NCBI GenBank assembly: GCA_963457525.1
Contig: OY734805.1
Span: 2,138,900 to 2,202,899, forward strand
Length of the DNA stretch: 64,000 nt
Source of the DNA: Parvibaculaceae bacterium
Lineage (GTDB): Bacteria; Pseudomonadota; Alphaproteobacteria; JAPOUT01
Reading direction: 5' to 3'
In this document: positions 1 through 64,000 of the stretch, in pieces
Layout of the letters: every line of letters begins with the position of its first letter
Position numbering within the stretch: the first letter of the stretch is position 1
Notes under the pieces: model-generated
Databases searched by the model: none
What the model saw: only the letters and a program-made list of their open reading frames with translations
What the model was told of the DNA's origin: nothing
Translations under genes and position numbers: made by a program

Positions 1-255
1 CGGCGGCTCGGCATGCTTTTCATTTAGCGTTGGTGCGAGCGTGCGGATGATAATCCCGGTCGAGCAAAATGCGATTATCGGAACGCCGCGCGCAAACAGC
101 ACGGGCAGCACTTCCTTGATGCTCGAGAAATAACTATGCGCATCTGCGACACGGCCTTCGCGCGCGTATATCTCCGCATCCGGAAAAATTTGTAATAAAC
201 GCTGCGCCGTTGCCGCACCTTTCTGCGTTAGCGCAATCAAAGCCGGCGTCGTCAT
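1..255 (-). CDS. cbiG: Cobalamin biosynthesis protein CbiG-like, N-terminal part; the gene runs off the window start
   Basis: The minus-strand ATG at 255..253 overlaps the cbiL stop (ATGA). Translation reads MTTPALIALTQKGAATAQRLLQIFPDAEIYAREG...IIAFCSTGIIIRTLAP, which resembles the CbiG N-terminal domain, and it sits in a cbi operon. Confidence 0.5.
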   Translation of the reverse strand, partial: MTTPALIALTQKGAATAQRLLQIFPDAEIYAREGRVADAHSYFSSIKEVLPVLFARGVPIIAFCSTGIIIRTLAPTLNEKHAEPP

Positions 256-989
256 CACGCTTTTTTCTCCCACAAGCCGCGAGCGTCACCGTCTCGATGC
301 ACCAATATCATCGAAAAATACGGAGCGGCGTCCCCCTCGAACTTCCCCAACGGCAAAACCCGCTGCTTGTTCATTGTCGCATACTCCACATAACTCGCGT
401 TTTCCAACAGCCCCGCGCCGCGCAACATCTCCCGCAGTTTCCCAAGATGGCGCCCGACCTTAATCAACACGCAGGTTTCGCTTGTATGCAACGATTCCAG
501 CAAACGCGCCTCCGGCAAGCCCGCCGGCAGCACGCTCACGCGGTCATCCCGTGCGCACAAGGGCTTCCCCAGCGCCGCCGCACAGGCATTTATCGATGAA
601 ACCCCGGCGACCACCTCAACACGAAACTCCCGCACCATGCGTGCGAACAAATACATGAACGAGCCGTATAAAAACGGGTCGCCTTCGCACAACACGACAA
701 CATCCTTTCCTTCGCGCAAACGTTTGCCCAACAATGCCTCGGCCTGGTCATAGGCTTCTTGAGTCGGAAAACGCGTGATCTCTATCGGCATTCGCAAGGC
801 AATCTCCTCAAACGCATCACCGCGGGCATCCAGGTGCGGCGCGACTATCCGGCGCGTCAAACTCTCGCCGTGCTCCGGTGCCGGATACGCAATCACCGGA
901 GCTTGCTGCAGCAGCCCGAGAGCCTTTAGCGTTATCAATTGCGGGTCGCCCGGGCCGACGCCGATGCCGTACAGCGTTCCCCCGGTCAT
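255..989 (-). CDS. cbiL: Precorrin-2 / cobalt-precorrin-2 C20-methyltransferase
   Basis: 244 aa starting MTGGTLYGIGVGPGDPQLITLKA, the tetrapyrrole methylase fold signature. Both ends overlap neighbouring genes by 4 nt, as expected inside an operon. Confidence 0.85.
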   Translation of the reverse strand: MTGGTLYGIGVGPGDPQLITLKALGLLQQAPVIAYPAPEHGESLTRRIVAPHLDARGDAFEEIALRMPIEITRFPTQEAYDQAEALLGKRLREGKDVVVLCEGDPFLYGSFMYLFARMVREFRVEVVAGVSSINACAAALGKPLCARDDRVSVLPAGLPEARLLESLHTSETCVLIKVGRHLGKLREMLRGAGLLENASYVEYATMNKQRVLPLGKFEGDAAPYFSMILVHRDGDARGLWEKKA

Positions 990-2218
990 TTTTGCGCTCC
1001 GTTTTTACGCGCCGAGAATGTCACGATCGAGCGGAGCGGACGCCAGCCCTCCATGCTGCCAAGCGCGTCCAGCCGCTCGCAGCCGATGCGCAGCAACTCG
1101 CCTCCGGCTTCCCGGCGAAATTTCACCAGCGCCGCTTCGCCTTCCACCGAAACCGCATGCGCAACCATGCATCCTCCCGCACGCAACGAATTCCAACTTG
1201 CCGCCAGTACGCCGTCGGTGGAAACGCCCCCGCCGACAAAAATTGCATCCGGAGCCGGCAAGCCTTTGAGCGCCTCCGGTGCCGTTCCCGTGCAAATATC
1301 CAGCCCGGGAACACCGAAAACATCGCGGTTGGATTCAATCAAACGGCAGCGGTCCTCCCGCGCTTCAATTGCAATCGCGCGGTTGCCGTGATGCAGGCGC
1401 ATCCACTCCACGCTCAACGAACCGCTCCCCGCGCCGACATCCCACAGCAATGCTCCCGGGAGGCAGGCCAGGCGCGCAAGCGCCATCGCGCGAAGGTCCC
1501 GGCGGGTGATGTTCCCGTCATGGGCGAACAAATCGTCGGCAAGGCCGAAGAGGGCGGCATCGTCCCTGCCGCAGTGTTCGCCGACCTCGACGGCAACCAT
1601 ATTAAGGGAGGCGATGTCGGCGAGATTGAAACCTTCCGCGCTCGTTTCACGGATGCGTTCACGCTCGCCTCCCAAATGCTCCAGCACCCGCAGGTCACTC
1701 GATCCGTAGCCGCGTTCACACAGGAGTTTCGCCACCATCGCGGGCGTGTCGCCGTCGCGCGAAAGCAGAAGCAGCCGGGCGCGCGGGGCAATGTGCGCGT
1801 GCAAAAGATTCACCGGCCGATTATGCAGGCTTAGGCAAACCACTTCCTGCAAAGCCCAGCCCAGGCGGGCCGCCGCCCAGGAACGCGAAGAAACCCCGGG
1901 CAGCACGCAAAACTCCTCCTTGTCCAAATGAGTCGACAAAGACGCTCCCAGGCCGTGCCACATCGGATCCCCGCTCGCCAGCAAACAGACCGTTCCGTGC
2001 TTTTTGCGCGCTTGCTTTAGTCCCTCAAGCAATGATGTGATGTCGCCGCTCCAGGATTCGCCGCGCCGCGCCATCGAGTCCGGAAGCAGGCGCAATTGCC
2101 GCTCGGAACCGATGATGCACCCGGATTGCTCGACGACGTCTCTGGCGTGCGCGCTCAAGCCGTCCCAGCCGTCGTCGCCGATGCCGACAATCGTTAGCCA
2201 AACCTGCGATGCGGTCAT
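986..2218 (-). CDS. cbiET: Precorrin-6Y C5,15-methyltransferase (decarboxylating), fused CbiE/CbiT
   Basis: N-terminal methylase domain (TIVGIGDDGWDGL) and C-terminal SAM-methyltransferase domain (VLWDVGAGSGSLSVEW). The internal ATG at 2218 overlaps the cbiC stop as ATGA; the longer ORF to 2305 is probably an artefact. Confidence 0.8.
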   Translation of the reverse strand: MTASQVWLTIVGIGDDGWDGLSAHARDVVEQSGCIIGSERQLRLLPDSMARRGESWSGDITSLLEGLKQARKKHGTVCLLASGDPMWHGLGASLSTHLDKEEFCVLPGVSSRSWAAARLGWALQEVVCLSLHNRPVNLLHAHIAPRARLLLLSRDGDTPAMVAKLLCERGYGSSDLRVLEHLGGERERIRETSAEGFNLADIASLNMVAVEVGEHCGRDDAALFGLADDLFAHDGNITRRDLRAMALARLACLPGALLWDVGAGSGSLSVEWMRLHHGNRAIAIEAREDRCRLIESNRDVFGVPGLDICTGTAPEALKGLPAPDAIFVGGGVSTDGVLAASWNSLRAGGCMVAHAVSVEGEAALVKFRREAGGELLRIGCERLDALGSMEGWRPLRSIVTFSARKNGAQK

Positions 2219-2847
2219 GTTGTTGATGCCTTCGGCGGGTTCGCCAGGGCGTTCACCGCCGCCGCCGCCAGCGCGCTGCCGCCAAAACGTCCCAGCAGGC
2301 TGCAAAAAGGAAAATCGCCCTCGCTTTCGACCAGGGCCTGCTTCGATTCCGCCGCGCCGACAAAGCCGATTGGAAACGCCAGCAATAATGCAGGGGGCTT
2401 GATGCCTTCCTCGATAAGTTCAAGCAGTTGAAACAAAGCGGTCGGTGCGTTGCCGAAAACAACAATCGAGCCGCCGATGCGCTCCCGCCAGAGGCGCACA
2501 CCCGCCGCCGAGCGCGTTATATGCTCCCGGAGGGCAAGGGCGTCGCAGCCGCCGGCATCAAGAAAACAATCGATGCGGGAGTGTTGCGCATGGGAGATTC
2601 CGCTCGCGGCCATGCGGCAGTCGGTGAGTATCGGCGCGCCTCTTGAGAGCAGTTCGTTCCCGATTGCGCCGACGTTGCCGCGCCATGCCAGACGGTCGAC
2701 GATTTCCGGCATTGCACACGCATGAACCAGGCGCAACGCGACGCCGTGAAGGTCGGCGGGCAGGCGGGCGAGATCGCACGCCTGGGAAACCTGCGCGAAA
2801 GAGCGGCGCAATATCTCCTCGGGCGCGCGCGTATACGAGAATTTCAT
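2215..2847 (-). CDS. cbiC: Precorrin-8X / cobalt-precorrin-8 methylmutase
   Basis: 210 aa of CbiC/CobH size with N-terminus MKFSYTRAPEEILRRSF; operon context. Confidence 0.8.
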   Translation of the reverse strand: MKFSYTRAPEEILRRSFAQVSQACDLARLPADLHGVALRLVHACAMPEIVDRLAWRGNVGAIGNELLSRGAPILTDCRMAASGISHAQHSRIDCFLDAGGCDALALREHITRSAAGVRLWRERIGGSIVVFGNAPTALFQLLELIEEGIKPPALLLAFPIGFVGAAESKQALVESEGDFPFCSLLGRFGGSALAAAAVNALANPPKASTT

Positions 2848-3812
2848 TCCTTCTTCAGGCTTGCGGGTCCGAGAGGGTGGTCGGCGTGAGGGTAGGCGGG
2901 GCGGTGCGAATGGTCGTGATCATGCGTGTGTGCATGCGCACCGGTGCCGATACCCTCGACATGATGATGGTGACTCTCCTGCGGCAGTCCGACTTCCGCC
3001 TCAAAACCCGGCATGCCTTCGCGGTATTTGCACAGCTGGCAGTTCATGGCATTGTCGCCGCTGTCGACCTCCTGCGCGCGCTCGAGAAACGTTTGCAAGA
3101 TAAGCGGATGGTCCGAAAAATATTTCGCCTTGACGAATTCAACACCGGGATGCGCACGTGCGGCTTCATCCACCGCCGCGTAAATCCGCTTGACCAAAAC
3201 GCCGGTGAACAAAAACCACGGGAATATCACGATGCGCTTGAAGCCCATGCGAGCGGCGTGATCAAGCGCCGGCGCGGTCAACGGGAAAGTTACGCCGGAG
3301 TAGCAAACTTCGCCCCAGCCCAGCCCCAGGCCCTCCCACAGCAGACGCATCACCTTCGAGACGTTTGCGTTGGCATCCGGATCAGACGCCCCGCGGCCGG
3401 CCAAAAGCAGCAGCGTCTCCTCGCGGGGGATGTGACCGCCGGCACCCTCCAAGGCGTCCGCAATGCGTCCGCTTGCCGCCTGCAGCAGGGCGGGCGTGAC
3501 GCCCAACTCCCGGCCGTAACGGATATTGATGCCGTTATGCGCCCGGTAATCGTTCAACAGGGCGGGAATGTCGTTCTTGGCATGCGCGGCGGCAAACAAC
3601 ATTGCGGGCAACGCAACGACATCCTTGTTGCCGCGTTGGCGCAGGGCGTCCAGGCCTTCGCCGATCGTCGGGCGCGCAAACTCCAAAAACCCGCTGTCCA
3701 CATCATGTTCGGGAAGCAGGCGTTTCAACCCGTCCTGCAAAGTGTGAAACTCGCGCACCGCATCCTCGTCACGACTCCCGTGTCCGCAAATCATTATCCC
3801 GGGCTTACCCAT
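2844..3812 (-). CDS. cbiX: Sirohydrochlorin cobaltochelatase CbiX, long form with a His-rich C-terminal tail
   Basis: Starts MGKPGIMICGHGSRD (CbiX motif). The C-terminus HHHHVEGIGTGAHAHTHDHDHSH is His-rich, and an NCQLCKYREG segment looks like an Fe-S motif. GGAGAGAG lies upstream of the ATG at 3812. Confidence 0.8.
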   Translation of the reverse strand: MGKPGIMICGHGSRDEDAVREFHTLQDGLKRLLPEHDVDSGFLEFARPTIGEGLDALRQRGNKDVVALPAMLFAAAHAKNDIPALLNDYRAHNGINIRYGRELGVTPALLQAASGRIADALEGAGGHIPREETLLLLAGRGASDPDANANVSKVMRLLWEGLGLGWGEVCYSGVTFPLTAPALDHAARMGFKRIVIFPWFLFTGVLVKRIYAAVDEAARAHPGVEFVKAKYFSDHPLILQTFLERAQEVDSGDNAMNCQLCKYREGMPGFEAEVGLPQESHHHHVEGIGTGAHAHTHDHDHSHRPAYPHADHPLGPASLKKE

Positions 3813-3942
3813 GGGCTCTCTCCGTTGTTGCAAGGGAGGGCAGTGTAGCACGGCACGAAAAGAGTCGGAAAACAAATTGAAACATCTTCCGCGTTTGCGG
3901 AGGGCGGACACCGCTCCCGGCCCGCCCGGAACGCCGAAACGC

Positions 3943-6870
3943 TCAACGGGCTTTTTGCCGTTTCTTCGAAGCCGCCTTCACCTTTGTTGCCGCCTTCGGT
4001 TTCGTGCTTCCGCGGCGTTTTAACATTGTCCGTAAAAAATGACCCGTGTGGCTGGCCTTCACCTTTGCAACCTCCTCGGGCGTGCCGCTTGCAACTATCC
4101 GCCCGCCGCCGTCTCCGCCCTCGGGGCCCAGGTCTATAATCCAGTCCGCCGTTTTAATGACTTCAAGATTGTGCTCAATCACAACGACGCTGTTTCCGGT
4201 CTCCACCAGCGCATGCAGAACTTCCAGCAGTTTTGCGACATCGTGAAAATGCAGCCCGGTTGTCGGCTCGTCCAGAATATACAACGTGCGCCCGGTTGCA
4301 CGGCGCGACAATTCCTTTGCCAGTTTAATCCGCTGCGCTTCGCCTCCCGATAACGTCGTTGCCTGCTGGCCCAGACGCATATACTCCAAACCGACACGCG
4401 CCAGCGTTTCCATTTTGTCGCGCACGGCGGGCACGGCCTTAAAAAACTCGCGGGCCTCCTCAACGCTCATGTCGAGAACATCGGCGATGCTCTTGCCCCG
4501 AAACAGCACCTCCAAAGTTTCGCGGTTGTAACGCTTGCCGCGGCAGCTGTCGCAAGTGACGTAGATATCCGGCAGAAAGTGCATCTCAATGCGGATGAGG
4601 CCGTCCCCCTGGCACTCCTCGCAGCGCCCGCCCGACACATTGAAAGAGAAACGCCCGGGTTTGTATCCGCGCGCGCGCGCCTCGGGAAGCTCGGCAAACC
4701 ACTCGCGAATCGGCGTGAACGCGCCCGTGTAAGTCGCCGGATTCGAGCGGGGGGTTCTTCCTATCGGCGACTGGTTGATGTCAATGACTTTGTCGATATG
4801 GTCAAGCCCCTCGATCTTCTCGTAAGGGGCGGGTCGCTCGCGCGCGCCGTGAAGATTTCGAACCGTCGCGCGGTAGAGCGTATCGAGCAGCAGCGTTGAT
4901 TTGCCTCCGCCCGAGACCCCCGTTACGCAAGTGAACAATCCCAACGGCAGGGAGACATTGAGGTTTTGCAAATTGTTTCCGCTCGCGCCGGTGATGCGAA
5001 GAATTCGCTTGGGATTGCTTCTGCGGCGCAAGGCGGGCAGGGGAATGCTTTTGCGCCCGGAGAGATATTGCCCGGTGAGGCTTTTGCGGCTTCTCATAAT
5101 CACGGCGGGGCTGCCTTGCGCGACAATCTCGCCGCCGTGAACGCCCGCGCCCGGCCCCATCTCCAGGATATGGTCCGCGGCAAGGATCGCTTCCTCGTCA
5201 TGCTCAACGACAATCACGGTGTTGTCCAGCGCGCATAGACGGCGGAGCGTGCGAAGCAAACGGGCGTTGTCACGCTGGTGAAGCCCGATGGAAGGCTCGT
5301 CCAGCACATACAGCACGCCGGTCAAACCCGAGCCTATCTGCGAAGCCAGGCGAATGCGCTGCGATTCCCCTCCCGAGAGCGTCGCCGAGGAGCGCGACAG
5401 GCTCAGATATTCCAGGCCGACATCGTCCAGGAACTGCAGGCGGTCGCATATCTCCTTGAGAATGCGCGCGGCTATCTCGCGCCGGTTGCCCCGCAGGCGC
5501 GCATCAAGCCCCTCGAACCACTCGCGGGCGTCGCGGATGGAAAAACGCGCAACTTCCCCGATGTGCAGCCCCTCCACCTTCACCGCCAGCGCCTCCGGCT
5601 TGAGACGAAAGCCCGTGCACGCCGAGCATTCCGTCGTAGTCTGGTATTGTTCGATTTCCTCGCGCGCCCACGAAGAGTCCGTCTCGCGGTAACGGCGCTC
5701 AAGATGCGGCACAAGCCCTTCGAATGGTTTCTTCTTTATGTGTTTACGCCTGCCGTCGGTGTAGACGAACTCAATTTCGTCATTGCCGCTGCCGTTCAAT
5801 ACAACCGAGCGCATCTTTTTCGACAGACGTTTCCACGGCGTATCCATCGAGGCTTTGTAACGGCGCACGAGAGCCTCAAGGGTTTGCAAGTAATAGGGCG
5901 AGGATGAGCGGGACCACGGCGCAACGGCCCCGTCGCGCAACGACAGATTCGCGTCGGGGACGACCAAGTCCGGGTCAATGCGATACATTACGCCCAGCCC
6001 GCTGCAGGACGGGCATGCTCCGAAAGGGCTGTTATACGAAAACAGGCGCGGCTCGATCTCTTCAATGGTGAAGCCCGAAACCGGACAGGCAAAGCGGGAC
6101 GAAAACAAAAGCTTCTCGCCGACGCTTGCGCCGCTTTTATCAAGGCTTTCCACCAGCGCGATGCCGTCGGCGAGGCGCAGGGTGGTTTCGAGAGAATCCG
6201 CCAAGCGCCCGCCGGCGTCCTTGTCCAGCACCAGCCGGTCGATGACGACCTCAATGTCATGCTTGAAGTTTTTATTCAGCGTCGGCGGCGACTCCAATTC
6301 GTACAACGTTCCATCCACGCGGACACGACGGAATCCCCGTTTGCGCAGTTCGGCGAATTCCTTGCGGTACTCCCCTTTGCGTCCGCGTGCAATCGGGGCG
6401 AGCAGATACAGACGCGACCCTTTTGGCAGCGCAAGCACGCGGTCGACCATCTCGCTCACGCTTTGGCTTTCGATGGGGAGGCCCGTCGCCGGCGAGTGGG
6501 GGATGCCGATGCGGGCATACAAGAGGCGCATGTAGTCGTGGATTTCGGTGACGGTGCCGACGGTTGAGCGCGGATTCCTGGAGCCGGTCTTTTGCTCGAT
6601 GGATATCGCCGGCGAGAGCCCCTCAATGCTCTCGACATCCGGCTTGCCCATGACCTCGAGAAACTGCCGCGCGTATGCCGAGAGGCTCTCGACATATCGA
6701 CGCTGTCCCTCGGCATAAAGGGTGTCGAACGCCAGCGACGACTTCCCCGAGCCCGATATGCCCGTTACCAGCACCAGACGATTGCGGGGGATGTCCACGC
6801 TGACATTTTTGAGGTTGTGTTCCTTGGCGTGGAGGATGCGTATCGCCTTGGTCTGTGATTTGGCAGGCAT
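3943..6870 (-). CDS. uvrA: Excinuclease ABC subunit A
   Basis: 975 aa with duplicated ABC ATPase modules ([33 protein letters not shown]), zinc-finger cysteines and the LSGGE signatures. Confidence 0.95.
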
Positions 6871-7132
6871 GGGGTAGGCTCAAGGCGCGTAAAAGAAAAA
6901 TAAACTCGCCGCAGAATAGCCCCTCTTGCGCGGTTTGAGAAGCCCCTTGCGGTCATTGGAGGCAAGCACGGCATATCGCACGGGACAATCCGCCCCGATT
7001 GGATTCCCGCTTAAAAAGGGAAAAATAACGAATTTGGACGCCGCGAAAATTCCTTGAATTTCCCCTAGCGCTTTCTTGTAAATTGTTGTAGGCTGGCCTC
7101 CGTAGTTTAATCGTACAAAGCGAGGGAGTATC

Positions 7133-7618
7133 ATGGCTGGCAGTGTTAACAAAGTTCTTCTCATCGGCAATTTGGGCGCCGACCCCGAGATTCGTCACAC
7201 GCAAGACGGCAATCCGGTTTGCAATCTTCGGGTTGCCACCTCGGAGACGTGGCGCGACCGCAACACCGGCGACCGCCGCGAGCGAACCGAATGGCATCGC
7301 GTCGTCATCTTCTCCGAGCCGCTGTGCAAGATCGCCGAGCAATATCTTCGCAAGGGATCAAAAGTTTATCTCGAAGGGCAATTGCAAACACGAAAGTGGC
7401 AGGACCAGTCCGGACAGGACAGATACAGCACCGAAGTTGTCTTGCAACGTTTCAACTCCAACTTGACGCTTCTCGACCGCCGTGATTCCGGCGGCGGTGA
7501 CGGCGGCGGCGGAGGGGGCGGCGGCGAGGCCGGTTCAAGCTCGAGCGGAGGCGGCGAAGGAAGCGGCGGCTCGGCCAAGGGCGGCGGCGGCGATCTTGAC
7601 GATGATATTCCCTTTTAA
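7133..7618 (+). CDS. ssb: Single-stranded DNA-binding protein
   Basis: OB-fold N-terminus [21 protein letters not shown], a Gly-rich linker and the acidic tail DLDDDIPF. It is divergent from uvrA, the classic arrangement. Confidence 0.95.
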
Positions 7619-7643
7619 ATAATGCCGCGATTGCAAACGCCAC

Positions 7644-10376
7644 ATGACTGACAAGCCCACGACGCCTTCCAGCGAACAGATAGTCTCCATCGCCCTCGAA
7701 GAGGAGATGCGCTCGTCGTATCTCGATTACGCTATGAGCGTGATTGTCGCGCGGGCGCTGCCGGATGTTCGCGACGGACTTAAACCCGTGCACCGGCGCA
7801 TCCTGTTCTCCATGCACGAGAACAATTATGCGTGGAACAAGCCTTATCGCAAATCCGCGCGCATCGTCGGTGAGGTCATGGGTAAATACCACCCGCACGG
7901 CGACCAGGCCATCTACGACGCCCTCGCGCGGATGGCCCAGGATTTCTCCATGCGGCTGCCGTTGCTGGACGGACAGGGAAATTTCGGCTCCGTCGACGGC
8001 GACCCGCCCGCGGCGATGCGGTATACGGAAATCCGGATGGGGCGCTCGGCCCACGCGCTGCTGACCGATATTGACAAGGAAACGGTCGATTTCCGTGACA
8101 ACTATGACAGTTCCGAGCAAGAGCCGACGATTTTGCCGGCGGAGTTTCCCAATCTGCTGGTGAACGGTTCCGGCGGAATCGCGGTCGGAATGCGGACCAA
8201 CGTCCCGCCGCACAATCTGGGCGAAGTCATCGATGCCTGTTTGCGCCTGCTGAACAACGCCGACACCTCCCTTGAGGAGTTGATGCAATTGGTTCCCGGT
8301 CCCGACTTTCCCACCGGCGGAGTCGTTATCGACCAAGGCGACCGGCGCGCGCCCTATCGGACCGGCAGCGGAATTATTCGCGTGCGGGGAAAAGTTGAGG
8401 TCACCACCGGGCGCGGCAAGAACCCGGCGCTCATCATCACCGAAATTCCCTACCAGGTTAACAAGTCCGAAATGCTCGAGAAGATTTCCGCCATGGCGAG
8501 CGGCAAGCAGGGCGAGCGGCGCATCCAGGGGATTTCGGGGATGCGCGACGAATCCAACCGCGAGGGAATTCGCGTGGTGATAGAGTTGCGCAAGGATGCA
8601 GAGCCCGAGGTCGTCTTGAACCAGCTGTATCGCTACACGCCGCTGCAAAACAGTTTCTCCGTAAGCATGCTGGCGCTGAACGAGGGGCGTCCGGAGTTGA
8701 TGAATCTCAAGGAGATTCTGGAAGCCTTTTTGAAATTCCGCAAAGAAGTTGTCGCGCGTCGAACCCGCTTCCAGCTCCGGCGCGCCCGCGAGCGCGCGCA
8801 CATACTTGTCGGCCTGGCAATTACGGTGGCCAACATTGACGAGGTTGTAAAGATGATACGCGCCTCGGCAAATCCGGCCGAAGCGCGCACGAAACTAATG
8901 GCGCGTGACTGGCCCGCCAAGCAAGTCATCGACTTGATTAACCTTGTTGATGATCCCGACTACGCCATTTCGAAGAAGAACACCTGCAGGCTTTCCGAGA
9001 CTCAAGCACGGGCAATTTTGGATTTACGGCTGCAGCGTCTCACGGCCCTCGGACGCGAGGAGATTGCCGAAGAGATCAACGAATTGGTCAAGAAGATTAA
9101 GCAATATCTCTCCATCCTCGGCGATTCGAAGAAATTGTTGAAGATTGTGCGCGACGAACTCTCCGTGATGCGCGAGGAGTTTGCCACGCCGAGACGCTCC
9201 GAAGTGACGCAGATTGAGACCGATTTCAACGATGAAGATCTGATTCGCCAGGAGGAGATGGTGGTGACGGTCTCGCACCGAGGATATATCAAGCGGGTGC
9301 CTCTTTCCACCTACCGGGCGCAAAAGCGCGGCGGCAAGGGACGCTCGGGCATGAACATCAAGGATGAGGATTTTGTCGAACGCATTTTCTCCGCCTCAAC
9401 ACACACGCCCATGCTCTTCTTCACTTCGCGCGGCATCGTCTACAAGATGAAAGTTTGGAGACTGCCGCAGGGGGCGCCGCAGTCACGGGGCAAGGCGATG
9501 GTGAATATCTTTCCTCTGGAAGCCGAGGAGAGCGTTACCTCGATTATGGAACTTCCGGAATCGGATTCCGAATCCGTCGCCGATACCGATGTGATGTTTG
9601 CAACCCGCCTCGGCAATGTCCGGCGCAACAAGTTGAAAGATTTCATCCAAGTCCATCGCGGCGGCAAAATTGCGATGAAGCTTCCCAAGGATGACGCCAT
9701 TGTTGCGGTTGCCACCTGTGAACCGGATGAGGATGTCATGCTCGCTACCGCGAAAGGACGATGCATCCGCTTTCCTGTCGACAGCATCCGGGTTTTTGCC
9801 GGACGTGCATCGAAGGGCGTTCGAGGCATTCGACTCGATAAAGACGATAAAGTCATCTCCATGTCCATCCTCAAGCACATTGACGCAACTCCGGAAGAAC
9901 GTGACGCCTTCCTCCGCCAGGCCGGAAAAGGCAGAGGCAAAGACGAGTCCGTGGGCGAGGGCAAGGTCAAAAAGCTTTCCAAGCAGCGTTTCGAGGAACT
10001 TGAGGCGCTGGAACAGTTTATCCTGACGGCAAGCGCAAACGGTTTCGGCAAGCGCACTTCTTCGATTAGTTATCTCACCAAAAACCGCGGCGGCAAGGGA
10101 ATTATCTCCATGGAACTCACCAAGCGCAATGACGAGATGATTTCCTCTTTTCCGATTACCGAGGATGATCAAATTATGCTCATCAGCAACGGCGGCCAGT
10201 TGATTCGCTGCGGCATCAAGGACGTGCGCATTGCCGGGCGCAACACGAAGGGAGTTACGCTGTTTCGGTTAGGCAAGGGCGAGAAGGTCGTTTCGGTCGC
10301 CCAAGTTGACGAAACCGACAACGGCGGCGAGGACGACGAAAACGACGTATCGGATACCCCTGAACCCGCCGCATGA
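7644..10376 (+). CDS. gyrA: DNA gyrase subunit A
   Basis: 910 aa. N-terminus ...YLDYAMSVIVARALPDVRDGLKPVHRRIL; the region resembling the quinolone-resistance-determining region reads HPHGDQAIYDALARMAQDF; C-terminal beta-pinwheel repeats follow. Confidence 0.95.
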   Translation: MTDKPTTPSSEQIVSIALEEEMRSSYLDYAMSVIVARALPDVRDGLKPVHRRILFSMHENNYAWNKPYRKSARIVGEVMGKYHPHGDQAIYDALARMAQDFSMRLPLLDGQGNFGSVDGDPPAAMRYTEIRMGRSAHALLTDIDKETVDFRDNYDSSEQEPTILPAEFPNLLVNGSGGIAVGMRTNVPPHNLGEVIDACLRLLNNADTSLEELMQLVPGPDFPTGGVVIDQGDRRAPYRTGSGIIRVRGKVEVTTGRGKNPALIITEIPYQVNKSEMLEKISAMASGKQGERRIQGISGMRDESNREGIRVVIELRKDAEPEVVLNQLYRYTPLQNSFSVSMLALNEGRPELMNLKEILEAFLKFRKEVVARRTRFQLRRARERAHILVGLAITVANIDEVVKMIRASANPAEARTKLMARDWPAKQVIDLINLVDDPDYAISKKNTCRLSETQARAILDLRLQRLTALGREEIAEEINELVKKIKQYLSILGDSKKLLKIVRDELSVMREEFATPRRSEVTQIETDFNDEDLIRQEEMVVTVSHRGYIKRVPLSTYRAQKRGGKGRSGMNIKDEDFVERIFSASTHTPMLFFTSRGIVYKMKVWRLPQGAPQSRGKAMVNIFPLEAEESVTSIMELPESDSESVADTDVMFATRLGNVRRNKLKDFIQVHRGGKIAMKLPKDDAIVAVATCEPDEDVMLATAKGRCIRFPVDSIRVFAGRASKGVRGIRLDKDDKVISMSILKHIDATPEERDAFLRQAGKGRGKDESVGEGKVKKLSKQRFEELEALEQFILTASANGFGKRTSSISYLTKNRGGKGIISMELTKRNDEMISSFPITEDDQIMLISNGGQLIRCGIKDVRIAGRNTKGVTLFRLGKGEKVVSVAQVDETDNGGEDDENDVSDTPEPAA

Positions 10377-10888
10377 AAATAGCGACGCTGCTTTACCCCG
10401 GCACTTTCGATCCCATTACGAACGGACATGTAGATATTTTGCGGCGCGCCTGTTCGCTGGCGGACAAGATTGTTGTCGCAGTCGCGTCAAGCGAGGAAAA
10501 AGGCGCGCTGTTTTCCCAAGATGAACGCCTTGAGATGGTTCGCATGGAGACAAAGCGCCTCAGCGATGAAACCGGCGCCGCCATCGAGGCCGTGCCCTTT
10601 GACGGGCTGTTGGTGGAGTTTGTCGCCGAAATCGGCGCGGACGCGATTCTTCGAGGCCTCCGCGGCGGCGATGAATATGCCTACGAGTCCCGCATGGCGG
10701 TGATGAACCGGATGTTGCGGGGCGTGGAAACCATCTTCCTGCCCGCATCCGGAGAAACGGCGTTTTTGTCATCGAGTCTGGTTCGGCAGATTCACGCGAT
10801 GGGAAGGGATGTGGGCGCGTTTGTCTCGCCCGCCGTCCGGGAGCGTATGGCCCGGATGCGCTCGAATGTATCGACCTCCCCTGAATGA
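10373..10888 (+). CDS. coaD: Phosphopantetheine adenylyltransferase
   Basis: MKIATLLYPGTFDPITNGHVDIL, the nucleotidyltransferase motif; 171 aa. Confidence 0.9.
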   Translation: MKIATLLYPGTFDPITNGHVDILRRACSLADKIVVAVASSEEKGALFSQDERLEMVRMETKRLSDETGAAIEAVPFDGLLVEFVAEIGADAILRGLRGGDEYAYESRMAVMNRMLRGVETIFLPASGETAFLSSSLVRQIHAMGRDVGAFVSPAVRERMARMRSNVSTSPE

Positions 10889-10931
10889 CATGCTAGACTG
10901 CCATCATCGAAACCAATCTCAGGAGAGAATC

Positions 10932-11480
10932 ATGCCGCGATTTCTTATTTTTGTGGTTACTCTGTTTTTTGCCATCGGAGGAATAATGAACGCTGAACAA
11001 GTGAATGCACAGACGAACAAGGAAAATCTGCTATATATTGATTTAAAGGACGGCCGTGTCGTCGTGGAAATGTTGCCGGAGAAAGCGCCGCAGCATGTTG
11101 AGCGCATCAAAAAGCTCGCGCGTGAAAAATTTTATGACGAAATAATCTTCCATCGTGTGATTGAAGGCTTTATGGCGCAAACGGGCGACCCGACGGGAAC
11201 GGGCCGCGGCGGTTCGGATTACCCCGACGTCCCCTTGGAGATCAATGACGTATCTTTCACAAGAGGAGCGGTTGGAATGGCTCGCTCGGCCGCGCCGAAC
11301 AGTGCAAACAGCCAGTTTTTCATCATGTTTGAAGACGCGCCCCACCTGAATGGCAATTACACCGTTTGGGGACGCGTGATCGAAGGAATGGACCACGTGG
11401 ACGCGATCACGCGCGGCGAACCTCCTGTCTCTCCCGACAAAATGCTTCGGGTTCGTGTTGCCTCGGATGCGGGGGAATAA
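10932..11480 (+). CDS. Cyclophilin-type peptidyl-prolyl cis-trans isomerase, periplasmic
   Basis: Signal peptide MPRFLIFVVTLFFAIGG, then FHRVIEGFMAQTGDPTGTGRGG and SQFFIMF cyclophilin motifs. AGGAGAG sits 4 nt before the ATG at 10932. Confidence 0.85.
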   Translation: MPRFLIFVVTLFFAIGGIMNAEQVNAQTNKENLLYIDLKDGRVVVEMLPEKAPQHVERIKKLAREKFYDEIIFHRVIEGFMAQTGDPTGTGRGGSDYPDVPLEINDVSFTRGAVGMARSAAPNSANSQFFIMFEDAPHLNGNYTVWGRVIEGMDHVDAITRGEPPVSPDKMLRVRVASDAGE

Positions 11481-11509
11481 ACGGCGACCTCTTGTGTCGA
11501 ACAAGGTAG

Positions 11510-11585
11510 GGGCCCGTAGCTCAGTTGGTAGAGCAACTGACTTTTAATCAGTAGGTCACAGGTTCGAATCCTGTCGGGCTCACCA
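11510..11585 (+). tRNA. tRNA-Lys (anticodon UUU)
   Basis: GGGCCCGTAGCTCAGTTGGTAGAGC...ACTGACTTTTAATCAGT...GGTTCGAATCC...CGGGCTCACCA folds as a cloverleaf with a 7-bp acceptor stem, anticodon loop CTTTTAA and a 3' CCA. Confidence 0.85.
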
Positions 11586-11587
11586 CT

Positions 11588-12523
11588 ATGCGAATCTTTT
11601 TTTGGAGTTCGTTGTTTGTTATCGCGTGCATCGGCGCAGGGGTGTCGAGCGGGCTCGGATGGCCCTTCGAATTATTCACAAGCCTGCTAACGCAGCTTGC
11701 GAGCGTCTCCCTCATACTCGCAGGATTGGGCTGGTTCCTATACAAGCGGCCGAAGATGCCCTTGTCGCTGCTGGCGGCGGCGATGATTGCGCTGGCAGGT
11801 GCGCGCGAGCAGTTCTTTTTTGCGGATGCGTCCGTGGATTCCGGGGATTTGCGCATCGTCTGGGTGAACATGGGAAATGAACGCGATGAAAAGGCGTTTG
11901 CCCGTTTGTTTCAACTGGCTCGAAGCGAACAGGCGGACATGGTGATTGCGAGCGAAATTCCCTCGCGCCTTTCCAAAAAGGAAGTTTTCCAGGAGAGCGA
12001 CGGCTTTCCCAATATTCTCGGCAAGCTCGCCGGCGCACGCACGAACATTGTGATGTTTTCACGCCTGCCAATGGAGGAAATCGGCCCTGTGACGGAGAAA
12101 TGGAACAGCGGCTTTTTGGCTAAGGCAAACGATGGCGCGTTTGTGGTTGCGGGGGTTCACACGCCGACGCCGCTGCTTCCGAAAAATTTCCGCCGGCGCA
12201 ACGAGATTGTATTGGACGTCGCCGACGCCCTGGGCGAATCGGTTTCAAACGGCCGGGCGGGGGTGCTGGTCGGCGATTTCAACGCGGTTTCGTGGAGCGG
12301 ATTGTTGCGTTCGCTGCACGGGCGCGGAGGCGCGCGGATTTCCTACGGATGGCGCTCAAGCTGGAATTCATCTTTTCCGATATTGGGACTGCCGATAGAC
12401 CAAGTGTTTGTGTTCGGCGATGCACGCGCATCGGTCCGGGTGGGCGAGGGGATCGGCTCGGATCATTTCCCCTTGATCGTTGATGTGGAACTCAGCCCCC
12501 GTGCGATATCCTTGGCGAAGTAG
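11588..12523 (+). CDS. Membrane-anchored endonuclease/exonuclease/phosphatase (EEP) family protein
   Basis: Two or three N-terminal TM helices, then an EEP domain with GDFNAVSWS and SDHFPLIVDV motifs. It begins 3 nt after tRNA-Lys, so the true start may lie downstream, and it overlaps the hemB 3' end by 61 nt. Confidence 0.6.
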   Translation: MRIFFWSSLFVIACIGAGVSSGLGWPFELFTSLLTQLASVSLILAGLGWFLYKRPKMPLSLLAAAMIALAGAREQFFFADASVDSGDLRIVWVNMGNERDEKAFARLFQLARSEQADMVIASEIPSRLSKKEVFQESDGFPNILGKLAGARTNIVMFSRLPMEEIGPVTEKWNSGFLAKANDGAFVVAGVHTPTPLLPKNFRRRNEIVLDVADALGESVSNGRAGVLVGDFNAVSWSGLLRSLHGRGGARISYGWRSSWNSSFPILGLPIDQVFVFGDARASVRVGEGIGSDHFPLIVDVELSPRAISLAK

Positions 12524-13485
12524 GTCAGGATGCCGTCGGCGCCTGCACGTTTGAAAGCAAGCAAACTCTCCTCAATAACGGATTCGCTGACATAGCCGGC
12601 GTCAATGCCGTTGCGTATCATGGCATACTCCCCCGAAACCTGGTAGGCGAAGGTCGGCATGCCGAATTGCTCACGCACGCGACGCACGATATCAAGATAC
12701 AATATTCCGGGCTTGACCATCACCATGTCGGCGCCCTCCTGGATGTCGAGGGCGACTTCCCAGAGCGCTTCATCGCCGTTGGCAAAATCCATTTGATAGG
12801 TTCGCTTGTCACCGCGCAGGTGCGTATCGGAGCCGATGGCTTCGCGGAAGGGCGCATAAAGCGCCGAGGCGTATTTCGCCGCATAAGACATGATGCAGAC
12901 ATCGTGGTGTCCGTGCTCCTCAAGAGCGTTGCGGATGCGTCCGATTCGTCCGTCCATCATATCGGAGGGTGCAATGATGTCGCAGCCGGATTCGGCCTGG
13001 ACGAGAGCTTGGCGCACGAGTATCTCGATGGTTTCATCATTGTGGATGCGGCCGTTGCGGAGAACGCCGTCGTGACCGTGACTTGTGTAGGGATCGAGGG
13101 CGACATCGCACATAACGGAGACGTCGATGTTGCTTGCGCGTATTTCTCGAAGCGCGCGACAAACAAGATTATTGCCGTCGGTTGCAAGCGAGCCTTCGTC
13201 ATCGCGCAAGGACGCTTCAACTTGGGGAAAGAGCGCAACGGCGGGAATGCCCAAGTCGGCGGCTTCGCGTACCGCGTCCACGGCGACATCAATGCCGAGC
13301 CGCTCGATTCCGGGCATGGAGGTTATGGCACTGCGCACATTTGCGCCCTCGCAGAGGAATATGGGCAGGATCAGATCCTCCGCCCTGATATGATGCTCTG
13401 CGACCAGCCTGCGTAGCGGTGCGCGCGAGCGCAACCGCCGCATTCGCGTTGCGGGATAGGAGCGTGTAAAAAAATCTCTATTCAT
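12463..13485 (-). CDS. hemB: Porphobilinogen synthase (delta-aminolevulinic acid dehydratase)
   Basis: 340 aa with conserved MVKPG, SGEYAM and ILTYFA segments. Confidence 0.9.
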   Translation of the reverse strand: MNRDFFTRSYPATRMRRLRSRAPLRRLVAEHHIRAEDLILPIFLCEGANVRSAITSMPGIERLGIDVAVDAVREAADLGIPAVALFPQVEASLRDDEGSLATDGNNLVCRALREIRASNIDVSVMCDVALDPYTSHGHDGVLRNGRIHNDETIEILVRQALVQAESGCDIIAPSDMMDGRIGRIRNALEEHGHHDVCIMSYAAKYASALYAPFREAIGSDTHLRGDKRTYQMDFANGDEALWEVALDIQEGADMVMVKPGILYLDIVRRVREQFGMPTFAYQVSGEYAMIRNGIDAGYVSESVIEESLLAFKRAGADGILTYFAKDIARGLSSTSTIKGK

Positions 13486-13527
13486 TGTTGATACACTTTA
13501 TTATCTAGGCACGGATGAGACAACAAA

Positions 13528-14493
13528 ATGATTTTTGAAGATACGGAAACCCTTGCGTTTATGCTGCTGCTGGCGGTGGTTTTGGACGGAATTTTTGCCG
13601 ACCCGCCGCGTTTGTATCGGATTGTTCCCCATCCGGTAGCCCTGCTTGGCCGGGCCGTCGGATGGCTCGAAGGGCGCCTGAATCGGGATTCGCACGCCCC
13701 GGGCGTGAAATTCCTGCTGGGCATGGGGGCAAGCCTCGCGCTGATTGCCGCCGCCTTCCTGCTCGGAGGACTGCTCGCGGGGCTGCTCGGCTTTCCGGGA
13801 GGCTGGATATTGGAAGCGCTGATAGCGAGCACATTGTTGGCGGGGAGGGGGCTTTACGACCAGGTTGCCCTCTGTGCCGATTCTCTCAAAGCGGGCCCGG
13901 AGGCGGGACGGGAAGCGCTGGTGTCTTTGGTGGGGCGCGATCCGCAGTTCCTCGATGAATCCGGGGTTGCCAAAGCCGCAATTGAATCGCTGGGAGAAAA
14001 TTTTTCCGATGCGGTTGTCGCCCCCCTGTTTTGGGGAATGTTGTTCGGGCTTCCCGGATTGCTGGTGTACAAAACCGTCAACACTCTCGACAGCATGCTC
14101 GGCTATACGGATTCCCGGTATTTTTGGTTCGGCAAGTTCGCTGCGCGACTGGATGATGTGCTCAATTTCATACCCGCCCGATTGAGCGCGTTGCTCGTTT
14201 GCCTTGCAGCCGCGACAATGACGGAAGCCTCTTGGCGCGGCGCCCTCGGGGCGGTTGTGCGGGATGCCCGCCGCCACACTTCCTGGAATGCAGGTTACCC
14301 CGAAGCCGCTTTCGCCGGAGCCCTGCGCATCGCCATCGCCGGACCGAGACGTTCCAGCGGCGGAGAGCGTTATGCCGCCTGGATGGGGGAGGGGCGTGCA
14401 AACCTCACCGCTGCGGATATCCGTCTTTCTCTTCGACTCTATCTTCGTGCGTGGATCTTGGTCGGGGGAGTGCTTGCCATTCTCGCCCTTTAA
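13528..14493 (+). CDS. cbiB: Adenosylcobinamide-phosphate synthase
   Basis: 321-aa membrane protein; its motifs NTLDSMLGY and GENFSDAVVAPLFW are typical of CobD/CbiB. Confidence 0.85.
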   Translation: MIFEDTETLAFMLLLAVVLDGIFADPPRLYRIVPHPVALLGRAVGWLEGRLNRDSHAPGVKFLLGMGASLALIAAAFLLGGLLAGLLGFPGGWILEALIASTLLAGRGLYDQVALCADSLKAGPEAGREALVSLVGRDPQFLDESGVAKAAIESLGENFSDAVVAPLFWGMLFGLPGLLVYKTVNTLDSMLGYTDSRYFWFGKFAARLDDVLNFIPARLSALLVCLAAATMTEASWRGALGAVVRDARRHTSWNAGYPEAAFAGALRIAIAGPRRSSGGERYAAWMGEGRANLTAADIRLSLRLYLRAWILVGGVLAILAL

Positions 14494-14566
14494 CCAAAGC
14501 GAGTCTCAAAAGCGGCGCGCTAAATAGCCCTTGTTTTGAAAAATCCGCTCTCTTATACTTGTCTTT

Positions 14567-15256
14567 ATGTCCGCGTCGAGAACACCGCCTCCGGCCTCCA
14601 ACATCCCATCTCAAATTTTGCTTTTAGGCGCTCTGCTCGTCCTGTGTTTTCTCGCTTCCGATTCTCTCGCTCCGCGTCAATACAATGCCGTTGTGGAGCG
14701 CTTCGCTCTCATTCCCGAAAACGTCTTCTATGCCCCGTGGACTCTCGTCTCGTATGCTCTTCTTCACGATGGATGGGAGCACCTGATCTTCAACCTGGCA
14801 TGGCTTGTCATCTTCGGCAGCACTATCGCGAAACACCTGGGCAGCGTAAGATTTTTCCTCTTCTTCGCTTTCTGCGCCGTCTTGGCCGGGGCCGGCTACA
14901 CGATCCTCCACATCGGCAGCAACTTTCCCGCTATCGGGGCGTCCGGCGCCGTTTTTGGCATGCTTGGCGCCCTCACGCGTTTTCTATTTCCCCCGCAGGG
15001 GGGCATCCTGGCAACACAGCCGCAATCTATCGAGAAAACCCTGCGAAATCGCCAAACATTCGCTATTATTGCCGTCATCATCGGAATCGATTTGTTATTC
15101 GCGGCCGTAAGCGGCATCCTAGGCACCGGCATGATCGCATGGGAAGCGCACATCGGAGGCTTCATTGCCGGATTCGTTTGCTTCGGGCTGTTTGCGCCGC
15201 CGACACGTTCAATATCCGGAGGGCCGGGAAATCTCAACTACGGAGAATGGCGATAA
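14567..15256 (+). CDS. Rhomboid-family intramembrane serine protease
   Basis: Multi-pass membrane protein with GASGAVFG (catalytic Ser) and a downstream His in a TM helix (AWEAHIGGFIAG). Confidence 0.75.
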   Translation: MSASRTPPPASNIPSQILLLGALLVLCFLASDSLAPRQYNAVVERFALIPENVFYAPWTLVSYALLHDGWEHLIFNLAWLVIFGSTIAKHLGSVRFFLFFAFCAVLAGAGYTILHIGSNFPAIGASGAVFGMLGALTRFLFPPQGGILATQPQSIEKTLRNRQTFAIIAVIIGIDLLFAAVSGILGTGMIAWEAHIGGFIAGFVCFGLFAPPTRSISGGPGNLNYGEWR

Positions 15257-15286
15257 TCTTAAACAATACAATCACAGGAGAAAACC

Positions 15287-15562
15287 ATGGAACACAAAGA
15301 AACTAGCAACGATCCTCTCTGGGCAAGACTGCTCTTCATGCTCGGATACTGGCTGCTTGGGAGCATCGCTTTCTCAATCGCGGGGCTGCTGGGACTTGCA
15401 CAACTGATTGTGCTGTGGGTGCGGGGCGGGCGACACGGCGGACTCCAAGCCTCCGGCAATCTATTCGCCGACTATGCCTACGAGTGCCTCGAATACATCA
15501 TTTTTGCAAAAGACGACAAGCCTTTCCCGCTTGGCTCGTTCTCAAAGAGAAGTGACCGGTGA
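15287..15562 (+). CDS. Small inner-membrane protein, possibly DUF4389-like
   Basis: 91 aa with two TM helices; GGAGAAAACC precedes the ATG. Confidence 0.5.
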   Translation: MEHKETSNDPLWARLLFMLGYWLLGSIAFSIAGLLGLAQLIVLWVRGGRHGGLQASGNLFADYAYECLEYIIFAKDDKPFPLGSFSKRSDR

Positions 15563-16635
15563 GACGATTATTTTTCCTTCTTGTATGGACGGCAATATTT
15601 GCGGCGGGGTCTGCATGGACTCCGGTCCGGGCCGACGAACTTTACATTGTTCGGGATATCAGCGTTGACGTCTCTGATATATCCGCCGTTACCGCGCGGC
15701 AAAAAGCCATACAAGAAGCGCAAATCCTCGGATTTTACAGGCTGCTTCGACGCATCACGCTTAAAGAGGATCACAGCAAGCTTCCCAGGCTTAGCTTCGA
15801 AGATATTCAGCCCATGATTAATTCCATCGAAATCGAATATGAAAAAACCAGCTCAACACGATACATTGCAAGCATTACTGTCAGTTTCATCCAGGATGCG
15901 TTGCGCGATTTCTTTTCCGGCAGCGATATCGGTTTTCTCGAAGTCTCGCCGCCCACAACCCTGGTTCTACCCCTCTATTTTGACGAAACGGGATGGTCGC
16001 TCTGGCGCGATTCAAACCCGTGGTGGAACGCCTGGAGGGACCTCAATCCGAACCTTCTTTCCATCCCCTATCTCCTGCCTTTGGCCGATTTGGAGGATAG
16101 GCTTATTCTTCCGGCGGACGCCATTGACGATATTTCGCGACTCGATCGTCTCGAGCAACTCGCACAACGTTACGAAGTGGACAGAATCCTGCTCGCGCGA
16201 ATACGTCCCGATAACTCGCAAGTCGATGTGGATGTCTCCATATACAAGATCCTTACCGAAAATTTCAAAGCCCGGCATTTCGCGCAATTCAATTTTGTCA
16301 CAACAAATATGAACAAAGCCGTCACGGACATCACAACTCAAATCGAAAATAATTGGAAAAAACAATCCATTCAAATACAAGACGCTCCTTCAACTTTCCG
16401 GTTGCGCGCGAATTTCAAAAACATCCAAGAGTGGACGAAAATGCGCAAACAACTCGAAACCGCCCCGTACATACGCACCCTGCAAATTGAAGAAATAAAT
16501 GTTCGTAATGCCTGGCTGCAACTCGGCTTTAACGGCAAGGGCAAAACCCTCGTGGACGGACTGCGTCGCAACGGATTCCTCGTCTCCCAGGAAAACAGCA
16601 TTTGGACGCTCCGGCTTCTCGAATCCTCCCCATGA
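15559..16635 (+). CDS. Secreted conserved hypothetical protein, possibly DUF2066 family
   Basis: Signal peptide MRRLFFLLVWTAIFAAGSA. Both ends overlap neighbours by 4 nt, placing it in an operon with the hda-like gene. Confidence 0.5.
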   Translation: MRRLFFLLVWTAIFAAGSAWTPVRADELYIVRDISVDVSDISAVTARQKAIQEAQILGFYRLLRRITLKEDHSKLPRLSFEDIQPMINSIEIEYEKTSSTRYIASITVSFIQDALRDFFSGSDIGFLEVSPPTTLVLPLYFDETGWSLWRDSNPWWNAWRDLNPNLLSIPYLLPLADLEDRLILPADAIDDISRLDRLEQLAQRYEVDRILLARIRPDNSQVDVDVSIYKILTENFKARHFAQFNFVTTNMNKAVTDITTQIENNWKKQSIQIQDAPSTFRLRANFKNIQEWTKMRKQLETAPYIRTLQIEEINVRNAWLQLGFNGKGKTLVDGLRRNGFLVSQENSIWTLRLLESSP

Positions 16636-17339
16636 ACCAAACGCCGCAGATGCCTCTCGATTTGCAGTTCCGTCCTGCTCTCGAACGCGACGATTTCCGT
16701 GTCACGGTTTCCAACGAAGATGCCGCCAAATTTATTGACTTATGGCCTCAGTGGGACAATAAAATCGTTGGACTCGTCGGTCCTGAACGATGCGGCAAGT
16801 CGCACTTGGCCGCCGTTTGGCAATTGCGCTCCAACGCAACCCTCATCCATGCAAACGAGTTGGATGAATCGCGCCTGCCGGAACTCCTGCGCAACGGCGC
16901 GGTCGTCCTCGAAGGGCTTGATACCCTCGAAACGCCCGCCGAAACCGCACTCTTCCATTTGCTTAATCTTGTCAACGAAGAGCAATCCTTTCTCCTTGCG
17001 ACCATGCGGGAACCCCCCGCCAATCACGATTATATGCTCCCGGATCTGCGCTCCCGCCTGCGGGCTATGCCGCTGGTTGCGCTTCACTCCCCTGATGATG
17101 TATTATTAGGATGGGTGCTGGAGAAGCTACTCGCGGACAGGCACATCCCGGCCGAAGACGGACTTATACCTTACCTTTCCAAACGTATGGAGAGATCTTG
17201 GAAGGCGGCGGAGAAAATGGTCGAAATGCTCGACTATGCGTCTCTTTCCGGTCGGCGCCGCGTCGGCGTTGCCCTCGCGCGAGAGCTTCTGCAACAAGGA
17301 AACACAGGCAAGGAGGAGAGAGAGAAAAATACACTGTGA
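16632..17339 (+). CDS. hda: DnaA-regulatory inactivator Hda-like AAA+ protein
   Basis: Walker [17 protein letters not shown], about 235 aa. The ATG at 16632 overlaps the upstream stop as ATGA. Confidence 0.7.
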
Positions 17340-17419
17340 ACGCCTCGAGTGAACCAAAAGCAACGGTTAACAAACCTATCTCCCTGAATGAAGAACGGGC
17401 GAAGCGCGAGTCACTTTCG

Positions 17420-19567
17420 ATGGAAGGGGCAAGCCTCGAAACTTACGCGCCCGTCTCCGAGCATTTCCTCAATCGCGAACTCTCCTGGCTCGAATTCAAT
17501 CGGCGGGTTCTCGAAGAGTGCAACAACCAGGCACATCCGTTGCTGGAACGTTTGCGATTCCTTACGATTTCCGCAACCAATCTGGACGAATTTTACATGG
17601 TGCGCCTCGCAGGCTTAAGGGGGCAGAGATCCGCGGGAATCGAGTCGTTCTCGCTGGACGGCTTAACGGTGCAGCAACAACTTGTTCGAGTCCAACGCTC
17701 TGCCAGGGCTCTCATGCATTTGCAGCAAAGACATTGGCTGCGGCTGCGCAGGGAACTCCATGATGCCGGCATCTCCATCATCGAACCCGATGAAGTGCGT
17801 GAACATGAGCGTGATTGGCTGGAAAGGCATTTTCTTAAGCATATTTTCCCTTTGCTTACGCCTCTCGCAATCGATCCTACGCACCCGTTTCCTTTCATTC
17901 CCAACCTCGGTTTTGCCCTCGCGCTGCCGCTTCGGCACAAACTTGAGGGGGACGTCAAACATGCACTCCTGCCAATTCCCGGAAAACTCGACGGCTTTAT
18001 CGAGATTGCGCCCTCCGCCGCAAATGGCGGAAATCTTCGGTTTATCAGCATCGAAAACCTTATTTGCCTTTTTATCGAAAGCTTTTTCCCCGGCTACCAT
18101 GCGCAAGCCGCCGGAGCGTTCCGGGCCGTTAGGGACAGCGACCTCGAAATCGAGGAAGAGGCCGAGGACCTTGTCCAAACTCTCGGCAGCGCGCTCAAGC
18201 GCAGGCGTCGGGGCAGCATCATCCGGCTCGAAGTCTCCACCAATATGCCCTCCGAATTGCGTAACTGGATTACAGCCCAGCTACGCATCAAAGACCGGGA
18301 CATCGTTGTTTCCAGCGAGCTTGTCGGACTCCAGAGACTCACGCAAATGCTCGCCTGTAAAGGCACCGAGCTCCGCTTTCCGACATACACGCCGCGATTC
18401 CCGGAACGCATCAGGGAATATAACGGTGATTGCTTCGCGGCCATACGTTCCAAGGACATTCTCGTGCACCACCCGTATGAATCCTTCGACACGGTCGTGC
18501 AATTCTTGCGCCAGGCCGCACGAGACCCTGACGTGATTTTGATTAAGCAGACTCTTTACCGCACTTCAAACGACTCCCCGATTGTCAGCGCATTGATAGA
18601 TGCCGCCGAAGCAGGTAAATCCGTCACCGCTGTCGTTGAACTTAAGGCCCGCTTCGATGAAGCCGCCAATATCAAATGGGCGAGAGACCTCGAACGCGCA
18701 GGCGCGCAAGTCGTATACGGAGTCATGGAACTCAAGACGCACGCCAAGCTGAGTCTTGTCGTTCGGCGCGAGGGCGATTCCCTGCGCTCCTACATCCATT
18801 GCGGTACGGGCAATTACCATCCCATCACCGCTCGCATCTACACGGACCTTTCGCTCTTCTCCGCCAACTCGGAATTCGCCGAGGACATTGCCTGTATCTT
18901 CAACTACATCACCGGGTATATTGAGCCCGCCCGATTAAATCACATGGCAAGCTCGCCGTTTAATCTGCGCTCCCGTCTGATTGATCTGATTAACGTTGAG
19001 CGCGCGAACGCAAAAGCCGGGCGGCCCGCGCATATTTGGGCAAAAATGAATTCTCTTGTTGACGACCAAATCATCGAAACGCTTTACAAGGCCTCGCAAG
19101 ACGGTGTGCGCATCCGGCTTATCGTCCGGGGAATCTGCTGCTTGCGTCCGGGTGTGCCGGGACTCTCCGAGAATATTCAAGTCAAAAGCATCATCGGCCG
19201 GTTCCTCGAACACTCCCGCATCGTCTGCTTTGGAAACGGGCACGAGCTTCCATCCGATAACGCAAAGGTGTTCATTTCGTCCGCTGATTGGATGACGCGA
19301 AATTTTGACCACCGGGTTGAAGCTCTTATGCCCATCACCGATCCGACCGTTCACAACCAAATCCTTGACCAAATCATGCTCGCCTGCCTTGCGGACAACC
19401 GGCAGAGCTGGAATATGAATGCAGACGGTTCCTACCAGCGCATCCAGTCTCTCGAGGGCGCTTCGCCCTTTTCCGCGCACGAATATTTCATGAACAACCC
19501 AAGTCTCTCCGGTCGAGGTAAGTCGCTTGCCGCATCCAAACCGCCGGATTTCAAATTTCGCTTCTAG
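17420..19567 (+). CDS. ppk: Polyphosphate kinase 1
   Basis: N-terminal [18 protein letters not shown]...[21 protein letters not shown], the PPK1 signature, with PLD-like C-terminal domains. The listed ORF extends upstream into hda; ATG 17420 was chosen, and GTG 17335 is an alternative. Confidence 0.85.
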
Positions 19568-21247
19568 ATGTTTGCACGGGTCTTTTTCTTAAATATCTTG
19601 ATTTCGGCGGTTCTATTGACGCCGAGCGCCGCGAACGAATTTTCAACAATCGGAGAGTCGCCCTTCGGTAAATACCTCATCGGCCAGCACGCCGAAAACG
19701 AAGGCAACATGCGCATTGCAGCCGAGCATTTCGCCGATGTGTTCGAGCAGGAAAACAACCCCGAAATTCTCAGGCATCTATTCCTGCTATACGTAACATC
19801 AGGAGATTTCTCTAGTGCCCGTTCGCTTGCGGCGAAACTGCTGGAAGTCGATCCCGACACTGCATCCGCCTCGATGTTTTCAGGGTTGAGCGCTTTCAAG
19901 AGCTACGATTACGATACGGCATTGGCGGCATTCAAATCATTAGAAACCGTGCCGGCGGGAAGATGGATTAGTCCAATAGTTTCAGCGTGGATTCTCCAAC
20001 AGAGGCAACAATATGAAGAGGCCGCGAATTTGCTCGCCTCAATAGAAGAGAGTGATTCGCTTGTCGGATTTCGTTACTTTCACGAAGCGTTGATGTCGGA
20101 TTTGGAGGGGGATGCCCGGCGGGCGGAAAAACAATATCTTCTCGCAATTGAAGCGGTTGACGGTTCGGTTCTGCGTTTCATCGAAGGTTATGGAAATTTC
20201 CTCGAGCGCCAGGGGCGTAAGTATGAAGCGCGATACTTTTACAAAGAGAATCTGCAAACCGATGGTTTCGCGCAGGGGCTGTGGGAGACCCGGCGTGAAG
20301 CAATTAAACGCGGTGAAATTCCCGAACCTTTAGTGCGCGACGGTTTTGAAGGAAGCGCGGAATTGTTCTACGAGATATTCACATTATTGTCGTTCGAGGG
20401 CGGTGACGATATTGCATTGGCTTACCTTCCTTATTTGCGTTTTGCACTTTTCCTTCACCCTGAACTGCACGAGGCGCGCTTGTTGCTTGGCGAGCGATAC
20501 GAACAAATCGAATTCTTCGATTCGGCATTGGAGAGTTACAACGCAATTCCGAAAACCTCGCCGTATTATATTAATGCACAGGCGCACATCGCTCAAGTTT
20601 ACGAAAAGATGGAAAAGACGGATGAAGCGTTTGAGGTTCTATTTCGTCTAAGCGAAGAACGCCCCGAATCCAGGGTTGCAACTTTGGCATTGGCGACGTT
20701 CTATCGAATTAACGAACGTTACGATGAAGCGATTACAACTTATTCTTCTGTGATTGATGCGTTAGAATCTCCAAGCCAGCGCGATTGGAATATTTTCTAC
20801 GGCCGTGCGATTGCATACGAGCGTTCCGACAGATGGAGCGAGGCGGAGGAGGATTTAAAACTCGCTATGCGTCTTTCCGACGAGAATCCTTACGTGTTGA
20901 ATTATCTGGGTTACTCGTGGGTCGAACAAGGGGAACGATTGACCCTTGCGCTCGACATGCTAAAAAAAGCAACACAGGAACGTCCGCGAAACGGATTTAT
21001 CGTCGACAGTCTCGGTTGGGCATATTACAAACTCGGTGATTTTGACAGAGCGAATTACTATCTCGAGCGCGCCGTCGAGTTGGAACCGGGCGATCCTATC
21101 ATCAATGACCATTTAGGGGATTCCTTCTGGCAGAGCGGTCGAAAATTGGAAGCGCGGTTCCAATGGCGCCGGGCCCTCTCGCTCGACCCCGAAGAAGAGG
21201 AAGTCGTTGTCATTGAGAAAAAACTCCTGCGTGGATTGTCTCCTTGA
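19568..21247 (+). CDS. Secreted tetratricopeptide-repeat (TPR) protein
   Basis: Signal peptide followed by repeated A..Y....L....W......A TPR helices; it lies immediately upstream of ispE and is overlapped by it. Confidence 0.7.
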   Translation: MFARVFFLNILISAVLLTPSAANEFSTIGESPFGKYLIGQHAENEGNMRIAAEHFADVFEQENNPEILRHLFLLYVTSGDFSSARSLAAKLLEVDPDTASASMFSGLSAFKSYDYDTALAAFKSLETVPAGRWISPIVSAWILQQRQQYEEAANLLASIEESDSLVGFRYFHEALMSDLEGDARRAEKQYLLAIEAVDGSVLRFIEGYGNFLERQGRKYEARYFYKENLQTDGFAQGLWETRREAIKRGEIPEPLVRDGFEGSAELFYEIFTLLSFEGGDDIALAYLPYLRFALFLHPELHEARLLLGERYEQIEFFDSALESYNAIPKTSPYYINAQAHIAQVYEKMEKTDEAFEVLFRLSEERPESRVATLALATFYRINERYDEAITTYSSVIDALESPSQRDWNIFYGRAIAYERSDRWSEAEEDLKLAMRLSDENPYVLNYLGYSWVEQGERLTLALDMLKKATQERPRNGFIVDSLGWAYYKLGDFDRANYYLERAVELEPGDPIINDHLGDSFWQSGRKLEARFQWRRALSLDPEEEEVVVIEKKLLRGLSP

Positions 21248-22122
21248 GATTGCGCGTGCGCGATGCGTTCGCGAAGGTGAACCTGACTTTACGTGTACTG
21301 CGAAAACGCGCCGACGGTTATCATGATATCGAGTCTTTGGTTGTGTTTGTGCGCCTCGCCGATCGATTGGAATGGAGTCGGCAAGCCGATATCGACGGAC
21401 TCACATTACAATTAAGCGGGGATTTTGCCGGAGATACGCCTGCCGGAGAAGAGAATTCAATCCTTCGGGCGGCGGACCTGTTTGCACGACGCTACGGGAT
21501 TTCTTTAGGCGGTAATGTTAGCTTGGAAAAACGCATTCCCGCGGCGGCGGGGTTGGGAGGAGGATCAAGTGATGCCGCCGCTATGCTGGACGCATTGGGA
21601 GAAGAAAATACCGGCGGGGAACTCGAGGCGTTGGCGCTGGATATTGGAGCCGACGTTCTTGCCTGCTTTCGATCGCAAAAGGAAATGCGCGCTTGCATCA
21701 TGCGCGGGCGGGGTGAAAATATCCATGCCATCGATTCTCTGCCGCAGATATCCCTGCTGCTGGTAAAACCCCCGGGCGCGCTGTCGGCAGGGGAGGTTTA
21801 TCACCGCTGGGATGAACTCGGCGAGGAAGAAAAAGGCGCCCTCAATGACATGCCCGCCGAAGATGTAACTCTTAAGGAATTGGCGTCATGGTGCCGGGTG
21901 CGGGGAAATGATCTGGAAACAGCGGCGATTTCCTTGTTGCCGGAAGTTCAGGCCGTTCTCGATTCGTTGAAAGAGAGCCGCGATTGTTTGCTGGCGCGCA
22001 TGAGCGGAAGCGGTCCGGCTTGCTTTGGAATCTATGAAAATTCGGATGCCGTTGAGCAGGCGAGGGCGATGCTTGCGCGCGACCATCCCGATTGGTGGCT
22101 GTGCGCTACAACAATTCGATAA
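21244..22122 (+). CDS. ispE: 4-diphosphocytidyl-2-C-methyl-D-erythritol kinase
   Basis: Begins KVNLTLRV; GHMP-kinase motif IPAAAGLGGGSSDAAA. Confidence 0.9.
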   Translation: MRLRVRDAFAKVNLTLRVLRKRADGYHDIESLVVFVRLADRLEWSRQADIDGLTLQLSGDFAGDTPAGEENSILRAADLFARRYGISLGGNVSLEKRIPAAAGLGGGSSDAAAMLDALGEENTGGELEALALDIGADVLACFRSQKEMRACIMRGRGENIHAIDSLPQISLLLVKPPGALSAGEVYHRWDELGEEEKGALNDMPAEDVTLKELASWCRVRGNDLETAAISLLPEVQAVLDSLKESRDCLLARMSGSGPACFGIYENSDAVEQARAMLARDHPDWWLCATTIR

Positions 22123-22600
22123 AACGTAACAATAGTAAAACAGCTCCGGCGTAAATCGCGGCCATAATATCATCAAGCATGATGCCCCAGCCGTCAGGGA
22201 AGCGGTTTTCGATCCAGCGGATGGGAACAGGCTTGGCAATATCAAACAGACGAAACAGTAAAAAGGCGGCAATCACGCCGGAAAGCGTTAAAGGCGCGAA
22301 GCACAGACACAAGCATTGTCCGGCAGTTTCATCAATGACGATTTCGCTTGGATCTTTTTTATTTGCGGCGCGAGAGTAATTCGTCGACACCCGCACACCG
22401 ATAAGGAAAATTATAAACGTCACAACAACGCCAATAACGGCGCCCCATTGCAATGCCAGCAGTGCTATCGGTAACGCGCCCAGTGCGCCGACGGTTCCCG
22501 GCGCGAAGGGAACACGTCCGCATCCAAACCATGTCGCCAGCAAGACCACGCCGTTATACCAACGCAGCCCGGAGGGCAGGGGGGCGAAAGCGGTTCTCAC
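22106..22600 (-). CDS. pgpA: Phosphatidylglycerophosphatase A
   Basis: 164-aa membrane protein containing GTVGALGALP and a WIENRF.DGWGIMLDD-like segment, both typical of PgpA. Confidence 0.8.
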   Translation of the reverse strand: MRTAFAPLPSGLRWYNGVVLLATWFGCGRVPFAPGTVGALGALPIALLALQWGAVIGVVVTFIIFLIGVRVSTNYSRAANKKDPSEIVIDETAGQCLCLCFAPLTLSGVIAAFLLFRLFDIAKPVPIRWIENRFPDGWGIMLDDIMAAIYAGAVLLLLRFIELL

Positions 22601-23790
22601 GGCACAGCCTTTGGCGATAGATTCGCAACCGCTTGGGCGGCGATGCCTTCACCGCGTCCAAGAAACCCCAATCCCTCGGTCGTCGTTGCTTTGATGCTCA
22701 CAGCGGAGACATCAATGTTCAAAATACCGGCAACGGCTTCCCGCATCGCATCTCGATGGGGCGCAAGACTTGGCGCCTCGCATATCAAAGTGATGTCGAC
22801 ATGATGAATGCAAAAACCTTCTTGATCGGCGAGCTGAACGGCGTGCTTGAGGAATACACCCGAGTCCGAATTCTGCCAGCGCGGGTCGCTCGGAGGGAAA
22901 TGCATGCCTATATCCCCGGCAGAAACGGCGCCAAGAACGGCGTCGGTAAGCGCGTGCAGTCCGACATCGGCATCCGAATGCCCGGCCAGGCTTTTCTCAA
23001 AAGGAATGTCAACGCCGCACAGGCGAATGCAAGCGCCCGATGTGAAGCGGTGGACGTCATAGCCGAATCCTGTTCGCGGATGCTCCTGCGAGTTGAGCAT
23101 AATTTCGGCACGAAGGTGGTCTTCAACGAAGGTGATTTTAAAGTTATCACGCCTACCTTCGATGGACGTTACCGGAATGCCTGCGCACTCGATCAACGCG
23201 GCATCGTCGGAGAAAGAGCTGTCGGCAAGGTCTCGATGCGCCTGCAGCAAGTCGGCAAAGTTGAACCCTTGAGGCGTGAGCGCAAGTCGATAAGAATCCC
23301 GGGGGGTATGGCGAAGAACGCCGTCGTCATATTGTTTGAGGGAATCGGCGAGTGGAATGCTCGGAGTCACGGCCTTCGAATGAGCAAGCGCTTCGAGGCA
23401 CGCGTCAATATCCTCATGGGTGACAAACGGGCGGGCGGCATCGTGGATCAGCACAACATCGGGGGCAAGAGATTCGAGAGACTCTAAACCGGCCCGGGCA
23501 CTCTGCTGCCGGGTTGCTCCGCCCTCCACCGGATCAAGCAGGTTTTCTTGCGATTGAAGATGCTCCAAGGCTTCCTCATATAGAGGGCGTTGCGAAGGAT
23601 TTAGCACCACGCGTATCGCATCGATTCTCTCATGCGTCAGAAAGCACTGTAACGAATGGCAAAGCAAAGGCCTCCCGCCAAGCCGCCGATATTGCTTGGG
23701 AAGCCCGTTTTTTCCGATACGCTCGCCGTATCCGGCGGCAAGAATCAAAGCAATTCTCGCAAATTTCGTGCTAGAATCCTTGGTCGTCAT
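22597..23790 (-). CDS. ispDF: Bifunctional MEP cytidylyltransferase / MEcPP synthase (IspDF fusion)
   Basis: N-terminal IspD (ILAAGYGERIG) fused to C-terminal IspF (GFGYDVHRF...GHSDADV), about 397 aa. This fusion is typical of Alphaproteobacteria. Confidence 0.9.
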   Translation of the reverse strand: MTTKDSSTKFARIALILAAGYGERIGKNGLPKQYRRLGGRPLLCHSLQCFLTHERIDAIRVVLNPSQRPLYEEALEHLQSQENLLDPVEGGATRQQSARAGLESLESLAPDVVLIHDAARPFVTHEDIDACLEALAHSKAVTPSIPLADSLKQYDDGVLRHTPRDSYRLALTPQGFNFADLLQAHRDLADSSFSDDAALIECAGIPVTSIEGRRDNFKITFVEDHLRAEIMLNSQEHPRTGFGYDVHRFTSGACIRLCGVDIPFEKSLAGHSDADVGLHALTDAVLGAVSAGDIGMHFPPSDPRWQNSDSGVFLKHAVQLADQEGFCIHHVDITLICEAPSLAPHRDAMREAVAGILNIDVSAVSIKATTTEGLGFLGRGEGIAAQAVANLSPKAVP

Positions 23791-23869
23791 GTTGCCTTAT
23801 CGCAACCCTGTTGTAAAAAAACCAATAATAGCCCACAATCTCCCTAAACCTCAATAATACCGCAAGCAT

Positions 23870-26122
23870 ATGAGCATATCCTACCCACTCAGCCAGAGAT
23901 ATTCCATCCTCGAGTGGTTGCAGAAGAAAAAATTCTCACCGAGCGCGTGGCTGTCGGTTGGGCTCGTCCCAACCTCCATGATGCTCGGAATTGTAACATA
24001 CGGGATCCTCACCGGACTCGCTCCCGTATCCCTCAACTATACCATTGTTATCATATTGCTGCTCGCGAATTTAGCGGTGGTATCGGTGTTGGTGGGGCTC
24101 ATCGGCAGCCGGGTGCTGCGACTCTATCGTGCACGGCGAAGCGGTCTGGCGGGTGCAAAATTGCATTCAAGACTCGTGATGCTCTTCTCCGGCATTGCGG
24201 TTATACCGGCATTGCTCGTCGGGGTGTTCGCGTTCGTGACATTGCATCAAGAGCTCGAAAGTTGGTTCTCCAAGCGAAATCGCACCATCATTGAAAATTC
24301 TCTCATCATTGCGCAAAGCTATCTCAACGAACACGCGTATCTTTTGCGCGCCGATGTCCACGCTATGCGACAGGACCTGGAGCGTGCCGCCTTCTCGCTC
24401 CGCAACGACAGGGTTGGATTCACCCACTTCCTTACCACGCAATCAGCGTTACGCTCGCTCGCGGATGTATATGTTATCGAGCGTAACGGCAGTGTTCGTG
24501 CGGCAGGGCTTACAAACGCCGCCCTTTCTACAAATACCGCCGATATTGCCGCCGTTCCGCCGACCTCGGGAATGTATGATGCCGCCGACCGCCACGAAGT
24601 CATCCTTATCCGCGATCGCGAAAACAACCGGGTCCGGGCGTTAGCGTCGTTGAATGCGTTGCCGGGGTTTTATCTCCATGTTTCGCGTTTTGTCGACCCG
24701 AGAGTGCTTGAACATCTCGATGGTGCGTCCCGCGCCCGAGACGAGTACGACAGCCTCAAAGACAGGCGATTCGAGGTCGAAATCACCTTTGCCCTGGTTT
24801 ACATTGCGATGACGCTTATCGTGCTACTTTCGGCTATATGGCTGGGCTTGTGGCTTGCCAACCGGATGATGACGCCCTTGGGAGCGTTGGCGTCTGCCGC
24901 CGAGCGCGTCCGCAAAGGCGATTTGTCCGCCCGTGTTGACCTTGATGAAAGCAAAGACGAAATCTCCATATTGGGACGAACATTCAACCGAATGACCGAA
25001 CAAGTTCAATCCCAGCGAGATGAACTTGTGCAGGCAAACATTGAAATGGATGCGCGCAGACGTTTCACCGAAGCGGTTCTCTCGGGTGTTAGTGCCGGCG
25101 TTGTTGGTTTGGACAGCGAAGGCCGCATCAACCATATCAACAAGTCCGCACGGCATTTAATCGGAGGGGACGGGCATTTTCTTCTCGGGCACCCTATTGA
25201 GCAGGCAATTCCGGAGATGGCTCCGCTGGTCAGGCTGGTGATGGCGGTTCCGCAAGAGCGTGCGGAAGAACAAATTACCCTTGATGACGGAGGTGTCCCG
25301 CGAACTCTCCTCGTGCGCGTTGCGGCCGAACGTGAAAACAACGACAATATGGGGTATGTCGTTACTTTCGATGACATCAGTGAACTTGTCGCCGCACAAC
25401 GACGGGCGGCGTGGTCGGATATTGCCAGGCGCATAGCTCACGAAATCAAAAATCCGCTCACGCCAATTCAACTGGCGGCGGAAAGATTGTGGAGTAAATA
25501 TCATGATGAAGTTCGCTCCGACAAGCAGCTTTACAAGCAGTACACCGATACCATCATCCGGCACGTCGGTGATATCGGCCGGATGATTGATGAATTTTCG
25601 TCCTTTGCGCGAATGCCCGCGCCGCGAATGCAGCACCTCGACCTTGTCGAATTGGTTCGACAGGCGGTGTTCTTGCAGCAGTTGGCGCGTGAAGACATCG
25701 ATTATCGAACCGAGATTCCGGATGATCCCGTGCACTTCCACGGCGACAGGGGGCTTTTACGCCAGGCGCTCGGCAACCTTCTCAAGAATGCTCTCGAGGC
25801 GGTGGATGCAAAGCATGCCGATGGCAAGGGAGGCGTCATCCTGGCGCGCTTGCGCACGAGCGGGGAGGAGATTACCATTGAGATTATTGATAACGGCCCG
25901 GGATTGCCGGCAGGGAACCCCGAGAATCTCTTGGAGCCCTACTATACCACCCGTGAAAAAGGCAACGGCCTGGGCCTTGCGATTGTGCGCAAGATTGCAC
26001 AAGATCACGGCGGCGCGCTGGTGCTGGCCAACGCCCAGGGCGAAGCAGGCTTGGATGGCGCGCTCGCAAACCTTAGGTTGCCGGCAAACAAAACAACGAA
26101 CGAAGGAGAAACCAGCGAATGA
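23870..26122 (+). CDS. ntrY: Two-component sensor histidine kinase NtrY
   Basis: N-terminal TM helices, HAMP, PAS, then HisKA (IAHEIKNPLTPIQ) and HATPase (GNGLGLAIV) domains. The last codons overlap ntrX. Confidence 0.85.
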   Translation: MSISYPLSQRYSILEWLQKKKFSPSAWLSVGLVPTSMMLGIVTYGILTGLAPVSLNYTIVIILLLANLAVVSVLVGLIGSRVLRLYRARRSGLAGAKLHSRLVMLFSGIAVIPALLVGVFAFVTLHQELESWFSKRNRTIIENSLIIAQSYLNEHAYLLRADVHAMRQDLERAAFSLRNDRVGFTHFLTTQSALRSLADVYVIERNGSVRAAGLTNAALSTNTADIAAVPPTSGMYDAADRHEVILIRDRENNRVRALASLNALPGFYLHVSRFVDPRVLEHLDGASRARDEYDSLKDRRFEVEITFALVYIAMTLIVLLSAIWLGLWLANRMMTPLGALASAAERVRKGDLSARVDLDESKDEISILGRTFNRMTEQVQSQRDELVQANIEMDARRRFTEAVLSGVSAGVVGLDSEGRINHINKSARHLIGGDGHFLLGHPIEQAIPEMAPLVRLVMAVPQERAEEQITLDDGGVPRTLLVRVAAERENNDNMGYVVTFDDISELVAAQRRAAWSDIARRIAHEIKNPLTPIQLAAERLWSKYHDEVRSDKQLYKQYTDTIIRHVGDIGRMIDEFSSFARMPAPRMQHLDLVELVRQAVFLQQLAREDIDYRTEIPDDPVHFHGDRGLLRQALGNLLKNALEAVDAKHADGKGGVILARLRTSGEEITIEIIDNGPGLPAGNPENLLEPYYTTREKGNGLGLAIVRKIAQDHGGALVLANAQGEAGLDGALANLRLPANKTTNEGETSE

Positions 26123-27492
26123 ATCCGGCACGCTGTGATATTTTGATTGTGGATGACGAGGTGGATATCCTCAACCTGGTTCGCGATATCCTTACCGAAG
26201 AGGGCTATCGCGTTAAAACGGCTGTGGACGGCGAAAAAGCGCTTAAAATCATTGAAGAACACCCGCCGACACTGATGTTGCTCGATATTTGGCTCGGCAA
26301 AGATCATTCTAACGGCTTGGAGGTGCTTAATTCCGTCAAACACACGCATCCGAACATTCCGGTGATTATGATTAGCGGGCATGGAACCATTGAGACGGCT
26401 GTCTCTGCGATTAAGAAGGGCGCCTACGAGTTCATTGAAAAGCCTTTCAATGCGGCGAAATTGCTGTTGCTGACGCGCCGGGCCATCGAAGCGATAAACC
26501 TAAGGCGCGAAAACCAGGAGTTGCGGTTGCGCCTGGGCAGTATCGATAGGGTGCTGGGGGTTTCCAACGCAATGAACCAATTGCGCCAGACAATTGAGAA
26601 AGTCGCGCCGACGAGTTCGCGCGTGTTGATAACAGGGCCGTCCGGCACGGGCAAGGAGGTGACCGCGCGATTGATACACATGCATTCGAAACGCTCGGAG
26701 GGCCCTTTTGTCGCCCTCAATGCCGCGGCGATGACGCCCAAGCGCATGGAAACGGAACTTTTCGGCATCGAGGGCGAGGGGAAAACAGGCGCCTTCGAGC
26801 AAGCCGACGGGGGCACGTTGTTCTTGGACGAAATCGCCGATATGCCGTTGGGAACACAAGGAAAAATTTTGCGGGTGCTGGTCGAGCAGACGTTTGAGCG
26901 CGTTGGAGGAAACTCGCAGGTGCAGGTGGATGTTCGGGTGATGTCGTCTTCGAGTCGCAATATTGAAGAAGAGATCGAAGAGGGGCGCTTGCGCAGCGAC
27001 TTGTTTCACCGCTTGAATGTCGTGCCGGTGCGATTGCCGCCGCTGTGCGAGCGTCGCGAGGACATTCCCGAATTGGCGGAATATATGGCGCGGCAGTTTT
27101 CCATGGCGTCCATGATTCCCTATCGTCCGCTTGCGCCCGATGCCATCGCCTTGCTGCAAGCGCACGATTGGCCGGGAAACATCCGGCAGCTTCGCAACAA
27201 TGTTGAGCGCATCATTATTATGGCAGGAGGAGCGCCGGGCTCGCCGATAACCGCATCAATGCTGCCTGCGGAGGTGATCGACTCCGGAACGCTGCTGCCG
27301 GATAAATCCACGGGCGAACGTTTGATGACTTTGCCTCTGCGCGAGGCCCGCCAGGCTTTTGAGCGTGAATATCTTTTGACGCAAATGAGTCGTTTTGAGG
27401 GCAATGTTTCGAGGACGGCGAATTTCATTGGCATGGAGCGTTCCGCTTTACATCGAAAAATTAAATTGCTTGGTGTGGAGTCGGAAAGTTAA
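26119..27492 (+). CDS. ntrX: Sigma-54-dependent response regulator NtrX
   Basis: REC domain (ILIVDDEVDIL...D), AAA+ sigma-54 activator core (GPSGTGKE, GAFEQADGGTLFLDEI) and a C-terminal HTH. Confidence 0.85.
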   Translation: MNPARCDILIVDDEVDILNLVRDILTEEGYRVKTAVDGEKALKIIEEHPPTLMLLDIWLGKDHSNGLEVLNSVKHTHPNIPVIMISGHGTIETAVSAIKKGAYEFIEKPFNAAKLLLLTRRAIEAINLRRENQELRLRLGSIDRVLGVSNAMNQLRQTIEKVAPTSSRVLITGPSGTGKEVTARLIHMHSKRSEGPFVALNAAAMTPKRMETELFGIEGEGKTGAFEQADGGTLFLDEIADMPLGTQGKILRVLVEQTFERVGGNSQVQVDVRVMSSSSRNIEEEIEEGRLRSDLFHRLNVVPVRLPPLCERREDIPELAEYMARQFSMASMIPYRPLAPDAIALLQAHDWPGNIRQLRNNVERIIIMAGGAPGSPITASMLPAEVIDSGTLLPDKSTGERLMTLPLREARQAFEREYLLTQMSRFEGNVSRTANFIGMERSALHRKIKLLGVESES

Positions 27493-27495
27493 CAT

Positions 27496-28872
27496 ATGAA
27501 AGTTGTTATTTGTGGAGCAGGGCAGGTTGGCACGGGCATCGCCTCGCAGTTGGCAAAAGAACGCAACGATGTCACCGTTATCGATAATTCTCCCGAACTG
27601 ATAAGCCGCATCGAGAGCAATCTTGATGTCACCGCGGTTCTCGGACATGGCTCGCATCCGGACGTTTTAGAGAAGGCAAATATACGCGAGGCGGACATGC
27701 TGATAGCGGTGACCTACGCCGACGAGGTCAACATGATTGCCTGCCAGATGGCGCATTCTCTCTTCGATGTTCCCACGAAAATTGCGCGCGTGCGCAACCA
27801 GAGCTACCTGCAGCCGGAATGGCAAAACCTGTATACGCGGGAGAACATGCCCATTGATGTCATCATCTCGCCGGAGTTGGAGGTCGGCCGCACGATTATG
27901 ACGCGATTGTCACTGCATGGCGCTTTCGAGAGCATCGCGTTTGCCGACGGCAAGGTCAATCTCACGGGAATTTCAATGGGTGAGGACTGTCCGTTAATCG
28001 ATACGCCTTTACGCCAGCTCACAGGCTTGTTTCCGAATCTTGAGGCGATTGTTGTGGGCGTTTCGCGTAACGGGGACTTTTTCGTTCCCAAAGCAACGGA
28101 TCACCTTCTTGTAGGCGACGATGTTTATCTGGTGATTTCCAGCGAGGATTTAAGGCGCACTCTCGATATATTCGGTTATGGAGAGAAGAAAAACCGCCGT
28201 GTCGTGATTGTCGGCGGCGGAAACATCGGTCTTTATGTTGCCGAGCAATTGGAACGCGAGCATCCCGATATGCGCATTAAGATCATCGAAGCCAATCGCG
28301 AGCGCGCCATGCATATTGCCTCGAGATTAAAGCGCACGTTGGTATTGCATGGAGACGCTCTTTCACCGGAACTCTTGCGCGAGGCCGGCATAGCCAACAG
28401 CGAGACCATCCTTGCATTAAGCAACGACGACCAGGTCAACCTGCTCGCGGCCGTGCTCGGCAAGCAGGAAGGCGCACAGCGATCGATGTGCTTGGTTAAT
28501 AATCACGACTATCGACATTTGGCGCACAGTTTTGGCGTGGATGTTTACATCAACCCGCGTGCAACAACGGTCTCGTCGGTATTACAGCATGTTCGACGGG
28601 GCAGGGTGAAGGGACTCTACTCGCTGCATGATGGTGCGGCCGAGGTTATTGATGCAGAAGCCCTGCAGACTTCCCCTTTGCTCGGCCAGCCCTTGCGCGA
28701 GGCAAGCCTGCCCGACGGCATCATCATCGGAGCGGTTGTGCGCGATGGCGAGGTGCTCAAGCCTCATGGGGACACTCGCATTCTCGCAGGCGACCGCATT
28801 ATCGTTCTTGCGCGTGCCGACCAACTGCGCAGTGCGGAGCAATTGTTCCGTGTTAGCGCCGGATTTTTCTAA
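27496..28872 (+). CDS. trkA: Trk potassium uptake protein TrkA, tandem RCK domains
   Basis: MKVVICGAGQVGTGIA Rossmann NAD-binding motif, repeated at VVIVGGGNIGLYVA; 458 aa. Confidence 0.9.
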   Translation: MKVVICGAGQVGTGIASQLAKERNDVTVIDNSPELISRIESNLDVTAVLGHGSHPDVLEKANIREADMLIAVTYADEVNMIACQMAHSLFDVPTKIARVRNQSYLQPEWQNLYTRENMPIDVIISPELEVGRTIMTRLSLHGAFESIAFADGKVNLTGISMGEDCPLIDTPLRQLTGLFPNLEAIVVGVSRNGDFFVPKATDHLLVGDDVYLVISSEDLRRTLDIFGYGEKKNRRVVIVGGGNIGLYVAEQLEREHPDMRIKIIEANRERAMHIASRLKRTLVLHGDALSPELLREAGIANSETILALSNDDQVNLLAAVLGKQEGAQRSMCLVNNHDYRHLAHSFGVDVYINPRATTVSSVLQHVRRGRVKGLYSLHDGAAEVIDAEALQTSPLLGQPLREASLPDGIIIGAVVRDGEVLKPHGDTRILAGDRIIVLARADQLRSAEQLFRVSAGFF

Positions 28873-28882
28873 TCGTTGCGAG

Positions 28883-30313
28883 ATGATTGGACGTTTCTTC
28901 GGGCTTCCCGTCGGCATTCTTGCGACGGCCATGCTGGCGCCGTTGTCATGTGCGTTTTTTCTCGATGAGCAGGATGCCCTTATCGGTTTTTTGATTGCGA
29001 TGCTGATTGCGGCTTTTTATGCCGTCATCGTATTGCTCGCATTACAAAACAAAAACGACAACATTGGACGCAAAGGCCGGGGCGCGGTTTTTTTGCGGTT
29101 GGCAGCTTTTTGGTTTTCATTGCCGATATTTGCGGCCATCCCGTTTGTGATGAGCGGCGAGATGGATGTGGCAAGCGCTTATTTCGAGGCGATCTCGGGT
29201 TTTACGACCACGGGCGCAAGCGTCCTTGACGATCCCGACCGGAGCGCGCGCTCGATATTGTTGTGGCGCGCCGTATTGCAATGGCTGGGAGGCCTATCAA
29301 GCCTGATTATCATTGCGGCGTTTTTATTGCCGCTAAAACTCATCGAGATGGGGGAGGGCACGCCGGTATTGCCCAACAAGGGCGATACGAGCATATCGTT
29401 GGAACACATCACGTTAATGCTGCTTGTGCCCTATGGCGGGCTGACGCTCGTGTGTTTCATGGCATTGCTTGCCTCCAATTTATCCGCATTTCATGCGTTG
29501 TGCATGAGCTTGAGTTTGATTTCGACGGGAGGGTTTATTTCGTCCGATACGCTTGAGCCGAATCTTTTCGGCAGGATAATAATGATGTTGTTTATGTTGC
29601 TGGGCGCGGTAAATTTCTCTTATCTATGTGCAATTTCCCGCGGCAATTTCCGTCTCTCACGCACCGCATCGGAATTGCGGTTGCTGCTGTGCCTTTGGCT
29701 GTTTGCGGCGCTGCTGTTGAGCGTTTCTTTTTACGACAACGGCACGGGCGGATGGATGGAGTCCGCGGGCGCGGGTTTGTTTGCGGCAGCCTCGCTGTTG
29801 AGCACGACGGCAATGACATCCTTCGATGTTGGCGCGGATTACTCCGTGCCGGTGCCTCTGTTGCTGCTGCTGCCTGTAATGGGGGGCTGTTGTTTTTCTA
29901 CCGCGGGCGGAATTAAACTTGCAAGAATTCTCTTGGTCACGCGCCATAGTTGGCGCGAACTGGAAAAGTTGATACATCCCAGCAGTGTCGTTCCGGTGCG
30001 CGGTGACATCGATGCGCGGGGGATGCGCACGATTTGGGCCTATTTCGGGGCATTTTTCGTATGTTTGGGGATTGGTGCAAGCCTGCTTTCTTTTTCGGGA
30101 GTTCCGTTTTTGCCGGCATTGACTTCCGCGGTTGGCGCCTTGAGCAATGCGGGAGCAATGCTGCATTATCTGGATCCTGCCGCGCTGGGGGGGCATTCCT
30201 ATGATGATGTTGGCTTGCTGGGCAAGGGCGCGCTGATATTTTTGATGGTTGCCGGCCGTGTCGAGATATTGCTGCTGCTGGGATTGTTTTTGCCGGCGTA
30301 TTGGCGCACATGA
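28883..30313 (+). CDS. trkH: Trk potassium transporter membrane subunit TrkH
   Basis: About 476-aa polytopic membrane protein with TTGAS and STGGF selectivity-filter-like segments. The start was moved to the ATG at 28883, just after the trkA stop. Confidence 0.8.
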   Translation: MIGRFFGLPVGILATAMLAPLSCAFFLDEQDALIGFLIAMLIAAFYAVIVLLALQNKNDNIGRKGRGAVFLRLAAFWFSLPIFAAIPFVMSGEMDVASAYFEAISGFTTTGASVLDDPDRSARSILLWRAVLQWLGGLSSLIIIAAFLLPLKLIEMGEGTPVLPNKGDTSISLEHITLMLLVPYGGLTLVCFMALLASNLSAFHALCMSLSLISTGGFISSDTLEPNLFGRIIMMLFMLLGAVNFSYLCAISRGNFRLSRTASELRLLLCLWLFAALLLSVSFYDNGTGGWMESAGAGLFAAASLLSTTAMTSFDVGADYSVPVPLLLLLPVMGGCCFSTAGGIKLARILLVTRHSWRELEKLIHPSSVVPVRGDIDARGMRTIWAYFGAFFVCLGIGASLLSFSGVPFLPALTSAVGALSNAGAMLHYLDPAALGGHSYDDVGLLGKGALIFLMVAGRVEILLLLGLFLPAYWRT

Positions 30314-31635
30314 AGGCGGACGGCGTTAAGTACGAGGAAGAGGGAACCCGCACGCATATTCTCTCCTGCGTGTTTACGGGCAAGCGGCAGGGAGGAGGGG
30401 AGATGGAAGAGAGCGTAGCGCTGGCCCGCGCAATCGACCTCAATATCGTTTGCGCCGAGCGCGTGAGGATCGCCGCGGCACGTTCGGCGACCTTACTGGG
30501 ATCGGGCAAGGTTGCGGAATTGAAAGCGCAATTTTCACAGGAGAGAATTGCGTTGGCGGTTGTGGATGCGGATTTATCGCCGATACAACAGCGCAATCTT
30601 GAACGCGCCTGGGGGGTTAAGGTGCTCGATCGAACCGGACTGATACTGGAGATATTTGCGGCTCGTGCGCGTTCGCGCGAAGGACGTTTGCAGGTTGAAC
30701 TGGCGCGGCTGACTTATCAAAGAACCCGGTTGGTTCGCGGATGGACCCATTTGGAGAGGCAGCGTGGCGGATTGGGTTTTGTCGGCGGCCCGGGAGAGAC
30801 CCAGATAGAAGCGGACCGCCGCTTGTTGCAGCAACGGATTTCGAGATTGTCCCGGCAATTGGAAAATGTCCGGCGCACGCGCCGGGAGCATCGCAAGAGG
30901 CGAAACAAGAAGGATTTGCCGTTATTGTCCCTGGTCGGTTATACCAACTGCGGAAAGTCCACATTATTCAACCGGCTAAGCGCTTCGAATGTTTTGGCGC
31001 GCAACATGCTGTTTGCGACGCTGGATCCGACCGTTCGGGGCGTTGAGATGGACGGGGCAGGCAGGTTTCTCTTGTCGGACACGGTCGGCTTCATTCGCAA
31101 CCTGCCGACGGATTTGGTGCTGTCCTTTCGCGCGACACTGGAGGAGATTGTTGAGGCCGATATTCTGCTGCATGTTCATGATGCTTCTCAAAGCGAGGAG
31201 GAGCGTTGCCGCCAGGGGGAGAACGTTGAGGAGATTCTGTGCAGCCTCGGCATCGGCGAGGATTGGGAGGAGCGGATTATCCATGTCTATAACAAGATGG
31301 ACGCGGCGGACGAGGAAACGCGCGTTTTGCTGGAAAACCGGGCGAGGCGCGAAGGCAACGCCTGTTTGGTCTCGGCGCGGACGGGCGAGGGATTCGAGGC
31401 TTTGTCGCGGCTGCTGGGAGAGCGAATTTCCCGCTTGTCCAGGGATGTCCTTGCGCTGTTATTGGAGCCTGAAGAGGAGGCTTGCCGGGCATGGCTTTAT
31501 CGCCACGGGCATATTGAGTCGCAGGAACGCGATGCTCGCGGACGGGTTCGCTTGCGCGTGGCGCTGACATCCGCGGCGCTGGGAAGCTTCTCCAAGAGGT
31601 TTCCCGGCGTGGCGGGAAGATTGGAAGAAAATTGA
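30301..31635 (+). CDS. hflX: GTPase HflX
   Basis: HflX N-domain followed by a GTPase domain (LVGYTNCGKSTLFN, DTVGFI, NKMD). It follows trkH, in the position that I recall being occupied by hfq in related genomes. Confidence 0.85.
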   Translation: MAHMKADGVKYEEEGTRTHILSCVFTGKRQGGGEMEESVALARAIDLNIVCAERVRIAAARSATLLGSGKVAELKAQFSQERIALAVVDADLSPIQQRNLERAWGVKVLDRTGLILEIFAARARSREGRLQVELARLTYQRTRLVRGWTHLERQRGGLGFVGGPGETQIEADRRLLQQRISRLSRQLENVRRTRREHRKRRNKKDLPLLSLVGYTNCGKSTLFNRLSASNVLARNMLFATLDPTVRGVEMDGAGRFLLSDTVGFIRNLPTDLVLSFRATLEEIVEADILLHVHDASQSEEERCRQGENVEEILCSLGIGEDWEERIIHVYNKMDAADEETRVLLENRARREGNACLVSARTGEGFEALSRLLGERISRLSRDVLALLLEPEEEACRAWLYRHGHIESQERDARGRVRLRVALTSAALGSFSKRFPGVAGRLEEN

Positions 31636-31784
31636 TTGTTTTCAGGAGGTTGCAAGCAAAACTTCACACGGGCGCAAAAGGACATATCAAAAATTTCGCA
31701 TAATACCTGTTTCCGGCTAAATAGAGGCCAAAAATTGCCGGAAATGCGGCGAAAATCCGAGACGCCGAAGCCCGTCCCCGCCGC

Positions 31785-32588
31785 CTAAATTCCCTCGAAA
31801 ACGAGCTCCATTCCGTCATATGCCGGCTCAACACCCTCGGGAAGCGAACGCGCGAGCGCCGCGTAATCGAGGTCCACATGCAGGTTGGTGAGAATGCCCC
31901 GTCGCGGCCGGATCCTCCCGAGCCACTCGAGGGCGGTCTCAACGTTGGCATGGGTCGGATGCGGAGTGTGCCGGAGAGCATCAACAATCCAGGTATCCAC
32001 GCCTTCCAGGGCGCGGAAGCTCTCCTCCGGCAGCGCGTTCACATCGCTGCTATAGGCAACCGGCCCGCAGCGGAACCCGAGGGAATGGATTTTGCCGTGA
32101 ATTTGGTCAAATGCCTGCAATGTGACGGCGCCTCCCGCTCCTTCGATGTCCCACTTTTCATCCGCCCGAATTTCATGCGCCTTCAAAATGGGACGATAAT
32201 CGCTTTTTTCAATTTTCTCGAAACAATAGGCAAAGCGCGTGAAAAGCCGCTCGCGTGTGGCGCCGTCCATATATGCATCCATCACCTCGCCGTTACGCAG
32301 ATATAACGCGCGCAAATCATCAATGCCGTGGGTCTGGTCGGCGTGGTCGTGCGTATAAACAACGGCGTCCAGGCGGGTGACATCCGCGTCCAGCAACTGC
32401 ATCCGCAGATCCGGAGAAGTATCGATGAGAACGGTGGTCTTGCCGTGCGTGCCTGCCCTCTCCAGCAATATGGAGCAGCGGCGCCTTCGGTTGCGCGGCT
32501 CGTCCGGATCGCAAACCCCCCAGTCTCCCCCTATTCTCGGAACTCCCCCGGACGAACCACAGCCTAAAATCCGCACGCGCAGGCTCAT
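31785..32588 (-). CDS. MBL-fold metallo-hydrolase (PhnP-like)
   Basis: HxHxDH motif (YTHDHADQTHG) with further downstream His/Asp ligands. Starts at the internal Met MSLRVRILGCGSSGG. Confidence 0.7.
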   Translation of the reverse strand: MSLRVRILGCGSSGGVPRIGGDWGVCDPDEPRNRRRRCSILLERAGTHGKTTVLIDTSPDLRMQLLDADVTRLDAVVYTHDHADQTHGIDDLRALYLRNGEVMDAYMDGATRERLFTRFAYCFEKIEKSDYRPILKAHEIRADEKWDIEGAGGAVTLQAFDQIHGKIHSLGFRCGPVAYSSDVNALPEESFRALEGVDTWIVDALRHTPHPTHANVETALEWLGRIRPRRGILTNLHVDLDYAALARSLPEGVEPAYDGMELVFEGI

Positions 32589-32595
32589 GCCGGCC

Positions 32596-33375
32596 TCATG
32601 CCCGCGCAACCTTCGAAAACAAACGGTAGAAATTATCGCTGGTCTGCCGGGCGAACGCCCCCTCCTCCATTCCCAGCAATTGCGCTCCCCTCGCGGCGGT
32701 ATGGACGACAAAAGCTGGTTCGTTGCGTTTTCCCCGGTGCGGCATCGGCGCAAGATAGGGTGAATCGGTCTCAACGAGGATATATTCGGCAGGAAGCCCG
32801 GTGATAATCTCGCGCAACTCTTCCGCCTTGGAAAAAGTCACGATGCCCGAAAGCGATACATATATCCCCAGCTCAATAGCGGCATGGGCAAGCTGTTTTC
32901 CGGAACTGAAGCAATGCAGCACCGCGGGAAACGCCCCCTTGCCGGTTTCCTCCCGCAATATCGCCTCCATGTCCTCATCGGCCTGTCGGCTGTGAATGAC
33001 AAGCGGCAATCCGCTTCGGCGCGCGGCGTCGATGTGGGCGCGGAAACTTCGCTGCTGCGCCTCGCGCGGCGAATGTTCATAGTAATAATCGAGTCCGGTT
33101 TCGCCGATGGCAACGGTCTTGGGATGGCGCGCAAGCTCCAGAAGACGATCAGCGGTGACGTCCTCCTCGCCGGCAACCTCGTGGGGATGGACGCCCACGG
33201 AACAATAGACCCCTTCAAACCGTTCGGCAATTGCAGACACCTGGGGATACTCGTCCAGTCGGGTGCATATCGTAACGAGCCGCTCCACCCCCGCCTCGTG
33301 GGCCCGGGAGACAACCGTTTCGACATCATCGGCGAAGGCCTCCATGTTTAAATGGCAGTGACTATCGACCAGCAT
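32596..33375 (-). CDS. tatD: TatD-family deoxyribonuclease
   Basis: Begins MLVDSHCHL; 259-aa TIM-barrel metal-dependent hydrolase signature. Confidence 0.85.
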   Translation of the reverse strand: MLVDSHCHLNMEAFADDVETVVSRAHEAGVERLVTICTRLDEYPQVSAIAERFEGVYCSVGVHPHEVAGEEDVTADRLLELARHPKTVAIGETGLDYYYEHSPREAQQRSFRAHIDAARRSGLPLVIHSRQADEDMEAILREETGKGAFPAVLHCFSSGKQLAHAAIELGIYVSLSGIVTFSKAEELREIITGLPAEYILVETDSPYLAPMPHRGKRNEPAFVVHTAARGAQLLGMEEGAFARQTSDNFYRLFSKVARA

Positions 33376-34920
33376 TCAGTCTTTCCTCCCGGTAAGGCGC
33401 GGGAAAACGACTTCGGGTTCCGGTAAAGCCGTTCCCGGCACCAGCCTTCCCCGCGCGCCCGCAAAGGTGAAATCGCGGGCATTGTCCGCAACACCCAGCA
33501 GGTTCAGCATCTTTTCGCACGAGACCGGCATCAGCGCCTGTCCGAGCAACGCCGTCTGGCGCACAATCTCGGCCGTTACATACAACACGGTCGACATGCG
33601 GACGGGATCCGTCTTTCTGAGAACCCAGGGCTCCTGGGCGGAAAAATAACGGTTGGCTTCGCCTATCAACTCGATAATCTCCGCAGCCAGCAAATGCAAT
33701 CGCTGTTCGTGTACATGCGCGCGCGATCTTTCAACAAGGCCGTCCGCCTTCGCAAGCAATGCCTCGTCCTCCCCTTGCAGCTTCGAGGGTTCCGGCACCC
33801 TGCCCTCGCAATTCTTGGCAATCATGGATAAAGAACGTTGCGCCAAATTACCGAAGTCGTTTGAAAGCTCCGATTCTATCCGGCGAACCATCGTATCATG
33901 GTCGTAACTGCCGTCTTCGCCGAAGGGAACCTCGCGCAGGAAAAAGTAACGCATTGCATCGACGCCGTATGTCTTCGCCATCGCAAACGGGTCGACAACA
34001 TTGCCCAGGGATTTTGACATCTTCTCGCCCCGGGCCAGTAAAAACCCGTGGGAGAAAATTCGTTTCGGCAAAGGCAATCCCGCGGACATCAAAAATGCAG
34101 GCCAGTAGATCGAGTGAAACCGCACGATGTCTTTGCCGATGAGATGAATATCCGCGGGCCAAAAACTTTCGTAGCGGTCGTCGCTTGCATCGGGATAGCC
34201 CAATGCGGTGATGTAATTCGCCAGGGCGTCCGCCCATACATACACAATGTGCTTGGGGTTGCCCGGAACCGGAACGCCCCACGAAAAACTCGTGCGTGAA
34301 AGCGACAGGTCGTGCAGACCGGATTCAATAAAACGCATCATCTCGTTGCGGCGGGATTCCGGCGCGACAAAGCCGGGATTGTCCCGGAAATGCTTCAACA
34401 GCGGCTCTTGGTATTTCGACAGGCGGAAAAAGTAACTCTCCTCCTCGAGCCACTCGACTTTCGCGCCGTCCTTTGTTTGAAAGCCCCCCTTCCCGTCCTC
34501 CTCCAATTCGTCCTTGGTAAAGAACTGCTCGTCGCGAACCGAATACCATCCGTTGTACGAGCCCAGGTAGATATCCCCGTTGGCTTCCATGAGGCGCCAT
34601 AACTCCTGGACGCCGAGATGGTGCCGCTGTTCCGAGGTGCGAATGAAGTCATCGTTCGAGATATTCAGGCAGCGGGTCATCTCAACAAAACGCGGAACTA
34701 TCGCATCGGCGACTTCCTGGGGCGATATTCCCTGCTCGCGAGCGGTTTGATACATCTTTTGCCCGTGGTCGTCCGTGCCGGTCAGGAACCACACCCTTCG
34801 ACCGTCCAGGCGCCAAAAACGGGCTATCACATCGGTTGCAATCACCTCGTAGGCATGGCCGATATGCGGCGGCCCGTTCGGATATGAAATTGCGGTGGTT
34901 ATGTAAAAACGTTCCATCAA
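33376..34920 (-). CDS. metG: Methionine--tRNA ligase
   Basis: Class I HIGH (PNGPPHIGHAY) and KMSKS motifs. Confidence 0.95.
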   Translation of the reverse strand: MMERFYITTAISYPNGPPHIGHAYEVIATDVIARFWRLDGRRVWFLTGTDDHGQKMYQTAREQGISPQEVADAIVPRFVEMTRCLNISNDDFIRTSEQRHHLGVQELWRLMEANGDIYLGSYNGWYSVRDEQFFTKDELEEDGKGGFQTKDGAKVEWLEEESYFFRLSKYQEPLLKHFRDNPGFVAPESRRNEMMRFIESGLHDLSLSRTSFSWGVPVPGNPKHIVYVWADALANYITALGYPDASDDRYESFWPADIHLIGKDIVRFHSIYWPAFLMSAGLPLPKRIFSHGFLLARGEKMSKSLGNVVDPFAMAKTYGVDAMRYFFLREVPFGEDGSYDHDTMVRRIESELSNDFGNLAQRSLSMIAKNCEGRVPEPSKLQGEDEALLAKADGLVERSRAHVHEQRLHLLAAEIIELIGEANRYFSAQEPWVLRKTDPVRMSTVLYVTAEIVRQTALLGQALMPVSCEKMLNLLGVADNARDFTFAGARGRLVPGTALPEPEVVFPRLTGRKD

Positions 34921-35903
34921 ATCTCTCTTTTCTGTGCGGCCGCCTCTATTTGCGCGAAAGCAAGCAACAGCGTCTGTTTGCGATTCATCTGCAAACGTTC
35001 GACGCCATCGAGCCAGCCATCAATCTTTTCCCACACACCAATCCATAAATCAATCATACAGTCGGATGCAAGATGCTCCAACAAACGGGCCTCTCCTGCC
35101 GGGAAGGCCCCTCCCCCTGCCGATGCACGAATAAAACGCTCCAAAAAACCCCGGAGCAATTCCATAAACTCGCGATAGAGCTTTTCCTGGTCCAGCGCGC
35201 TTAAACGGTCGGCAAAGGCATGCGCGGCGGACATATCGAAACGATCCGGCAGCCCTTCAAACAGGGACATCATATCAGCATAAAGCTCCAATCCGCCGTT
35301 TTCCACCAGCGCAAAAGCGCGCCCGGGGCTTCCCTCCGACAACAGCAGCAGCGTTTCATGCTGTTCGGCGGCCAGATCGGGGTAGTTTTGCCGCAACAGC
35401 CCAAGCATCTCGTCCCTGCCCAAAGGGCTGAGCCGAAGACGCCTGCAACGCGAAAGCAGCGTCGGCAGCAGGCGTTCCGGCTGGTGGGACACCAGCAGAA
35501 ACAGGCTTTGTCGAGGCGGTTCCTCCAAAATCTTCAATAAGGCGTTCGCGGCATTGAGATTCATCTCGTCGGCGCTATCGATGATGCAGGCGCGCCAACC
35601 GTCGCGCGCGGCGCTCTTGGAAAAGAAATCCGAGACACGTCGAACATTTTCCACCGAGATGAAGGACTTGTGCCGCTTACGCTTGTCGTCCCATTCACGC
35701 TCCAGCACGAGCAGGTCGGGATGCGCGAAGGCGGCGTCCTCGCCCCCGGGAATGTCGAGCAGATGCCCTATGAAATCGCGCGCGAGACTCGCTTTGCCGA
35801 TTCCCCTTCGTCCGCACAGCAGCCAGGCGTGGTGCATCCGCCCCCCTTGCAGGGCCGAATCCCAAAGCGCAATTGCCGAATCATGCCCACGTATTTCGCT
35901 CAT
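34917..35903 (-). CDS. holB: DNA polymerase III subunit delta'
   Basis: AAA+-like Walker A (GRRGIGKASLA); sits in the conserved metG-holB-tmk run. Confidence 0.8.
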   Translation of the reverse strand: MSEIRGHDSAIALWDSALQGGRMHHAWLLCGRRGIGKASLARDFIGHLLDIPGGEDAAFAHPDLLVLEREWDDKRKRHKSFISVENVRRVSDFFSKSAARDGWRACIIDSADEMNLNAANALLKILEEPPRQSLFLLVSHQPERLLPTLLSRCRRLRLSPLGRDEMLGLLRQNYPDLAAEQHETLLLLSEGSPGRAFALVENGGLELYADMMSLFEGLPDRFDMSAAHAFADRLSALDQEKLYREFMELLRGFLERFIRASAGGGAFPAGEARLLEHLASDCMIDLWIGVWEKIDGWLDGVERLQMNRKQTLLLAFAQIEAAAQKREI

Positions 35904-36553
35904 GGGAATTTTACGCCCAGACGCTCCCGGCAGATTGTTTCGATGCGCTCGGCGACTTTCTCCTCGGGCGCGTCGGCATCAATGACAACGCAGCGTTCGG
36001 GGTCATCCTTGGCGATCTCCAAGAACGCCGCGCGGATCTTTTTGTGAAATTCAATCATCTTGCCGTCATAGTAAGAGAGTTCTCCGTCGCGCGCACGCAC
36101 CCGCTCCAGGGATTTCTCCGCCGCGACATCCAGCACAAAAGTCAGGTCGGGTTGCGTTTTTCCGACCACCAGGGCATTCAGCGCCTTTATATCCTTAATG
36201 TCCCCTCCGAGCGCATATCCCTGGTAGGCGAGCGTTGAGTCGGCGAACCGGTCGCACAGCACCCACCTCCCCTCCCCCAAAGCCGGACGGATGACTTTTT
36301 CCAAATGCTCGAGGCGGTCAAGCCCGAAAAGCAAAGCTTCGCTCATCGGAGAAAGCCGCATCGATTCATCGTTTGTATGAAGAAGAACTTCCCGCACCTG
36401 CCGGCCGGCCTTCGTGCCGCCCGGCTCGCGCGTCGTCCTACTCGCAATATCCGACTTCCCGAGTCGGCGGTGCAATCGTTCAACCTGGGTTGATTTACCC
36501 GTGCCCTCCCCCCCCTCGAAGGAAAGAAAATATCCGCGTGCTTCTCCCATCAA
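35900..36553 (-). CDS. tmk: Thymidylate kinase
   Basis: Begins FLSFEGGEGTGKSTQ. Confidence 0.9.
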   Translation of the reverse strand: MMGEARGYFLSFEGGEGTGKSTQVERLHRRLGKSDIASRTTREPGGTKAGRQVREVLLHTNDESMRLSPMSEALLFGLDRLEHLEKVIRPALGEGRWVLCDRFADSTLAYQGYALGGDIKDIKALNALVVGKTQPDLTFVLDVAAEKSLERVRARDGELSYYDGKMIEFHKKIRAAFLEIAKDDPERCVVIDADAPEEKVAERIETICRERLGVKFP

Positions 36554-37707
36554 GGAACGGGCGGATAAATCATCGATTCAAGCGTAGCAAGCGCCCGCGC
36601 GAACATTCCCGAACGTTTTATCGCATGCTTGCTCCACAACGGAACCTCAACACTCTTTGTCTGCGGCGCGCTGAATATCAGACGCGCAACGGGCGTTTCT
36701 GTGTCAATGGGAGCATACAGGGGATTCTCGTAAACCACCTTCGCTTCAAGCTGGCTTCGCTGTCCCGGAGTCCAAACGACCTCGACCGGTTCGCGCACAA
36801 CGAGATCGGCATGACGATGCTCTCCGTGCCACACGGGAACCTTGGCAACCGTTTCTCCCGCGTTGATCAAACGATAAGGGCGAAATGCCGAAAACCCCCA
36901 GCGCAACAACCGGCGCGCCTCTTGCGACCGCTTTTGTTTTGATTCGAGCCCGTTTACAACAAGAATGAGCCGTTGCCCGTCTTTTCTGGCGGAAGCAACC
37001 AGTCCGTATCCGGATTCCTCCGTGTGTCCGGTTTTTAATCCATCCACTCCCATCCCGGAGCCCAGCAGCGGGTTTCGATTAAACTGCCTGATGCCGTTCC
37101 ATTCGAATTCCCTCTCCGCATAGTAGGCATGATGGTCGGGCTGCTCGAGCACGATGTAGCGCGCCACTCGGGCGAGGTCCATCGCCGAAGTGTAATGTTC
37201 CGGATCTGGCCAGCCGCTCGAATTGACGAAGTTTGAGTTCTCCATTCCCAACTCCTTTGCACGGTGATTCATTTGCAAGGCAAAGGCGCTTTCCGAGCCG
37301 GCAATGCCCTCGGCGATGGCGATGGATGCGTCATTTGCCGATTGCACGATAACCCCTCGAACCAGGTCTTCCAGGCGAATCAAAGAATTCGGGTCAGCAA
37401 ACATCGTCGACGAGCCCGACTTCGCCCCTCCCCTCTTCCAGGCATCCTCGCTCACCAGCAATTCATCCTCCAGCGAAATTTCCCCCGCCTTAATCTTGTC
37501 AAACAGCAGCAGCATCGACATCAATTTACTCATGCTTGCCGGCATCATTCGGGCATCGCCGTTCTTTTCGAATAAAACCGCTCCGCTTTCCGCATCCATC
37601 AAAACCGCATAAGAGGCGGAAGTGTCCTGTTGCGCCACAGCCAAACGAAAAGGCGCAAGCGCAAATACAAAAACAACAGCGGCGAGGAAATATAACTTTC
37701 GGTTCAT
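36550..37707 (-). CDS. Serine-type D-Ala-D-Ala carboxypeptidase (PBP5/6-like)
   Basis: Signal peptide, then SMSK (SxxK), SAND (SxN) and KTG triads. Confidence 0.85.
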   Translation of the reverse strand: MNRKLYFLAAVVFVFALAPFRLAVAQQDTSASYAVLMDAESGAVLFEKNGDARMMPASMSKLMSMLLLFDKIKAGEISLEDELLVSEDAWKRGGAKSGSSTMFADPNSLIRLEDLVRGVIVQSANDASIAIAEGIAGSESAFALQMNHRAKELGMENSNFVNSSGWPDPEHYTSAMDLARVARYIVLEQPDHHAYYAEREFEWNGIRQFNRNPLLGSGMGVDGLKTGHTEESGYGLVASARKDGQRLILVVNGLESKQKRSQEARRLLRWGFSAFRPYRLINAGETVAKVPVWHGEHRHADLVVREPVEVVWTPGQRSQLEAKVVYENPLYAPIDTETPVARLIFSAPQTKSVEVPLWSKHAIKRSGMFARALATLESMIYPPVP

Positions 37708-37737
37708 GTTCTTTTTTCTCTTTCCATTAACTGCGGA

Positions 37738-38514
37738 TCAGGAGCCCCCGGTTCCAAAGGTGCGCTCCTCAACCTCGATAATCTGCGCACGGGAAAAGCC
37801 GCTGTCGCGGACTTTCTGCAGGGTGAGGCTCGCTGCATTCCAATCTCTCCAAGGCCCCAAGCGAATGCGATAGACAGTCCCGTTGTTCGTGGCAATCGTG
37901 TTGATGTGAGAATTTCCAAAGCGGCTCAAGATGTCACGCAAACTTACAGCGTTTTCATAGCTCTGCAGCGCCCCGGCCTGCACGAATAAATCCCGCCGAG
38001 AGACTTTGGGCGCCGTCCTGCTCGGCGCCTTCGCTACAGGCTGCCCTTTGTCCGGACCGCCGGCGAGATATTTCACCCGAACCTTGGCAACGCCCTGGTG
38101 TCGAAATCCCAAGTCCTCCGCCGCACGACGCGATACGTCTATAATACGATCCTTCACAAAGGGACCGCGGTCATTCACGCGCAAGACCAGGGAGCGCCCG
38201 TTATCGAGATTGGTCACGCGCACAAGCGTGGGCATCGGCAAGGTCGTATGCGCGGCCGTGAGCGCGTCTTGGTCGAAAATTTCGCCGTTGGCGGTCTTAT
38301 TGCCGTGGAAGCCGGGGCCGTACCACGAGGCAAGCCCGATTTCATCATAGTTGGGGTCATGTTCCGGGTAATACCACTGCCCCTTAATCTGGTACGGTTT
38401 GCCGATTTTATACTTGCCCGTAAGCGGCGGGTGATCATCCCATAGCGGGCCCAGCGAGCAGGCCGAAAGCATCAGCATCGCAAAGACAAGGATGTTAACG
38501 CGTGCAAATGTCAT
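37738..38514 (-). CDS. rlpA: Septal ring lytic transglycosylase RlpA (DPBB + SPOR domains)
   Basis: Lipobox LSAC; a DPBB domain (GLASWYGPGFHGNKTANGE...VTNLDNGRSLVLRVNDRGP) and a C-terminal SPOR-like domain. Confidence 0.85.
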   Translation of the reverse strand: MTFARVNILVFAMLMLSACSLGPLWDDHPPLTGKYKIGKPYQIKGQWYYPEHDPNYDEIGLASWYGPGFHGNKTANGEIFDQDALTAAHTTLPMPTLVRVTNLDNGRSLVLRVNDRGPFVKDRIIDVSRRAAEDLGFRHQGVAKVRVKYLAGGPDKGQPVAKAPSRTAPKVSRRDLFVQAGALQSYENAVSLRDILSRFGNSHINTIATNNGTVYRIRLGPWRDWNAASLTLQKVRDSGFSRAQIIEVEERTFGTGGS

Positions 38515-39602
38515 GAGAGCGGCCTTAATGCTGACGGCGACCAGCCGATGCTCGTCTGCTCCCCGGCGGAGAGAATGGGTCTGCCTGTGGTGTTACGCAT
38601 GGTTACAACAATGGGTTCCTCTATAGCGTCTAATTCCATGTAATAATAGGTCATATCGCCGTAATATGCCACATTGGCGACTTTTGCCGGAACGCTGCGC
38701 TCTGCCGGCAGGTTTGCCTCCAGCAACAGCGACATATGCTCGGGCCGCATTCCCAGCGTGATATCGCCCGATTTGGGCGCGAAACCTTCGGGGCGCTCCA
38801 CCTCCACCTCCCCGAACGCGGGGATGTCGACGCGAAGGGTTTGCCCGGGAGATTCGCGCAGCCGTCCATTGAGGAAGTTCATGCCGCCGATAAAATCGGC
38901 GACACGCAGGTTAACGGGACGGTCATAGACTTCCTGCGGAGTCGCGAGTTGGGCGATTTTGCCCTCGAACATCACGGCGATGCGGTCGGACATGGTGAGA
39001 GCTTCTTCCTGGTCGTGGGTGACAAGAATGAAAGTGATGCCGACCTGGAGTTGCAAGCGCCGAAGTTCGAGTTGCATTTGTTCGCGCAGCTTTTTATCAA
39101 GCGCGGAAAGAGGCTCGTCCAAGAGCAGGACTTTCGGGCGCAACACGAGCGCGCGTGCAAGGGCGACGCGCTGCTTTTGCCCGCCGGAGAGCTCCTGCGG
39201 GCGACGTTGGTCGTAACCTTCGAGTCCGACCATCGCGAGCGCTTCGTGAACCCGCCTGATATGTTCGCTCTTATCGAGGCGGAGCGAGCGCAGCCCGAAA
39301 CCGACATTGTCGACAACGTTCAAGTGCGGGAAAATTGCATAATTTTGAAACACCATGTTCGAAGGCCGCAAGTTCGCGGGCACGCCGGTCATGTCTTGTT
39401 CATCGATGAAGATTTTGCCCTCGCTCGGCTCGATGAGTCCGGCAATGCATGAAAGCAGGGAGGTTTTCCCGCATCCGGACGGTCCCAGCAGAGAAAAGAA
39501 TTCACCCCGGCGCACTTCAAGGTCGACATTGTCGATCGCATGAAAGTCGCCGTATCTTTTGCTGATTCCCTCGGCCCGGATGATGGGGGCGTGCTGCTGC
39601 AT
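38511..39602 (-). CDS. ABC transporter ATP-binding subunit, spermidine/putrescine (PotA) type
   Basis: Walker A GPSGCGKTS, signature LSGGQKQR, Walker B LLLDEP and a C-terminal TOBE-like domain. Starts at MQQHAPIIRAEGISKRY. Confidence 0.85.
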   Translation of the reverse strand: MQQHAPIIRAEGISKRYGDFHAIDNVDLEVRRGEFFSLLGPSGCGKTSLLSCIAGLIEPSEGKIFIDEQDMTGVPANLRPSNMVFQNYAIFPHLNVVDNVGFGLRSLRLDKSEHIRRVHEALAMVGLEGYDQRRPQELSGGQKQRVALARALVLRPKVLLLDEPLSALDKKLREQMQLELRRLQLQVGITFILVTHDQEEALTMSDRIAVMFEGKIAQLATPQEVYDRPVNLRVADFIGGMNFLNGRLRESPGQTLRVDIPAFGEVEVERPEGFAPKSGDITLGMRPEHMSLLLEANLPAERSVPAKVANVAYYGDMTYYYMELDAIEEPIVVTMRNTTGRPILSAGEQTSIGWSPSALRPLS

Positions 39603-39619
39603 GATGAATCTCCCTCTTT

Positions 39620-40411
39620 TTATTTTACCGTTTGCATTCGTTTTTCCGCATGTCGGCGCAACAAGTCCGCGCCCCATAATAGCAGAAATGAGAATAAAAG
39701 TATCAGGCTTCCAAGCGCAAGAATGTTGGGGAGTTTTGCGATAAAGCGCAGCTGGCTCCATATGTATACCGGCAGGGTCGGCTCGTTTCCGGCAAGGAAG
39801 AAGGCAACCAGGAATTCGTCAAACGAAATTGTAAAGGTGATGAGCAAGCTCGCCAGCACGCCCGGCAGGATGAGCGGAAGCGTTACGCGCAAAAACACCC
39901 AGAAAGGCGTCTCCCCGAGGTCTTGTGCGGCGTATTCCAGGCTCTTATCGAGTCCCTCGAAGCTCGATCGCAGCACGATAATCGCAAACGGCAGGCATAG
40001 CAGGATGTGTCCGAGCGCGACGGTGAAGAGCGACAAATTGAGTCCGAGCTGCTGTAACACTATCAACAGCGAGATTCCGACAATGATTTCCGGAAGCACA
40101 AGCGGCGACATAATGAGTGCGGTAATGGGAGCGCGGCCGAGGAAGTTGTAATTTGTGATTGCGCGCGCGGCAAGCATTCCGAGCAACGTGCTCGTAAGCG
40201 CGGCGACGATTCCGACCTTGAGGCTGTTTTGCAGGGCGCTGTGCAGAACGGCTTCACCAAGCAGGTTCTTATACCATTGCGTCGTGAGCTCCTCGATGGG
40301 AAAGGAGACTATCGGCGATGCATTAAAAGAAAAAATGGGTATCAGCAGCACCGGCAGATATAGAAAGAGTATGTATGCGAGCGCGTAGATGCCGAGAGAT
40401 TTCTTTCCCAT
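39620..40411 (-). CDS. ABC transporter permease (PotC-like)
   Basis: Six-TM BPD_transp_1 permease. Start placed at the internal ATG (MGKKSLGIYA), 5 nt after the upstream stop; the listed GTG at 40450 is an alternative. Confidence 0.75.
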   Translation of the reverse strand: MGKKSLGIYALAYILFLYLPVLLIPIFSFNASPIVSFPIEELTTQWYKNLLGEAVLHSALQNSLKVGIVAALTSTLLGMLAARAITNYNFLGRAPITALIMSPLVLPEIIVGISLLIVLQQLGLNLSLFTVALGHILLCLPFAIIVLRSSFEGLDKSLEYAAQDLGETPFWVFLRVTLPLILPGVLASLLITFTISFDEFLVAFFLAGNEPTLPVYIWSQLRFIAKLPNILALGSLILLFSFLLLWGADLLRRHAEKRMQTVK

Positions 40412-40416
40412 TCCCG

Positions 40417-41286
40417 TCACCTTATCCGTTTGATGAATGCACGCAGGCACACGACCATCGTTACCGAAAGGATGGCAACGATGATCATGGCGTTAACCGC
40501 GAGCGCGGCGCCGAGGGGCCAGTTGTTCGCCTTGGAGACCTGGAGGCGTATCATGTTCGCGATCATGACGCCGTCCTTGCCGCCGACAAGTCCGGGAGTG
40601 ATGTAGTCGCCGACAGTCGGTATGAAAACAATGAGCAGGGCCGCAATGACTCCGGGCATGGAGAGCGGCAGAATGACCCGGTAGAAACGCCGCCATGCGG
40701 CATCGCCGAGGTCGCGTGCGGCGTTGATGAGCGAGCGGTCGATTTTCTCGAGTGATACGAAAATGGGAAGTATGGCAAAAGGTCCCCATGCGTGTGTAAG
40801 CGTAATGACGACGGCGTTGACGTTGTAGAGCATTGCGCGGATGGGTTCATCAATGATTCCAAGTCCGATGAGTCCGGAGTTAAGCACGCCGTTGTATCCG
40901 AGCATGATTTTCCAGGCAAAAACCCGAAGCAGGTAGCTTGTCCAGAAAGGTATGGTGATGAGGAACAGCCAAAGGGTTTTGCGCTCCTGGGGCACATGGA
41001 AGGAGATGTAATATGCAAGCGGATAGGCAAGAGTCACCGTGAAGAAGGTCACGACCGCGGAAATCCCCAGCGAACGCCACATGAGGGTTGTATAGATGGG
41101 CTCGCTCCACGCGGCGATGTAGTTTGCCCATGTAAAGTTTTTATCGATGTCGAGATAGTTTTGCGTCCAGAAGCTGAAGGTGATGATCGTAAAAATCGGC
41201 ACCACCAGCATCGCGGCGGCGTAGATGAAGGGAGCGCCAATAAGCAACGTAGCGCGTTTGCCGTTTGCTTCTCCCTCGGCGGACAT
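40417..41286 (-). CDS. ABC transporter permease (PotB-like)
   Basis: 289-aa membrane protein with the permease EAA-like loop (AARDLGA.W.RFYRVILPL). Confidence 0.8.
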   Translation of the reverse strand: MSAEGEANGKRATLLIGAPFIYAAAMLVVPIFTIITFSFWTQNYLDIDKNFTWANYIAAWSEPIYTTLMWRSLGISAVVTFFTVTLAYPLAYYISFHVPQERKTLWLFLITIPFWTSYLLRVFAWKIMLGYNGVLNSGLIGLGIIDEPIRAMLYNVNAVVITLTHAWGPFAILPIFVSLEKIDRSLINAARDLGDAAWRRFYRVILPLSMPGVIAALLIVFIPTVGDYITPGLVGGKDGVMIANMIRLQVSKANNWPLGAALAVNAMIIVAILSVTMVVCLRAFIKRIR

Positions 41287-41288
41287 GT

Positions 41289-42515
41289 TCAGCCGGCCTT
41301 TACGGCGAGGTCCTGATTGGCTTTCTCGAGCAAACCCGCGGGCGGCTCTTTGTCCAGGTCAAGCACCGGCAAGACGGCGCGCAAATGGTCGTGATGGCTT
41401 CGTACGCCATACTCAAGGTCGGAGAGGCACACGCCCCGATAGGCGGACGAGAGCGCGGCTTCACATGACCAAATGGTTAGTTGTATGTCCTCTTCGATGG
41501 TATCGCGGTCGATGCGCGAGGAGAGATACCGCGCGACACGAGTTGCACGGTCTTCATCGGCATAGCCATAGACGGCGCCGCGCTGATAGGAGCGCCGCGC
41601 CGAGAGCGGAAATTCTTGATAGAAGCCGATGGAGTCGGGATAGAAAGTGAGCACGGCGTTGGGGAAAATACCGAGATAAATCCAGAGCTTTTGGTGGCTT
41701 TCGGGAAGATGGGGCATGTCGGGAAGGATGCGCTTGTAGTTTCGCACCGACCACAGCCCGCCCTCTTTTTTGTTGAAGCGTCCGACCGTGCGCGAAGTTC
41801 CGCCGATATAGGCGCCGTCTTGATAGAGACCGCCATAAAGGTCGTTGAGGGCCGGGTGCGCGCGTTCCACGTGGTATCCCTCGTTATCAACATCGCGCAC
41901 GGCTTTCCAGTTGACGTCTGTTTCGACGTGCCAAAAACTTCCCGGCGAACGCAGCGGCCGGGAAAAGTAAGGCTCCAGTTCGCTTTTGTGGGGCGCCATG
42001 ATGTCCGCAATCGACGGTTGCGAACTCGGCTTGAAGCGCACAAACAAGAAGCCGAACCACTCTTCCATTTCCAGCGGCGGAAGCGTGCGCCGCAAATCTT
42101 CGAGGGGCGGAAAACTATCGGGCTGTGCGGGAGAACGCAACGTTCCATCGTGATTGAAGCACCAGCCGTGGAACGGACAAGAAATGACCGCACCGACGCG
42201 GCCCGCGGGCTTGTCGAAGACCCGGGAGCCCCGGTGCGGGCAGACATTATGAAAGGCGCGGACAACCCCGTCGCGCCCGCGCAGGAGAACCCCGCGCTCG
42301 CCGAGCATATCGAAGCAGAAATAATCCCCTGCTTCCGGGATGTCGCTTTCGTGCCCGGCCAGCTGCCAGGTCTTCCGGAAGAGCTCTTCCTGTTCGAGTT
42401 GCGTAAGTTCTTCGCTGAAGTAACTCCATCCGGGCAGCCCGCGCCGGTCCCATTGGTTGGGGGGAGTCTCGACGCGGGGCTGTGCTTGTCTCCAGATGGA
42501 TTCTCTCGCGAGCAT
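41289..42515 (-). CDS. Rieske [2Fe-2S] non-heme-iron oxygenase alpha subunit embedded in the ABC-importer operon
   Basis: Rieske motif CPHRG...CPFHGW; a C-terminal catalytic domain carries candidate mononuclear-iron ligands (NEGYHVERAH and a downstream Asp). Stop and start are each within 3 nt of neighbouring transporter genes. Confidence 0.75.
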   Translation of the reverse strand: MLARESIWRQAQPRVETPPNQWDRRGLPGWSYFSEELTQLEQEELFRKTWQLAGHESDIPEAGDYFCFDMLGERGVLLRGRDGVVRAFHNVCPHRGSRVFDKPAGRVGAVISCPFHGWCFNHDGTLRSPAQPDSFPPLEDLRRTLPPLEMEEWFGFLFVRFKPSSQPSIADIMAPHKSELEPYFSRPLRSPGSFWHVETDVNWKAVRDVDNEGYHVERAHPALNDLYGGLYQDGAYIGGTSRTVGRFNKKEGGLWSVRNYKRILPDMPHLPESHQKLWIYLGIFPNAVLTFYPDSIGFYQEFPLSARRSYQRGAVYGYADEDRATRVARYLSSRIDRDTIEEDIQLTIWSCEAALSSAYRGVCLSDLEYGVRSHHDHLRAVLPVLDLDKEPPAGLLEKANQDLAVKAG

Positions 42516-42538
42516 GCGAATCGCCGTTGATTGGAATC

Positions 42539-43615
42539 CTAGAATCCGGCTTTGATTTTCTCGAACTCGGCGATCATGCGCTCGCGCAATCCGCTTGAGA
42601 CCGGAGACTGCCAGAAGGTTTTGTCCTTGAAACTGTCGAGGTTGGTGTATCCCATGCTCGCAAGAACTTCCTGGTCCAGCTTGTCGAGGGCCGCCTGGTT
42701 GGAGTGCCCGTATCCCCAGTCGTAGACGAGGTGCTCGGCCGTGTCGTCGGAGAGGAAAGCGTTCATGAAGTCATAGGCTTTTGCCTCGGAGCCCTCGCCT
42801 CCTTTGAGCAGGACGTATCCGCACACCCAGGTGCTGATCCCCTCGTCGGTGTCGCGAGCCATAATGACAGGATGACCTTCGTCGGAGAGCCGTGTGGCGG
42901 TTTCGTTCCACGCCCATGCAACGTTGACCTCGCCCGATGCCATCAGTTGTGCAAGCGCAGCGGGATCCGACCAGTAGGCGCGGACATTCTCGTGGGCCTT
43001 TCGAAGCCATTCGGATGCGGTTTCGAACTGCGCGTCCGTAGCGTTGGTCCAATCCAGGACTCCGGTTGCCAAGAAAGCGAGGGCGTAGGCGTCATCAACA
43101 TTGTCGCCAATGGAGGTTTGCCCCTGGAATTTGGGGTTGATGAAAGCTTGCAGCGAACGCACGTCGGCGGCGTTAACCTTGTCGGTTCGATAGGTCAGCG
43201 CAGTGTTTCCCCAATCGAGCGGTATCATGTATTGGCCGTCCGCACCGGAGAGCCCGGGGATGTTCTCCATTCCGGCAACAAGGGTTGCAAAAGCGGGAAT
43301 GCGGGAGGTGTCCCAGGGTTGAAGGAGGTCCGCGTCGCGCCACTTGGGAATTGACTGCGCGCAAGGGTGTGCTACGTCCGCCTTAAATCCGGCGCGAAGT
43401 TTTTGAAAAGCCTCTTCTTCGTCGCCAAAGAAGGAGAAAGTCGGAGAGTCTCCGTGCTTCGTGACATAGTCTTGATGAAAGTTTGGCTCTTCGTATCCCG
43501 CCCAATCGAAGACGACGAGCTCATCGTCTGCCGCGATTGCGTTGTTGAGTGCAAGGTTGGACAGCAGACAGACAGAGGCAAAGCCAACAGCAAAAGTTTG
43601 AAGTGTTTTATTCAT
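42539..43615 (-). CDS. PotD/PotF-family periplasmic substrate-binding protein
   Basis: Signal peptide MNKTLQTFAVGFASVCLLSNLA...A, then an SBP type-2 fold of polyamine-binding size (358 aa). Confidence 0.75.
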   Translation of the reverse strand: MNKTLQTFAVGFASVCLLSNLALNNAIAADDELVVFDWAGYEEPNFHQDYVTKHGDSPTFSFFGDEEEAFQKLRAGFKADVAHPCAQSIPKWRDADLLQPWDTSRIPAFATLVAGMENIPGLSGADGQYMIPLDWGNTALTYRTDKVNAADVRSLQAFINPKFQGQTSIGDNVDDAYALAFLATGVLDWTNATDAQFETASEWLRKAHENVRAYWSDPAALAQLMASGEVNVAWAWNETATRLSDEGHPVIMARDTDEGISTWVCGYVLLKGGEGSEAKAYDFMNAFLSDDTAEHLVYDWGYGHSNQAALDKLDQEVLASMGYTNLDSFKDKTFWQSPVSSGLRERMIAEFEKIKAGF

Positions 43616-43801
43616 GGGGTTGCTCCTTGTGCATAAGTGTTACAAAGCGGATATTCTAGCACGCGGGCGCTTTTTTGGAAATTGGCCGTTTGTGCATTCG
43701 AACGGCTTCCGGGCGCCGATTCCCGTGATTGTTGATAAGTCACGAATTTGTGATATATTGAAATAGTCAATGAATCGAATCAGCAACAAGGAGTAAAAAT
43801 C

Positions 43802-44020
43802 ATGAAAATAACACTGACAACGACTTTCGCAATTGCCTTGATGGTGTTTGCGTTCAACACAAATCCTGTTATGGCGTTCGGCGGCGATGGCATCTGGGCC
43901 TCCAAGCCGCAGGTGGACGAGGTGCAAGATCCGGATGAAACCGGGAATGAACGAGGCGTTGCCGATTCCGGCAATGAAGCTTCCACGTCGGCAGCATCAG
44001 AAGGAGGCACTAACGAATAA
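43802..44020 (+). CDS. Small secreted acidic hypothetical peptide
   Basis: 72 aa. Signal peptide MKITLTTTFAIALMVFAFNTNPVMA; AAGGAG sits 8 nt before the ATG. It marks the start of a low-GC patch. Confidence 0.5.
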   Translation: MKITLTTTFAIALMVFAFNTNPVMAFGGDGIWASKPQVDEVQDPDETGNERGVADSGNEASTSAASEGGTNE

Positions 44021-44250
44021 GAGTTAGTGATGACACTAGCGACAAAATAGGAAAGGATGATACCGGCAGCACGGGCACAATAACCAGCGGCCAATAACGA
44101 ACCTACACAGCCCCTGCTCCCAAGCCGGTAGCGGGGGTTGCGTACTTCCTAAAAGTTTTTCTATCGCGGGGGAGGATTAGTTGGATGATGAAGGTGATTT
44201 TGCCGAGTTTTTAAGACGGCGGCAAAATTGAGAACCATTGCAGATGTTTA

Positions 44251-44478
44251 TTAGCTGACTATCAATCCGACTATCAAACTCATAACAGCAACGCCAAGAC
44301 CAACCACAACTGCTATCTCCAAGAGAAAAACTCTGGAGTTTTTCTCTGATATCGCGCGCAACTCTCCAAGGGCTTTTTCTACGTCCGTTCGAAGTCCTTC
44401 GACAGCGGCTTGATTCTTGGAAAGAGCAGATTCATTATCGGCATGGGCTGTTTTGTTGTTGGCTTCCACGGTTTTCAT
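44251..44478 (-). CDS. Tail-anchored coiled-coil mini-protein, paralog 1
   Basis: 75 aa. The N-terminal MKTVEANNKTAHADNESAL...EKALGELRAISEKNSR reads as charged and coiled-coil-like; the C-terminus VFLLEIAVVVGLGVAVMSLIVGLIVS is a single TM helix ending at the stop. Confidence 0.6.
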   Translation of the reverse strand: MKTVEANNKTAHADNESALSKNQAAVEGLRTDVEKALGELRAISEKNSRVFLLEIAVVVGLGVAVMSLIVGLIVS

Positions 44479-44543
44479 CCATCAAGCTATGAAAAGGAAA
44501 ATCCTCGCGCTTATTTGAAAATGAGAAATATTACAGATATTTA

Positions 44544-44771
44544 TTAGCTGACTATCAAGCCGGCTATCAAACTCATAACAACAACGCCAAGACCAACCAC
44601 AACTGCTATCTCCAAGAGAAGAATTCTGGAGTTTTTTTCTGTGGTCGTGCGGAGCTCCTCAAAAGCTTTCTCTATATCCGTTCGAAGTTTTTCAAAATCC
44701 ATACGAATCCGTTCAGCGGCAGATTCATTACCGGTATGGGCTACTTTGTTGTTAGATTCCATGGTTTTCAT
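44544..44771 (-). CDS. Tail-anchored coiled-coil mini-protein, paralog 2
   Basis: MKTMESNNKVAHTGNESAAERIRMDFEKLRTDIEKAFEELR...ILLLEIAVVVGLGVVVMSLIAGLIVS. GGAG sits 7 nt before the internal ATG at 44771, so the GTG-extended ORF was rejected. Its 3' 110 nt are about 90% identical to paralog 1 at the DNA level. Confidence 0.6.
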   Translation of the reverse strand: MKTMESNNKVAHTGNESAAERIRMDFEKLRTDIEKAFEELRTTTEKNSRILLLEIAVVVGLGVVVMSLIAGLIVS

Positions 44772-44875
44772 GTTCGGCTCCACATTAGTCCAACATTTCG
44801 ATTTGATATCGCGGTTGCTGACGATAGAACTCCTGAATCATTCAGCAAAAGACAATTGAATTCTGTCAGTGGCGT

Positions 44876-45085
44876 TTATAGAAATCTGAGTATCAAAGTT
44901 ATAACACCGACAGCAACGCCTATAAAAATCATCATCTTCGTAGTATGGGCATTGAAACTTTTCTCCATATCCGTACGAAGTTTCTCGTTATCGGCACGAT
45001 ATTCCTCGTTACTTGCACGAAGTCGCTCAATAGCGGCTTCGGTCTTGGAAAGAGCAGATTCATTATCAGCTTTCATAACTTTCAT
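44876..45085 (-). CDS. Tail-anchored coiled-coil mini-protein, paralog 3 (more diverged)
   Basis: MKVMKADNESALSKTEAAIERLRASNEEYRADNEKLRTDMEKSF...MMIFIGVAVGVITLILRFL. GGAGG sits 5 nt before the ATG at 45085; the longer ORF to 45232 lacks an RBS. Confidence 0.55.
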   Translation of the reverse strand: MKVMKADNESALSKTEAAIERLRASNEEYRADNEKLRTDMEKSFNAHTTKMMIFIGVAVGVITLILRFL

Positions 45086-45288
45086 ATTCGCCTCCACATT
45101 GTTCCTCAACAAGTCAATTTGATGTTGTTGTTCAGCCAGTTTCTTCTCCGTCTCGGTATCCGTGATACAGCAAAATCCTCCAGAAACGCTGCAAAAATCC
45201 GAATTACTTCCTAGAACGATTCTCCGCCCCATTTTACCGCCAAATCAACAGAACGTAAAACCCGGTAAATTCCCAATTTTTTTGGCAA

Positions 45289-46674
45289 TTATGCTGATTT
45301 TTCGGATAGCTCCGCGACAGTGCTTTCGAGGATATCCATCATATTGGAGAGTTCGTTGCGGGTGATAACCAGCGGCGGTGAAAACACGCACATATTGATC
45401 AGGGGGCGCACGATGAGCCCCTTTTCCTCGCAAGCCTGGTCGATTTGATATCCGATATCCCTATCCAGTTGGAGGCGCTCGGGCTCGGAGTCGTTTTGTG
45501 ATTGGATACGCCCCTCAATGCACCCGACGAGCCCGATGGCCCGGGCATCTCCGACAACGGGGTAGCGCTTGAGGGCTTCAAGACGCTCGAGGAAGTAAGG
45601 GGAGATTTCGCGCACATGCTCGAGGATGTTTTCGCGCTGCATGATTTCAATGTTTTTAAGTGCGGCGGCGCAAGGAATGGGGTGGCCGGAATAGGTATAA
45701 CCGTTGGAAAAGAGAACGTCTTCCTGCCCGGCGCCGCTGATGGCATTGATGATGCGATCGGAAATAATGCACGCTCCGAGGGGTTGATATCCCGAGGTAA
45801 GCCCTTTGGCGCAAGTGATGATATCGGGCGTGATGCCGAAAACCTCCTGCGACGAGAACCAATGCCCGAGTCTTCCGAACGCACAGACGACTTCATCGGA
45901 GATGTACAGCACGTCATATTTGCGGCAGATTTCGAGCGTTTTCCGGTGGTAGTCCGGCGGCGGGATGATAACTCCACCGGAAGCGAGCACCGGCTCAGCG
46001 ATAAATCCGCCCACGTTCTCCGCACCGGCTTCGAGAATGGTGTCCTCAAGATCTTTGACTTTTGCATCGCACCACTCCTCAAGGCTCGTGCCTTCGGGGC
46101 GCAAGTTCGGATTAACATTGGGGAGGATGCGCACGAGAGGGCTGTCGATGTCGAACCAGCTTTTGTCGCGCTCTTTTCCCGAAACGCTTGCCGCCAGGAA
46201 GGTTGAGCCGTGGTAGCCTTTCTCCCGCGCGATCATGATTTTTTTATTGGGCCGTCCGAGCCGGTTATTATAGAAATGCATAGCCCGAATGGCGGTGTCG
46301 ACGGCGGTTGAGCCCCCGGTTGTGAAGAAAACATTGTTGAGGTCTCCGGGCGCCATTTCCGCAAGTGTTTGCGCGAGAGTTGCGCCGGGAGCGGATGTCA
46401 TGAACCACGGCGAGCAATAGGAGAGCGTGTCTATCTGTTCGACGATTGCGTCCGCGATTTCCTTGCGTCCATGGCCGATTTGCACGCACCACATGCCTCC
46501 CGGGCCGTCAATGAGCTTGCGTCCATGCTGGTCGTAGATATAGATGCCCTCGGCCTTTGTGGCGATGAGCCGGTTGGCGTTGCCATAGGACTCCATCGCC
46601 TCCCACGGATGGAGATAGTGGCGATTGTCATACTCGGTGAGCGTTACTGCCGTGTTGGAGCGTGTTTTATTCAT
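45289..46674 (-). CDS. Class III (omega) aminotransferase, PLP-dependent
   Basis: 461 aa carrying motifs typical of this class: GGMWCVQIGHG, YHGST, DEVVCAFGRLG and the Schiff-base region TCAKGLTSGY. Confidence 0.85.
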   Translation of the reverse strand: MNKTRSNTAVTLTEYDNRHYLHPWEAMESYGNANRLIATKAEGIYIYDQHGRKLIDGPGGMWCVQIGHGRKEIADAIVEQIDTLSYCSPWFMTSAPGATLAQTLAEMAPGDLNNVFFTTGGSTAVDTAIRAMHFYNNRLGRPNKKIMIAREKGYHGSTFLAASVSGKERDKSWFDIDSPLVRILPNVNPNLRPEGTSLEEWCDAKVKDLEDTILEAGAENVGGFIAEPVLASGGVIIPPPDYHRKTLEICRKYDVLYISDEVVCAFGRLGHWFSSQEVFGITPDIITCAKGLTSGYQPLGACIISDRIINAISGAGQEDVLFSNGYTYSGHPIPCAAALKNIEIMQRENILEHVREISPYFLERLEALKRYPVVGDARAIGLVGCIEGRIQSQNDSEPERLQLDRDIGYQIDQACEEKGLIVRPLINMCVFSPPLVITRNELSNMMDILESTVAELSEKSA

Positions 46675-47153
46675 GGTTTCTGTTTAACATGTTTTGCGGG
46701 CTCCAACAATGTTTCGGCGTGTGCCTCGAAGCGTTGCCGGATTTGTTTGACAAGATCGTCTCGTACGCGCCGATAGGCTTCGAGCTTGTGCTCGCGGCTG
46801 CCGGTGGTGTCGGACGGGTCCGGGGTCGGCCAATACTCCACCGCAACCGAAATTGCGCGGGTGAATTCATTTGCGCACTCGAGCGACTCCGGCGTGAGTG
46901 CGACGATAAGGCTGAAGGACGTATCCGCCAGGTTGTCAAAACTTTTGGCTTTGTGCCTGGAGAGGTCGATGTTGATTTCATGCATGACGGCAAGAACGAA
47001 GGGATCGATTTCGCTTGTGACGAGTCCGCACGAGTCGACATAGATTTTATCGCCCAGGATATGCTTAAGGATGCCCTCCGCCATTGGCGAGCGGATGGCG
47101 TTTTGGTTGCAGGCAAACAATACGGCGTCGGGGAGTTGTTGTTTTTTGCCCAT
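46671..47153 (-). CDS. Low-molecular-weight protein-tyrosine phosphatase / ArsC-like (LMWPc)
   Basis: VLFACNQNAIRSPMAEG is the C-X5-R P-loop, with a DP motif further on. Starts at the ATG at 47153. Confidence 0.75.
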   Translation of the reverse strand: MGKKQQLPDAVLFACNQNAIRSPMAEGILKHILGDKIYVDSCGLVTSEIDPFVLAVMHEINIDLSRHKAKSFDNLADTSFSLIVALTPESLECANEFTRAISVAVEYWPTPDPSDTTGSREHKLEAYRRVRDDLVKQIRQRFEAHAETLLEPAKHVKQKP

Positions 47154-47161
47154 TTTGCCTC

Positions 47162-47650
47162 TCATTCGTTGATGTGCAACGCACAGATAAGGGTGAAGAG
47201 CCGCCTGGATGTCTCCCAATCGACGTCAATTTTGCCGGCGAGCCGTTCCTGCAGCAGCCTTGAGCCATCGTCATGCAGCCCCCGCCGCCCCATATCGATG
47301 GCCTCAATATGCGCGGACGATCCCGCCTGCATGGCTTTCCAATAGCTTTGGCAGATAAGAAAATAATCCTTCAGCAGTTTCTGAAACGGCGAGAGCGAGA
47401 GAAGAAGCCGCCCGTGCGGATCGTTGTCCTTTGTCGCGATGTCGAAAAGGAGCCGGTTATCCTCAACTCCGAGGCGCAACCGGTACGGCCCCCCCTTGCT
47501 TTGAACCGGGGCAAAATAGTTGCTCTCGAGCAAATCGTAGATGGCGACCTTGCATTCATGCTCTACGGTTTCGGAGCGCTGAAAAGCGGTTGTATCGTCC
47601 AGATCAACGCTAACGAGGAAAAAGTCTCCCTTGCGTTTATCGGGATTCAT
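47162..47650 (-). CDS. UPF0262-family protein
   Basis: 162 aa. Placement between hisD and the LMW-PTP matches the UPF0262 context as I recall it from other Alphaproteobacteria. Confidence 0.55.
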   Translation of the reverse strand: MNPDKRKGDFFLVSVDLDDTTAFQRSETVEHECKVAIYDLLESNYFAPVQSKGGPYRLRLGVEDNRLLFDIATKDNDPHGRLLLSLSPFQKLLKDYFLICQSYWKAMQAGSSAHIEAIDMGRRGLHDDGSRLLQERLAGKIDVDWETSRRLFTLICALHINE

Positions 47651-49167
47651 GGTTTTTTCATGCGCAGTTTCACGGCCCGTGCGTGGGCGTCCAGTCCTTC
47701 GGCTTGTGCGAGGGTGACGGCCGCGGGGGCGAGTTTCGCAAGCGCTTCGGGAGGACATTGCAGCAGCGAAGTCCGCTTGAGAAAATCGAGAGTCGATAGG
47801 CCGGAAGCAAAACGCGCGGTCGCGTTGGTGGGCAGCACGTGATTTGAACCGCCGAGATAATCGCCGATGGTTTCCGGCGTGTGGGCGCCGAGGAAGATGG
47901 CACCGGCGTTGTGGATGGTTTCGGCGATTTGCCCGGCATTTTCCGAGAAGATTTCCAGATGCTCGGGGGCGAGCCGGTCAACGATTTCGGCCCCCTCCCC
48001 CATGGACTTGACCAGGATGATCGCGCCGAAGTTTTTCCAGCTTTCCCCCGCGATGTCTTTGCGCGGAAGGCTTGCGAGTTGCGCCTCGACGGCCTTGGCG
48101 ACCTCGTCGCCAAGCGCGGCGTTATCTGTGATAAGGATGGCGCGTGCCGATGTATCGTGTTCGGCCTGCGAGAGGAGATCCGCGGCAATCCACTCGGCCC
48201 ACCCGGCTTGTTCGGCCGGTTTGACCTGCTTGACCTGTCCGGCCTGTTTGACCTGCTTGACCTGTCTGGCCTGCTCGGTCTGTTCGGCCCACCCGGCCTG
48301 TTCGGCCGATTTGGCCTGTTCGGTTTGTTCGGCCTGTTTGACCTGCCCGGCCTGCCCGGCCGGTTCGGCTTGCGAGGGGAGACTCACGGTAGCCCTCCCG
48401 CCCGGTTCGGTTCTCCCGGCGTTGTTGTCCCCCTCGGCAAGCACGACGATTTCGGACGGCCCCGCAATGGCATCAATGCCGCATATGCCGAAGACTTGCC
48501 GTTTGGCTTCGGCAACGAATGCGTTGCCCGGTCCTATGATTTTATCGACCCGCTCGATGCCGTCGCAGCCGAAGGCTAGCGCAGCGATGGCGTGGGCTCC
48601 GCCGAGGCGGTAAATCTCCGTGATGCCGGCGATATGCGCGGCGGCGAGCACGAGCGGCTGGATAGCGCCCTGCGGCGTCGGCGTTGCGATGGCAATGCGC
48701 GGGACGCCGGCGATGCGGGCGGGAATCGCGTTCATGAGGACGGAACTCGGATAGCTCGCGGTCCCGCCGGGGACGTAGAGTCCGACGGATTGCAGGGGTT
48801 TCCAGCGATACCCGAGCCCGACGCCTATGTCATCGGTAAAGAAGAGGTCTTCGGGCAGTTGCCGGCGGTGGAAGGCCTCAATGCGCTCGGCGGCGAGGCG
48901 CAGGGCATCAATGGTCTCGGGCTCGCACATCTCAAAGGCGGTGATGATCGCCTCTTCGGGAATGGCGAAGGCTTCATTGTGGGGCAGTTCGAAATGGTCG
49001 AATTTTTTGGTGTATTCGCGCAGGGCGGCATCGCCCTCGAGTCGCACGCGCTCGAGTATGCCGGCCACCTGGCGCGAAACATCCCCTTCGGCTTCGCGCC
49101 GGCGTCCCAGGAATTCGAGAAACCGGGAATCAAAATCTTTTTGCGCTGTATCGAAGCGGTGACTCAC
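47647..49167 (-). CDS. hisD: Histidinol dehydrogenase carrying an in-frame low-complexity insertion of about 70 aa
   Basis: N-terminal and C-terminal HisD segments are intact (GGAHAIAALAFG, AGPSEIVVLA, ADLLSQAEHD, metal-binding region). Between AGPSE..LA and WIAADLLSQAEHD sits QAGQVKQAEQTEQAKSAEQAGWAEQTEQARQVKQVKQAGQVKQVK.... Total length is 506 aa against the usual ~430. Confidence 0.8.
   Translation of the reverse strand: MSHRFDTAQKDFDSRFLEFLGRRREAEGDVSRQVAGILERVRLEGDAALREYTKKFDHFELPHNEAFAIPEEAIITAFEMCEPETIDALRLAAERIEAFHRRQLPEDLFFTDDIGVGLGYRWKPLQSVGLYVPGGTASYPSSVLMNAIPARIAGVPRIAIATPTPQGAIQPLVLAAAHIAGITEIYRLGGAHAIAALAFGCDGIERVDKIIGPGNAFVAEAKRQVFGICGIDAIAGPSEIVVLAEGDNNAGRTEPGGRATVSLPSQAEPAGQAGQVKQAEQTEQAKSAEQAGWAEQTEQARQVKQVKQAGQVKQVKPAEQAGWAEWIAADLLSQAEHDTSARAILITDNAALGDEVAKAVEAQLASLPRKDIAGESWKNFGAIILVKSMGEGAEIVDRLAPEHLEIFSENAGQIAETIHNAGAIFLGAHTPETIGDYLGGSNHVLPTNATARFASGLSTLDFLKRTSLLQCPPEALAKLAPAAVTLAQAEGLDAHARAVKLRMKKP
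48190..48390. repeat. Imperfect tandem repeat tract inside the hisD reading frame
   Basis: Units ggcccacccggc[ct]tgttcggcc and ctgtttgacctgcttgacctgtc[ct]ggcc each recur twice, alongside several shorter ctgttcgg / cctgcccggc units. The tract is in frame and encodes Q/A/E/K-rich repeats. Confidence 0.8.
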
Positions 49168-49625
49168 GATCGTAAAGCCTCCATGTTAAGCAAGGCATCG
49201 CCGGGTTTGACAATGGAAGACCACGGCTTGCCGATATCAAGGAGATAGACGTCGAGAGCCTCGACGTCCAGGCAGATTTCGCCTTCGTTTGCAAACAACA
49301 TGCGCACCATTCCGCCGGGCGGTTCGCCCTCGTGGAAATACAGGGTGATGAGACAGAGCGAGTCGTCGCGCTCGAGTTTGTCGAGGCTGCGCCTGTGCGC
49401 CCCGAGAACGCAGTGGAAATACAGCAGGCAGCCGACGCTCTCGGCGGCGTCCCCGCCCGCTTCGGTTTGCCGTTCCCGGGCAAAGCGATTGAGAAGGCAG
49501 TAGAAACTCCGGCGTCTTGGCTGATAAACCATGTTGCCGAGTTGTCCGGTGGATTCCTGCAAGCAGGATGCGATGATGGCAACGTCCTCGCTGTCTTGTC
49601 CTCGAAGTTTGAGCGGCTTGTTCAT
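49164..49625 (-). CDS. DUF2948-family protein
   Basis: Starts MNKPLKLRGQDSEDVAIIASCLQ; about 150 aa between murA and hisD. Confidence 0.55.
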   Translation of the reverse strand: MNKPLKLRGQDSEDVAIIASCLQESTGQLGNMVYQPRRRSFYCLLNRFARERQTEAGGDAAESVGCLLYFHCVLGAHRRSLDKLERDDSLCLITLYFHEGEPPGGMVRMLFANEGEICLDVEALDVYLLDIGKPWSSIVKPGDALLNMEALRS

Positions 49626-51019
49626 GCGGGCGTCTCCTTCAGGCGCCGAATGTCCGCGCCGCATGCCGAGAGTTTGTCTTCGAGGCCTTCGAAGCCCCTG
49701 TCGAGGTGGTGAATGTGCCGCACGCGGGTTTCGCCCTGCGCGGCGAGCCCTGCGAGCACGAGGCAGACGGAAGCGCGCAGGTCGGTTGCCTCGACGCTTG
49801 CACCGGTGAGTTTGGTCACGCCGCGCACAACGGCCTTGTCGCGCCGGAGATTGATTTTTGCGCCCATGCGGATGAGTTCGGGAACATGCATGAAGCGGTT
49901 TTCAAAGATGGTTTCGGTAATCGTGCTGGTTCCGTCCGCAAGGCACATCATTGCCATGAATTGCGCCTGCAGGTCCGTCGGAAATCCGGGATAAGGCGCG
50001 GTTTCGATGGATACGGCACTGCATCGGGGCGTGCGTCGCGCAACGAGCAGCCCCTCGGCGCTTTCGGTGATATCCACGCCCGCGGCAACGAGGACGTCCC
50101 GCAGGCTTTCAAGCATGTCGACGCCCACGCCTTTCAAAACCGCCTCCCCCCCGGTAATCGCAACGGCGATAGCGTAGGTGCCGGCCTCGATCCGGTCGGG
50201 CGGAGCGGCGTGGCGCGTGCCGCGCAGAAGTCCGCCAACGCCTTCAATGGTTATGCGTGACGTTCCGATGCCTTTGATGTTCGCCCCCATTTTTTTGAGA
50301 CACTCAAGGAGGGTGACAACTTCGGGCTCGCGGGCGGCATTCTCAAGAACGGTCTCGCCTTTTGCCAGCGAGGCCGCCATTGCAACGACGTGCGTTACAC
50401 CGACGGACACGAACGGCAGATGGATGTGCGCGCCGGAAAGCCCGTCTTGGGCGTTGGCGCGGATGCATCCTTCCTCCAGTGAAATGGTCGCGCCCATGGC
50501 TTCCAGGGCTTTGATATAAAGATCAACGGGACGCGCACCGATGGCGCAGCCGCCGGGAAGCGAGACGAACGCCTGGCCGCATCGAGCAAGCAGCGGCGCG
50601 ACAACCCAGAAACCGGCGCGCATTTTGGATACGATTTCATAAGGCGCGGTGGTTTGCGCGATGTTTTCGGCTTGGAGTTTCCAGGTGCCGTTTAGGTTTT
50701 CGCTACGACAGCCGAGCATATTGAGAAGTTCAAGCAATACGCGGACATCGCTGACTTCCGGGATGTTATCGAAGTGCATTTCCTCGTCGGTCAACAGACT
50801 CGCCACGAGCAGCGGGAGTGCCGCGTTTTTTGCCCCGCTGACGGGGATCTCTCCGACCAATCGGGCGCCTCCCTTGATGGAAAGGATGTCGCCCCCCTCG
50901 CCCGCTTCCTCGATTCTCTTGTCCGGGGATACGCCCTGCTTTCGCCTGCGCAAATTGCTCCGTAGCGCCTTTGCGAGGCGCTGCTCTCGATTGGGGAGGG
51001 TTGCCGTGGAGTGTTTCAT
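49622..51019 (-). CDS. murA: UDP-N-acetylglucosamine 1-carboxyvinyltransferase
   Basis: EPSP-synthase-fold MurA with LVGEIPVSGAKNAALP and the active-site Cys region. The ORF gives about 35 extra N-terminal residues against the typical 430 aa, so the true start may be an internal non-ATG codon. Confidence 0.85.
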   Translation of the reverse strand: MKHSTATLPNREQRLAKALRSNLRRRKQGVSPDKRIEEAGEGGDILSIKGGARLVGEIPVSGAKNAALPLLVASLLTDEEMHFDNIPEVSDVRVLLELLNMLGCRSENLNGTWKLQAENIAQTTAPYEIVSKMRAGFWVVAPLLARCGQAFVSLPGGCAIGARPVDLYIKALEAMGATISLEEGCIRANAQDGLSGAHIHLPFVSVGVTHVVAMAASLAKGETVLENAAREPEVVTLLECLKKMGANIKGIGTSRITIEGVGGLLRGTRHAAPPDRIEAGTYAIAVAITGGEAVLKGVGVDMLESLRDVLVAAGVDITESAEGLLVARRTPRCSAVSIETAPYPGFPTDLQAQFMAMMCLADGTSTITETIFENRFMHVPELIRMGAKINLRRDKAVVRGVTKLTGASVEATDLRASVCLVLAGLAAQGETRVRHIHHLDRGFEGLEDKLSACGADIRRLKETPA

Positions 51020-51099
51020 AAGAAGAAAATACTATTTTTTGAGGCTTTTGTCGTTGAAAACTATGGGGGCATCCCGTAATATGCGCTGATGATGGTTCT

Positions 51100-51384
51100 G
51101 CCGCCGTAGCTCAGTGGTAGAGCGCACCCTTGGTAGTGATTTGCCTCCCCGCTTGGAAACGGGCGGGTGCTAACTGCTCAAATTCGGGGAATCCTACGGG
51201 CATTCGGCCTACGGCAATCCCGAGCCAAGCCTCTTTCGAGGAAGGTGTAGAGACCAGACGGGCGGGACCCCTTCGGGGTCAAGGGATGGTCCGGACCACA
51301 AACGCGAATGGATATTTGCGGCCGTGAAAGCGGTAGCTGGTGTGAAGGGTGAGGTCGAGTGTCCGATTCACTCCGGCGGCACCA
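51100..51384 (+). tRNA. tRNA-Thr (anticodon GGU) interrupted by a group I intron in the anticodon loop
   Basis: Exon 1 is 51100-51134 (GCCGCCGTAGCTCAGTGGTAGAGCGCACCCTTGGT). Exon 2 is 51345-51384 (AAGGGTGAGGTCGAGTGTCCGATTCACTCCGGCGGCACCA). Joined, they give a 75-nt cloverleaf with a perfect 7-bp acceptor stem, anticodon stem CACCC/GGGTG, loop TTGGTAA and discriminator A followed by CCA. Confidence 0.8.
51135..51344 (+). ncRNA. Group I self-splicing intron (subgroup IC3-like), 210 nt, no ORF
   Basis: Exon 1 ends in U and the intron's last base is G. A GCC a few nt into the intron can pair with the exon GGU as P1. Core segments CAAATTCGGGGAATCCTA, CGAGCCAAGC, GAAGGTGTAGAGACCAGACGG and CAAACGCGAATGG closely match what I recall of the Azoarcus tRNA-Ile and Agrobacterium tRNA-Arg bacterial tRNA introns. 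Confidence 0.75.
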
Positions 51385-51528
51385 TCTTTTTTCGGGGAAT
51401 GCTTAATTTCTTGGGGGGAATTTTCAATCCACTTCTTCCCCGCCCGGTTTGAATGATTCCAGCATTCAAAGAGAAACCCCGCCTTGAAGAATCTTAGAGC
51501 AGTCAAGGCAAGGGTTTGTCATTGATGC

Positions 51529-53337
51529 TCATCCACTTCTGTTATCATTAATTCTTCTGGGTCCGAGTGTTGCGAGTCCTGCATTTGCCTGTGGGATTTC
51601 GATAGAATGACTATAGGATACGGGTACACGATCCCTGCGAACAGTGACTTGCAGCCAGACGACAGTTGAGCCTGCTGAAATTGTGATTGGGCAATTGGCA
51701 TTGTTGCAAGTTGTACTCGAGGACGAATCAAATCTGGGTGTTTGCCCCTCCGGAATAACTTGATATCGCGCAAACCAACCGTCTGCAACACCATAAGTCT
51801 CCATGCCACTAGCAATAAAATTCACCATTAAATCCTCAGTTAGAGCCTCGCTCAACTCAATTACAAAATTCAAGGTTCCGGCGACAATAGACGACTGTCC
51901 GCCATACTTGCCAGCATAACCCAGTGAAACAGTTGGTATTGGGTTTTGAAGAGTGAAATCCAGGCTCGATTGGCTTCCAAGTCGCACGAGGCTTGTGCTC
52001 CCTGAATCAACCTCAATGAAAACGGTAAAGGTCTCAGGAGGTTCGAAAGGCGAGTTCATATTGGCTTCGAGGGTCACTTCGACACTAGTATCGTTAGCAT
52101 CAATCGTTACCTGACAAGGGTTGCTTTCGCTTGCCATGTCACAATCAGTTCCGCTAACGCTTAAATTCCAATCAGCAGAAATTCCATAGTCGGCATCCCC
52201 GTCTTCTCCGCCTTCTAAAAAATTGATGGTGACATCATCGGATACCGTCTTGCTTAAAGTGATAGTTAAGGTAGCCGTTTCCCCCTCCGAGATGCTCGTG
52301 CTTTCAGCACTCAGTGAAAGAATCGCCGCTTCTTCTCTCAGCGGTTCCTCCTCCTCTTCTTCTTCTTCCTCCACCTCATTCAGTATCTCACGTTCTTCAT
52401 AGAGAACCCGTTTCTCCCGCTCAACGATTTTATACAAGTTTGAGGACATGGATCCGTCTCCATAGTTTTGCCCTTCGAAATCAGGCAAAGAAAACCGAAA
52501 CGCCAATCCTAAACTCCAACGCTGATTAATTACGAAATCTTCCTGATGCTTCTCCCAATCAGCCTCAACGAAAACGCCCGGAAAAATCCGTAAACCTACA
52601 TCGGCTCCAACTGAGACTCTCCAATCATCTGCAACATCTGCTCCACCTTCATGTCTCCAATAACCAAGACTGGCACCCGCACGAATTGTCTCTTTTTCAA
52701 GTGCGATCCTTGTATCCAATCCCTTCAAGGTCTTTTCTATAAAGTCTTTCCTTCGTCCATCCTTCTCGCTACTCAACGGATGGTAATAATTCAAAGCACC
52801 ATGGAAGATGCCGCTTTGCATGTCCACGCCAATGCCAAGACGCTTATGACCGACCCGATCAAAGTCCCAATCGTAGAAAATGGAAGCTCCCCCGATTGCG
52901 TCAATGCCGATGGGAGTGTTTGCGAGATTGGTGCGATAAACAATGCCGAAATTCCCGTCCGCACGTTCTTCCTCTCCATGCCCCTTCCAGAAGACGATTC
53001 CAGGCTGCGTGAATATCAAGTGTCCGTTTTCGTTGTAGAAAGGAATTACGAGGTCAATTTCACCTTCAAATGCAACATCCGTTGATTCCTCGCCCACCCA
53101 GCTCAGCGATGAATCTATCTGGAACCCTTCATCAAACAATGCAAGACCGCCCCGATACAGAGCATCTTCAATCGCATCCACAATCAGTTGAGAGCCGGTT
53201 TCCCGCAGGCTCAATGTTTGATTTTCGGTTACTGAAAATTGGGGATGAGAATAATTCGTGGTCGCTGTTGCCGATGAACCAAGTGGAAGCATCAAGAGCG
53301 TGGATATTGCAATGATAGCAGAATGGAACAAACGCAC
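51529..53337 (-). CDS. Putative outer-membrane surface protein A: N-terminal beta-barrel-like domain plus C-terminal Calx-beta/Ig-like repeats
   Basis: Signal peptide; about 285 aa of alternating amphipathic beta-strand segments with aromatic girdles (GGASIFYDWDF, RLGIGVDMQSGIFHGALNYYH, WRVSVGADVGLRIF, QRWSLGLAFRFSL); an E9 linker; then two or three beta-sandwich repeats fitting a Calx-beta pattern (ISEGETATLTITLS...DVTINF...DYGIS...CQVTIDANDTSVEVTLE). Confidence 0.6.
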   Translation of the reverse strand: MRLFHSAIIAISTLLMLPLGSSATATTNYSHPQFSVTENQTLSLRETGSQLIVDAIEDALYRGGLALFDEGFQIDSSLSWVGEESTDVAFEGEIDLVIPFYNENGHLIFTQPGIVFWKGHGEEERADGNFGIVYRTNLANTPIGIDAIGGASIFYDWDFDRVGHKRLGIGVDMQSGIFHGALNYYHPLSSEKDGRRKDFIEKTLKGLDTRIALEKETIRAGASLGYWRHEGGADVADDWRVSVGADVGLRIFPGVFVEADWEKHQEDFVINQRWSLGLAFRFSLPDFEGQNYGDGSMSSNLYKIVEREKRVLYEEREILNEVEEEEEEEEEPLREEAAILSLSAESTSISEGETATLTITLSKTVSDDVTINFLEGGEDGDADYGISADWNLSVSGTDCDMASESNPCQVTIDANDTSVEVTLEANMNSPFEPPETFTVFIEVDSGSTSLVRLGSQSSLDFTLQNPIPTVSLGYAGKYGGQSSIVAGTLNFVIELSEALTEDLMVNFIASGMETYGVADGWFARYQVIPEGQTPRFDSSSSTTCNNANCPITISAGSTVVWLQVTVRRDRVPVSYSHSIEIPQANAGLATLGPRRINDNRSG

Positions 53338-53498
53338 TTGAAAATCTCCCTTAATAAGAATTGTTAAACATTTGAAGGGATAGGCGGCAAGAGGACTGTT
53401 TCGTTCCGTTTGGAGGTTATTTCCAATTTATCCCCTCGCCGCCCGTTTGGTGTTAGTTGAGAGTATCTTTGCGATTACTTCCCGTTCCAGTTTGAAGT

Positions 53499-55205
53499 TT
53501 ATTGTAAAGTAATCGTTTGTTCTGATGGACTGCCCTCTACCAAACCTGTTGAACCAGCCGAAGCAATACTAATAGAGACAGTGATGTTACCAGTTCCCGC
53601 GGAGACTCCGATAACTGACACATCAGCTTCGGTTTGACCGGCAGTAATAGTGAATTGGCAATTATTGATATCTGGACAAGTTTGAGCTCCTGCACTAACT
53701 ATCCATTGGGATGAATAAGCCAATGTGCTTGACCCACCAACATTCAGCGTGACGTCTTCACTAAGAGTCCTGCTCAATTGAGCTCTCATTGTTGCAAATC
53801 CACCAACGTCAACACCCCTGCTCTCTTCTATCTCTCCAGTTGAGAGCGTCGTGCTGACATAACTCAGCGAAACAGTTGGCACCTGCGGATCCGCAGAGAT
53901 AGTGAAAGACAAACTTGAATTACCGAGCATCAATTTCGTATTGCCTGCAGAAGCAATCGCCATAGAAAGATTTATATCCTCGACAAGTTCGTTGGGCTCA
54001 CCTTCGACAATGGAAATCGTTACATTGGCACTGGTATCCCCAGCGGCAATCATCACCTGGCAATTATTCTCTGTGACTTCGGTGCAAGCCGTGCCGCCGA
54101 CAGACACGGTATAATCGTTAGAAGAACCATACATTGCAGAACCAGTTCCAACGAGATTCAAAGTGACATCTTCCGTCAACGCTTCGCTCAACTGGATTTG
54201 AAATTCCACCGTATCGCCTTCTGCAACACTTTCACTTCCAGTGTGAACAATCGAAGCAGTCGGTCCCGCAACACGTTCCTCATAAAGAACCCGCTTTTCA
54301 CGGTCTACGATCTTATACAGGTTTGCAGACATTGACCCGTCCCCGTAGCTCGCGCCTTGAAGGTCGGGCAAAGAAAACCGGAACGCCAAACCGGCAAAAA
54401 TACGCTCGTCCAGCACGAGGTCGTCCTTATGCTTTTCCCATCCGGCTTCCACGAAAACTCCGGGCATGACCCGAACCCCGAAATCTATCCCCATCGAGGT
54501 TTGCCATCCGCTCTGGGGGTCCTCCTGTCCGCCGCTCTCTTCCCCGGTGTAATCCCAATAACCGACAGATGCTTCCGCGCGCACTATCTCTTTCTCAATA
54601 GCCAAGCGTAAATCCATTCCATCTACGGCTTCCTCAATGAAACCCTCTCGGCCATCTTCAACTTCGCTAAGCACATGGTAATAGTTCGCTCCCAGTAGCA
54701 AAGAGCCGCTTTGCAAATCAATGCCGCCCCCGGCGCGAGAATGTCCGATCTGGAAATCCTGATCATAGAAAAACGAAACACCGCCAATAAGGTCTCTGGT
54801 CAGTTCGGTGCGATAGACAAGACCAAAGTTACCGTCAATGCGTTCCTCTTTTTCGATCCCGGTCCAAAACACGGCGCCGGGTTGTGCGAATAATACATGC
54901 TTGCCGTAATGCAACAACGGGATTACGGCATCCACCTCGCCTCTGATGCCCTCAACGTCTCCCAAATCGTAACCAATGGACGAGTCGAGTTGGAAACCAC
55001 CGCCAAACACCTCAACGCCTGCCACTCTGAAAGCGTTCTCAATGGCATCAATAACGATTTGGGATCCGGTCTCACGCAAACTTAGCGCGCGGTCTTCAGT
55101 TACTGAAAATTGGGGATGGGAATAATTCGTGGTTGCTGTTGCCGAAGACCCGATGGAAAATATCAAGGCTACGGACATTAAGGTAATCAAAAGACGGACA
55201 TTCAT
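53499..55205 (-). CDS. Putative outer-membrane surface protein B, paralog of A
   Basis: Its first ~310 aa are highly similar to protein A (SSATATTNYSHPQFSVTE...GLAFRFSLPD.QG..YGDGSMS.NLYKIV.REKRVLYEER). The C-terminal Calx-beta-like repeats are diverged. Confidence 0.6.
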   Translation of the reverse strand: MNVRLLITLMSVALIFSIGSSATATTNYSHPQFSVTEDRALSLRETGSQIVIDAIENAFRVAGVEVFGGGFQLDSSIGYDLGDVEGIRGEVDAVIPLLHYGKHVLFAQPGAVFWTGIEKEERIDGNFGLVYRTELTRDLIGGVSFFYDQDFQIGHSRAGGGIDLQSGSLLLGANYYHVLSEVEDGREGFIEEAVDGMDLRLAIEKEIVRAEASVGYWDYTGEESGGQEDPQSGWQTSMGIDFGVRVMPGVFVEAGWEKHKDDLVLDERIFAGLAFRFSLPDLQGASYGDGSMSANLYKIVDREKRVLYEERVAGPTASIVHTGSESVAEGDTVEFQIQLSEALTEDVTLNLVGTGSAMYGSSNDYTVSVGGTACTEVTENNCQVMIAAGDTSANVTISIVEGEPNELVEDINLSMAIASAGNTKLMLGNSSLSFTISADPQVPTVSLSYVSTTLSTGEIEESRGVDVGGFATMRAQLSRTLSEDVTLNVGGSSTLAYSSQWIVSAGAQTCPDINNCQFTITAGQTEADVSVIGVSAGTGNITVSISIASAGSTGLVEGSPSEQTITLQ

Positions 55206-55639
55206 TGATAGACTCCTATGGTTAGAACGAAAGAATTTGCTCCGATACTCTGCCCGAAAGACTACCTGAAATTCGTTGTGGTGTAAAACAAATTTTCGAC
55301 GACTGTCTTTCGACTGTCCTTCAGTTGAATACGGGATAGGATATACAACCTATGAGGATGTCCGAATCGGTTTGAGCGACTGATGGAAATGTTCCAAAAA
55401 CCCCGTATTTCCGGCAAAAATGGGGAATTGAGTAGCTGTTGTCACAAAGCCCCGAATCGGTTGGGATGCCATTAGTTTAGCCCAATACCCTAATAGTTGC
55501 TGGAAATTGTTGTATTTTTGCCGGTGTCTATCGTGTAAGTATCCGGTTTTTCCGAAAAAAGCTTGATTATTGCCTGGTTCCGGACTCTGGTTGCAATGGT
55601 TGTCTGTAAGCCAATCCTGTGTGCAAACCAAACCCAAAG

Positions 55640-55725
55640 AAAGCCCCGGCATCATCCAAAGGATTTTGTCGGGGCTTTTTCGTTGAAGCCCCCAGCCGAA
55701 GAAATGGAAACGGCTGGGGGTCTTA
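55640..55725 (-). terminator. Two tandem stem-loops downstream of the lipoprotein operon; the first looks like a bidirectional intrinsic terminator
   Basis: AAGCCCCG-N21-CGGGGCTT is flanked by T-rich runs on both strands (TTTTTCG on plus, TCTTTGGGTTTGG on minus). It is followed by CCCCCAGCCG-N12-CGGCTGGGGG. Confidence 0.5.
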
Positions 55726-55734
55726 TAGTGTCAG

Positions 55735-56031
55735 TTATTCGGCTACGTATTGTCTTTCCATTTCTTCGGCAACACGTATATCCTTCTCTCCAAGTTCCCT
55801 TTTGATACTTGGAGCATTTTCTCTGATTGCATCCTCATTTACGTCATCATGAGTTTTAACAAAAGCCCAAAAAGAGGCGTTTGTATCATTACTCTTGTCA
55901 TTCATTGGAATGAATCGTTTGTCCAATTCAGATCCAATAAATGTTTTAAATTTTTTTCGGTCATGAATATCATTGTTATCACCATTAGTTAGGGGTTTAT
56001 TCCCCCCTAGCCTGTACTTATCGATCCGCAA
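55735..56031 (-). CDS. Small hypothetical protein, low GC
   Basis: 98-aa ORF starting 4 nt after the lipoprotein stop; no recognisable motif. Confidence 0.4.
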   Translation of the reverse strand: MRIDKYRLGGNKPLTNGDNNDIHDRKKFKTFIGSELDKRFIPMNDKSNDTNASFWAFVKTHDDVNEDAIRENAPSIKRELGEKDIRVAEEMERQYVAE

Positions 56032-56034
56032 TGT

Positions 56035-56970
56035 TTATTGCCTCGTCCCACCAAAAGCACCCGTGACCGTTCTGGTATTAAAGAACCCACCGACTTCGGT
56101 ATGCCCTGTACCATAGAACTGTCCGCTGACTTCCTCGTTATTAGTAGATGATGTAAAACTCCCGTCCGTGACCGCCAAACCTTCAAAAGAGATTGCCGAT
56201 ATGCCTGCTACCGCTTGATTGTTTATTGTCCGCCAGTTCTCAAACATTAAATCGACTGTTGGACTTGCAAGATCGCTGATGGTAATGGTCGCATTACCTC
56301 GTGCGAAAGCCCTGGTAGTTTTTACAGAGGCGACTGCGGCGCCTTCCCATGTTGCTTCGCCCGTTCCGGTGGGATTTGAACCAACAGGAACACCAGTAGA
56401 GTGAGCCATGAATCGATATTCTCGATCGCTGGATTCCCCAATCGTTATCTGTGTAGTTCCAAAAACACTGTCATCAAGCCATCCCGCAAATGTTCTAAAT
56501 TCGAATGGGGTCTCTATGAATTCTGTTGTAAAAATTCCACCTGCGAGAGAAGCACCACCAAATGTTACGCTACCTGATACTCTAGATTCAGGATCAACCA
56601 GGGTTGGGGTATCAGTAGAAAGGAGGAAAAGGTTACGAACCCTCACACGATCAGCCTCAAACGAAAGAGAATTCGAATCGATAAACTCGATAGCACATAT
56701 ATCCCCGCCACAAAGAGTTTCAAAGTTATCACTTGCTCCGTAAACATCGCTAATTATAGATATCGTTCCATTAACACCTGCGATTGCTGAATAATCTGTA
56801 TAGGTTTGAGAATTTTCGGCTGCAACGAAACTAGGAAAGCCGGCAAACGGATCAGATACAGGTGTTAACGGAGTGCTACCACCCCCACCACCTCCACCGC
56901 CTCCGCCTCCGCATGCGAGTAGAAGCGTCATTGCAGGGGCTATTGCAATCAATCTTATCGTGTTCATCAT
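56035..56970 (-). CDS. Surface lipoprotein with a TbpB/fHbp-like C-terminal handle/beta-barrel domain
   Basis: AAGGAG sits 6 nt before ATGATG at 56970. Signal peptide plus lipobox LLLAC, a 13-residue poly-Gly tether, and the C-terminus EVSGQFYGTGHTEVGGFFNTRTVTGAFGGTRQ, which resembles the terminal strands of Neisserial TbpB/fHbp-type 8-stranded barrels. Confidence 0.6.
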   Translation of the reverse strand: MMNTIRLIAIAPAMTLLLACGGGGGGGGGGGSTPLTPVSDPFAGFPSFVAAENSQTYTDYSAIAGVNGTISIISDVYGASDNFETLCGGDICAIEFIDSNSLSFEADRVRVRNLFLLSTDTPTLVDPESRVSGSVTFGGASLAGGIFTTEFIETPFEFRTFAGWLDDSVFGTTQITIGESSDREYRFMAHSTGVPVGSNPTGTGEATWEGAAVASVKTTRAFARGNATITISDLASPTVDLMFENWRTINNQAVAGISAISFEGLAVTDGSFTSSTNNEEVSGQFYGTGHTEVGGFFNTRTVTGAFGGTRQ

Positions 56971-57016
56971 AGTATCTCCTTGTAGGTTTAAGTTACAGAT
57001 AATCGGCATTATATCA

Positions 57017-57244
57017 TCAATGATTTTCCGTGTCATCCTTATCGTTCCCGTCATCCTCTGTCTTTTCAAAAAACACTTCCACCATTTTAGGTTGCCCGTT
57101 TTCATCTTCTACAATCATAAACCGTCTATGTAAATCTTCCTCTGTCGGCTCAGTAGGGAATTTCGTCATTGAGCAGGATTCCGAGGTCTTGAGAATTGCT
57201 TTCGTCAATGTCTCTAAGTTCTTTACGGATGCTTTTCGTTTCAT
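57017..57244 (-). CDS. Small acidic hypothetical protein (doubtful)
   Basis: 75-aa ORF that overlaps the transposase remnant; no RBS checked. Confidence 0.25.
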   Translation of the reverse strand: MKRKASVKNLETLTKAILKTSESCSMTKFPTEPTEEDLHRRFMIVEDENGQPKMVEVFFEKTEDDGNDKDDTENH

Positions 57245-57530
57245 TCCTTAACTCCTTCATCATCAGCGTCTTGCCTACCATAGCACCAAACAACGATTCA
57301 AGACGGTCAATCGTGTCTCGCTTAACATTACCGCTATCCAGACGGAACGCAAACTCATTCATGTAGAACTGGAAGTATTTCATGCTCCACCAAACATAAG
57401 TGCCTTTCCACGCCCTCTTAACAACAGCCCAGTCCGACTCAATGGAGTTCGTATTACCGCCCATTGCTTTCACCCATTCAGCAGGCGAGGATTTGTTTAT
57501 GGACGCACCCTTGTAACCGAGATTCCGCAA
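57150..57530 (-). pseudogene. IS1595-family transposase remnant (C-terminal fragment only)
   Basis: FYMNEFAFRLDSGNVKRDTIDRLESLFGAMVGK matches the conserved C-terminus of IS1595/ISXO2-like transposases (Y.NEFAFR.N.R). The DDE N-terminal two-thirds are absent and no terminal inverted repeats were found. Confidence 0.6.
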
Positions 57531-57771
57531 ACCCTGATAGTAGGAAGCGTCATCCGTGTAGTGGTCGCACCAGGCTCGACATACTTGGCAATGATTTTTT
57601 CACCAAAAGATTTTGTCGGGGCTTGTATTGCCGATTCGATTTAGCGGTGTTTCGGGCCGCGATGCGGGGCAGCGCGAATCACCTCGCGTTTCGGTTTTAG
57701 CGCGAGGCAGCAAACCAAACGGTTTTAGCCCAAGTGTTTTTTGTCGTCTCTGCACGCTACCGGAAAGGAAG

Positions 57772-57849
57772 TGGTCGGAGCGGCGGGATTTGAACCCACG
57801 ACCCCTTGTCCCCCAGACAAGTGCGCTACCGGGCTGCGCTACGCTCCGA
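57772..57849 (-). tRNA. tRNA-Pro (anticodon GGG)
   Basis: The reverse complement CGGAGCGTAGCGCAGCCCGGTAGCGCACTTGTCTGGGGGACAAGGGGTCGTGGGTTCAAATCCCGCCGCTCCGACCA folds as a cloverleaf with anticodon loop CTGGGGG. Confidence 0.8.
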
Positions 57850-57857
57850 CCGTTGAG

Positions 57858-58394
57858 TTACTTTTTTGCCTGCATCGAATTTGCGATTTCATCGAGCTCG
57901 TCCAGGGCATCGAGGACTTTGCGTCGAACATCTTCGCTGATGTTGGCAAGCTGCTCGGGTGAAGGAGCCGGTATTGGAGCTGCTCGCGCGGCTTCTCCAA
58001 GAGATTCCCGAGGGGTTGAATTCGAAACGATGCTGAGATTCTTGTTTGTGCCGGCATTCCCCTTCGAGTCCTCCAGGGCTCTTTTGCCGATATTCACGAC
58101 GAAGTACGTGCCCTGCTGGGCGAAAACCTTTTGCACCCCCTCGATGGTATAGCGGTCGGTATAGAGGAGCTTGTGGATGCCGAAAAGGAGCTCGATGTCC
58201 GAGAGCCGGTAATATCTGCGCCCTCCCCTGCGTTTGAGCGGCCTGAGCTGGGTGAATTTGCTCTCCCAGAACCGCAAAACATGCTGGGGCACCCCTAAAA
58301 GGCCCGAGGCTTCGGAGATCGAGCGGAAGGCTTCCGGCGACTTCAGCGTTGCGTAGGAAACGCCGGAGGTCCTTGGGCGTGGTTTCAGCGCCAT
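57858..58394 (-). CDS. MerR-family transcriptional regulator
   Basis: N-terminal HTH ([22 protein letters not shown]). It lies downstream of ihfA, a position I recall as conserved in related genomes. Confidence 0.7.
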
Positions 58395-58400
58395 GACGGA

Positions 58401-58715
58401 TTAGGCTTTGTTGTCGTCGGCATAAATGTCGACGCGGCTCTTGAGGATGTGGGATGGTTTGAAACTGATGACATATCGAGGCGGGATGGTCGTTTCCTTT
58501 CCTGTTTGGGGGTTTCGTCCCAGGCTTTCGTGCCGGTATCGAAGCGCGAAGGATCCGAAGGACGAAAGCTTCACGTTCTCCTTGCGCAACAGCGCCTGAA
58601 TGATTTCTTCGAGTACAGCCTCGACGAGTTCGCTGGATTCGCGGTGTGATAATCCGATTTCCCTGTAGACCGCCTTGCTCAATTTGAGTCGGGTCAAAGT
58701 GTCTTTGTCATTCAT
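58401..58715 (-). CDS. ihfA: Integration host factor subunit alpha
   Basis: 104-aa HU/IHF fold (GFGSFALRYRHESLGRNPQTGKE..IPPRYVISFKPS). Confidence 0.9.
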   Translation of the reverse strand: MNDKDTLTRLKLSKAVYREIGLSHRESSELVEAVLEEIIQALLRKENVKLSSFGSFALRYRHESLGRNPQTGKETTIPPRYVISFKPSHILKSRVDIYADDNKA

Positions 58716-58835
58716 TTACATACGCTCAACATACAGAACTCGATTATGCCGACGGAATCGGCGACTCATTGAAAGTAAAAAATCGATTATGACGGATATA
58801 GTTTTGAATTACAAGGAAAAAATATAAGCCCGTTT

Positions 58836-59816
58836 TTACCACCTGGCAAGCAAAGTTCCCCACGACAGCCCCCCGCCGAGCGCCTCGAGAACAACGAGGT
58901 CCCCGCGTTTGAGTATTCCTTCCCGGTGCGCGTGCCGCATCGCAAGGGGGACCGATGCCGCGGAAGTGTTGCCTTGTTCGGAAACCGTAAGAACGGCTTT
59001 TTCGAAAGGCGCGTTAAGTTTTTCCATCGCGGCTTTAAGAATTCTCTCGTTGGCTTGGTGCAAAATAAAATGATCAATGTCGGTGACCGCGAGTTGGTTT
59101 TCCTGGAGGATCGTCTCGATGCTTTCGACGGTTCGTGCAACGGCCTGGCGAAACACTTCGCGTCCGGCCATTCGAACAAATCCGCTTGTTCCGGTTGTTG
59201 AAGGACCTCCGTCGACATAAAGTTTGTCGTAATGATTGCCGTCGGTGTGGAGTCGCGCGGAAAGTATTCCATGATCTCCAAGACCCCCCTCGCCTTCACG
59301 GGCTTCAAGAACGACGGCGCCGGCTCCGTCGCCGAACAGGACGCACGTGGTCCGGTCTTTCCAGTCCAGGATGCGCGAAAAGGTCTCCGCTCCGATAACG
59401 AGGGCGTGGCGGGCCCGATGGGTCCGCAGAAAGGCGTCGGCGGTGGTCAATCCGAAGATAAATCCGGCGCAAACCGCCTGAATATCAAAGGCGGCGCTGC
59501 GGAAGGCTCCGAGCCGCTTTTGCACGAGGGAGGCGGTTGCGGGGAAGGTGTTATCGGGCGTCGTGGTCGCAAGAATGATGAGGTCGATTTGCTCCGCGGA
59601 GATTCCGCTGTCTTCGAGGGCTTCGCTTGCGGCTTTGACCGCAAGGTCGGATGTGAACTCTCCTTCCGCCGCAAAATGCCGCGCGCGGATGCCCGTGCGC
59701 TCCCGAATCCATTCATCGCTTGTGTCGACCCACTCGGCGAGGTCGTTATTGGTGACAACCCGTTCGGGAAGGTATCCTCCGACTCCGAGGAAGGTGCTGC
59801 GGGTGATGGTGCTCAT
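58836..59816 (-). CDS. fabH: 3-oxoacyl-ACP synthase III
   Basis: Active-site Cys in AFDIQAVCAGF, with His and Asn further downstream; 326 aa. Confidence 0.9.
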   Translation of the reverse strand: MSTITRSTFLGVGGYLPERVVTNNDLAEWVDTSDEWIRERTGIRARHFAAEGEFTSDLAVKAASEALEDSGISAEQIDLIILATTTPDNTFPATASLVQKRLGAFRSAAFDIQAVCAGFIFGLTTADAFLRTHRARHALVIGAETFSRILDWKDRTTCVLFGDGAGAVVLEAREGEGGLGDHGILSARLHTDGNHYDKLYVDGGPSTTGTSGFVRMAGREVFRQAVARTVESIETILQENQLAVTDIDHFILHQANERILKAAMEKLNAPFEKAVLTVSEQGNTSAASVPLAMRHAHREGILKRGDLVVLEALGGGLSWGTLLARW

Positions 59817-60886
59817 TCGTCCGTTGAGTTTGTCGTATTCGCTTGCGTCTCAAGGGCTTGGAGGTCGACGTTTTGCAAATCGTTTTTGACATGGTCAACG
59901 AGTCCGAGGCGGGACATTTCGAGGGCGACTCCCATGGCCGATGAAAATCCCGTGCTTGTGGCGTGACCATGGCTTTTGACAACCAGTTGGTTAAGTCCGA
60001 GCATCACCCCGCCGTTAAATTCCTGCGGCTCCATTTTCCGCCAGAGCATATCGAAGGCGTCGCGCATGAAGAGATAGCCGAAGCGCGCAAGCACGGAGCG
60101 CTTGATAATGGAGCGCATGAGGTAGGCGATGAAGTCGGCGGCGCCTTCCGCGGTTTTGAGAGCGACGTTCCCGGTGAACCCGCCGGTGACGATAACGTCG
60201 CACAATCCGCTTGTGAGGTCGTTGCCTTCGACGAAGCCGTGGAATTCCATCGGGAGGTTTGCGTTTTGCAGCCACTGCGCCGCGTCGCGTATGGCTTTCG
60301 TGCCTTTGACCTCTTCGATGCCGATGTTCAGGAGGGCAACCCGCGGAGTTTCAATTCCAAGGATCATGCGGGCGTAGGCCGCTCCCATGATGGCGAATTG
60401 GGCAAGTTGCAGGCTGCTGGGTCTCAGGTTGGCGCCCACATCCAGAAAGACGACGTCGCTGCGCACGGAGGGGAACAGCACGGCGAGGGCCGGACGTTCG
60501 ATTCCCTCCATGGTTCCAAGAACGAGATTGGACATTGCCAGCAGCGCGCCGGTGTTTCCCGCGGATACGGCCATTTGCGCGTTTCCCTCCTTGATGTCGT
60601 TGATGGCGTTCCACATGCTTGAGGTTTTCCGCCCGCGCCTGAGCGCCTGCGAAGGCGTTTCCTCCATCGTGATGGCAATATCGGCGTGTTTGACGGTGGA
60701 AGCCTCGCGTACGAGGGGATATGCATCCAGGAAGGGCTCAAGCTGCTGTTCGTCTCCGTGCAGGAGGATTTTAAAAGGCTGTTCTTCCTTCAGGCACTGG
60801 TTAACGCCCGCGATGATTGCACCGGGTGCGTCGTCGCCTCCCATGGCGTCGACAGCGACGGTCGGGATGTTTTGTCGGGTTGCCAT
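59813..60886 (-). CDS. plsX: Phosphate acyltransferase PlsX
   Basis: Begins VAVDAMGGD; 357 aa. Confidence 0.9.
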   Translation of the reverse strand: MATRQNIPTVAVDAMGGDDAPGAIIAGVNQCLKEEQPFKILLHGDEQQLEPFLDAYPLVREASTVKHADIAITMEETPSQALRRGRKTSSMWNAINDIKEGNAQMAVSAGNTGALLAMSNLVLGTMEGIERPALAVLFPSVRSDVVFLDVGANLRPSSLQLAQFAIMGAAYARMILGIETPRVALLNIGIEEVKGTKAIRDAAQWLQNANLPMEFHGFVEGNDLTSGLCDVIVTGGFTGNVALKTAEGAADFIAYLMRSIIKRSVLARFGYLFMRDAFDMLWRKMEPQEFNGGVMLGLNQLVVKSHGHATSTGFSSAMGVALEMSRLGLVDHVKNDLQNVDLQALETQANTTNSTDE

Positions 60887-61431
60887 TATTGTTTTTGGAG
60901 GACGGCGAAGGGGGACTTTCGCGATGTTGTCGTGTCGGCGGAATCCGGCAGTGCGGCTCCGGGAATGTGCGGATAAGGATCGAGAACGAGGGAAAGCTGT
61001 TGGGCGACAAGTTCTCCGAGATCAATGCCTTCGGGCGTGATGTCTTCCGGATCTTCGATATCAACGGGCGTGTCGATATTGATGTCCCCCTGCAGGGCTT
61101 CTTGCTGCCCTCCCTGCTGCCCCCCTTGTTGGGCGCCCGGTTGTTTGAAGAACGAGACGAAGCTCTCGCGCACTTTTTGCTCAATGGGTTTGAGCGAAAT
61201 AACGCATCTCTGGACGACATCGGCATTAATCGTTCCATGAACGCGAACGCCCGAGCCCTCCCACGGATGAATGGTCACTTCCGCGTTGAGGGCGCGCACG
61301 GCTTCAAGGCTGAAGCGTTTTGCGAGCTCGCCGCATTCGTCCGGCCGGGCGGAGATATTGCGGCGAATCTCCTGTTTGGACTGCAGCGTGAGAATATCGC
61401 TGATTTTGAGTTGTCTTACGAATTCGGACAT
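60886..61431 (-). CDS. yceD: YceD/DUF177-family protein
   Basis: Upstream of plsX. Start taken as the internal ATG (MSEFVRQLKISD). rpmF is not present between it and plsX. Confidence 0.6.
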   Translation of the reverse strand: MSEFVRQLKISDILTLQSKQEIRRNISARPDECGELAKRFSLEAVRALNAEVTIHPWEGSGVRVHGTINADVVQRCVISLKPIEQKVRESFVSFFKQPGAQQGGQQGGQQEALQGDINIDTPVDIEDPEDITPEGIDLGELVAQQLSLVLDPYPHIPGAALPDSADTTTSRKSPFAVLQKQ

Positions 61432-61532
61432 ATTCTTTACATAACGGACGGAAAAGTGTATGGTTACCAAGTCTATTTCATACCCTATCGGGTATGTTTT
61501 TACAACTCACATTTTAGAACGGAGATGGACAG

Positions 61533-61985
61533 ATGGCCGAATATTTGGGATTTCGCGGGATTATGGTCGCAGTCGGCATGCTGGTTGTATCGGCGTGTTC
61601 GGCGAATGTCGACCAGCGTGGTTACATTTTTGATGATGAAAAGGTTGCGAGTATCCAAGTCGGCGAGGTTCTGCGCCAGGATGTCGCCCGCGTGATGGGT
61701 TCCCCGACGATTTTGCCGGTATCGGGCGGGAATGTTTGGTACTATGTCGGCGGGGAAACCGAGCGCTTTGCGTTTTTCGAACCGACAATTCTTGAGCGTA
61801 AAATTGTTGCATTCCGTTTCGGCGAGGACGGATTTGTCGAGAGCATTGAAACTTATGGATTGGAAGACGGGGTCGAGGTTAGTTTTGCCGAGGATGTGAC
61901 CCCTTCGCGCGGACGGGATTTGGGCATCTTTGAAGAAATATTCGGAAACATCGGACGCTTCACGCCGGCAGGAGTTCAACCTTAG
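61533..61985 (+). CDS. bamE: Outer-membrane protein assembly factor BamE (SmpA/OmlA lipoprotein)
   Basis: Lipobox VVSAC followed by a SmpA_OmlA fold (DQRGYIFDDEKVASIQVG..VAR.MGSP); 150 aa. Confidence 0.75.
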   Translation: MAEYLGFRGIMVAVGMLVVSACSANVDQRGYIFDDEKVASIQVGEVLRQDVARVMGSPTILPVSGGNVWYYVGGETERFAFFEPTILERKIVAFRFGEDGFVESIETYGLEDGVEVSFAEDVTPSRGRDLGIFEEIFGNIGRFTPAGVQP

Positions 61986-62210
61986 CGAAATACATTCGTA
62001 AAGATCGGCAGGCAAAATGTCGGCAAGTCATCGCTGGCACTTTATCAGGCTTGGGAAGAGCCTTGCGGAAGAAGGTTGGAAGATATTGTCTTGGCGTGGA
62101 AAGCTATGGAAATGCGCGTGTTTATCGTCGGCGAATCTAGACAGATTGCGCAAGGTTTTTAGAATCGTTTGATATCAATTAAACGGCATGGGATGCTCCG
62201 GCCAACCTTG

Positions 62211-62678
62211 CTAACGCGCTTTCTCGTCATTTCTTTTTTCTCTTATGTATTCTTCCTGAATATATCTATAAGGAATCACGGATTTTTCGCCGAACTCATT
62301 TTTTGTTCGTTCCCATGCTCCACCCTCCTTATGAGTATAACCTACAAGATAGCCTGGCGACTTGTCCCTTCCCCAATTAACAACGGTCTCCAACATTCCA
62401 TATTCGGATTGGTGGTATTTTCTTATATCGACATACGGGAACACATTCTTAACGTGGGACGCTCCAAAATCCTTGCAGAAATCATACAACTCGGGTTGAA
62501 GCGGTCCGTATTTCCACGCTTCGAAATCTCCTCGTATAAGATATTTCGGATTTTCCTTATCCTCCCCGATAAAATTTAAACATGCGATATAGAGAAGTTT
62601 TTGCAATTTTAGATTGGAAGCTTTCCAGCCTGATAATTCGCAAATTATTCTCCCGGCTTGGATAGATGATATAGACAT
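62211..62678 (-). CDS. Panacea-domain (DUF4065, SocA-like) putative antitoxin
   Basis: LQKLLYIACLNFIGEDKENPKYLIRGDFEAWKYGPLQPELY fits the Panacea core (LQKLLYfa...F.Ae.F.Aw..GPV.p.vY). Low-GC context. Confidence 0.6.
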   Translation of the reverse strand: MSISSIQAGRIICELSGWKASNLKLQKLLYIACLNFIGEDKENPKYLIRGDFEAWKYGPLQPELYDFCKDFGASHVKNVFPYVDIRKYHQSEYGMLETVVNWGRDKSPGYLVGYTHKEGGAWERTKNEFGEKSVIPYRYIQEEYIREKRNDEKAR

Positions 62679-62851
62679 TGTTAATTAAACAATTTGATAA
62701 ACAGACCGACCGACCGACAACTGTGTTCTCAGATTGTTTCCTTCTTATCTATGAACCGATGACAACCAACCAGCTTTCAACTCTCCAGGCGGTATATCAA
62801 ATAACCAAAACCCAAGAAAAGTTAATAGGAGAACACCTTTAACATTGAGCG

Positions 62852-62953
62852 TTATCCGAAGATATGCGGGAACACCAACCAGTCAGCCAGACCATATGTA
62901 GCAATGGCATAAACGACTGGCGGAATGAATTCCACTAAATCATCAATCGTCAT
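62852..62953 (-). CDS. 33-aa hydrophobic peptide ORF (candidate small membrane toxin), missing from the ORF track because it is under 60 aa
   Basis: Hand-translated as MTIDDLVEFIPPVVYAIATYGLADWLVFPHIFG. AAGGAG sits 8 nt before the ATG. It lies 170 nt upstream of, and on the same strand as, the Panacea gene. Confidence 0.35.
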   Translation of the reverse strand: MTIDDLVEFIPPVVYAIATYGLADWLVFPHIFG

Positions 62954-63517
62954 CTTATTATCTCCTTATCAGGTCAGTTGGTGATACTGGAAACGTAATA
63001 TCAATTCGTTCTAAGCGCAATAATACTTATTAATTTCCACCGATTCGTCAAAACTCTCCCGTTACCGTCCAATTTCAGCCTGATTCGCCTTTATTGGCAT
63101 AATCAGGTTTTTACTCGTTAAAAACTCGTAAGTATCCAGTGTTACTGGAAAAACCGGATACTTATAAGATGAGAGCAGTAAAGAGCCCGTTCCGCCATCA
63201 GTAGCAGGAACGGGGAAAATCGGGCTAATAGGAGAGATGATAGGGCATGACCCAAAGGAATTGTGTCTGCAACCCTTCAACGCCAATTGCGATATATTGG
63301 GGACTTGAGACAATTATTCGTTTCATCGCTGCCGGATAATATCGAGTGGTTTTGATTTTATGGTCGGCACAAGTCAGGTATGGCATTTTATTTAAAGACA
63401 AAGGTAACAGACCATGCTATACTGCCAATATGCAACAAGAGAACTCAGACTGCAGATTCGAAGGTCTGAAGCATCGGTTCGAGTTGCCGGGAAAACAAGT
63501 TATGTAGGAGGTGTATT

Positions 63518-63742
63518 ATGAACACAGGACAAACAATCGGAGCGATTGTAGTAGCCGTATTCACGGTAATAGCGACTGTGGTTGGGGCGACTTGGATAGT
63601 GTTGGAAGAGATTGGCGAAGTTCGTATTGAACTTCACAAAGAAAATGCAGAGGTTCGTGAAAACATCGGTGGTCTCCGCGGAGATGTTGGAAATGTCGAT
63701 ACCAAACTTGGCGCATTTATAGATTCTCATAGGAGAACATGA
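63518..63742 (+). CDS. Small membrane-anchored coiled-coil protein (phage-like remnant)
   Basis: TAGGAGGTG sits 7 nt before the ATG. The N-terminus is a TM helix (IGAIVVAVFTVIATVVGATWIVL) followed by a charged helical segment. Confidence 0.45.
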   Translation: MNTGQTIGAIVVAVFTVIATVVGATWIVLEEIGEVRIELHKENAEVRENIGGLRGDVGNVDTKLGAFIDSHRRT

Positions 63743-64000
63743 TCTTTTTTACGATGCTGCCGCCAAAAACGATGAGGAGAATTCCACTTCGGCAAATTAA
63801 ACCGCTGTTGCCATTCCACGTAAAACGGCATTCGGCGATTACGGCAGACATAAAAGTTTCATCAGAGCGAATCGCTACGAAAAGAAACGAATTCTAAGGG
63901 GTTTCTGCCCGGGTCTCTTGGGGATAATTTTCTTAAACTCCGTGCGCTAAAATAGCAAGCAGCAACAGCGCCACAATATTCGTAATCTTGATTATCAAAT

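Follow-up and report, generated by a model that had tools for sequence, protein, structure and literature searches.

What are the three small genes that lie in a patch of low-GC DNA between an aminotransferase gene and a PotD-like gene of a Parvibaculaceae bacterium, and what could their products do? The window analysed is a stretch of 64,000 nucleotides of contig OY734805.1, and the first-pass annotation had reported in it, directly after the PotD-like gene, a fall in GC content accompanied by tandem genes for tail-anchored mini-proteins. The fall in GC is real: the content is 41–44% over positions 44150–45350 and 44.6% over the 1673 bp (~1.7 kb) that separate the two conserved metabolic genes, versus 55–60% in the flanks (56–60% in host genes), and the GC3 of the mini-genes is 0.42–0.43 versus 0.67–0.70 for the neighbouring genes. 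Of 80 metagenome loci with a PotD homologue, 53 have the aminotransferase as well, and in many of these loci, which belong to distant relatives, it is placed directly upstream of PotD with a gap of ~70–350 bp, as compared with the 1673 bp found here. Since the short gap is common in distant relatives, the patch represents an insertion; a 1.67-kb low-GC insertion is thereby shown to sit in an otherwise conserved aminotransferase–PotD junction, its content being three homologous minus-strand mini-genes, here called par1, par2 and par3, and one orphan ORF on the plus strand (Table 1).

Table 1. Positions in the window of the low-GC insertion and of the features found within it.
Feature	Position	Strand	Remarks
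Low-GC insertion	43616..45288		From PotD-like gene start (43615) to aminotransferase stop (45289); 44.6% GC
Orphan 72-aa ORF	43802..44020	+	Signal-peptide-like N-terminus, acidic tail; convergent with par1
9-bp hairpin	44197..44229	-	UUUUGCCG..CGGCAAAA; just past par1 stop; no U-run
Direct repeat, copy 1	44225..44400		Includes par1 3′ block, nt 131–228 = 44251–44348
par1	44251..44478	-	75-aa short form; no canonical Shine-Dalgarno within 5–10 nt of ATG
Direct repeat, copy 2	44518..44693		3′ half of par2 plus ~25 nt beyond it; 293-bp spacing to copy 1
par2	44544..44771	-	75-aa short form; 100% identical to P0001; GGAG at 44778–44781
par3, long form	44876..45163	-	95 codons; canonical start = ACG (45163–45161)
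In-frame GGAGG (codons V-E-A)	45091..45095	-	5 nt upstream of par3 internal Met27 ATG
Ancestral long-form GGAGG Shine-Dalgarno	45177..45181	-	13 nt upstream of par3 ACG
Sigma-70-like promoter candidate	45231..45259	-	TTTACG-17-TAAAAT; cassette promoter-like site

That the three genes, of 69–75 aa, are paralogous is confirmed by the family-profile E-values of par1–par3, which range from 1e-19 to 4e-36, and each product ends, as had been noticed, with a transmembrane (TM) helix having a Kyte-Doolittle 19-residue mean of 2.5–2.8 and followed by 0–2 residues. The common architecture initially ascribed to them stands as regards the charged amphipathic helix and the C-terminal TM, but does not extend to par3 in its details, this protein being devoid of both the NNK..H segment and EKNSR and having NAHTTK as its juxtamembrane sequence. 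Two juxtamembrane sequences, EKNSRVLLLE and NAHTTKMMIF, and two C-termini, ..LIVS and ..LRFL, are found in the window copies. Gene callers assign to par3 a size of 69 or 66 aa, and its product is likely to be a 69-aa short form read from the ATG at 45085–45083 (span 44876–45085); the long form of par3, that aligns end to end with homologues of the MDTETKEKL type, is predicted by AlphaFold to be a single continuous helix from residue 2 to residue 94 (pLDDT 91).

Profile searches assign these proteins to a family that is real, distinct, narrow in distribution, multi-copy and unnamed. A set of 1.84 billion proteins contains 99 clusters of it, the profile collects 239 proteins, and the members come mainly from Hyphomicrobiales and other marine MAGs. 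The suggestion that a distinct family might be involved is borne out by the fact that no library family reaches threshold for the window proteins in Pfam, PHROGs, NCBIfam or PADLOC. This genome has at least 7 family copies; P0001, P0015, P0020 and P0149 are all placed on contigs of 2,838,304 bp, and P0065 shares the MAG locus-tag prefix with P0001. Some other genomes have about 15 or more copies, and ~15 of the listed proteins are from 3,643,513-bp contig(s).

In its canonical form a member of the family is 80–105 aa long and starts with MDTETKEKLTEQQHQ; it is preceded by a promoter-like site, a leader of ~60 nt and an AGGGAGG Shine-Dalgarno sequence of its own. The ORF is made of three parts, namely the conserved N-terminal peptide MDTETKEKLTEQQHQIEMLRTDVEANM, a charged helix with variable numbers of 7- or 11-residue units containing (L/F)R(T/A)D, and one of several interchangeable TM tails with which the protein ends; a C-terminal TM is present in 209 of 222 family proteins (94%), and the median number of residues beyond it is 4. 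As judged by alignment with this form, the 69–75-aa window proteins are truncated versions, a circumstance overlooked in the first-pass annotation. Among the neighbours of the copies checked are GmrSD, T5orf172, HipA/HipB, Fic, HNH, IS30-like transposases, DNA methyltransferases and a RepA/ParA contig, whereas at the window locus the mini-genes have as neighbours the aminotransferase and an ABC-transporter binding protein. The neighbour genes vary from locus to locus, so that no partner gene points to function; a defence association, which had been envisaged, is consistent with the defence, toxin and mobile-element genes found next to the copies checked, but PADLOC-DB yielded no model match beyond weak similarities with ZorA, PbeC and CorA, confined to their coiled-coil segments (at best E = 2e-4 and 17.7 bits).

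Can the canonical form be produced from the window copies? In par3 its start is ACG in place of ATG in 7/7 haplotypes, and the same start is ACG also in a second, separate copy at locus L014; the other copies have AGGGAGG 9 nt ahead of their ATG. An in-frame ATG located upstream of par3 (45232–45230) overlaps the −10 box of the promoter candidate, an element that 5/9 long copies from other loci have at an identical offset (−95 to −84). In par1 and par2 the first ~26 codons of the long form are gone, and upstream of par2 lies what is left, with frameshifts or deletions, of the leader and the N-terminal coding region of the long form. From the nucleotide sequence it can be concluded that the canonical 80–105-aa form cannot be made from any window copy. 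The internal Met27 is retained in all three genes and is immediately preceded by GGAG(G) in par2 and par3; each gene had been credited with a Shine-Dalgarno sequence of its own, but par1 has no usable GGAG, and those of par2 and par3 are in-frame coding sequence (V-E-A-N-M) of the longer ancestral form. TGGAGG ahead of Met27 is kept in 9/9 long copies, in which the Glu24 codon is always GAG, as against 48% GAG at other Glu codons, and the first 78 nt display 80% identity among long copies versus 59–64% in the segments next to them and 48% farther upstream.

The relationship between par1 and par2 is that of a mosaic. Over coding nt 131–228 they present 6 differences (94% identity) whereas over nt 1–130 the identity is 70%, which substantiates the near-identical 3′ block described at the outset, and the two genes are spanned in part by a 176-nt direct repeat with 85% identity and 293-bp spacing. 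The recombination between copies that had been surmised from this block has a direct counterpart at a sister locus, where L104 equals L015 minus 274 bp, the deletion having passed through a 55-nt perfect repeat and joined an 88-aa and an 81-aa gene to give the 96-aa P0021; here unequal crossover between tandem copies is directly visible. Furthermore, the repeat number varies by 7, 11 and 18 residues among the near-identical paralogues P0134, P0104, P0140, P0143, P0033, P0035 and P0122. By these sequence comparisons, the family diversifies via recombination among copies.

A comparable design is offered by the Bdr proteins of Borrelia, which are multi-copy paralogues with a conserved N-terminal region, variable central repeats and a C-terminal membrane anchor, and whose genes reside on mobile or variable DNA and diversify by recombination. 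The likeness, assessed from description and library scans, concerns the conserved N-terminus, the variable repeats, the membrane anchor and recombination; the repeat motif and the taxon differ, and no Bdr match was obtained in the NCBIfam and Pfam scans.

A Pfam search for XhlA, DUF883 and DUF1640 had been recommended at the outset; none of them matched the window proteins, whereas DUF1640 recurred in their relatives, below threshold and over its stalk and TM half only. The DUF1640/CCDC90-like proteins (PF07798: MCUR1, CCDC90B, Fmp32 and prokaryotic homologues) resemble the mini-proteins in having a coiled-coil stalk and a single C-terminal TM, and PF07798 is the only recurrent library match, being hit by 14 of 22 members at E<1 and, at E<0.01, by 14 of 40. 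The scores of the relatives are 14–31 bits, the best being that of P0120 (30.9 versus a gathering score of 33.5), and par1, par2 and par3 give no match at E≤10. In family members proper the matches follow the C-terminal half of the model co-linearly (positions ~68–171 of 175, with ~76–170 always covered), and only those of P0113 and P0120, the two most distant matches, reach further toward the N-terminus. When the soluble part was reversed and the TM kept, PF07798 matched 0/40 members, compared with the 14/40 (E<0.01) of the native sequences. The similarity to the stalk and TM half of DUF1640 is, at this level of sequence comparison, weak, sub-threshold and order-specific.

The DUF1640 N-terminal head domain (model positions ~1–75) is absent from the mini-gene family. 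At the start of the stalk DUF1640 proteins have a beta-layer motif, [aliphatic]-A-T-K-[polar]-[D/E] (PMC4786415), and a search for this pattern in 224 collected proteins found it only in P0113 and P0120, the latter, which is the most distant profile match, carrying it as LATKAD; in its place the family has the (L/F)R(T/A)D units within a helix predicted to be continuous. Compared with DUF1640, the mini-proteins are also much smaller (69–105 aa), highly multi-copy and of host-atypical composition.

Taking these data together, the locus is an insertion with a tandem array of three N-terminally compromised copies of a self-contained mini-gene cassette, and we consider it moderately probable that their tail-anchored products are headless, DUF1640-like proteins with an accessory membrane role. 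The array would express the 69–75-aa short forms, probably co-transcribed from the promoter-like site of par3, and each product would be a tail-anchored inner-membrane protein with a cytoplasmic N-terminus and 0–2 residues outside. The single long helix may self-associate to form a parallel coiled-coil stalk held by the Gly/Ala-rich TM, in keeping with an origin as a headless, distant relative of the stalk and TM half of DUF1640/CCDC90-like proteins, and the accessory role would be exerted at the cytoplasmic face of the membrane and be tied to the flexible genome. In the long forms the conserved N-terminal peptide could be the effector or partner-binding end. The window copies have lost this most conserved part of the family and may therefore be non-functional; the short forms might be inactive relics, or might co-assemble with, and modulate, long forms encoded elsewhere in the genome (P0015, P0020).

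The first of these two outcomes, in its extreme version, would make the whole array a set of decaying relics of a once-functional long-form array in AT-rich accessory DNA, with no functional product. We regard this as rather unlikely, even if the losses at the N-terminus described above (ATG to ACG in par3, the ~26 codons missing from par1 and par2, the frameshifted remnants upstream of par2) and the absence of a Shine-Dalgarno sequence in par1 are what decay would produce. The dN/dS of par1 versus par2 is ~0.65–0.7 on small counts, so that purifying selection on these genes is not demonstrated, and their closest relative outside the species is a long form (L001a/P0005, 64% identity). Against decay, on the other hand, is the fact that in seven haplotypes all three ORFs are intact, par2 and par3 being invariant and only par1 varying (the data point to the changes T10A and F51L), and that 39 of 130 positions differ between the 5′ halves of par1 and par2 with neither stop nor frameshift. 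Also against it are the short form starting from the same internal Met at the asd locus, the many database members that begin at profile position 27 or 30, and the constancy of the in-frame GGAGG in the long copies.

Less likely still is the possibility that the mini-proteins are membrane-active toxins, akin to those of type I toxin–antitoxin systems or to holins and XhlA, whose oligomerised helix would harm the membrane while antisense RNAs or short antidotes restrain them, the loss of the start reflecting selection against toxicity. Type I loci such as Ldr, Ibs and Hok are intergenic and consist of tandem, self-contained cassettes with conserved leaders encoding small proteins with hydrophobic tails, and the mini-genes likewise encode small proteins with a strongly hydrophobic C-terminus and come as multi-copy cassettes, self-contained and in tandem, whose leader is conserved; their neighbours include HipA and Fic as well as defence genes, two separate copies (par3 and that at L014) have ACG at the canonical start, and the pairing of long and short forms recalls the dual starts of holins and antiholins. 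However, a long hydrophilic N-terminal stalk is atypical of type I toxins, and the TM of the mini-proteins comes last, behind a charged helix of 50–75 residues. A consensus scan of nine cassettes, which could miss an sRNA, shows no sigma-70-like site at a shared position on the antisense strand, Rfam gives no match, and the leader consensus structure is weak (−3 kcal/mol). As to XhlA (PF10779), which like the mini-proteins combines a short coiled coil with a TM at the very C-terminus, the likeness pointed out in the first-pass annotation is one of layout: neither XhlA nor holins match the window proteins, and a single relative out of 40 matches XhlA (P0120, 22.3 bits versus a 34.7 cut-off). 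Near the window locus there are no endolysin, lysis, prophage or other phage genes, and no homologues were found in 50,697 phage genomes (INPHARED), PLSDB plasmids or IMG/VR. XhlA membership was rejected for want of both sequence match and phage or lysis context.

A more speculative scheme, which we deem decidedly improbable, would have a single mini-gene yield both a long effector form and a short form started at GGAGG-Met27, the short form neutralising or tuning the long one by co-assembly in an antiholin-like or dominant-negative manner. Each gene would then be a self-contained conflict module shuffled by recombination, arrays of short forms only, such as that of this window, would serve as banks of antidotes to long forms that are encoded elsewhere or transferred in, and the heptad number would set the specificity of assembly.

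By analogy, the mini-proteins could be functional counterparts of ElaB/YqjD/YgaM (DUF883), tethering and inactivating ribosomes through the N-terminus after TM-driven dimerisation, a proposition to which we give very little credence. Layout and size are alike, both groups have several paralogues in a genome and Gly within the TM, and in YqjD the N-terminus is the active end while the TM serves dimerisation (bioRxiv 10.1101/2024.08.16.608256), which finds a parallel in the N-terminal peptide being the most conserved part of the family. Yet ElaB, YqjD and YgaM have a conserved helix-breaking Pro and then a Trp by the TM and a C-terminal RR/RK (10.1101/2024.08.16.608256), whereas the window copies have neither the Pro-Trp kink nor the C-terminal RR, their helix is predicted to be continuous and the N-terminal peptide is missing from them altogether. 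DUF883 is absent at E≤10 for the window proteins and is not one of the families that were listed for sets of 22 or 40 relatives, no yqjE- or yqjK-like genes are neighbours, the N-terminus of the family is acidic, and low GC and an island context are unlike those of a housekeeping hibernation factor. The resemblance to ElaB/YqjD initially remarked upon is confined to layout, and DUF883 membership was rejected on account of the missing sequence match and Pro-Trp/RR signature. Finally, that a host-associated bacterium should use these proteins as eukaryote-like effectors mimicking R-SNARE/VAMP is hardly credible, given that the Synaptobrevin (PF00957) score of the par3 long form (18.3 bits, E = 0.002) is below the 26.4-bit cut-off and concerns 1/40 members, that VAMP2, although heading the matches of the family profile to PDB sequences (E = 0.012), is aligned through its TM, the SNARE-motif region being almost without identities and the conserved family Arg off the zero-layer Arg, the central position of the 16-layer heptad motif that is Arg or Gln in SNAREs (for which reasons SNARE membership was rejected), that the very hydrophobic TM favours insertion into the bacterium's own membrane, and that the genes called over the ~12 kb surrounding the locus include none of a secretion system.

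If the favoured reading of an accessory, headless DUF1640-like array is correct, what would be gained from it? A defined and searchable family of "headless DUF1640-like tail-anchored mini-proteins" would be added to the few bacterial C-tail-anchored proteins, and the prokaryotic side of the MCUR1/CCDC90 family would acquire a minimal representative made of stalk and TM. The family is also a clean natural case of modular evolution in very small genes, in which unequal crossover swaps N-terminal peptide, TM tail and number of repeats, one such event having been caught between co-occurring strains. From the ~7 to 15+ copies per genome, their foreign composition and their location along the edges of variable islands, a role is suggested in the flexible or conflict genome of marine bacteria that are uncultured, where almost nothing has been characterised at this gene size; should the dual start of long and short forms prove true, a new regulatory design for small membrane proteins would emerge.

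The remaining content of the insertion is the plus-strand ORF, whose existence, hydrophobic N-terminus and net charge of −8 agree with the acidic secreted peptide described previously, but it is not low in GC (53%, GC3 0.55) and its inclusion in the module is unsupported. It forms a singleton cluster restricted to this species, no relatives occur in any of the fetched loci, and its standing as a coding gene is uncertain on such weak evidence. The hairpin beyond par1 has a fold energy not above that of shuffled sequences (z = 0.03). The sequence downstream of par1 is partly conserved in the copies with a type-a tail.

The low-GC patch announced by the first-pass annotation is clearly present, its GC content being 41–44% across 44150–45350 as opposed to 55–60% on either side; over the entire interval 43616–45288 the GC content is 44.6%, and GC3 amounts to 0.42–0.43 in par1, par2 and par3, the three tandem mini-genes of the patch, vs 0.67–0.70 in the neighbouring genes. 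The junction at which the patch lies was compared in 80 metagenome loci having PotD homologues (53–66% identity): an aminotransferase homologue is also found in 53 of them and, in many of these, is located directly upstream, on the same strand, at a distance of ~70–350 bp. Since the gap separating the two genes in the window is 1673 bp, a conserved junction is here interrupted by foreign-looking DNA and, to judge from this comparison, the patch is an insertion into the conserved aminotransferase–PotD junction.

Coordinates of the features of the patch and of the two genes that delimit it
Feature	Position	Strand	Remarks
PotD-like binding-protein gene	42539–43615	minus	start borders the patch
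72-aa ORF	43802–44020	plus	signal-peptide-like N-terminus, acidic tail
par1	44251–44478	minus	75 aa
par2	44544–44771	minus	75 aa
par3	44876–45085	minus	69 aa, counted from internal ATG
Candidate sigma-70-like promoter	45259–45231	minus	consensus TTT(A/G)CG-17-TA(G/A)AAT
Class-III aminotransferase gene	45289–46674	minus	stop borders the patch

A Rieske-oxygenase homologue occurs in 28 of the 80 metagenome loci (L023–L102), not always in the arrangement of the window, and ABC permease and ATPase genes are called beside the PotD and aminotransferase genes at the window locus; because of the co-occurrence of PotD, aminotransferase and Rieske homologues and the presence of these ABC genes, 38500–46700 looks like an uptake and catabolism operon for an amine-type substrate. 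As to the secreted acidic peptide described earlier, the plus-strand ORF with these traits does exist, whereas nothing ties its function to the mini-genes. A putative gene at most, it is a singleton among 15 billion sequences, has no relatives in the fetched loci and displays an intermediate GC3 (0.55), and a 104-aa ORF runs across it on the opposite strand.

The three minus-strand genes are indeed paralogous, being alignable at the DNA level and matched by the family profile with E-values from 1e-19 to 4e-36, and each of them ends, as had been proposed, with a single C-terminal TM segment, strongly hydrophobic (Kyte–Doolittle 19-residue mean 2.5–2.8) and followed by 0–2 residues. The near-identical 3′ block of par1 and par2 was likewise recovered, in the form of a mosaic in which the identity is 70% over coding nt 1–130 and 94%, with 6 differences, over nt 131–228; a 176-nt direct repeat is present with a spacing of 293 bp. 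Other details must be revised. Not every gene has its own Shine–Dalgarno sequence, par1 lacking GGAG near its ATG, and the GGAG(G) ahead of par2 and par3 belongs, as the codon string (V/M)-E-(A/G), to the reading frame of an ancestral protein that was longer; nor is the architecture common to all three, the NNK..H and EKNSR motifs being absent from par3.

In the homologue sequences, the usual member of the family is a protein of 80–105 aa beginning with MD(T/A)ETEKKLTEQQHQI(E/D)..(V/M)EA(N/K)M, hereafter the long form. The starts of par1 and par2 are exactly its internal Met, at profile position 27; 5′ of par2 the leader and the N-terminal codons of the long form can still be recognised, altered by a deletion and frame shifts, whereas par3 keeps the long-form N-terminal region in frame but has ACG instead of ATG as its first codon in 7 of 7 available haplotypes. 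The array of the window is degenerate, the canonical long protein not being makeable by normal initiation from any copy, and its members are either short tail-anchored forms produced from the conserved internal start or relics. As an account of the whole feature, a relic array is on balance unlikely. The degeneracy just described stands beside the presence of TGGAGG 5 nt ahead of Met27 in 9 of 9 long copies, the codon for Glu24 being always GAG as compared to 48% GAG for the other Glu codons of these genes; this apparently conserved GGAGG-before-Met27 signal is suggestive only, the copies being related to each other.

Copy-number variation, which the first-pass annotation had proposed as a check, is not seen at the window locus, three copies being present in 7 of 7 haplotypes. 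In these seven metagenome-derived haplotypes the region ~44000–46500 is nearly devoid of polymorphism vs ~1% in the flanks; this tract of ~2.5 kb spans the array together with the aminotransferase gene in its entirety and is compatible with a sweep or a recombination tract of recent date, constraint specific to the mini-genes being not thereby shown. Farther away, a hotspot with 17–62 differences per 500 nt between haplotypes is found at 48000–48500, inside the histidinol dehydrogenase gene (47647–49167), and in some contigs (L003, L004) hisD is broken up by the gene callers, which predict a 118-aa fragment of it and, in antisense, a 218-aa ORF; either allelic divergence or faulty assembly could account for the hotspot.

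The long copies have in common ~130 nt of upstream sequence, an AGGGAGG Shine–Dalgarno sequence and, in 5 of 9 cases at the same offset, the sigma-70-like site. Farther upstream, at 45232, an ATG in the same frame lies across the −10 hexamer and therefore, if that promoter is used, the 118-aa ORF starting there is an unlikely product. Conservation within the cassette is highest over coding nt 1–78, with a mean pairwise identity of 80%, as compared to 64% over the next 72 nt and 59% in the leader. The leader gave only a weak consensus fold (−3.1 kcal/mol), in which a stem may pair it with sequence downstream of the Shine–Dalgarno element. ACG replaces the canonical ATG in two separate copies, par3 (45161–45163) and L014 (2577–2579), both with an intact Shine–Dalgarno sequence at the usual distance, and the internal Met27 codon of P0020 (L017) is likewise ACG; three such changes at start-type codons among nine copies seem more than casual. 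Long plus-strand ORFs lie antisense to the mini-genes (44736–45122, 44945–45214 and 44641–44859), as they do in L001 and other loci, and are likeliest a by-product of the Glu/Lys/Leu-rich codon content.

A word-indexed search of 5.8 billion proteins with par2 yielded only 10 relatives, all small and unannotated and, when named, all from "Hyphomicrobiales bacterium" MAGs, and 20 further relatives were found with the extended par3 reading frame as the query. When 1.84 billion cluster representatives were searched exhaustively with a profile, 99 clusters scored at E ≤ 1e-3 (40 at E ≤ 1e-10), and with a profile built from 40 diverse members the word-indexed database yielded 239 proteins; among the 120 matches listed of these 239, the precomputed Pfam assignments consist of one marginal PF07798 entry, and any name given is "hypothetical protein", from MAGs of Hyphomicrobiales, Aestuariivita and Gemmatimonadota. 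Among the GTDB species representatives, a scan of genome contigs detected the MDTETKEKL subfamily in a single one. The sample codes and the style of the locus tags hint at a possible sponge-microbiome source. Pfam, PHROGs, NCBIfam and PADLOC, scanned with the window proteins, produced no match at threshold, in agreement with the distinct family that had been surmised; the feature is genuine, and none of these four libraries has a name for the family. Since P0001 (100% identical to par2), P0015, P0020 and P0149 are all encoded on 2,838,304-bp contigs and P0065 has the same MAG tag prefix as P0001, this genome contains at least seven copies; ~15 proteins among the matches listed are on 3,643,513-bp contigs, and about 15 copies or more are attributed to the complete genomes represented by the 3.64-Mb and 3.79-Mb contigs of ERZ25072448 and ERZ25070844. 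GC3 is 0.44–0.51 in all MDTETKEKL-type copies vs 0.69–0.73 in the host genes, whereas that of a more distant subfamily (L019) agrees with its host's.

A TM segment ends 209 of the 222 collected members, the median number of residues beyond it being 4, and the motif (L/F/I/M/V)R(T/A/S)D is present in 185 of 224 proteins. The stalk consists of 7-, 11- and 18-residue units, which are classical coiled-coil periodicities and whose number differs between near-identical paralogues (DMANWKT once, twice or three times, DMADWKT four times, NEKAIGGLRTD three times), and the same N-terminal module is joined to at least four unrelated-looking TM tails. AlphaFold2, run with the family alignment on the long form of par3, predicts one unbroken helix (residues 2–94, mean pLDDT 91); the Foldseek search with this model found no match, as expected for a single helix. 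From the helix model, the lack of a signal peptide in the mini-proteins, the charge of the soluble part (31–40% of its residues) and the Gly/Ala-rich TM (..VVVGLGVAVMSLIVGLI..), we infer a tail-anchored, self-associating protein having a cytoplasmic N-terminus.

The only recurrent match on scanning all members is PF07798 (DUF1640/CCDC90-like), obtained with 14 of 22 members at E<1 and with 14 of 40 at E<0.01; in the members proper it covers only model positions ~76–170, taken to be the stalk and TM, with 14–31 bits compared to a cut-off of 33.5 bits. When the soluble part of all 40 sequences was reversed and the TM left unchanged, 0 of 40 matched, which indicates that the signal depends on sequence order, beyond composition and TM. 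The DUF1640 comparison suggested at the outset stands insofar as a recurrent, order-specific match exists among the relatives, and falls insofar as this match lies below the cut-off. DUF1640 is characterised by a head domain and by the beta-layer motif [aliphatic]-A-T-K-x-[D/E] (PMC4786415), both absent from the family, the two most distant matches excepted; because the order-dependent match to stalk and TM is sub-threshold and unaccompanied by head or beta-layer motif, the family may be described, at the level of sequence, as distantly related to the stalk and TM of DUF1640 and devoid of a head, rather than as a member. Somewhat better than even in our judgement is the reading that these proteins are accessory, DUF1640-like tail-anchored stalks, self-associating coiled coils that would stand on the cytoplasmic face of the membrane and stem from recombining accessory cassettes; any mechanism beyond the tail-anchored stalk and the cassette is one that we infer.

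The other resemblances fared less well. XhlA is best matched by one distant member with 22 bits (cut-off 34.7 bits) and the family has no phage context; tblastn against phage genomes and plasmids and two IMG/VR scans revealed no family homologues, and a phage origin was rejected. An ElaB/YqjD-like ribosome tether, suggested by the shared layout, is quite improbable: DUF883 gave no match, and its Pro-Trp kink, C-terminal RR and yqjE/K synteny (bioRxiv 10.1101/2024.08.16.608256) are all absent. A SNARE mimic is scarcely credible and was discarded, Synaptobrevin being matched by par3 only (18 bits; 1 of 40 members), while in the alignment with VAMP2, the top PDB match (E = 0.012), the SNARE motif is unaligned and the TM carries the alignment.

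No recurrent partner gene was found across the loci of the copies. These lie directly after housekeeping genes (asd, aldehyde dehydrogenase, ilvD), at the edges of variable segments, with neighbours including GmrSD, T5orf172/GIY-YIG, HNH, HipA/HipB, Fic, HTH antitoxin-like genes, IS30-like transposases and DNA methyltransferases. A membrane toxin or a type I toxin–antitoxin-like element would be at home among such neighbours and is nevertheless doubtful, a shade more so than the relic array; a scan for conserved antisense promoters found none recurrent, and an Rfam scan returned only a chance-level snoRNA match. Folding downstream of par1 gave energies no better than those of shuffles.

The accessory-stalk reading draws on the record of recombination. 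Several loci have 2–3 copies within a few kb, and the asd locus of the same species displays three structural haplotypes (L015 6001–6565, L104 6001–6291, L016 6001–6321). In L015 a long copy (88 aa) is followed by a short one (81 aa, starting at the Met27 equivalent) and then by HipA, MFS and Fic; L016 has one long copy and a right flank unlike that of L015, without the HipA/MFS/Fic segment. L104, whose flanks are identical to those of L015, has a single 96-aa gene, P0021, made of residues 1–61 of P0015 and of the tail of the short copy, its DNA being that of L015 minus 274 bp with the junction within a 55-nt perfect repeat of both copies. This is a direct record of an unequal crossover making a new combination of N-module and tail, and an exchange of this type would account for the homogenised 3′ block that par1 and par2 share. 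The best evolutionary analogy is offered by the Bdr proteins of Borrelia, which have no sequence link to the family. P0156 (L103 138–362; binned as Gemmatimonadota) is encoded on an 11-kb contig, probably a small plasmid, with RepA_C, a ParA-like ATPase and a DNA methylase, suggesting a route for inter-phylum transfer or else a mis-binned contig.

In L019 (8001–8297, 12834–13109, 16102–16296), and likewise in L020 and L021, all from other genomes, 2–3 copies within 8 kb bracket groups of small genes devoid of annotation, of IS30-like transposases and of DNA methyltransferases, and near-identical paralogues differ there solely in the number of DMANWKT heptads. Finally, P0099 (207 aa) is a chimeric ORF whose N-terminal ~145 residues (GKAFERLVKVFLENDP...DTGIDL), which seem to resemble the beginning of a protein of the restriction-enzyme or helicase type, continue in frame into the stalk and TM of the family, as though recombination had brought a cassette into a defence gene.

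Follow-up and report, generated by a model that had tools for sequence, protein, structure and literature searches.

A probable group I intron of the Thr.5Ug class in a bacterial tRNA-Thr(GGU) gene

Introduction

Is the locus at 51100–51384 of our window (the whole 64-kb stretch of DNA that we analyzed) a working tRNA gene split by a ribozyme, or the relic of one? And if it works, has such an intron been seen before? Our answer to the first question is that the tRNA-Thr(GGU) gene at this locus is very probably functional; a 210-nt group I intron of IC3 type, belonging to the Thr.5Ug class, splits it at the U36/A37 boundary. This reading is carried by the anatomy of the sequence, by homology, by covariation in both the intron and the exons, and by fixation in the population. 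The second question is answered by a preprint from 2020.

A tRNA gene in two exons

The gene lies on the plus strand, as do both its exons and the intron. The 5' exon (51100–51134) supplies the 5' strand of the acceptor stem, the D arm, the 5' strand of the anticodon stem, and loop bases U32, U33, G34, G35, and U36. The 3' exon (51345–51384) begins with A37 and A38 and runs through the 3' strand of the anticodon stem, the variable loop, the T arm, and the 3' strand of the acceptor stem to A73 and an encoded CCA. The intron between them (51135–51344) is supported by RF00028, by a covariance model of its own family, and by homology. The splice-site U36 is the last base of the 5' exon, and the omega-G, G51344, is the last base of the intron. 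The initial annotation had held that the exons join into a canonical tRNA-Thr(GGU), and ARAGORN agrees: the joined exons give a canonical tRNA of 75 nt, and the genomic sequence read in intron mode returns tRNA-Thr(ggt) i(36,210). The anticodon arm had been described as identical to that of Escherichia coli tRNA-Thr(GGU), and a 31-nt query across the spliced junction bears this out, with 100% identity to annotated tRNA-Thr in 5,426 of 5,426 complete E. coli genomes. By coverage, the top E. coli BLAST match to the full-length spliced tRNA was tRNA-Ile; the junction query settled the identity as threonine.

The insert was said to hold no open reading frame and to be flanked by an exon-terminal U and an intron-terminal G, and so it proved: any ORF contained within it is shorter than 50 aa. 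A 75-aa ORF with a TTG start (51279–51506, minus strand) extends over the intron's 3' end, most of its length being outside. Upstream, a consensus scan picked out a promoter-like site, TTGAAA-17 nt-TAATAT (51054–51082, plus strand), a pattern match only, which ends 17 nt before the 5' end of the tRNA.

Taken alone, the window would accommodate splice sites four bases further left, after U32 and G51340, giving the anticodon GUG and a histidine tRNA. That register also offers a 7-nt loop (UUGUGAA), a U at -1, and a G at the intron end, and tRNA-His with A73 occurs in some Alphaproteobacteria. A comparison of 60 homologues led us to reject it. The shifted register yields GUG just once among them; the other anticodons include AUG, AGG, and GCG, and U33 or the terminal G is often missing, whereas the threonine register works in all 60. 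Moreover, the guide GCC pairs with GGU and not with CCCU, the junction is the exact E. coli tRNA-Thr match, and G1–C72 and C2–G71 are threonine identity pairs. The chance that this is a histidine gene is practically nil, and we read it as threonine throughout.

In E. coli, the threonine identity elements are G1–C72, C2–G71, G35, and U36, and the window's spliced tRNA-Thr folds into a cloverleaf that carries all of them. Across 29 distinct spliced tRNA sequences from the family, the cloverleaf is 99.8% paired, and G1–C72 and C2–G71 are invariant. The two bases of pair 27–43 lie on either side of the intron and change together, the pair being U-A, A-U, or G-C.

One feature of the tRNA is odd. 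Its T loop is UCCGAUU, which gives U54-C55-C56 where U54-U55-C56 is near-universal; C55 is common to the window and a syntenic relative (L190), and UUC occurs in the 27 remaining distinct host tRNAs. The substitution could mean a weakened tRNA. Along with an RF00028 score under the gathering cut-off, it is what speaks for a decaying pseudo-tRNA with an inactive intron remnant, the work being done by an intact tRNA-Thr(GGU) elsewhere. We consider this very unlikely. Decay is hard to square with a perfect cloverleaf across 29 distinct exon sets, the intron-spanning pair included, or with core helices that are all intact and covarying. The gene is also kept in seven conspecific contigs, and the 85%-identical relative shows compensatory changes. 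Nor is there an uninterrupted tRNA-Thr in the 8-kb loci of the 59 other carriers; in the 64-kb window, ARAGORN finds no other tRNA-Thr. A functional gene is the better account.

A group I fold supported by covariation

We assessed a P1–P9 model of the intron on 59 homologous tRNA-Thr introns, with slid partners and 500 shuffles as controls. Paired bases fill 91.7% of the cells, against 31–46% for slid partners. Both-sided changes occur in 44 of the 63 pairs, no shuffle of the 500 reached any of the measures, and compensatory changes fall in P2, P3, P5, P6a, P7, P8, and P9b. Independently, RNAalifold recovered P1, P2, P3, P4, P5, P6a, P8, and P9b, together with the exon–exon anticodon stem. The folding energy of the single sequence is no better than that of shuffled versions (z = 0.04), an uninformative comparison. 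The 59-sequence alignment provides a covariation-backed P1–P9 model for a compact (~200-nt) relative of the Azoarcus ribozyme.

All the helices are on the plus strand. P1 (51132–51145) pairs exon GGU and intron base A1 (51132–51135) with the internal guide UGCC (51142–51145), and U51134 meets G51143 in the splice-site wobble. Its pairs are kept among the 59 homologues (G-C in 59/59, G-C in 59/59, U-G in 58/59), and RNAalifold gives the same helix. A candidate P10 is provided by UUU 51140–51142, which is able to pair with AAG 51345–51347 of the 3' exon; covariation is impossible here because the exon is invariant. The terminal G is present in 60/60 family members, a count that follows from how the exons were joined. 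P2 (51149–51166) pairs 51149–51155 with 51160–51166 and is capped by a GAAA tetraloop, L2 (51156–51159); among the homologues, compensatory changes affect 7/7 pairs and the loop is almost invariant.

P3 (51174–51265; 51174–51179 with 51260–51265) encloses the P4–P6 domain and the 5' strand of P7, with 100% of cells paired and double changes in 4/6 pairs. P4 (51184–51223; 51184–51189 with 51218–51223) is 99.7% paired and encloses P5 (51193–51194 with 51213–51214) and P5a (51198–51201 with 51207–51210); one P5 pair switches from C-G to G-C in 23 sequences. In the P4–P5 region, CCUACG...UACGG resembles what we take to be the receptor for a GAAA tetraloop, CCUAAG...UAUGG. P6 and P6a occupy 51224–51246. 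P6 (51224–51226 with 51244–51246) is invariant across the homologues; in P6a (51230–51233 with 51238–51241), 3/4 pairs are 98% paired and have compensatory changes, the innermost pair being 48% paired in a gap-rich column.

The guanosine-binding helix is the P7 pseudoknot (51250–51292), in which G51250 and GACCA 51252–51256 pair with UGGUCC 51287–51292 and A51251 is bulged. It is 99.7% paired; one U-A becomes C-G in 19 sequences, and an A-U becomes G-C or U-A in 13. The P8 hairpin (51266–51280; 51266–51271 with 51275–51280) is shorter than in most relatives, and its four outer pairs are 100% paired, three of them covarying. The P9 domain (51295–51341) comprises P9 (51295–51298 with 51338–51341), P9a (51303–51309 with 51314–51320), and P9b (51322–51325 with 51330–51333). 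P9b, capped by GAAA (51326–51329), is 96% paired with 4/4 pairs covarying. Gaps in the alignment leave P9 and P9a with weaker support, and P9 is just 4 bp long in the window intron.

The intron has the core expected of group I (P3–P8 with the P3/P7 pseudoknot, the bulged A in P7, the P4–P6 domain, and covariation), a 5' splice site with a U-G wobble in P1 and an internal guide, and a 3' end with omega-G and potential P10 pairing. Conservation among homologues extends to both GAAA loops (L2 and L9b) and to the guide GCC.

Why default annotation misses the gene

Seeing the locus at all required the intron mode of ARAGORN and the E-value mode of Rfam. ARAGORN without intron mode does not report it, nor does Rfam at gathering thresholds, and both defaults overlook the gene; annotated that way, the genome would seem to be without a tRNA-Thr(GGU). 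The RF00028 result has two sides. The match runs the full length of the model (1–253) at a local E of 5e-5, but scores 27.8 bits against a gathering cut-off of 50 bits. Two related tRNA-Leu introns also fall under that cut-off, at 36.9 and 45 bits, and a survey preprint states that the RF00028 seeds include no bacterial sequence and sets a cut-off of 18–20 bits (Williams 2020, bioRxiv 10.1101/2020.01.27.920355). For both these reasons, the miss reflects the model and not the sequence.

A covariance model (CM R1), built from the cores of 25 further tRNA-Thr introns with the window's lineage excluded, finds a single match in the 64 kb, at 51171–51294, with 115.9 bits and E ~7e-30; it is a model of the P3–P7 core and may not be Thr-specific. 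The signal at this locus is far beyond chance. The Azoarcus-like IC3 core recognized in the initial annotation is supported by these scores, and the two motifs on which that recognition leaned are where they should be, GGTGTAGAGACCAGACGG at 51244–51261 and CAAACGCGAATGG at 51299–51311.

A mechanism by analogy with Azoarcus

The Azoarcus tRNA-Ile intron self-splices robustly in vitro (PMC13168695). It resembles the window intron in its site (36/37), length (205 vs 210 nt), P1–P9 layout, P1 of 3–4 bp, and GAAA tetraloops in L2 and L9, and its J6/7-P7-J7/3 segment (GGUGUAGAGACYAGACGG) is near-identical. The differences are also plain. Global identity is ~58%, the host tRNAs differ, P8 differs, and the P9 domain is organized otherwise; the Azoarcus guide GUG pairs with CAU, whereas the window guide GCC pairs with GGU. 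Splicing has been demonstrated for Azoarcus, and for the window intron we infer self-splicing catalysis from this well-studied relative.

On this analogy, the gene would be transcribed into a 285-nt precursor and the intron would fold into a P1–P9 ribozyme, with guide UGCC pairing to exon-end GGU and the first intron base and U36 held in a U-G wobble. Free guanosine bound in P7 would attack after U36. The terminal G51344 would then occupy the guanosine site in P7 while UUU 51140–51142 aligns AAG of the 3' exon as P10, and the 3'-OH of U36 would attack after G51344, ligating U36 to A37 and releasing the intron. The predicted product is a standard 75-nt tRNA-Thr reading ACC and ACU.

Many group I introns depend on a protein helper or chaperone. 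The window intron could be genuine and still need one in the cell, and its P8 and P9, both shorter than in most relatives, point that way. Against this, both fold-stabilizing GAAA tetraloops are conserved, and the Azoarcus intron, similar in size and architecture and the closest characterized relative, needs no help in vitro. We think helper dependence unlikely and favor an intron that splices itself.

A class catalogued in 2020

The initial annotation placed tRNA-Thr outside the known intron carriers, while allowing that such an intron might have been described. It had been. Williams 2020 expands the types of bacterial tRNA group I intron from four classical ones to 21, and among the sequences of its seed alignment is Rba53.Thr.5Ug, which derives from Rhizobiales bacterium Ga0077537. 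That seed is 100% identical to the intron of a locus (L181) in our own alignment and covariance-model family. The window intron shares with Thr.5Ug its host tRNA-Thr(GGU), its site at 36/37 (after loop position 5), U at -1, the terminal G, guide UGCC, and an IC3 core that includes the GAAA loops. Its lineage is a different one, its length is 210 nt where the seed has 258 nt, and its P6a, P8, and P9a are shorter. Homology runs at 63.6% global identity to the seed and 70–88% to closer members. The window intron is a fresh example of a class already catalogued in 2020 and not a new kind. Thr.5Ug is known just from this computational survey. The window locus is a well-documented instance of a class from a preprint table, and it leaves the knowledge of group I introns unchanged.

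Other relatives differ more. Introns at 36/37 of tRNA-Thr(GGU) are reported from Patescibacteria by Nakagawa et al. 2026 (PMC13011429); these share host and site with the window intron but are highly divergent, cluster among IA-type introns, and go undetected by RF00028, which does detect the window intron, a typical member of IC3, though weakly. The Agrobacterium tumefaciens tRNA-Arg(CCU) intron (Arg.5Ug; Reinhold-Hurek & Shub 1992, as represented in citing papers) is likewise an alphaproteobacterial IC3 intron at 36/37 without an ORF, compared here via the shared seed alignment only, and differs in host tRNA and guide. The tRNA-Leu(UAA) introns (Leu.3Ug) of proteobacteria and cyanobacteria share the IC3 core, with ~70–76% identity over 130–170 nt, but reside in a different tRNA and insert at 34/35. 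A Leu.3Ug copy is also found on enterobacterial resistance plasmids. The proposal that the insertion follows position 36, at a site common to bacterial tRNA introns, was right about the position and about Ile(CAU) and Arg(CCU); it was wrong about Leu(UAA), at 34/35, and fMet, at 33/34.

Distribution and conservation

A scan of genome contigs returned 84 loci, and at 59 of them this intron interrupts a tRNA-Thr(GGU) gene at the identical position. That puts the class in at least 59 further species-representative genomes, nearly all of them Alphaproteobacteria. Nine carriers are named isolates: Acuticoccus mangrovi, A. yangtzensis, A. kalidii, Roseicella frigidaeris, Roseicella sp. DB1501, Crenalkalicoccus roseus, Paracraurococcus ruber, Siccirubricoccus sp. 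G192, and Pseudaestuariivita rosea. With such cultured isolates, a Thr.5Ug intron could for the first time be tested by experiment.

Conspecific contigs were traced by exact-protein matches to FabH and the aminotransferase; the 465-aa AroA ORF gave no exact-protein match, probably from a different start having been called. All seven (7/7) carry the intron, and a J2/3 substitution is the single base difference among them. In L190, the 85%-identical syntenic relative, the intron is present and 88% identical to that of the window, and the differences between the two include compensatory ones in P2 and P9a; the window intron's identity to other tRNA-Thr introns is 70–75%. The intron has the look of a long-standing resident, kept mostly by vertical descent in scattered lineages of Alphaproteobacteria.

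Another carrier (L205) has a displaced 3' half of tRNA-Thr(GGU) ~125 nt downstream of its intron-bearing gene. On viral contigs, a general IC3 core pattern gave at least 120 matches. Among the matches listed, one call of tRNA-Thr(GGU) (L077) was rejected, as requiring U at -1 together with a terminal G turns it into tRNA-Asn(GUU) with the intron at 35/36. Boundary ambiguity of this kind in ARAGORN is described by Nakagawa et al. 2026 (PMC13011429).

The neighboring low-GC segment

Outside the intron, between the convergent genes for tRNA-Thr and tRNA-Pro(GGG) (57772–57848, minus strand; ARAGORN and Rfam), lies a low-GC variable segment (51393–57766). The tRNA-Thr gene does form its left border, as first described: GC falls from ~0.61 upstream to ~0.47 just downstream of the gene and recovers near 57.5 kb, the segment itself ranging over 0.43–0.52 against ~0.6 in its surroundings. 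By Pfam, it contains two paralogous genes for inverse-autotransporter beta-domains, a TbpB-like ORF, and a fragment of an IS1595 transposase. A 19-nt T-arm-like match to tRNA-Pro occurs at 56367–56385. The segment is compositionally distinct and absent from a close syntenic relative: L190 has ~730 bp in place of the window's 6.4-kb segment.

Did the intron arrive with this island, or is integration of the island tied to intron mobility, as was suggested at first? The segment starts 9 nt past the 3' end of the tRNA and varies between strains, and the displaced half gene in L205 hints at use of the tRNA as an integration site. Yet L190 has the intron without the island, which largely refutes the link, and the intron is common to all conspecific contigs while the gene content beside it differs from the window's in the two with a resolved flank (the L207–L209 side, and L211). 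A tRNA-targeted integrative island would have an integrase adjoining the tRNA and, at its far border, the 3' end of that tRNA as a direct repeat; Pfam found no integrase among the five segment ORFs scanned, and a search of the whole window with up to three mismatches allowed turned up no such repeat for tRNA-Thr. The intron encodes no homing endonuclease, and tRNA-Pro(GGG) borders the island just as tRNA-Thr does. A link is barely credible on this evidence, and the suggestion finds no support. The intron is independent of the neighboring variable island.

Why keep the intron?

Were this the sole tRNA-Thr(GGU) gene, all decoding of ACC and ACU would depend on a ribozyme, and the long retention of the intron might reflect function and not mere persistence. 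We find this improbable as a whole, but it can take two forms. Since A37 can be modified only after splicing, the intron may act as a guanosine- and Mg2+-dependent checkpoint on the supply of tRNA-Thr. Or it may shield the DNA of the anticodon loop from integrases that target tRNA-Thr, the hint being the displaced 3' half in L205.

Gene architecture

A real and conserved group I intron of IC3 type makes up the 210-nt insert at 51135-51344 (forward strand); the initial annotation had recognized it correctly from sequence alone. The tRNA-Thr(GGU) gene that hosts it looks functional. The gene runs on the forward strand from a 5′ exon at 51100-51134, ending in CACCCTTGGT, to a 3′ exon at 51345-51384 that opens with AAGGGTG and closes with an encoded CCA. 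The joined 75 nt fold as tRNA-Thr(GGU) with a regular cloverleaf according to ARAGORN, which in its intron-aware mode also reads the genomic sequence directly as tRNA-Thr(ggt) i(36,210), in agreement with the proposed exon coordinates. The initial annotation had equated the anticodon arm with that of E. coli tRNA-Thr, and correctly so: in all 5,426 complete E. coli genomes, annotated tRNA-Thr genes match a 31-nt query over the spliced junction at 100% identity. Run by default over the whole window, ARAGORN returned tRNA-Lys and tRNA-Pro only, with the split tRNA-Thr absent, and Rfam at gathering thresholds gave the same two tRNAs. Routine annotation would therefore overlook the gene. A promoter-like TTGAAA-17-TAATAT lies a short way upstream.

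The insert has a T immediately before it and a G as its last base. A second register in the window likewise has a U before the intron and a G at its end, and would give the anticodon GUG (His). Across the family, GUG appears in that register only once, the remainder being scattered, implausible anticodons, often without U33; the Thr register fits 60 of 60 members. Among 29 distinct tRNAs spliced in the Thr register, 99.8% of cloverleaf cells are paired, and G1-C72 and C2-G71 never vary. The two halves of pair 27-43 come from separate exons and covary (U-A in 16, A-U in 10, G-C in 3), good evidence for selection on the spliced product.

U55, the pseudouridine-55 site, is near-universal in T loops. 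All 27 of the other distinct tRNAs hosting this class of intron have it, within a T loop UUCRAUY; the T arm of the window's 3′ exon (51354-51370) has the loop UCCGAUU, with C55. The same loop occurs in L190, a syntenic Hyphomicrobiales MAG about 85% identical to the window, where the mature tRNA is identical and the intron 88% identical, P2 and P9a showing compensatory changes. Closer still are conspecific metagenome and MAG contigs located through exact-protein look-ups (98-99% identity; GCA_026708405.1 and GCA_026708465.1 among them). The gene with its intron is present in all seven whose sequence extends to this locus; the difference from the window is a single base, 51170, in unpaired J2/3.

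Group I membership and anatomy

The full Rfam RF00028 model (1-253) aligns to 51128-51320 with a local E of 5e-5, at a score of 27.8 bits, under the cut-off of 50. Two related tRNA-Leu introns also fall short, at 36.9 and 45 bits, and none of the RF00028 seed sequences is bacterial according to Williams 2020 (bioRxiv 10.1101/2020.01.27.920355). Membership was therefore tested independently, in three steps. A covariance model built on core sequences from 25 further tRNA-Thr introns, with the window lineage and its closest relative excluded, has a single match in the 64-kb window, at 51171-51294, scoring 115.9 bits (E ~7e-30).

Homologues came from a scan of 185,579 species-representative genomes for CTTGGT tied to two conserved core blocks. 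It gave 84 loci, at 59 of which the splice rule yields a canonical tRNA-Thr(GGU) interrupted at the identical site by 193-292 nt, a lower bound because exact core-block matches were demanded. On a MAFFT alignment of 59 distinct precursors, a P1-P9 model written for the window sequence pairs in 91.7% of cells vs 31-46% with partners slid by 1-3 columns, the former figure being inflated by the model's origin in one aligned sequence. Compensatory changes are not so inflated: two-sided changes occur in 44 of 63 pairs, and 0 of 500 shuffles reach any observed measure. Covariation is clearest in P7, where C-G replaces U-A in 19 sequences, and G-C or U-A replaces the following pair in 13; P2, P3, P5, P6a, P8 and P9b covary too. 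RNAalifold, blind to this model, recovered P1, P2, P3, P4, P5, P6a, P8 and P9b, along with the anticodon stem that joins the two exons. The independent model and the P1-P9 covariation bear out a group I intron of IC3 type in tRNA-Thr.

From the window sequence and the homologue alignment, P1 pairs exon GGU and intron A1 (51132-51135, +) with UGCC (51142-51145, +), U36 forming the splice-site wobble with G; the GCC guide is conserved in 58-59 of 59 homologues. A candidate P10 is UUU at 51140-51142 (+), which can pair with the AAG opening the 3′ exon. A bulged A sits in P7, as is usual. In the P5 region, CCUACG...UACGG resembles the CCUAAG...UAUGG tetraloop receptor. GAAA tetraloops on P2 and P9b, both nearly invariant, are a likeness to the Azoarcus ribozyme, whose tRNA-Ile intron is about 58% identical to the window's globally. 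As originally described, the intron lacks an ORF of its own; it also lacks a homing endonuclease gene. Self-splicing of the Azoarcus intron is well documented (PMC13168695), and by homology the window intron would be catalytic as well.

Distribution and earlier descriptions

Nearly every carrier is alphaproteobacterial, among them members of Acetobacteraceae, Acuticoccus, Hyphomicrobiales, Rhodobacterales, SAR116, Micavibrio and Magnetovibrio; nine carriers are named isolates. A few carrier MAGs bear other labels: Chloroflexia (L130, CAVWLQ010000003.1, a 1.54-Mb contig), Bryobacterales and Acidimicrobiia. Their tRNA-Thr exons and introns (L130, L172, L186) are of alphaproteobacterial type, and L172 has an identical counterpart in an alphaproteobacterial MAG. 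Possible explanations are mis-binning, mislabelling or lateral transfer.

The initial annotation had placed tRNA-Thr outside the known carriers, while allowing that such an intron might already have been described; the literature does list this class. To the classical bacterial hosts, Leu(UAA), fMet, Ile(CAU) and Arg(CCU), the tFind software brought an extension to 21 settings, as given in Williams 2020, whose supplementary seed alignment includes 'Rba53.Thr.5Ug'. The intron of Rhizobiales bacterium Ga0077537 (L181) matches that seed at 100% identity, and the window's is 63.6% identical to it globally. The survey of Nakagawa et al. (mSystems 2026, PMC13011429) counts 333 intron-bearing tRNAs among 4,934 complete genomes and reports Thr(GGU) introns in Patescibacteria; these share the window's 36/37 site but are of a divergent IA-like type, whereas the window's is IC3. 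The window intron thus belongs to a class already catalogued computationally; the literature searched yielded no experimental study of an alphaproteobacterial tRNA-Thr intron.

The variable locus beside the gene

GC content drops directly after tRNA-Thr. L190 lacks the segment at 51393-57766; only about 730 bp precede tRNA-Pro(GGG) there. In the window it holds two inverse-autotransporter beta-domain paralogues (602 and 568 aa), a TbpB-like lipoprotein ORF and an IS1595 transposase fragment (Pfam); conspecific contigs (L207-L211) have three such paralogues (about 720, 619 and 722 aa), arranged differently, and several assemblies break at the locus. The segment, missing in L190 and differently arranged in conspecific contigs, is thus a hypervariable locus flanked by convergent tRNA-Thr and tRNA-Pro(GGG) genes. 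A link between intron mobility and island integration had been suggested. The intron is found both with and without the segment, Pfam found no integrase among the five island ORFs scanned, and repeats of the tRNA-Thr 3′ end were looked for and not found; we see no connection between intron and island.

A 22-nt direct repeat (55656-55677 and 57603-57624, 21/22 identical) brackets the TbpB-like ORF and IS1595 fragment, and a 19-nt T-arm-like sequence, matching tRNA-Pro at 17/19, lies at 56367-56385 inside a 356-aa ORF. Both may be remnants of an insertion event. In L205, an AT-rich carrier read on the reverse strand, the intron-bearing gene (1059-1346) is followed about 125 nt downstream by 47 nt (~1469-1515) of a different tRNA-Thr(GGU), from anticodon loop to CCA. 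This 3′ half looks like a trace left by an integrative element that had targeted the intron-bearing tRNA.

Additional observations

On an E. coli IncF plasmid (L001, LR890263.1), tRNA-Leu(UAA) at 2954-3250 is split by a group I intron of ~200 nt (RF00028, 36.9 bits). On enterobacterial resistance plasmids it sits between mph(A) and aac(3)-IId, and it looks like a chromosomal fragment that travelled with a resistance gene. Its core is matched at ~76% in about 1,260 plasmid records (E. coli, Klebsiella, Salmonella, Acinetobacter and others); the PLSDB table has no annotation at the locus.

The IC3 core pattern has at least 120 matches in IMG/VR viral contigs (L003-L122), the intron-bearing tRNAs among the matches listed including Leu(UAA), Arg(UCU), Arg(CCU), Phe, Pro, Lys, Ser and Met by ARAGORN. 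On one of these, the 297-kb phage-like contig L077 with its array of 25 tRNAs, ARAGORN called the intron-bearing tRNA at 3860-4147 Thr(GGU); the splice rule makes it Asn(GUU), interrupted at 35/36.

In the window, the hisD ORF (47647-49167, reverse strand) has an in-frame, low-complexity insertion of ~73 residues at 48199-48416. This histidinol dehydrogenase insertion (…QAGQVKQAEQTEQAKSAEQAGWAEQTEQARQVKQVKQ…) consists of imperfect short repeats. It is missing in L190, whose longest reading frame there is 455 aa, and its length varies among conspecific contigs, in which the protein has 497, 512 or 515 aa or the gene call is broken.

What the first reader, a model, noticed from the sequence alone, without database searches (positions are those of the whole stretch)
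51400..57850. tRNA-Thr to tRNA-Pro island encoding paralogous barrel-plus-Calx-beta surface proteins and a TbpB-like lipoprotein: candidate uncharacterised surface-display/adhesion module
GC content drops from about 60% to about 48% between the intron-containing tRNA-Thr and tRNA-Pro(GGG). The island holds two tandem paralogs (602 and 568 aa). Each has a signal peptide, an N-terminal ~285-aa domain with the alternating amphipathic strands and aromatic girdles of an outer-membrane beta-barrel ending in a GLAFRFSL-type strand, a linker (E9 in protein A), and C-terminal Calx-beta/Ig-like repeats. That N-terminal-barrel, C-terminal-passenger order is the inverse-autotransporter (type Ve, intimin/invasin) layout, though sequence similarity to intimin could not be established. 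Next to them lie a lipoprotein with a poly-Gly tether and a C-terminus like the TbpB/fHbp/Slam-dependent surface lipoprotein barrel, an IS1595 transposase remnant and two small ORFs. No Slam (DUF560), TonB-dependent receptor or integrase is present, so the surface-exposure route for the lipoprotein is unexplained.
Basis: partly seen in the sequence, partly recalled or inferred. Interest (0 to 1): 0.75.

Follow-up and report, generated by a model that had tools for sequence, protein, structure and literature searches.

The report
Strain-variable inverse-autotransporter adhesin gene island
A 6.2-kb low-GC stretch between two tRNA genes of an uncultured marine Hyphomicrobiales bacterium encodes two intimin-type (type Ve) outer-membrane adhesins with Calx-beta-like stalks and a TbpB/hemophilin-fold lipoprotein; these protein kinds are known, but the locus differs sharply between near-identical strains, and this lipoprotein usually sits beside such adhesin genes with no Slam exporter gene nearby.

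Summary
Window 51410-57602 has 46.6% GC against 55.9% for the rest. It lies between the 3' ends of an intron-split tRNA-Thr(GGU) and tRNA-Pro(GGG). ORFs A (602 aa) and B (568 aa) are inverse autotransporters. Both hit Pfam IAT_beta at 54.5 and 70.3 bits (threshold 22.3). A family profile hits the invasin and intimin barrels in the PDB by sequence. An AlphaFold model matches those barrels (TM 0.70), and its C-terminal domains match Calx-beta domains. The 311-aa lipoprotein has a lipobox, an 11-glycine tether and a handle-plus-8-strand-barrel fold like hemophilin, TbpB and fHbp, which are Slam/T11SS cargo. A near-identical strain has 98.5-99.2% identical flanks but different content: three IATs, and a lipoprotein only 32% identical. 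Positional IAT orthologs keep 96% identity in the barrel and 57% in the passenger. The family is multi-copy (at least 5-13 per genome) and confined to one uncultured clade. NCBI already names relatives "inverse autotransporter beta domain-containing protein". The new points are the recurrent IAT-lipoprotein adjacency with no Slam gene nearby, and a conserved ~100-nt element 3' of these genes. Verdict: new members of known kinds. Interest is moderate.

The parts
51100..51384 (+). tRNA-Thr(GGU). Exons are 51100-51134 and 51345-51384. A 210-nt group-I-like intron (51135-51344) sits right after the anticodon. The tRNA's 3' end faces the island, so it is the left anchor.
   Evidence: ARAGORN -i and a spliced-exon test. 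Rfam Intron_gpI scores 27.8 bits, E 5.8e-4, below the gathering score. The core aligns to the Azoarcus IC3 intron sequence, which I recalled from memory.
51410..57602 (.). Strain-variable low-GC region (6193 bp). It is bounded by flanks that are 98.5-99.2% identical in a second strain (L001).
   Evidence: blastn of the window against L001: 51409-49884 matches L001 19887-21412 at 98.5%, and 62741-57603 matches L001 4455-9590 at 99.2%. Inside the region, identity is only 70-86% in patches and the gene content differs. GC is 0.466 against 0.559.
51529..53337 (-). IAT-A, a 602-aa inverse autotransporter. It has a signal peptide, a barrel at about aa 73-284 (nt 52486-53121), the conserved linker NLYKIVEREKRVLYEER, an E9 run at aa 323-331 (nt 52345-52371), and two Calx-beta-like domains.
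   Evidence: Pfam IAT_beta 54.5 bits (threshold 22.3) and LapA 25.9 bits (threshold 27). NCBIfam SinH N-terminal region, E 2.7e-15. Alignment to B.
53374..53474 (-). Conserved ~100-nt element starting 25 nt after the stop codon of IAT-B. It has a 9-bp GC-rich stem enclosing ~39 nt. In the clade it is found only 3' of IAT or lipoprotein genes.
   Evidence: Alignment A6 and RNAalifold. Covariance model R1 found 12 distinct copies in 370 kb, all directly after IAT genes (11) or a lipoprotein gene (1). No Rfam family matches here.
53499..55205 (-). IAT-B, a 568-aa inverse autotransporter. It has a signal peptide (aa 1 to about 22-24), a conserved periplasmic segment (aa ~25-70), a beta-barrel at aa 72-278 (nt 54372-54992), a linker at aa 279-315, and passenger domains at aa 316-440 (nt 53886-54260) and aa 444-567 (nt 53505-53876).
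   Evidence: Pfam IAT_beta 70.3 bits. AlphaFold2 model with pLDDT 70.4. Foldseek: intimin 4e1s E 2.7e-10 with TMt 0.70, invasin 4e1t, NCX1/CALX Calx-beta domains. The family profile hits invasin and intimin by sequence.
55601..55680 (-). Copy of a dispersed terminator-like repeat (hairpin AGCCCCG...CGGGGCT plus a T-rich tail). It contains the 22-mer AAGCCCCGACAAAATCCTTTGG (55656-55677) and lies ~400 bp upstream of IAT-B.
   Evidence: the repeat finder D4. Two copies in the window against 0 expected. Copies occur in L001, L005, L006, L019, L021, L022 and L024, next to both IATs and unrelated genes. Terminator-like scan hits at 55661-55634.
55735..56031 (-). 98-aa orphan ORF downstream of the lipoprotein gene; doubtful as a gene.
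   Evidence: No Pfam or NCBIfam hit. No homolog in the related loci.
56035..56970 (-). 311-aa lipoprotein. It has lipobox LLAC (Cys20), a G11 tether, a variable N-terminal handle domain (aa ~48-177), and a conserved C-terminal 8-strand barrel of TbpB_B_D type (aa ~184-310, nt 56041-56421).
   Evidence: Exact match to the public gene call P0121. Pfam TbpB_B_D 21.2-21.6 bits (threshold 26). NCBIfam slam_lipo 28.7 bits (cut-off 80). AlphaFold2 pLDDT 84, pTM 0.81. Foldseek top hits are HphA 7rea, TbpB C-lobe, fHbp, LbpB, NHBA and PmSLP.
57008..57036 (-). Best sigma70-like promoter match in the island (ATGACA-17-TATAAT with an upstream TG). It lies 38 nt upstream of the lipoprotein ATG, which has an AAGGAG ribosome-binding site.
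   Evidence: Promoter scan, 11 of 12 matches; sequence read directly. This is a consensus match only. The 48 nt upstream of the ATG are 100% identical in L001.
57150..57530 (-). IS1595-family transposase remnant (C-terminal fragment only).
   Evidence: PF12762 36.5 bits, matching profile positions 111-153 of 153. NCBIfam transpos_IS1595 29.2 bits. 33% identical to the IS1595 fragment in L001.
57603..57624 (-). Second copy of the 22-mer repeat. It marks the right-hand edge of the variable region, 148 nt downstream of the tRNA-Pro 3' end.
57772..57848 (-). tRNA-Pro(GGG). Its 3' end faces the island, so it is the right anchor.
   Evidence: ARAGORN. Rfam tRNA 62.2 bits. The same tRNA occupies the same place in L001.

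Best explanation
The region is a chromosomal hot spot for variable surface proteins in an uncultured marine Hyphomicrobiales lineage that is probably invertebrate-associated. It lies between the convergent 3' ends of tRNA-Thr and tRNA-Pro. A and B are type Ve (inverse autotransporter) adhesins. The steps of their biogenesis below are inferred from the family. A Sec signal peptide takes them to the periplasm, and the N-terminal 12-stranded barrel is inserted into the outer membrane by BAM. The conserved linker (NLYKIV(D/E)REKRVLYEER) runs back through the pore, and the C-terminal passenger of tandem Calx-beta-like beta-sandwiches is exported by a hairpin mechanism. On the surface it would act as a (probably Ca2+-stiffened) adhesive stalk. 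The third gene encodes a lipoprotein built like Slam/T11SS cargo: a variable N-terminal handle and a conserved C-terminal 8-strand barrel on a poly-Gly tether. Its most likely role is as a ligand-binding outer-membrane lipoprotein. Surface display, if it happens, would need an exporter that is not encoded in this window. Diversity at the locus comes from recombination among the many paralogs in the genome. The highly conserved 5' barrel-coding halves and a conserved ~100-nt 3' element flank the divergent passenger cassettes, and dispersed repeats and IS1595 fragments lie at rearrangement joints. This yields strain-specific sets of adhesins. Shown here: the family membership, the predicted folds, the locus variability, and the pattern of conserved ends around a variable middle. 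Inferred: the topology, surface exposure, adhesion function, Ca2+ binding, and the recombination mechanism.
For: IAT membership:
- Pfam IAT_beta scores 54.5 and 70.3 bits against a threshold of 22.3, and 52 of 52 relatives hit it.
- A family profile hits invasin 4e1t (E 6.7e-7) and intimin 4e1s (E 4.6e-5) by sequence.
- The AlphaFold2 model's best PDB matches are those two barrels, with TMt 0.69-0.70.
- NCBI names relatives 'inverse autotransporter beta domain-containing protein'.

Passenger:
- Foldseek hits NCX1 and CALX Calx-beta domains.
- 12 of 52 family members hit Calx-beta and 24 of 52 hit LapA.

Lipoprotein:
- It has a lipobox and a Gly tether.
- The AlphaFold2 model has pLDDT 84 and matches HphA, TbpB, fHbp, NHBA, LbpB and PmSLP.
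- 45 of 46 relatives hit TbpB_B_D at E <= 0.01.
- The family profile retrieves proteins that score above the Pfam threshold for TbpB_B_D and FHBP_C.
- A variable N-terminal domain with a conserved C-terminal barrel is the published T11SS-cargo architecture (PMC12282271).

Hypervariability:
- Flanks are 98.5-99.2% identical to L001, but gene number and order differ, and the lipoproteins at the same locus are 32% identical.
- B against its positional ortholog is 96% identical in the barrel and 57% in the passenger. B against same-genome paralogs P0030 and P0039 is 91% and 40-42%.
- Copy number is at least 5 IATs on the 2.84-Mb contig, at least 11 on a 3.77-Mb contig, and 13 loci in MAG CLI1_bin_3.
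- The conserved 3' element is specific to these genes.

Chromosomal setting: the neighbouring genes are core housekeeping genes, including uvrA, gyrA, ppk, ntrYX, trkAH, hisD, murA, ihfA, fabH and plsX.
Against: - There is no experimental evidence for localisation or function.
- The IAT model has only moderate confidence (pLDDT 70; residues 1-69 and the linker are below 50).
- A and B themselves do not reach Pfam thresholds for Calx-beta or LapA.
- The lipoprotein is below the curated cut-offs of TbpB_B_D (21.6 against 26) and slam_lipo (28.7 against 80).
- No Slam/T11SS outer-membrane protein was seen in the window or in any related context, so surface display of the lipoprotein is unsupported.
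- Recombination is inferred from mosaic identity patterns. No breakpoint or phylogenetic incongruence test was run.
- The host-associated (sponge) origin rests only on record names (ROBB21, CLI1, TARA) and could not be verified.
Confidence: 0.75

Rival explanations
1. The IAT and the TbpB-fold lipoprotein form a functional two-gene module rather than independent neighbours. In the manner of ZirT/ZirS or SinH/SinI systems, the IAT would help export, anchor or present the lipoprotein, or the two would form a surface co-receptor. This would give a Slam-independent route or partner for a T11SS-cargo-like lipoprotein.
For: - I retrieved 14 distinct lipoprotein genes by their own sequence. Seven or eight lie within 1 kb of an IAT gene or IAT remnant on the same strand, with gaps as small as 44-330 bp. 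Eleven or twelve lie within 8 kb.
- IATs occur only about once per 200-300 kb in these genomes.
- None of these contexts has a DUF560/Slam or TonB-receptor Pfam hit (same calls).
- The same conserved 3' element follows both IAT genes and a lipoprotein gene.
- There is published precedent for IATs with co-encoded partners (PMC4943183, section 11).
- The best NCBIfam match of A and B is the SinH N-terminal region.
Against: - Gene order is not fixed: IAT-then-lipoprotein and lipoprotein-then-IAT both occur.
- In this window the lipoprotein has its own promoter-like site and is separated from B by ~830 bp containing a terminator-like repeat.
- All 13 IAT loci sampled from MAG CLI1_bin_3 lack a lipoprotein in their flanks.
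- At least two or three lipoprotein loci lack an IAT (L019, L026).
- ZirT-type partners share Ig-like domains with their IAT, whereas this lipoprotein has an unrelated fold.
- These IATs carry full multi-domain passengers that should occupy the pore.
- No IAT-lipoprotein fusion appeared among the nine long relatives I tested.
- Co-location could simply reflect both families being cargo of the same variable islands.
Confidence: 0.12
2. The region is a classical horizontally acquired genomic island. A mobile element would have integrated site-specifically at a tRNA gene and brought foreign adhesin genes from a distant, lower-GC donor.
For: - GC is low (0.466 against 0.559).
- The region sits between two tRNA 3' ends.
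- IS1595 fragments are present, and content varies between strains.
- In another genome, one lipoprotein paralog sits in an integrase-bearing island next to tRNA-Gly (L019).
Against: - There is no integrase, excisionase or transfer gene.
- There is no direct repeat derived from either tRNA. The only tRNA-like 19-mer (56367-56385) lies inside the lipoprotein coding sequence, in the conserved motif GVPxGSNPTG.
- The two 22-mers belong to a dispersed terminator-like repeat and are not a target-site duplication.
- Every named homolog of the IATs and of the closest lipoproteins is a Hyphomicrobiales MAG, and the contigs I traced come from the same few assemblies. That lineage's GyrA is 79-100% identical within it and only ~62% to the nearest named genera.
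- IAT and lipoprotein genes have the same reduced GC (about 0.45-0.55) wherever they sit in these genomes. The low GC is therefore a family trait, not a sign of recent import.
Confidence: 0.08
3. The lipoprotein is an ordinary periplasm-facing outer-membrane lipoprotein. It would be Lol-delivered and never surface-exposed, sharing only an ancient fold with TbpB/fHbp-type proteins.
For: - No Slam/T11SS outer-membrane protein is encoded in the window or near any of 14 related genes.
- Scores are below the curated cut-offs of slam_lipo and TbpB_B_D.
Against: - The variable handle with a conserved C-terminal barrel matches T11SS cargo, in which the barrel is the export signal (PMC12282271).
- Alleles at the same locus in near-identical strains are only 32% identical. 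This rapid divergence is typical of exposed, selected surfaces.
- The gene co-travels with surface adhesin genes.
Confidence: 0.3

Closest known systems
Intimin / invasin and the wider inverse autotransporter (type Ve secretion) family, Pfam PF11924
   Same: The layout is the same: signal peptide, N-terminal 12-strand barrel, linker, then a C-terminal passenger of tandem beta-sandwich domains. The HMM hit is above threshold, there is sequence and structural similarity to 4e1s and 4e1t, and the passenger diverges more than the barrel between alleles, as described for intimin (PMC4943183).
   Different: There is no LysM domain; instead there is a short, clade-conserved ~45-aa periplasmic segment. 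There are no Big_1/Big_2 domains and no C-type lectin tip, and the passenger is Calx-beta/LapA-like with a conserved Cys pair. The family is expanded to at least 5-13 copies per 3-4 Mb genome, and there is no Tir or T3SS context in the window.
ZirT/ZirS/ZirU and SinH/SinI-type inverse autotransporters with co-encoded partners (Heinz et al. 2016, PMC4943183)
   Same: In relatives, an IAT gene is repeatedly followed or preceded on the same strand by a smaller secreted-protein gene. The SinH N-terminal region is the best NCBIfam match of A and B.
   Different: The partner here is a lipoprotein with a TbpB-type fold, not an Ig-like paralog of the passenger. Gene order is not fixed, the IATs carry long passengers, and in this window the two genes look separately transcribed.
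Slam/T11SS-dependent surface lipoproteins and hemophores (TbpB, LbpB, fHbp, NHBA, HphA/hemophilin, PmSLP)
   Same: Shared features are a lipobox with a flexible tether, a variable N-terminal handle domain, and a conserved C-terminal 8-strand TbpB_B_D-type barrel. The best structural matches are all from this group.
   Different: Scores are below the curated family cut-offs. No adjacent DUF560 outer-membrane protein, TonB-dependent receptor or TonB gene is present. The host is an alphaproteobacterium, and the usual neighbour is an IAT gene instead.
Calx-beta / LapA-type repeat adhesins (e.g. Pseudomonas LapA; Ca2+-dependent RTX-type adhesins)
   Same: Both have tandem Calx-beta-like beta-sandwich repeats of ~120-150 aa forming an extended stalk, and the repeat number varies between alleles (2 to over 15).
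   Different: LapA-type adhesins are exported by type I secretion and retained by LapE/LapG. Here the repeats hang from a type Ve barrel.
Inverse autotransporters reported in sponge alphaproteobacterial symbionts ('Ca. Luteria ianthellae', PMC10947273)
   Same: Both are IATs in uncultured marine host-associated Alphaproteobacteria, proposed to anchor the symbiont to host tissue.
   Different: That report describes a single expressed IAT discussed together with a T3SS/Tir-like mechanism. Here there is a large hypervariable paralog family with Calx-beta passengers, and no T3SS is visible in the window.

Membership tests
Inverse autotransporter (type Ve, PF11924 IAT_beta) | IAT_beta HMM match above the Pfam gathering score | tested here: met
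   A scores 54.5 bits and B 70.3 bits against 22.3. All 52 of 52 aligned relatives hit it.
Inverse autotransporter (type Ve, PF11924 IAT_beta) | Beta-barrel fold superposable on the intimin and invasin translocation domains | tested here: met
   The AlphaFold2 model of B has 12-13 strands at aa 72-278. Its top Foldseek PDB hits are 4e1s, 5g26 and 4e1t, with E 2.7e-10 to 3.8e-9 and TMt 0.69-0.70. The family profile hits 4e1t and 4e1s by sequence. Model confidence is moderate (pLDDT 70).
Inverse autotransporter (type Ve, PF11924 IAT_beta) | Inverted order: N-terminal signal peptide and barrel, C-terminal passenger | tested here: met
   The order can be read directly from the translations and the model. 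The signal peptide was judged by eye only (MNVRLLITLMSVALIFSIGSSA|TA); no predictor was run.
Inverse autotransporter (type Ve, PF11924 IAT_beta) | Linker through the pore and a surface-exposed passenger; dependence on BAM | not testable with these tools
   This needs protease shaving, immunofluorescence or BamA depletion. The linker region of the model is below pLDDT 50.
Intimin/invasin sensu stricto | Passenger of Big_1/Big_2 domains ending in a C-type-lectin-like tip; LysM in intimin | tested here: not met
   A and B have no Big_1, Big_2, Intimin_C, Invasin_D3 or LysM hit. One of 52 relatives has a weak Big_12 hit.
Calx-beta domain (PF03160) / LapA domain (PF20579) | HMM match above the gathering score in A and B themselves | tested here: not met
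   A scores 25.9 bits on LapA (threshold 27) and B 13.6 bits. Neither has a Calx-beta hit at E <= 0.1.
Calx-beta domain (PF03160) / LapA domain (PF20579) | Homology at family level and a Calx-beta fold | tested here: met
   12 of 52 relatives hit Calx-beta (best E 2.3e-9) and 24 of 52 hit LapA (best E 1.1e-9). Foldseek hits NCX1 (9iv8, E 2.9e-7) and CALX CBD12 (3rb7, E 9.2e-6).
Calx-beta domain (PF03160) / LapA domain (PF20579) | Ca2+-coordinating acidic residues | not tested
   I made no residue-level comparison with the CBD1/CBD2 Ca2+ sites.
Slam/T11SS-dependent surface lipoprotein | Lipobox cysteine with a flexible N-terminal tether | tested here: met
   The sequence reads MMNTIRLIAIAPAMTLLLAC followed by G11. 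C20 and the following glycines are invariant in 46 relatives.
Slam/T11SS-dependent surface lipoprotein | C-terminal 8-strand TbpB_B_D / lipoprotein-C barrel, by curated HMM cut-offs | tested here: inconclusive
   TbpB_B_D scores 21.2-21.6 bits against 26, and slam_lipo NF041636 scores 28.7 against 80. However, 45 of 46 relatives hit TbpB_B_D at E <= 0.01. The family profile also retrieves proteins above the threshold, for example P0347 at 86.6 bits plus FHBP_C.
Slam/T11SS-dependent surface lipoprotein | Handle-plus-barrel fold | tested here: met
   The AlphaFold2 model has pLDDT 84 and pTM 0.81. Foldseek top hits are HphA 7rea, TbpB C-lobe 5kkx, fHbp 8bk2 (TMt 0.64), LbpB 4u9c, NHBA 6cuj (TMt 0.66) and PmSLP 9b3e.
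Slam/T11SS-dependent surface lipoprotein | A cognate DUF560 (Slam/T11SS) outer-membrane protein, usually adjacent, often with a TonB-dependent receptor | tested here: not met
   None was found among the island ORFs, among ten large ORFs elsewhere in the window, or in the precomputed Pfam annotation around 14 related lipoprotein genes. The rest of the 2.84-Mb genome could not be searched.
ZirTS/SinHI-like IAT two-partner systems | A partner gene co-encoded next to the IAT on the same strand | tested here: inconclusive
   This is met in relatives (L016, L020, L021, L022, L024, L028; gaps of 44-590 bp). In the window the lipoprotein lies upstream of B with its own promoter-like site and a terminator-like repeat in between.
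ZirTS/SinHI-like IAT two-partner systems | The partner shares Ig-like domains with the IAT C-terminus, and the IAT has a short C-terminal extension | tested here: not met
   The lipoprotein has a TbpB-type fold. The IATs have two or more Calx-beta-like domains.
tRNA-linked integrative genomic island | An integrase and att direct repeats derived from the tRNA 3' end | tested here: not met
   No integrase hit was found. No tRNA-derived flanking repeat was found, and the 22-mer is a dispersed repeat.
tRNA-linked integrative genomic island | Deviant composition and presence/absence or content variation between strains | tested here: met
   GC is 0.466 against 0.559. Content differs from L001 despite ~99% identical flanks.

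The most novel reading that the evidence does not exclude
In this uncultured clade, TbpB/hemophilin-fold lipoproteins may have been taken over from the Slam/T11SS pathway and now work with inverse autotransporters. The IAT would serve as their exporter, anchor or co-receptor, in the manner of a ZirT-like two-partner system. The pair would be diversified as cassettes bounded by a conserved 5' barrel region and a dedicated ~100-nt 3' element. That would be a previously undescribed route or partnership for surface lipoprotein display, and a programmed-looking variation system for host-interaction proteins in a marine symbiont.
Probability: 0.12. Interest if true: 0.7.

Novelty: new member of a known kind. 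Interest (0 to 1): 0.35.

Why it matters
How uncultured marine symbionts attach to and are recognised by their hosts is poorly understood. This lineage devotes many hypervariable loci to intimin-type adhesins with Calx-beta stalks, and near-identical strains carry different sets. That points to strong diversifying selection on cell-surface interactions, from host, phage or immune-like recognition, and it supplies concrete candidate adhesins to test. The recurrent pairing with a T11SS-cargo-like lipoprotein, with no Slam gene seen nearby, is a testable lead on how surface lipoproteins reach the surface outside Beta- and Gammaproteobacteria. For annotation, the result is mostly confirmatory. The two large genes are inverse autotransporters, as pipelines already call their relatives. 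The 'hypothetical' lipoprotein can be labelled as a TbpB_B_D-fold lipoprotein.

Tried and rejected
- The look-up of encoding contigs for B itself (P0001) returned nothing on record, so I could not browse the window's own genome.
- The single genome-contig scan found the IAT family in only one GTDB species representative.
- Two JGI metagenome scans with the lipoprotein profile found no relatives. The first used only the lipobox pattern; the second used the C-terminal barrel alignment A4.
- The afdb50 fold library was unavailable.
- att-site idea rejected. The 19-nt similarity to the tRNA-Pro T-arm (56367-56385) lies inside the lipoprotein coding sequence, at a conserved protein motif.
- Target-site-duplication idea for the two 22-mers rejected. 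They are copies of a dispersed terminator-like repeat found next to unrelated genes.
- Integron attC idea for the 3' element rejected. I saw no R''/R' core sites by eye and there is no integron integrase nearby.
- Rosetta-stone test: nine long relatives of the lipoprotein carry only TbpB_B_D, FG-GAP or similar domains, and none carries IAT_beta.
- The MFE z-score of the tRNA intron was uninformative (z = 0.04), and covariation in the 3' element is weak, with one compensatory pair.
- Literature searches for the sample and MAG identifiers and for a bacterial tRNA-Thr group I intron found nothing usable.
- The Rfam asX2 hit (E 0.5) is only the terminator-like hairpin.
- The small ORFs of 98, 75 and 101 aa have no family hits and no homologs in related loci.

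Full report
**1. The observation**

The window drops from 0.58-0.66 GC (48-50.5 kb) to 0.41-0.54 between about 51.3 and 57.6 kb. Using the boundaries defined below, the island 51410-57602 is 46.6% GC against 55.9% for the rest of the window.

tRNA-Pro(GGG) lies at 57772-57848 on the minus strand. Default ARAGORN found no tRNA-Thr. Read directly, the sequence at 51100-51384 shows tRNA exons separated by 210 nt. Rfam's group I intron model matches 51128-51320 at 27.8 bits (E 5.8e-4), below its gathering score of 50. The 3' ends of both tRNAs face the island.

- A: 51529-53337, 602 aa.
- B: 53499-55205, 568 aa.
- A lipoprotein ORF whose real start is the MMNTIRL methionine at 56970. This gives 311 aa and is identical to the public gene call P0121.
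- An IS1595 C-terminal fragment at 57150-57530.
- Small ORFs without any family hit.

**2. What the two large proteins are**

Both match Pfam IAT_beta far above threshold, at 54.5 and 70.3 bits against 22.3. Both also match the N-terminal regions of the NCBIfam models for SinH, Inv and YchO invasins.

A database search with B returned 166 relatives. All of the best 120 carry PF11924, and the only source names are [quoted passage not shown]. A profile of 52 of them hits the crystallised invasin and intimin barrels by sequence, at E 6.7e-7 and 4.6e-5.

An AlphaFold2 model of B has mean pLDDT 70.4; the N-terminal 69 residues and the linker are poorly modelled. It shows 12-13 strands between residues 72 and 278, a short helix, and two beta-sandwich domains at 316-440 and 444-567. 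Its best PDB matches are intimin 4e1s and invasin 4e1t (E 2.7e-10 to 3.8e-9, TM 0.69-0.70 on the target). The C-terminal part matches Calx-beta domains of NCX1 and CALX.

A and B themselves have only sub-threshold LapA-domain hits. Among 52 family members, 24 hit LapA and 12 hit Calx-beta. There are no Big, lectin or LysM domains.

They are therefore inverse autotransporters (type Ve) with Calx-beta-like passengers. They are members of the family but are not intimins or invasins in the strict sense.

**3. The lipoprotein**

The protein has a lipobox (LLAC), eleven glycines, a Shine-Dalgarno sequence, and the best promoter-like site of the island just upstream.

Pfam TbpB_B_D (21.2-21.6 bits against 26) and NCBIfam slam_lipo (28.7 against 80) are both below their cut-offs. 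Even so, 45 of 46 relatives hit TbpB_B_D at E <= 0.01. An exhaustive profile search found 2030 cluster representatives. Some of these score well above the Pfam threshold for TbpB_B_D and FHBP_C.

The AlphaFold2 model (pLDDT 84, pTM 0.81) has an N-terminal handle and a C-terminal barrel. Its best PDB matches are hemophilin HphA, TbpB lobes, fHbp, LbpB, NHBA and a Slam-dependent Pasteurella SLP.

Relatives share the C-terminal half far better than the N-terminal half. This is the published architecture of T11SS/Slam cargo: a variable effector domain plus a conserved 8-strand barrel (PMC12282271).

**4. Organism and distribution**

GyrA from the window is 79-100% identical to a handful of proteins; those carrying a source name are "Hyphomicrobiales bacterium" MAGs. 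It is only ~62% identical to the nearest named genera, such as Parvibaculum and Amorphus.

The IAT family was found in one GTDB species representative, Hyphomicrobiales bacterium CLI1_bin_3, at 13 loci. It also occurs in ENA metagenome assemblies whose record names (ROBB21, TARA) suggest marine invertebrate samples. I could not verify that origin.

The window's own 2.84-Mb contig carries at least five IAT paralogs and two lipoprotein paralogs. A 3.77-Mb relative carries at least eleven IATs. IATs in sponge alphaproteobacterial symbionts have been reported before (PMC10947273).

**5. The locus is hypervariable**

Contig L001, from another sample, has the same core neighbours: plsX, fabH, ihfA, merR and tRNA-Pro on one side, and tRNA-Thr and murA on the other.

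Its flanks are 99.2% identical to the window (62741-57603) and 98.5% identical (51409-49884). Between them it carries three IATs, a 140-aa ORF, an IS1595 fragment and a lipoprotein at the tRNA-Thr end. The window instead has an IS1595 fragment and the lipoprotein at the tRNA-Pro end, followed by two IATs.

The two lipoproteins are 32% identical, yet their promoter, signal-peptide and 3' ends are conserved.

Identity between B and related IATs:

| Comparison | Barrel region | Passenger |
|---|---|---|
| B vs positional ortholog (L001 IAT1) | 96% | 57% (plus one extra domain) |
| B vs same-genome paralogs P0030, P0039 | 91% | 40-42% |
| B vs A | 59% | 35% |

A conserved ~100-nt element starts 25 nt after the stop codon of B (53374-53474). 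A covariance model finds 12 distinct copies in 370 kb of clade sequence. All of them lie directly 3' of IAT genes (11) or a lipoprotein gene (1), and none lies beside a housekeeping gene.

Conserved 5' and 3' ends around divergent middles fit cassette exchange by homologous recombination. That is an inference; I ran no breakpoint analysis.

Several features argue against a classical integrative island:
- There is no integrase and no tRNA-derived repeat.
- The 22-mer duplicated at 55656 and 57603 belongs to a dispersed terminator-like repeat.
- IAT and lipoprotein genes show the same reduced GC wherever they occur in these genomes.

**6. The IAT-lipoprotein association**

I retrieved 14 distinct lipoprotein genes by their own sequence and examined their surroundings.
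- Seven lie within 1 kb of an IAT on the same strand: the window, L016-18, L020, L021, L022-23, L024 (44-bp gap) and L028.
- L025 has an IAT remnant 0.9 kb downstream.
- Four more have an IAT within 2-8 kb.
- Only L019 and L026/27 show none; in L026/27 the contig ends just upstream of the lipoprotein gene, so that side is unseen.

With roughly one IAT per 200-300 kb, this is far beyond chance. No flank contains a DUF560 or TonB-receptor hit.

Heinz et al. describe IATs with co-encoded partners such as ZirT/ZirS and SinH/SinI (PMC4943183), so a functional pairing is conceivable. Several points argue against it:
- Gene order varies.
- The 13 IAT loci sampled from CLI1_bin_3 have no lipoprotein in their flanks.
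- The partner fold is unrelated to the passenger.
- The window's lipoprotein looks separately transcribed.
- No fusion proteins were found.

I rate this reading at about 12%.

**7. Verdict**

The components belong to known kinds: type Ve adhesins and a T11SS-cargo-like lipoprotein. Pipelines already recognise the adhesins.

Three things go beyond routine:
- Variability between near-identical strains, with a conserved barrel and a swapped passenger.
- The clade-specific expansion of the family.
- The recurrent adhesin-lipoprotein neighbourhood with no Slam gene nearby, together with a dedicated 3' element.

Function, topology and the lipoprotein's export route remain inferred.

Noticed in passing
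window 51100-51384 (+); intron 51135-51344: tRNA-Thr(GGU) is interrupted by a 210-nt intron directly 3' of the anticodon. The intron follows a U and ends in G. Rfam Intron_gpI scores 27.8 bits, below its threshold. The core blocks (TCAAATTCGGGGAA, GGCAATCCCGAGCCAAGC, GAAGGTGTAGAGACCAGACGG, CAAACGC) align with the Azoarcus tRNA-Ile IC3 intron as I recall it from memory. The full-text library turned up no report of a bacterial tRNA-Thr group I intron. The region from murA up to the island edge at 51409, which includes this tRNA, is 98.5% identical in L001.
   Followed up: partly
window 53374-53474 (-); also L001 12179-12279 and 16662-16757, L016 2599-2699 and 3682-3783, L021 (three copies), L013, L002, L008, L028: A conserved ~100-nt element lies immediately 3' of IAT genes and of one lipoprotein gene. 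It has a 9-bp GC-rich stem around a conserved ~39-nt interior, no T-run after the stem, and no Rfam match. There are 12 distinct copies in 370 kb, none beside other gene types. It could be a 3' UTR or stability element, an atypical terminator, or a recombination boundary.
   Followed up: partly
window 55601-55680 and 57603-57624; L001 9566-9645; L005, L006, L019, L021, L022, L024: A dispersed 60-170-nt terminator-like repeat (AAAAAGCCCCGACAAAATCCTTTGG...CCGGGGCTTTCTTT). It occurs upstream of several IAT genes and downstream of unrelated genes. In the window, two copies bracket the segment holding the IS1595 fragment and the lipoprotein gene.
   Followed up: partly
window 43700-45300: A second small low-GC islet (0.43 GC at 44-45 kb) holds three tandem paralogous small proteins (75, 79 and 118 aa) with a coiled-coil region and a C-terminal transmembrane helix, plus a 72-aa secreted-looking protein. 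Homologs of these small proteins recur beside IAT and lipoprotein genes in L001, L010, L011, L020, L021, L025 and L028.
   Followed up: no
window 62000-64000: A third low-GC region (0.40-0.44) begins with a SocA_Panacea-type gene at 62211-62678(-). Identity to L001 falls from 99% to 86-94% and becomes patchy beyond 62741, so this is another strain-variable segment.
   Followed up: no
L016 5891-6232; L017 3481-9584; L022 4672-5823: Islands carrying the IAT-lipoprotein pair in relatives also hold an ankyrin-repeat protein, AbiTii and SIR2_2 defence-like genes, a pentapeptide-repeat protein and a Fic protein. These are typical accessory or host-interaction cargo.
   Followed up: no
proteins P0319 (4105 aa) and P0320 (2461 aa): Giant proteins contain 14 and 5 tandem copies of the whole handle-plus-barrel lipoprotein module. 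They are either real multi-module surface proteins or fused gene calls.
   Followed up: no
L009, L010, L011, L015 (IAT ORFs of 1338-2587 aa): The same barrel family also carries very long passengers, up to about 2500 aa with Calx-beta hits. Passenger length therefore varies more than four-fold within the clade.
   Followed up: no
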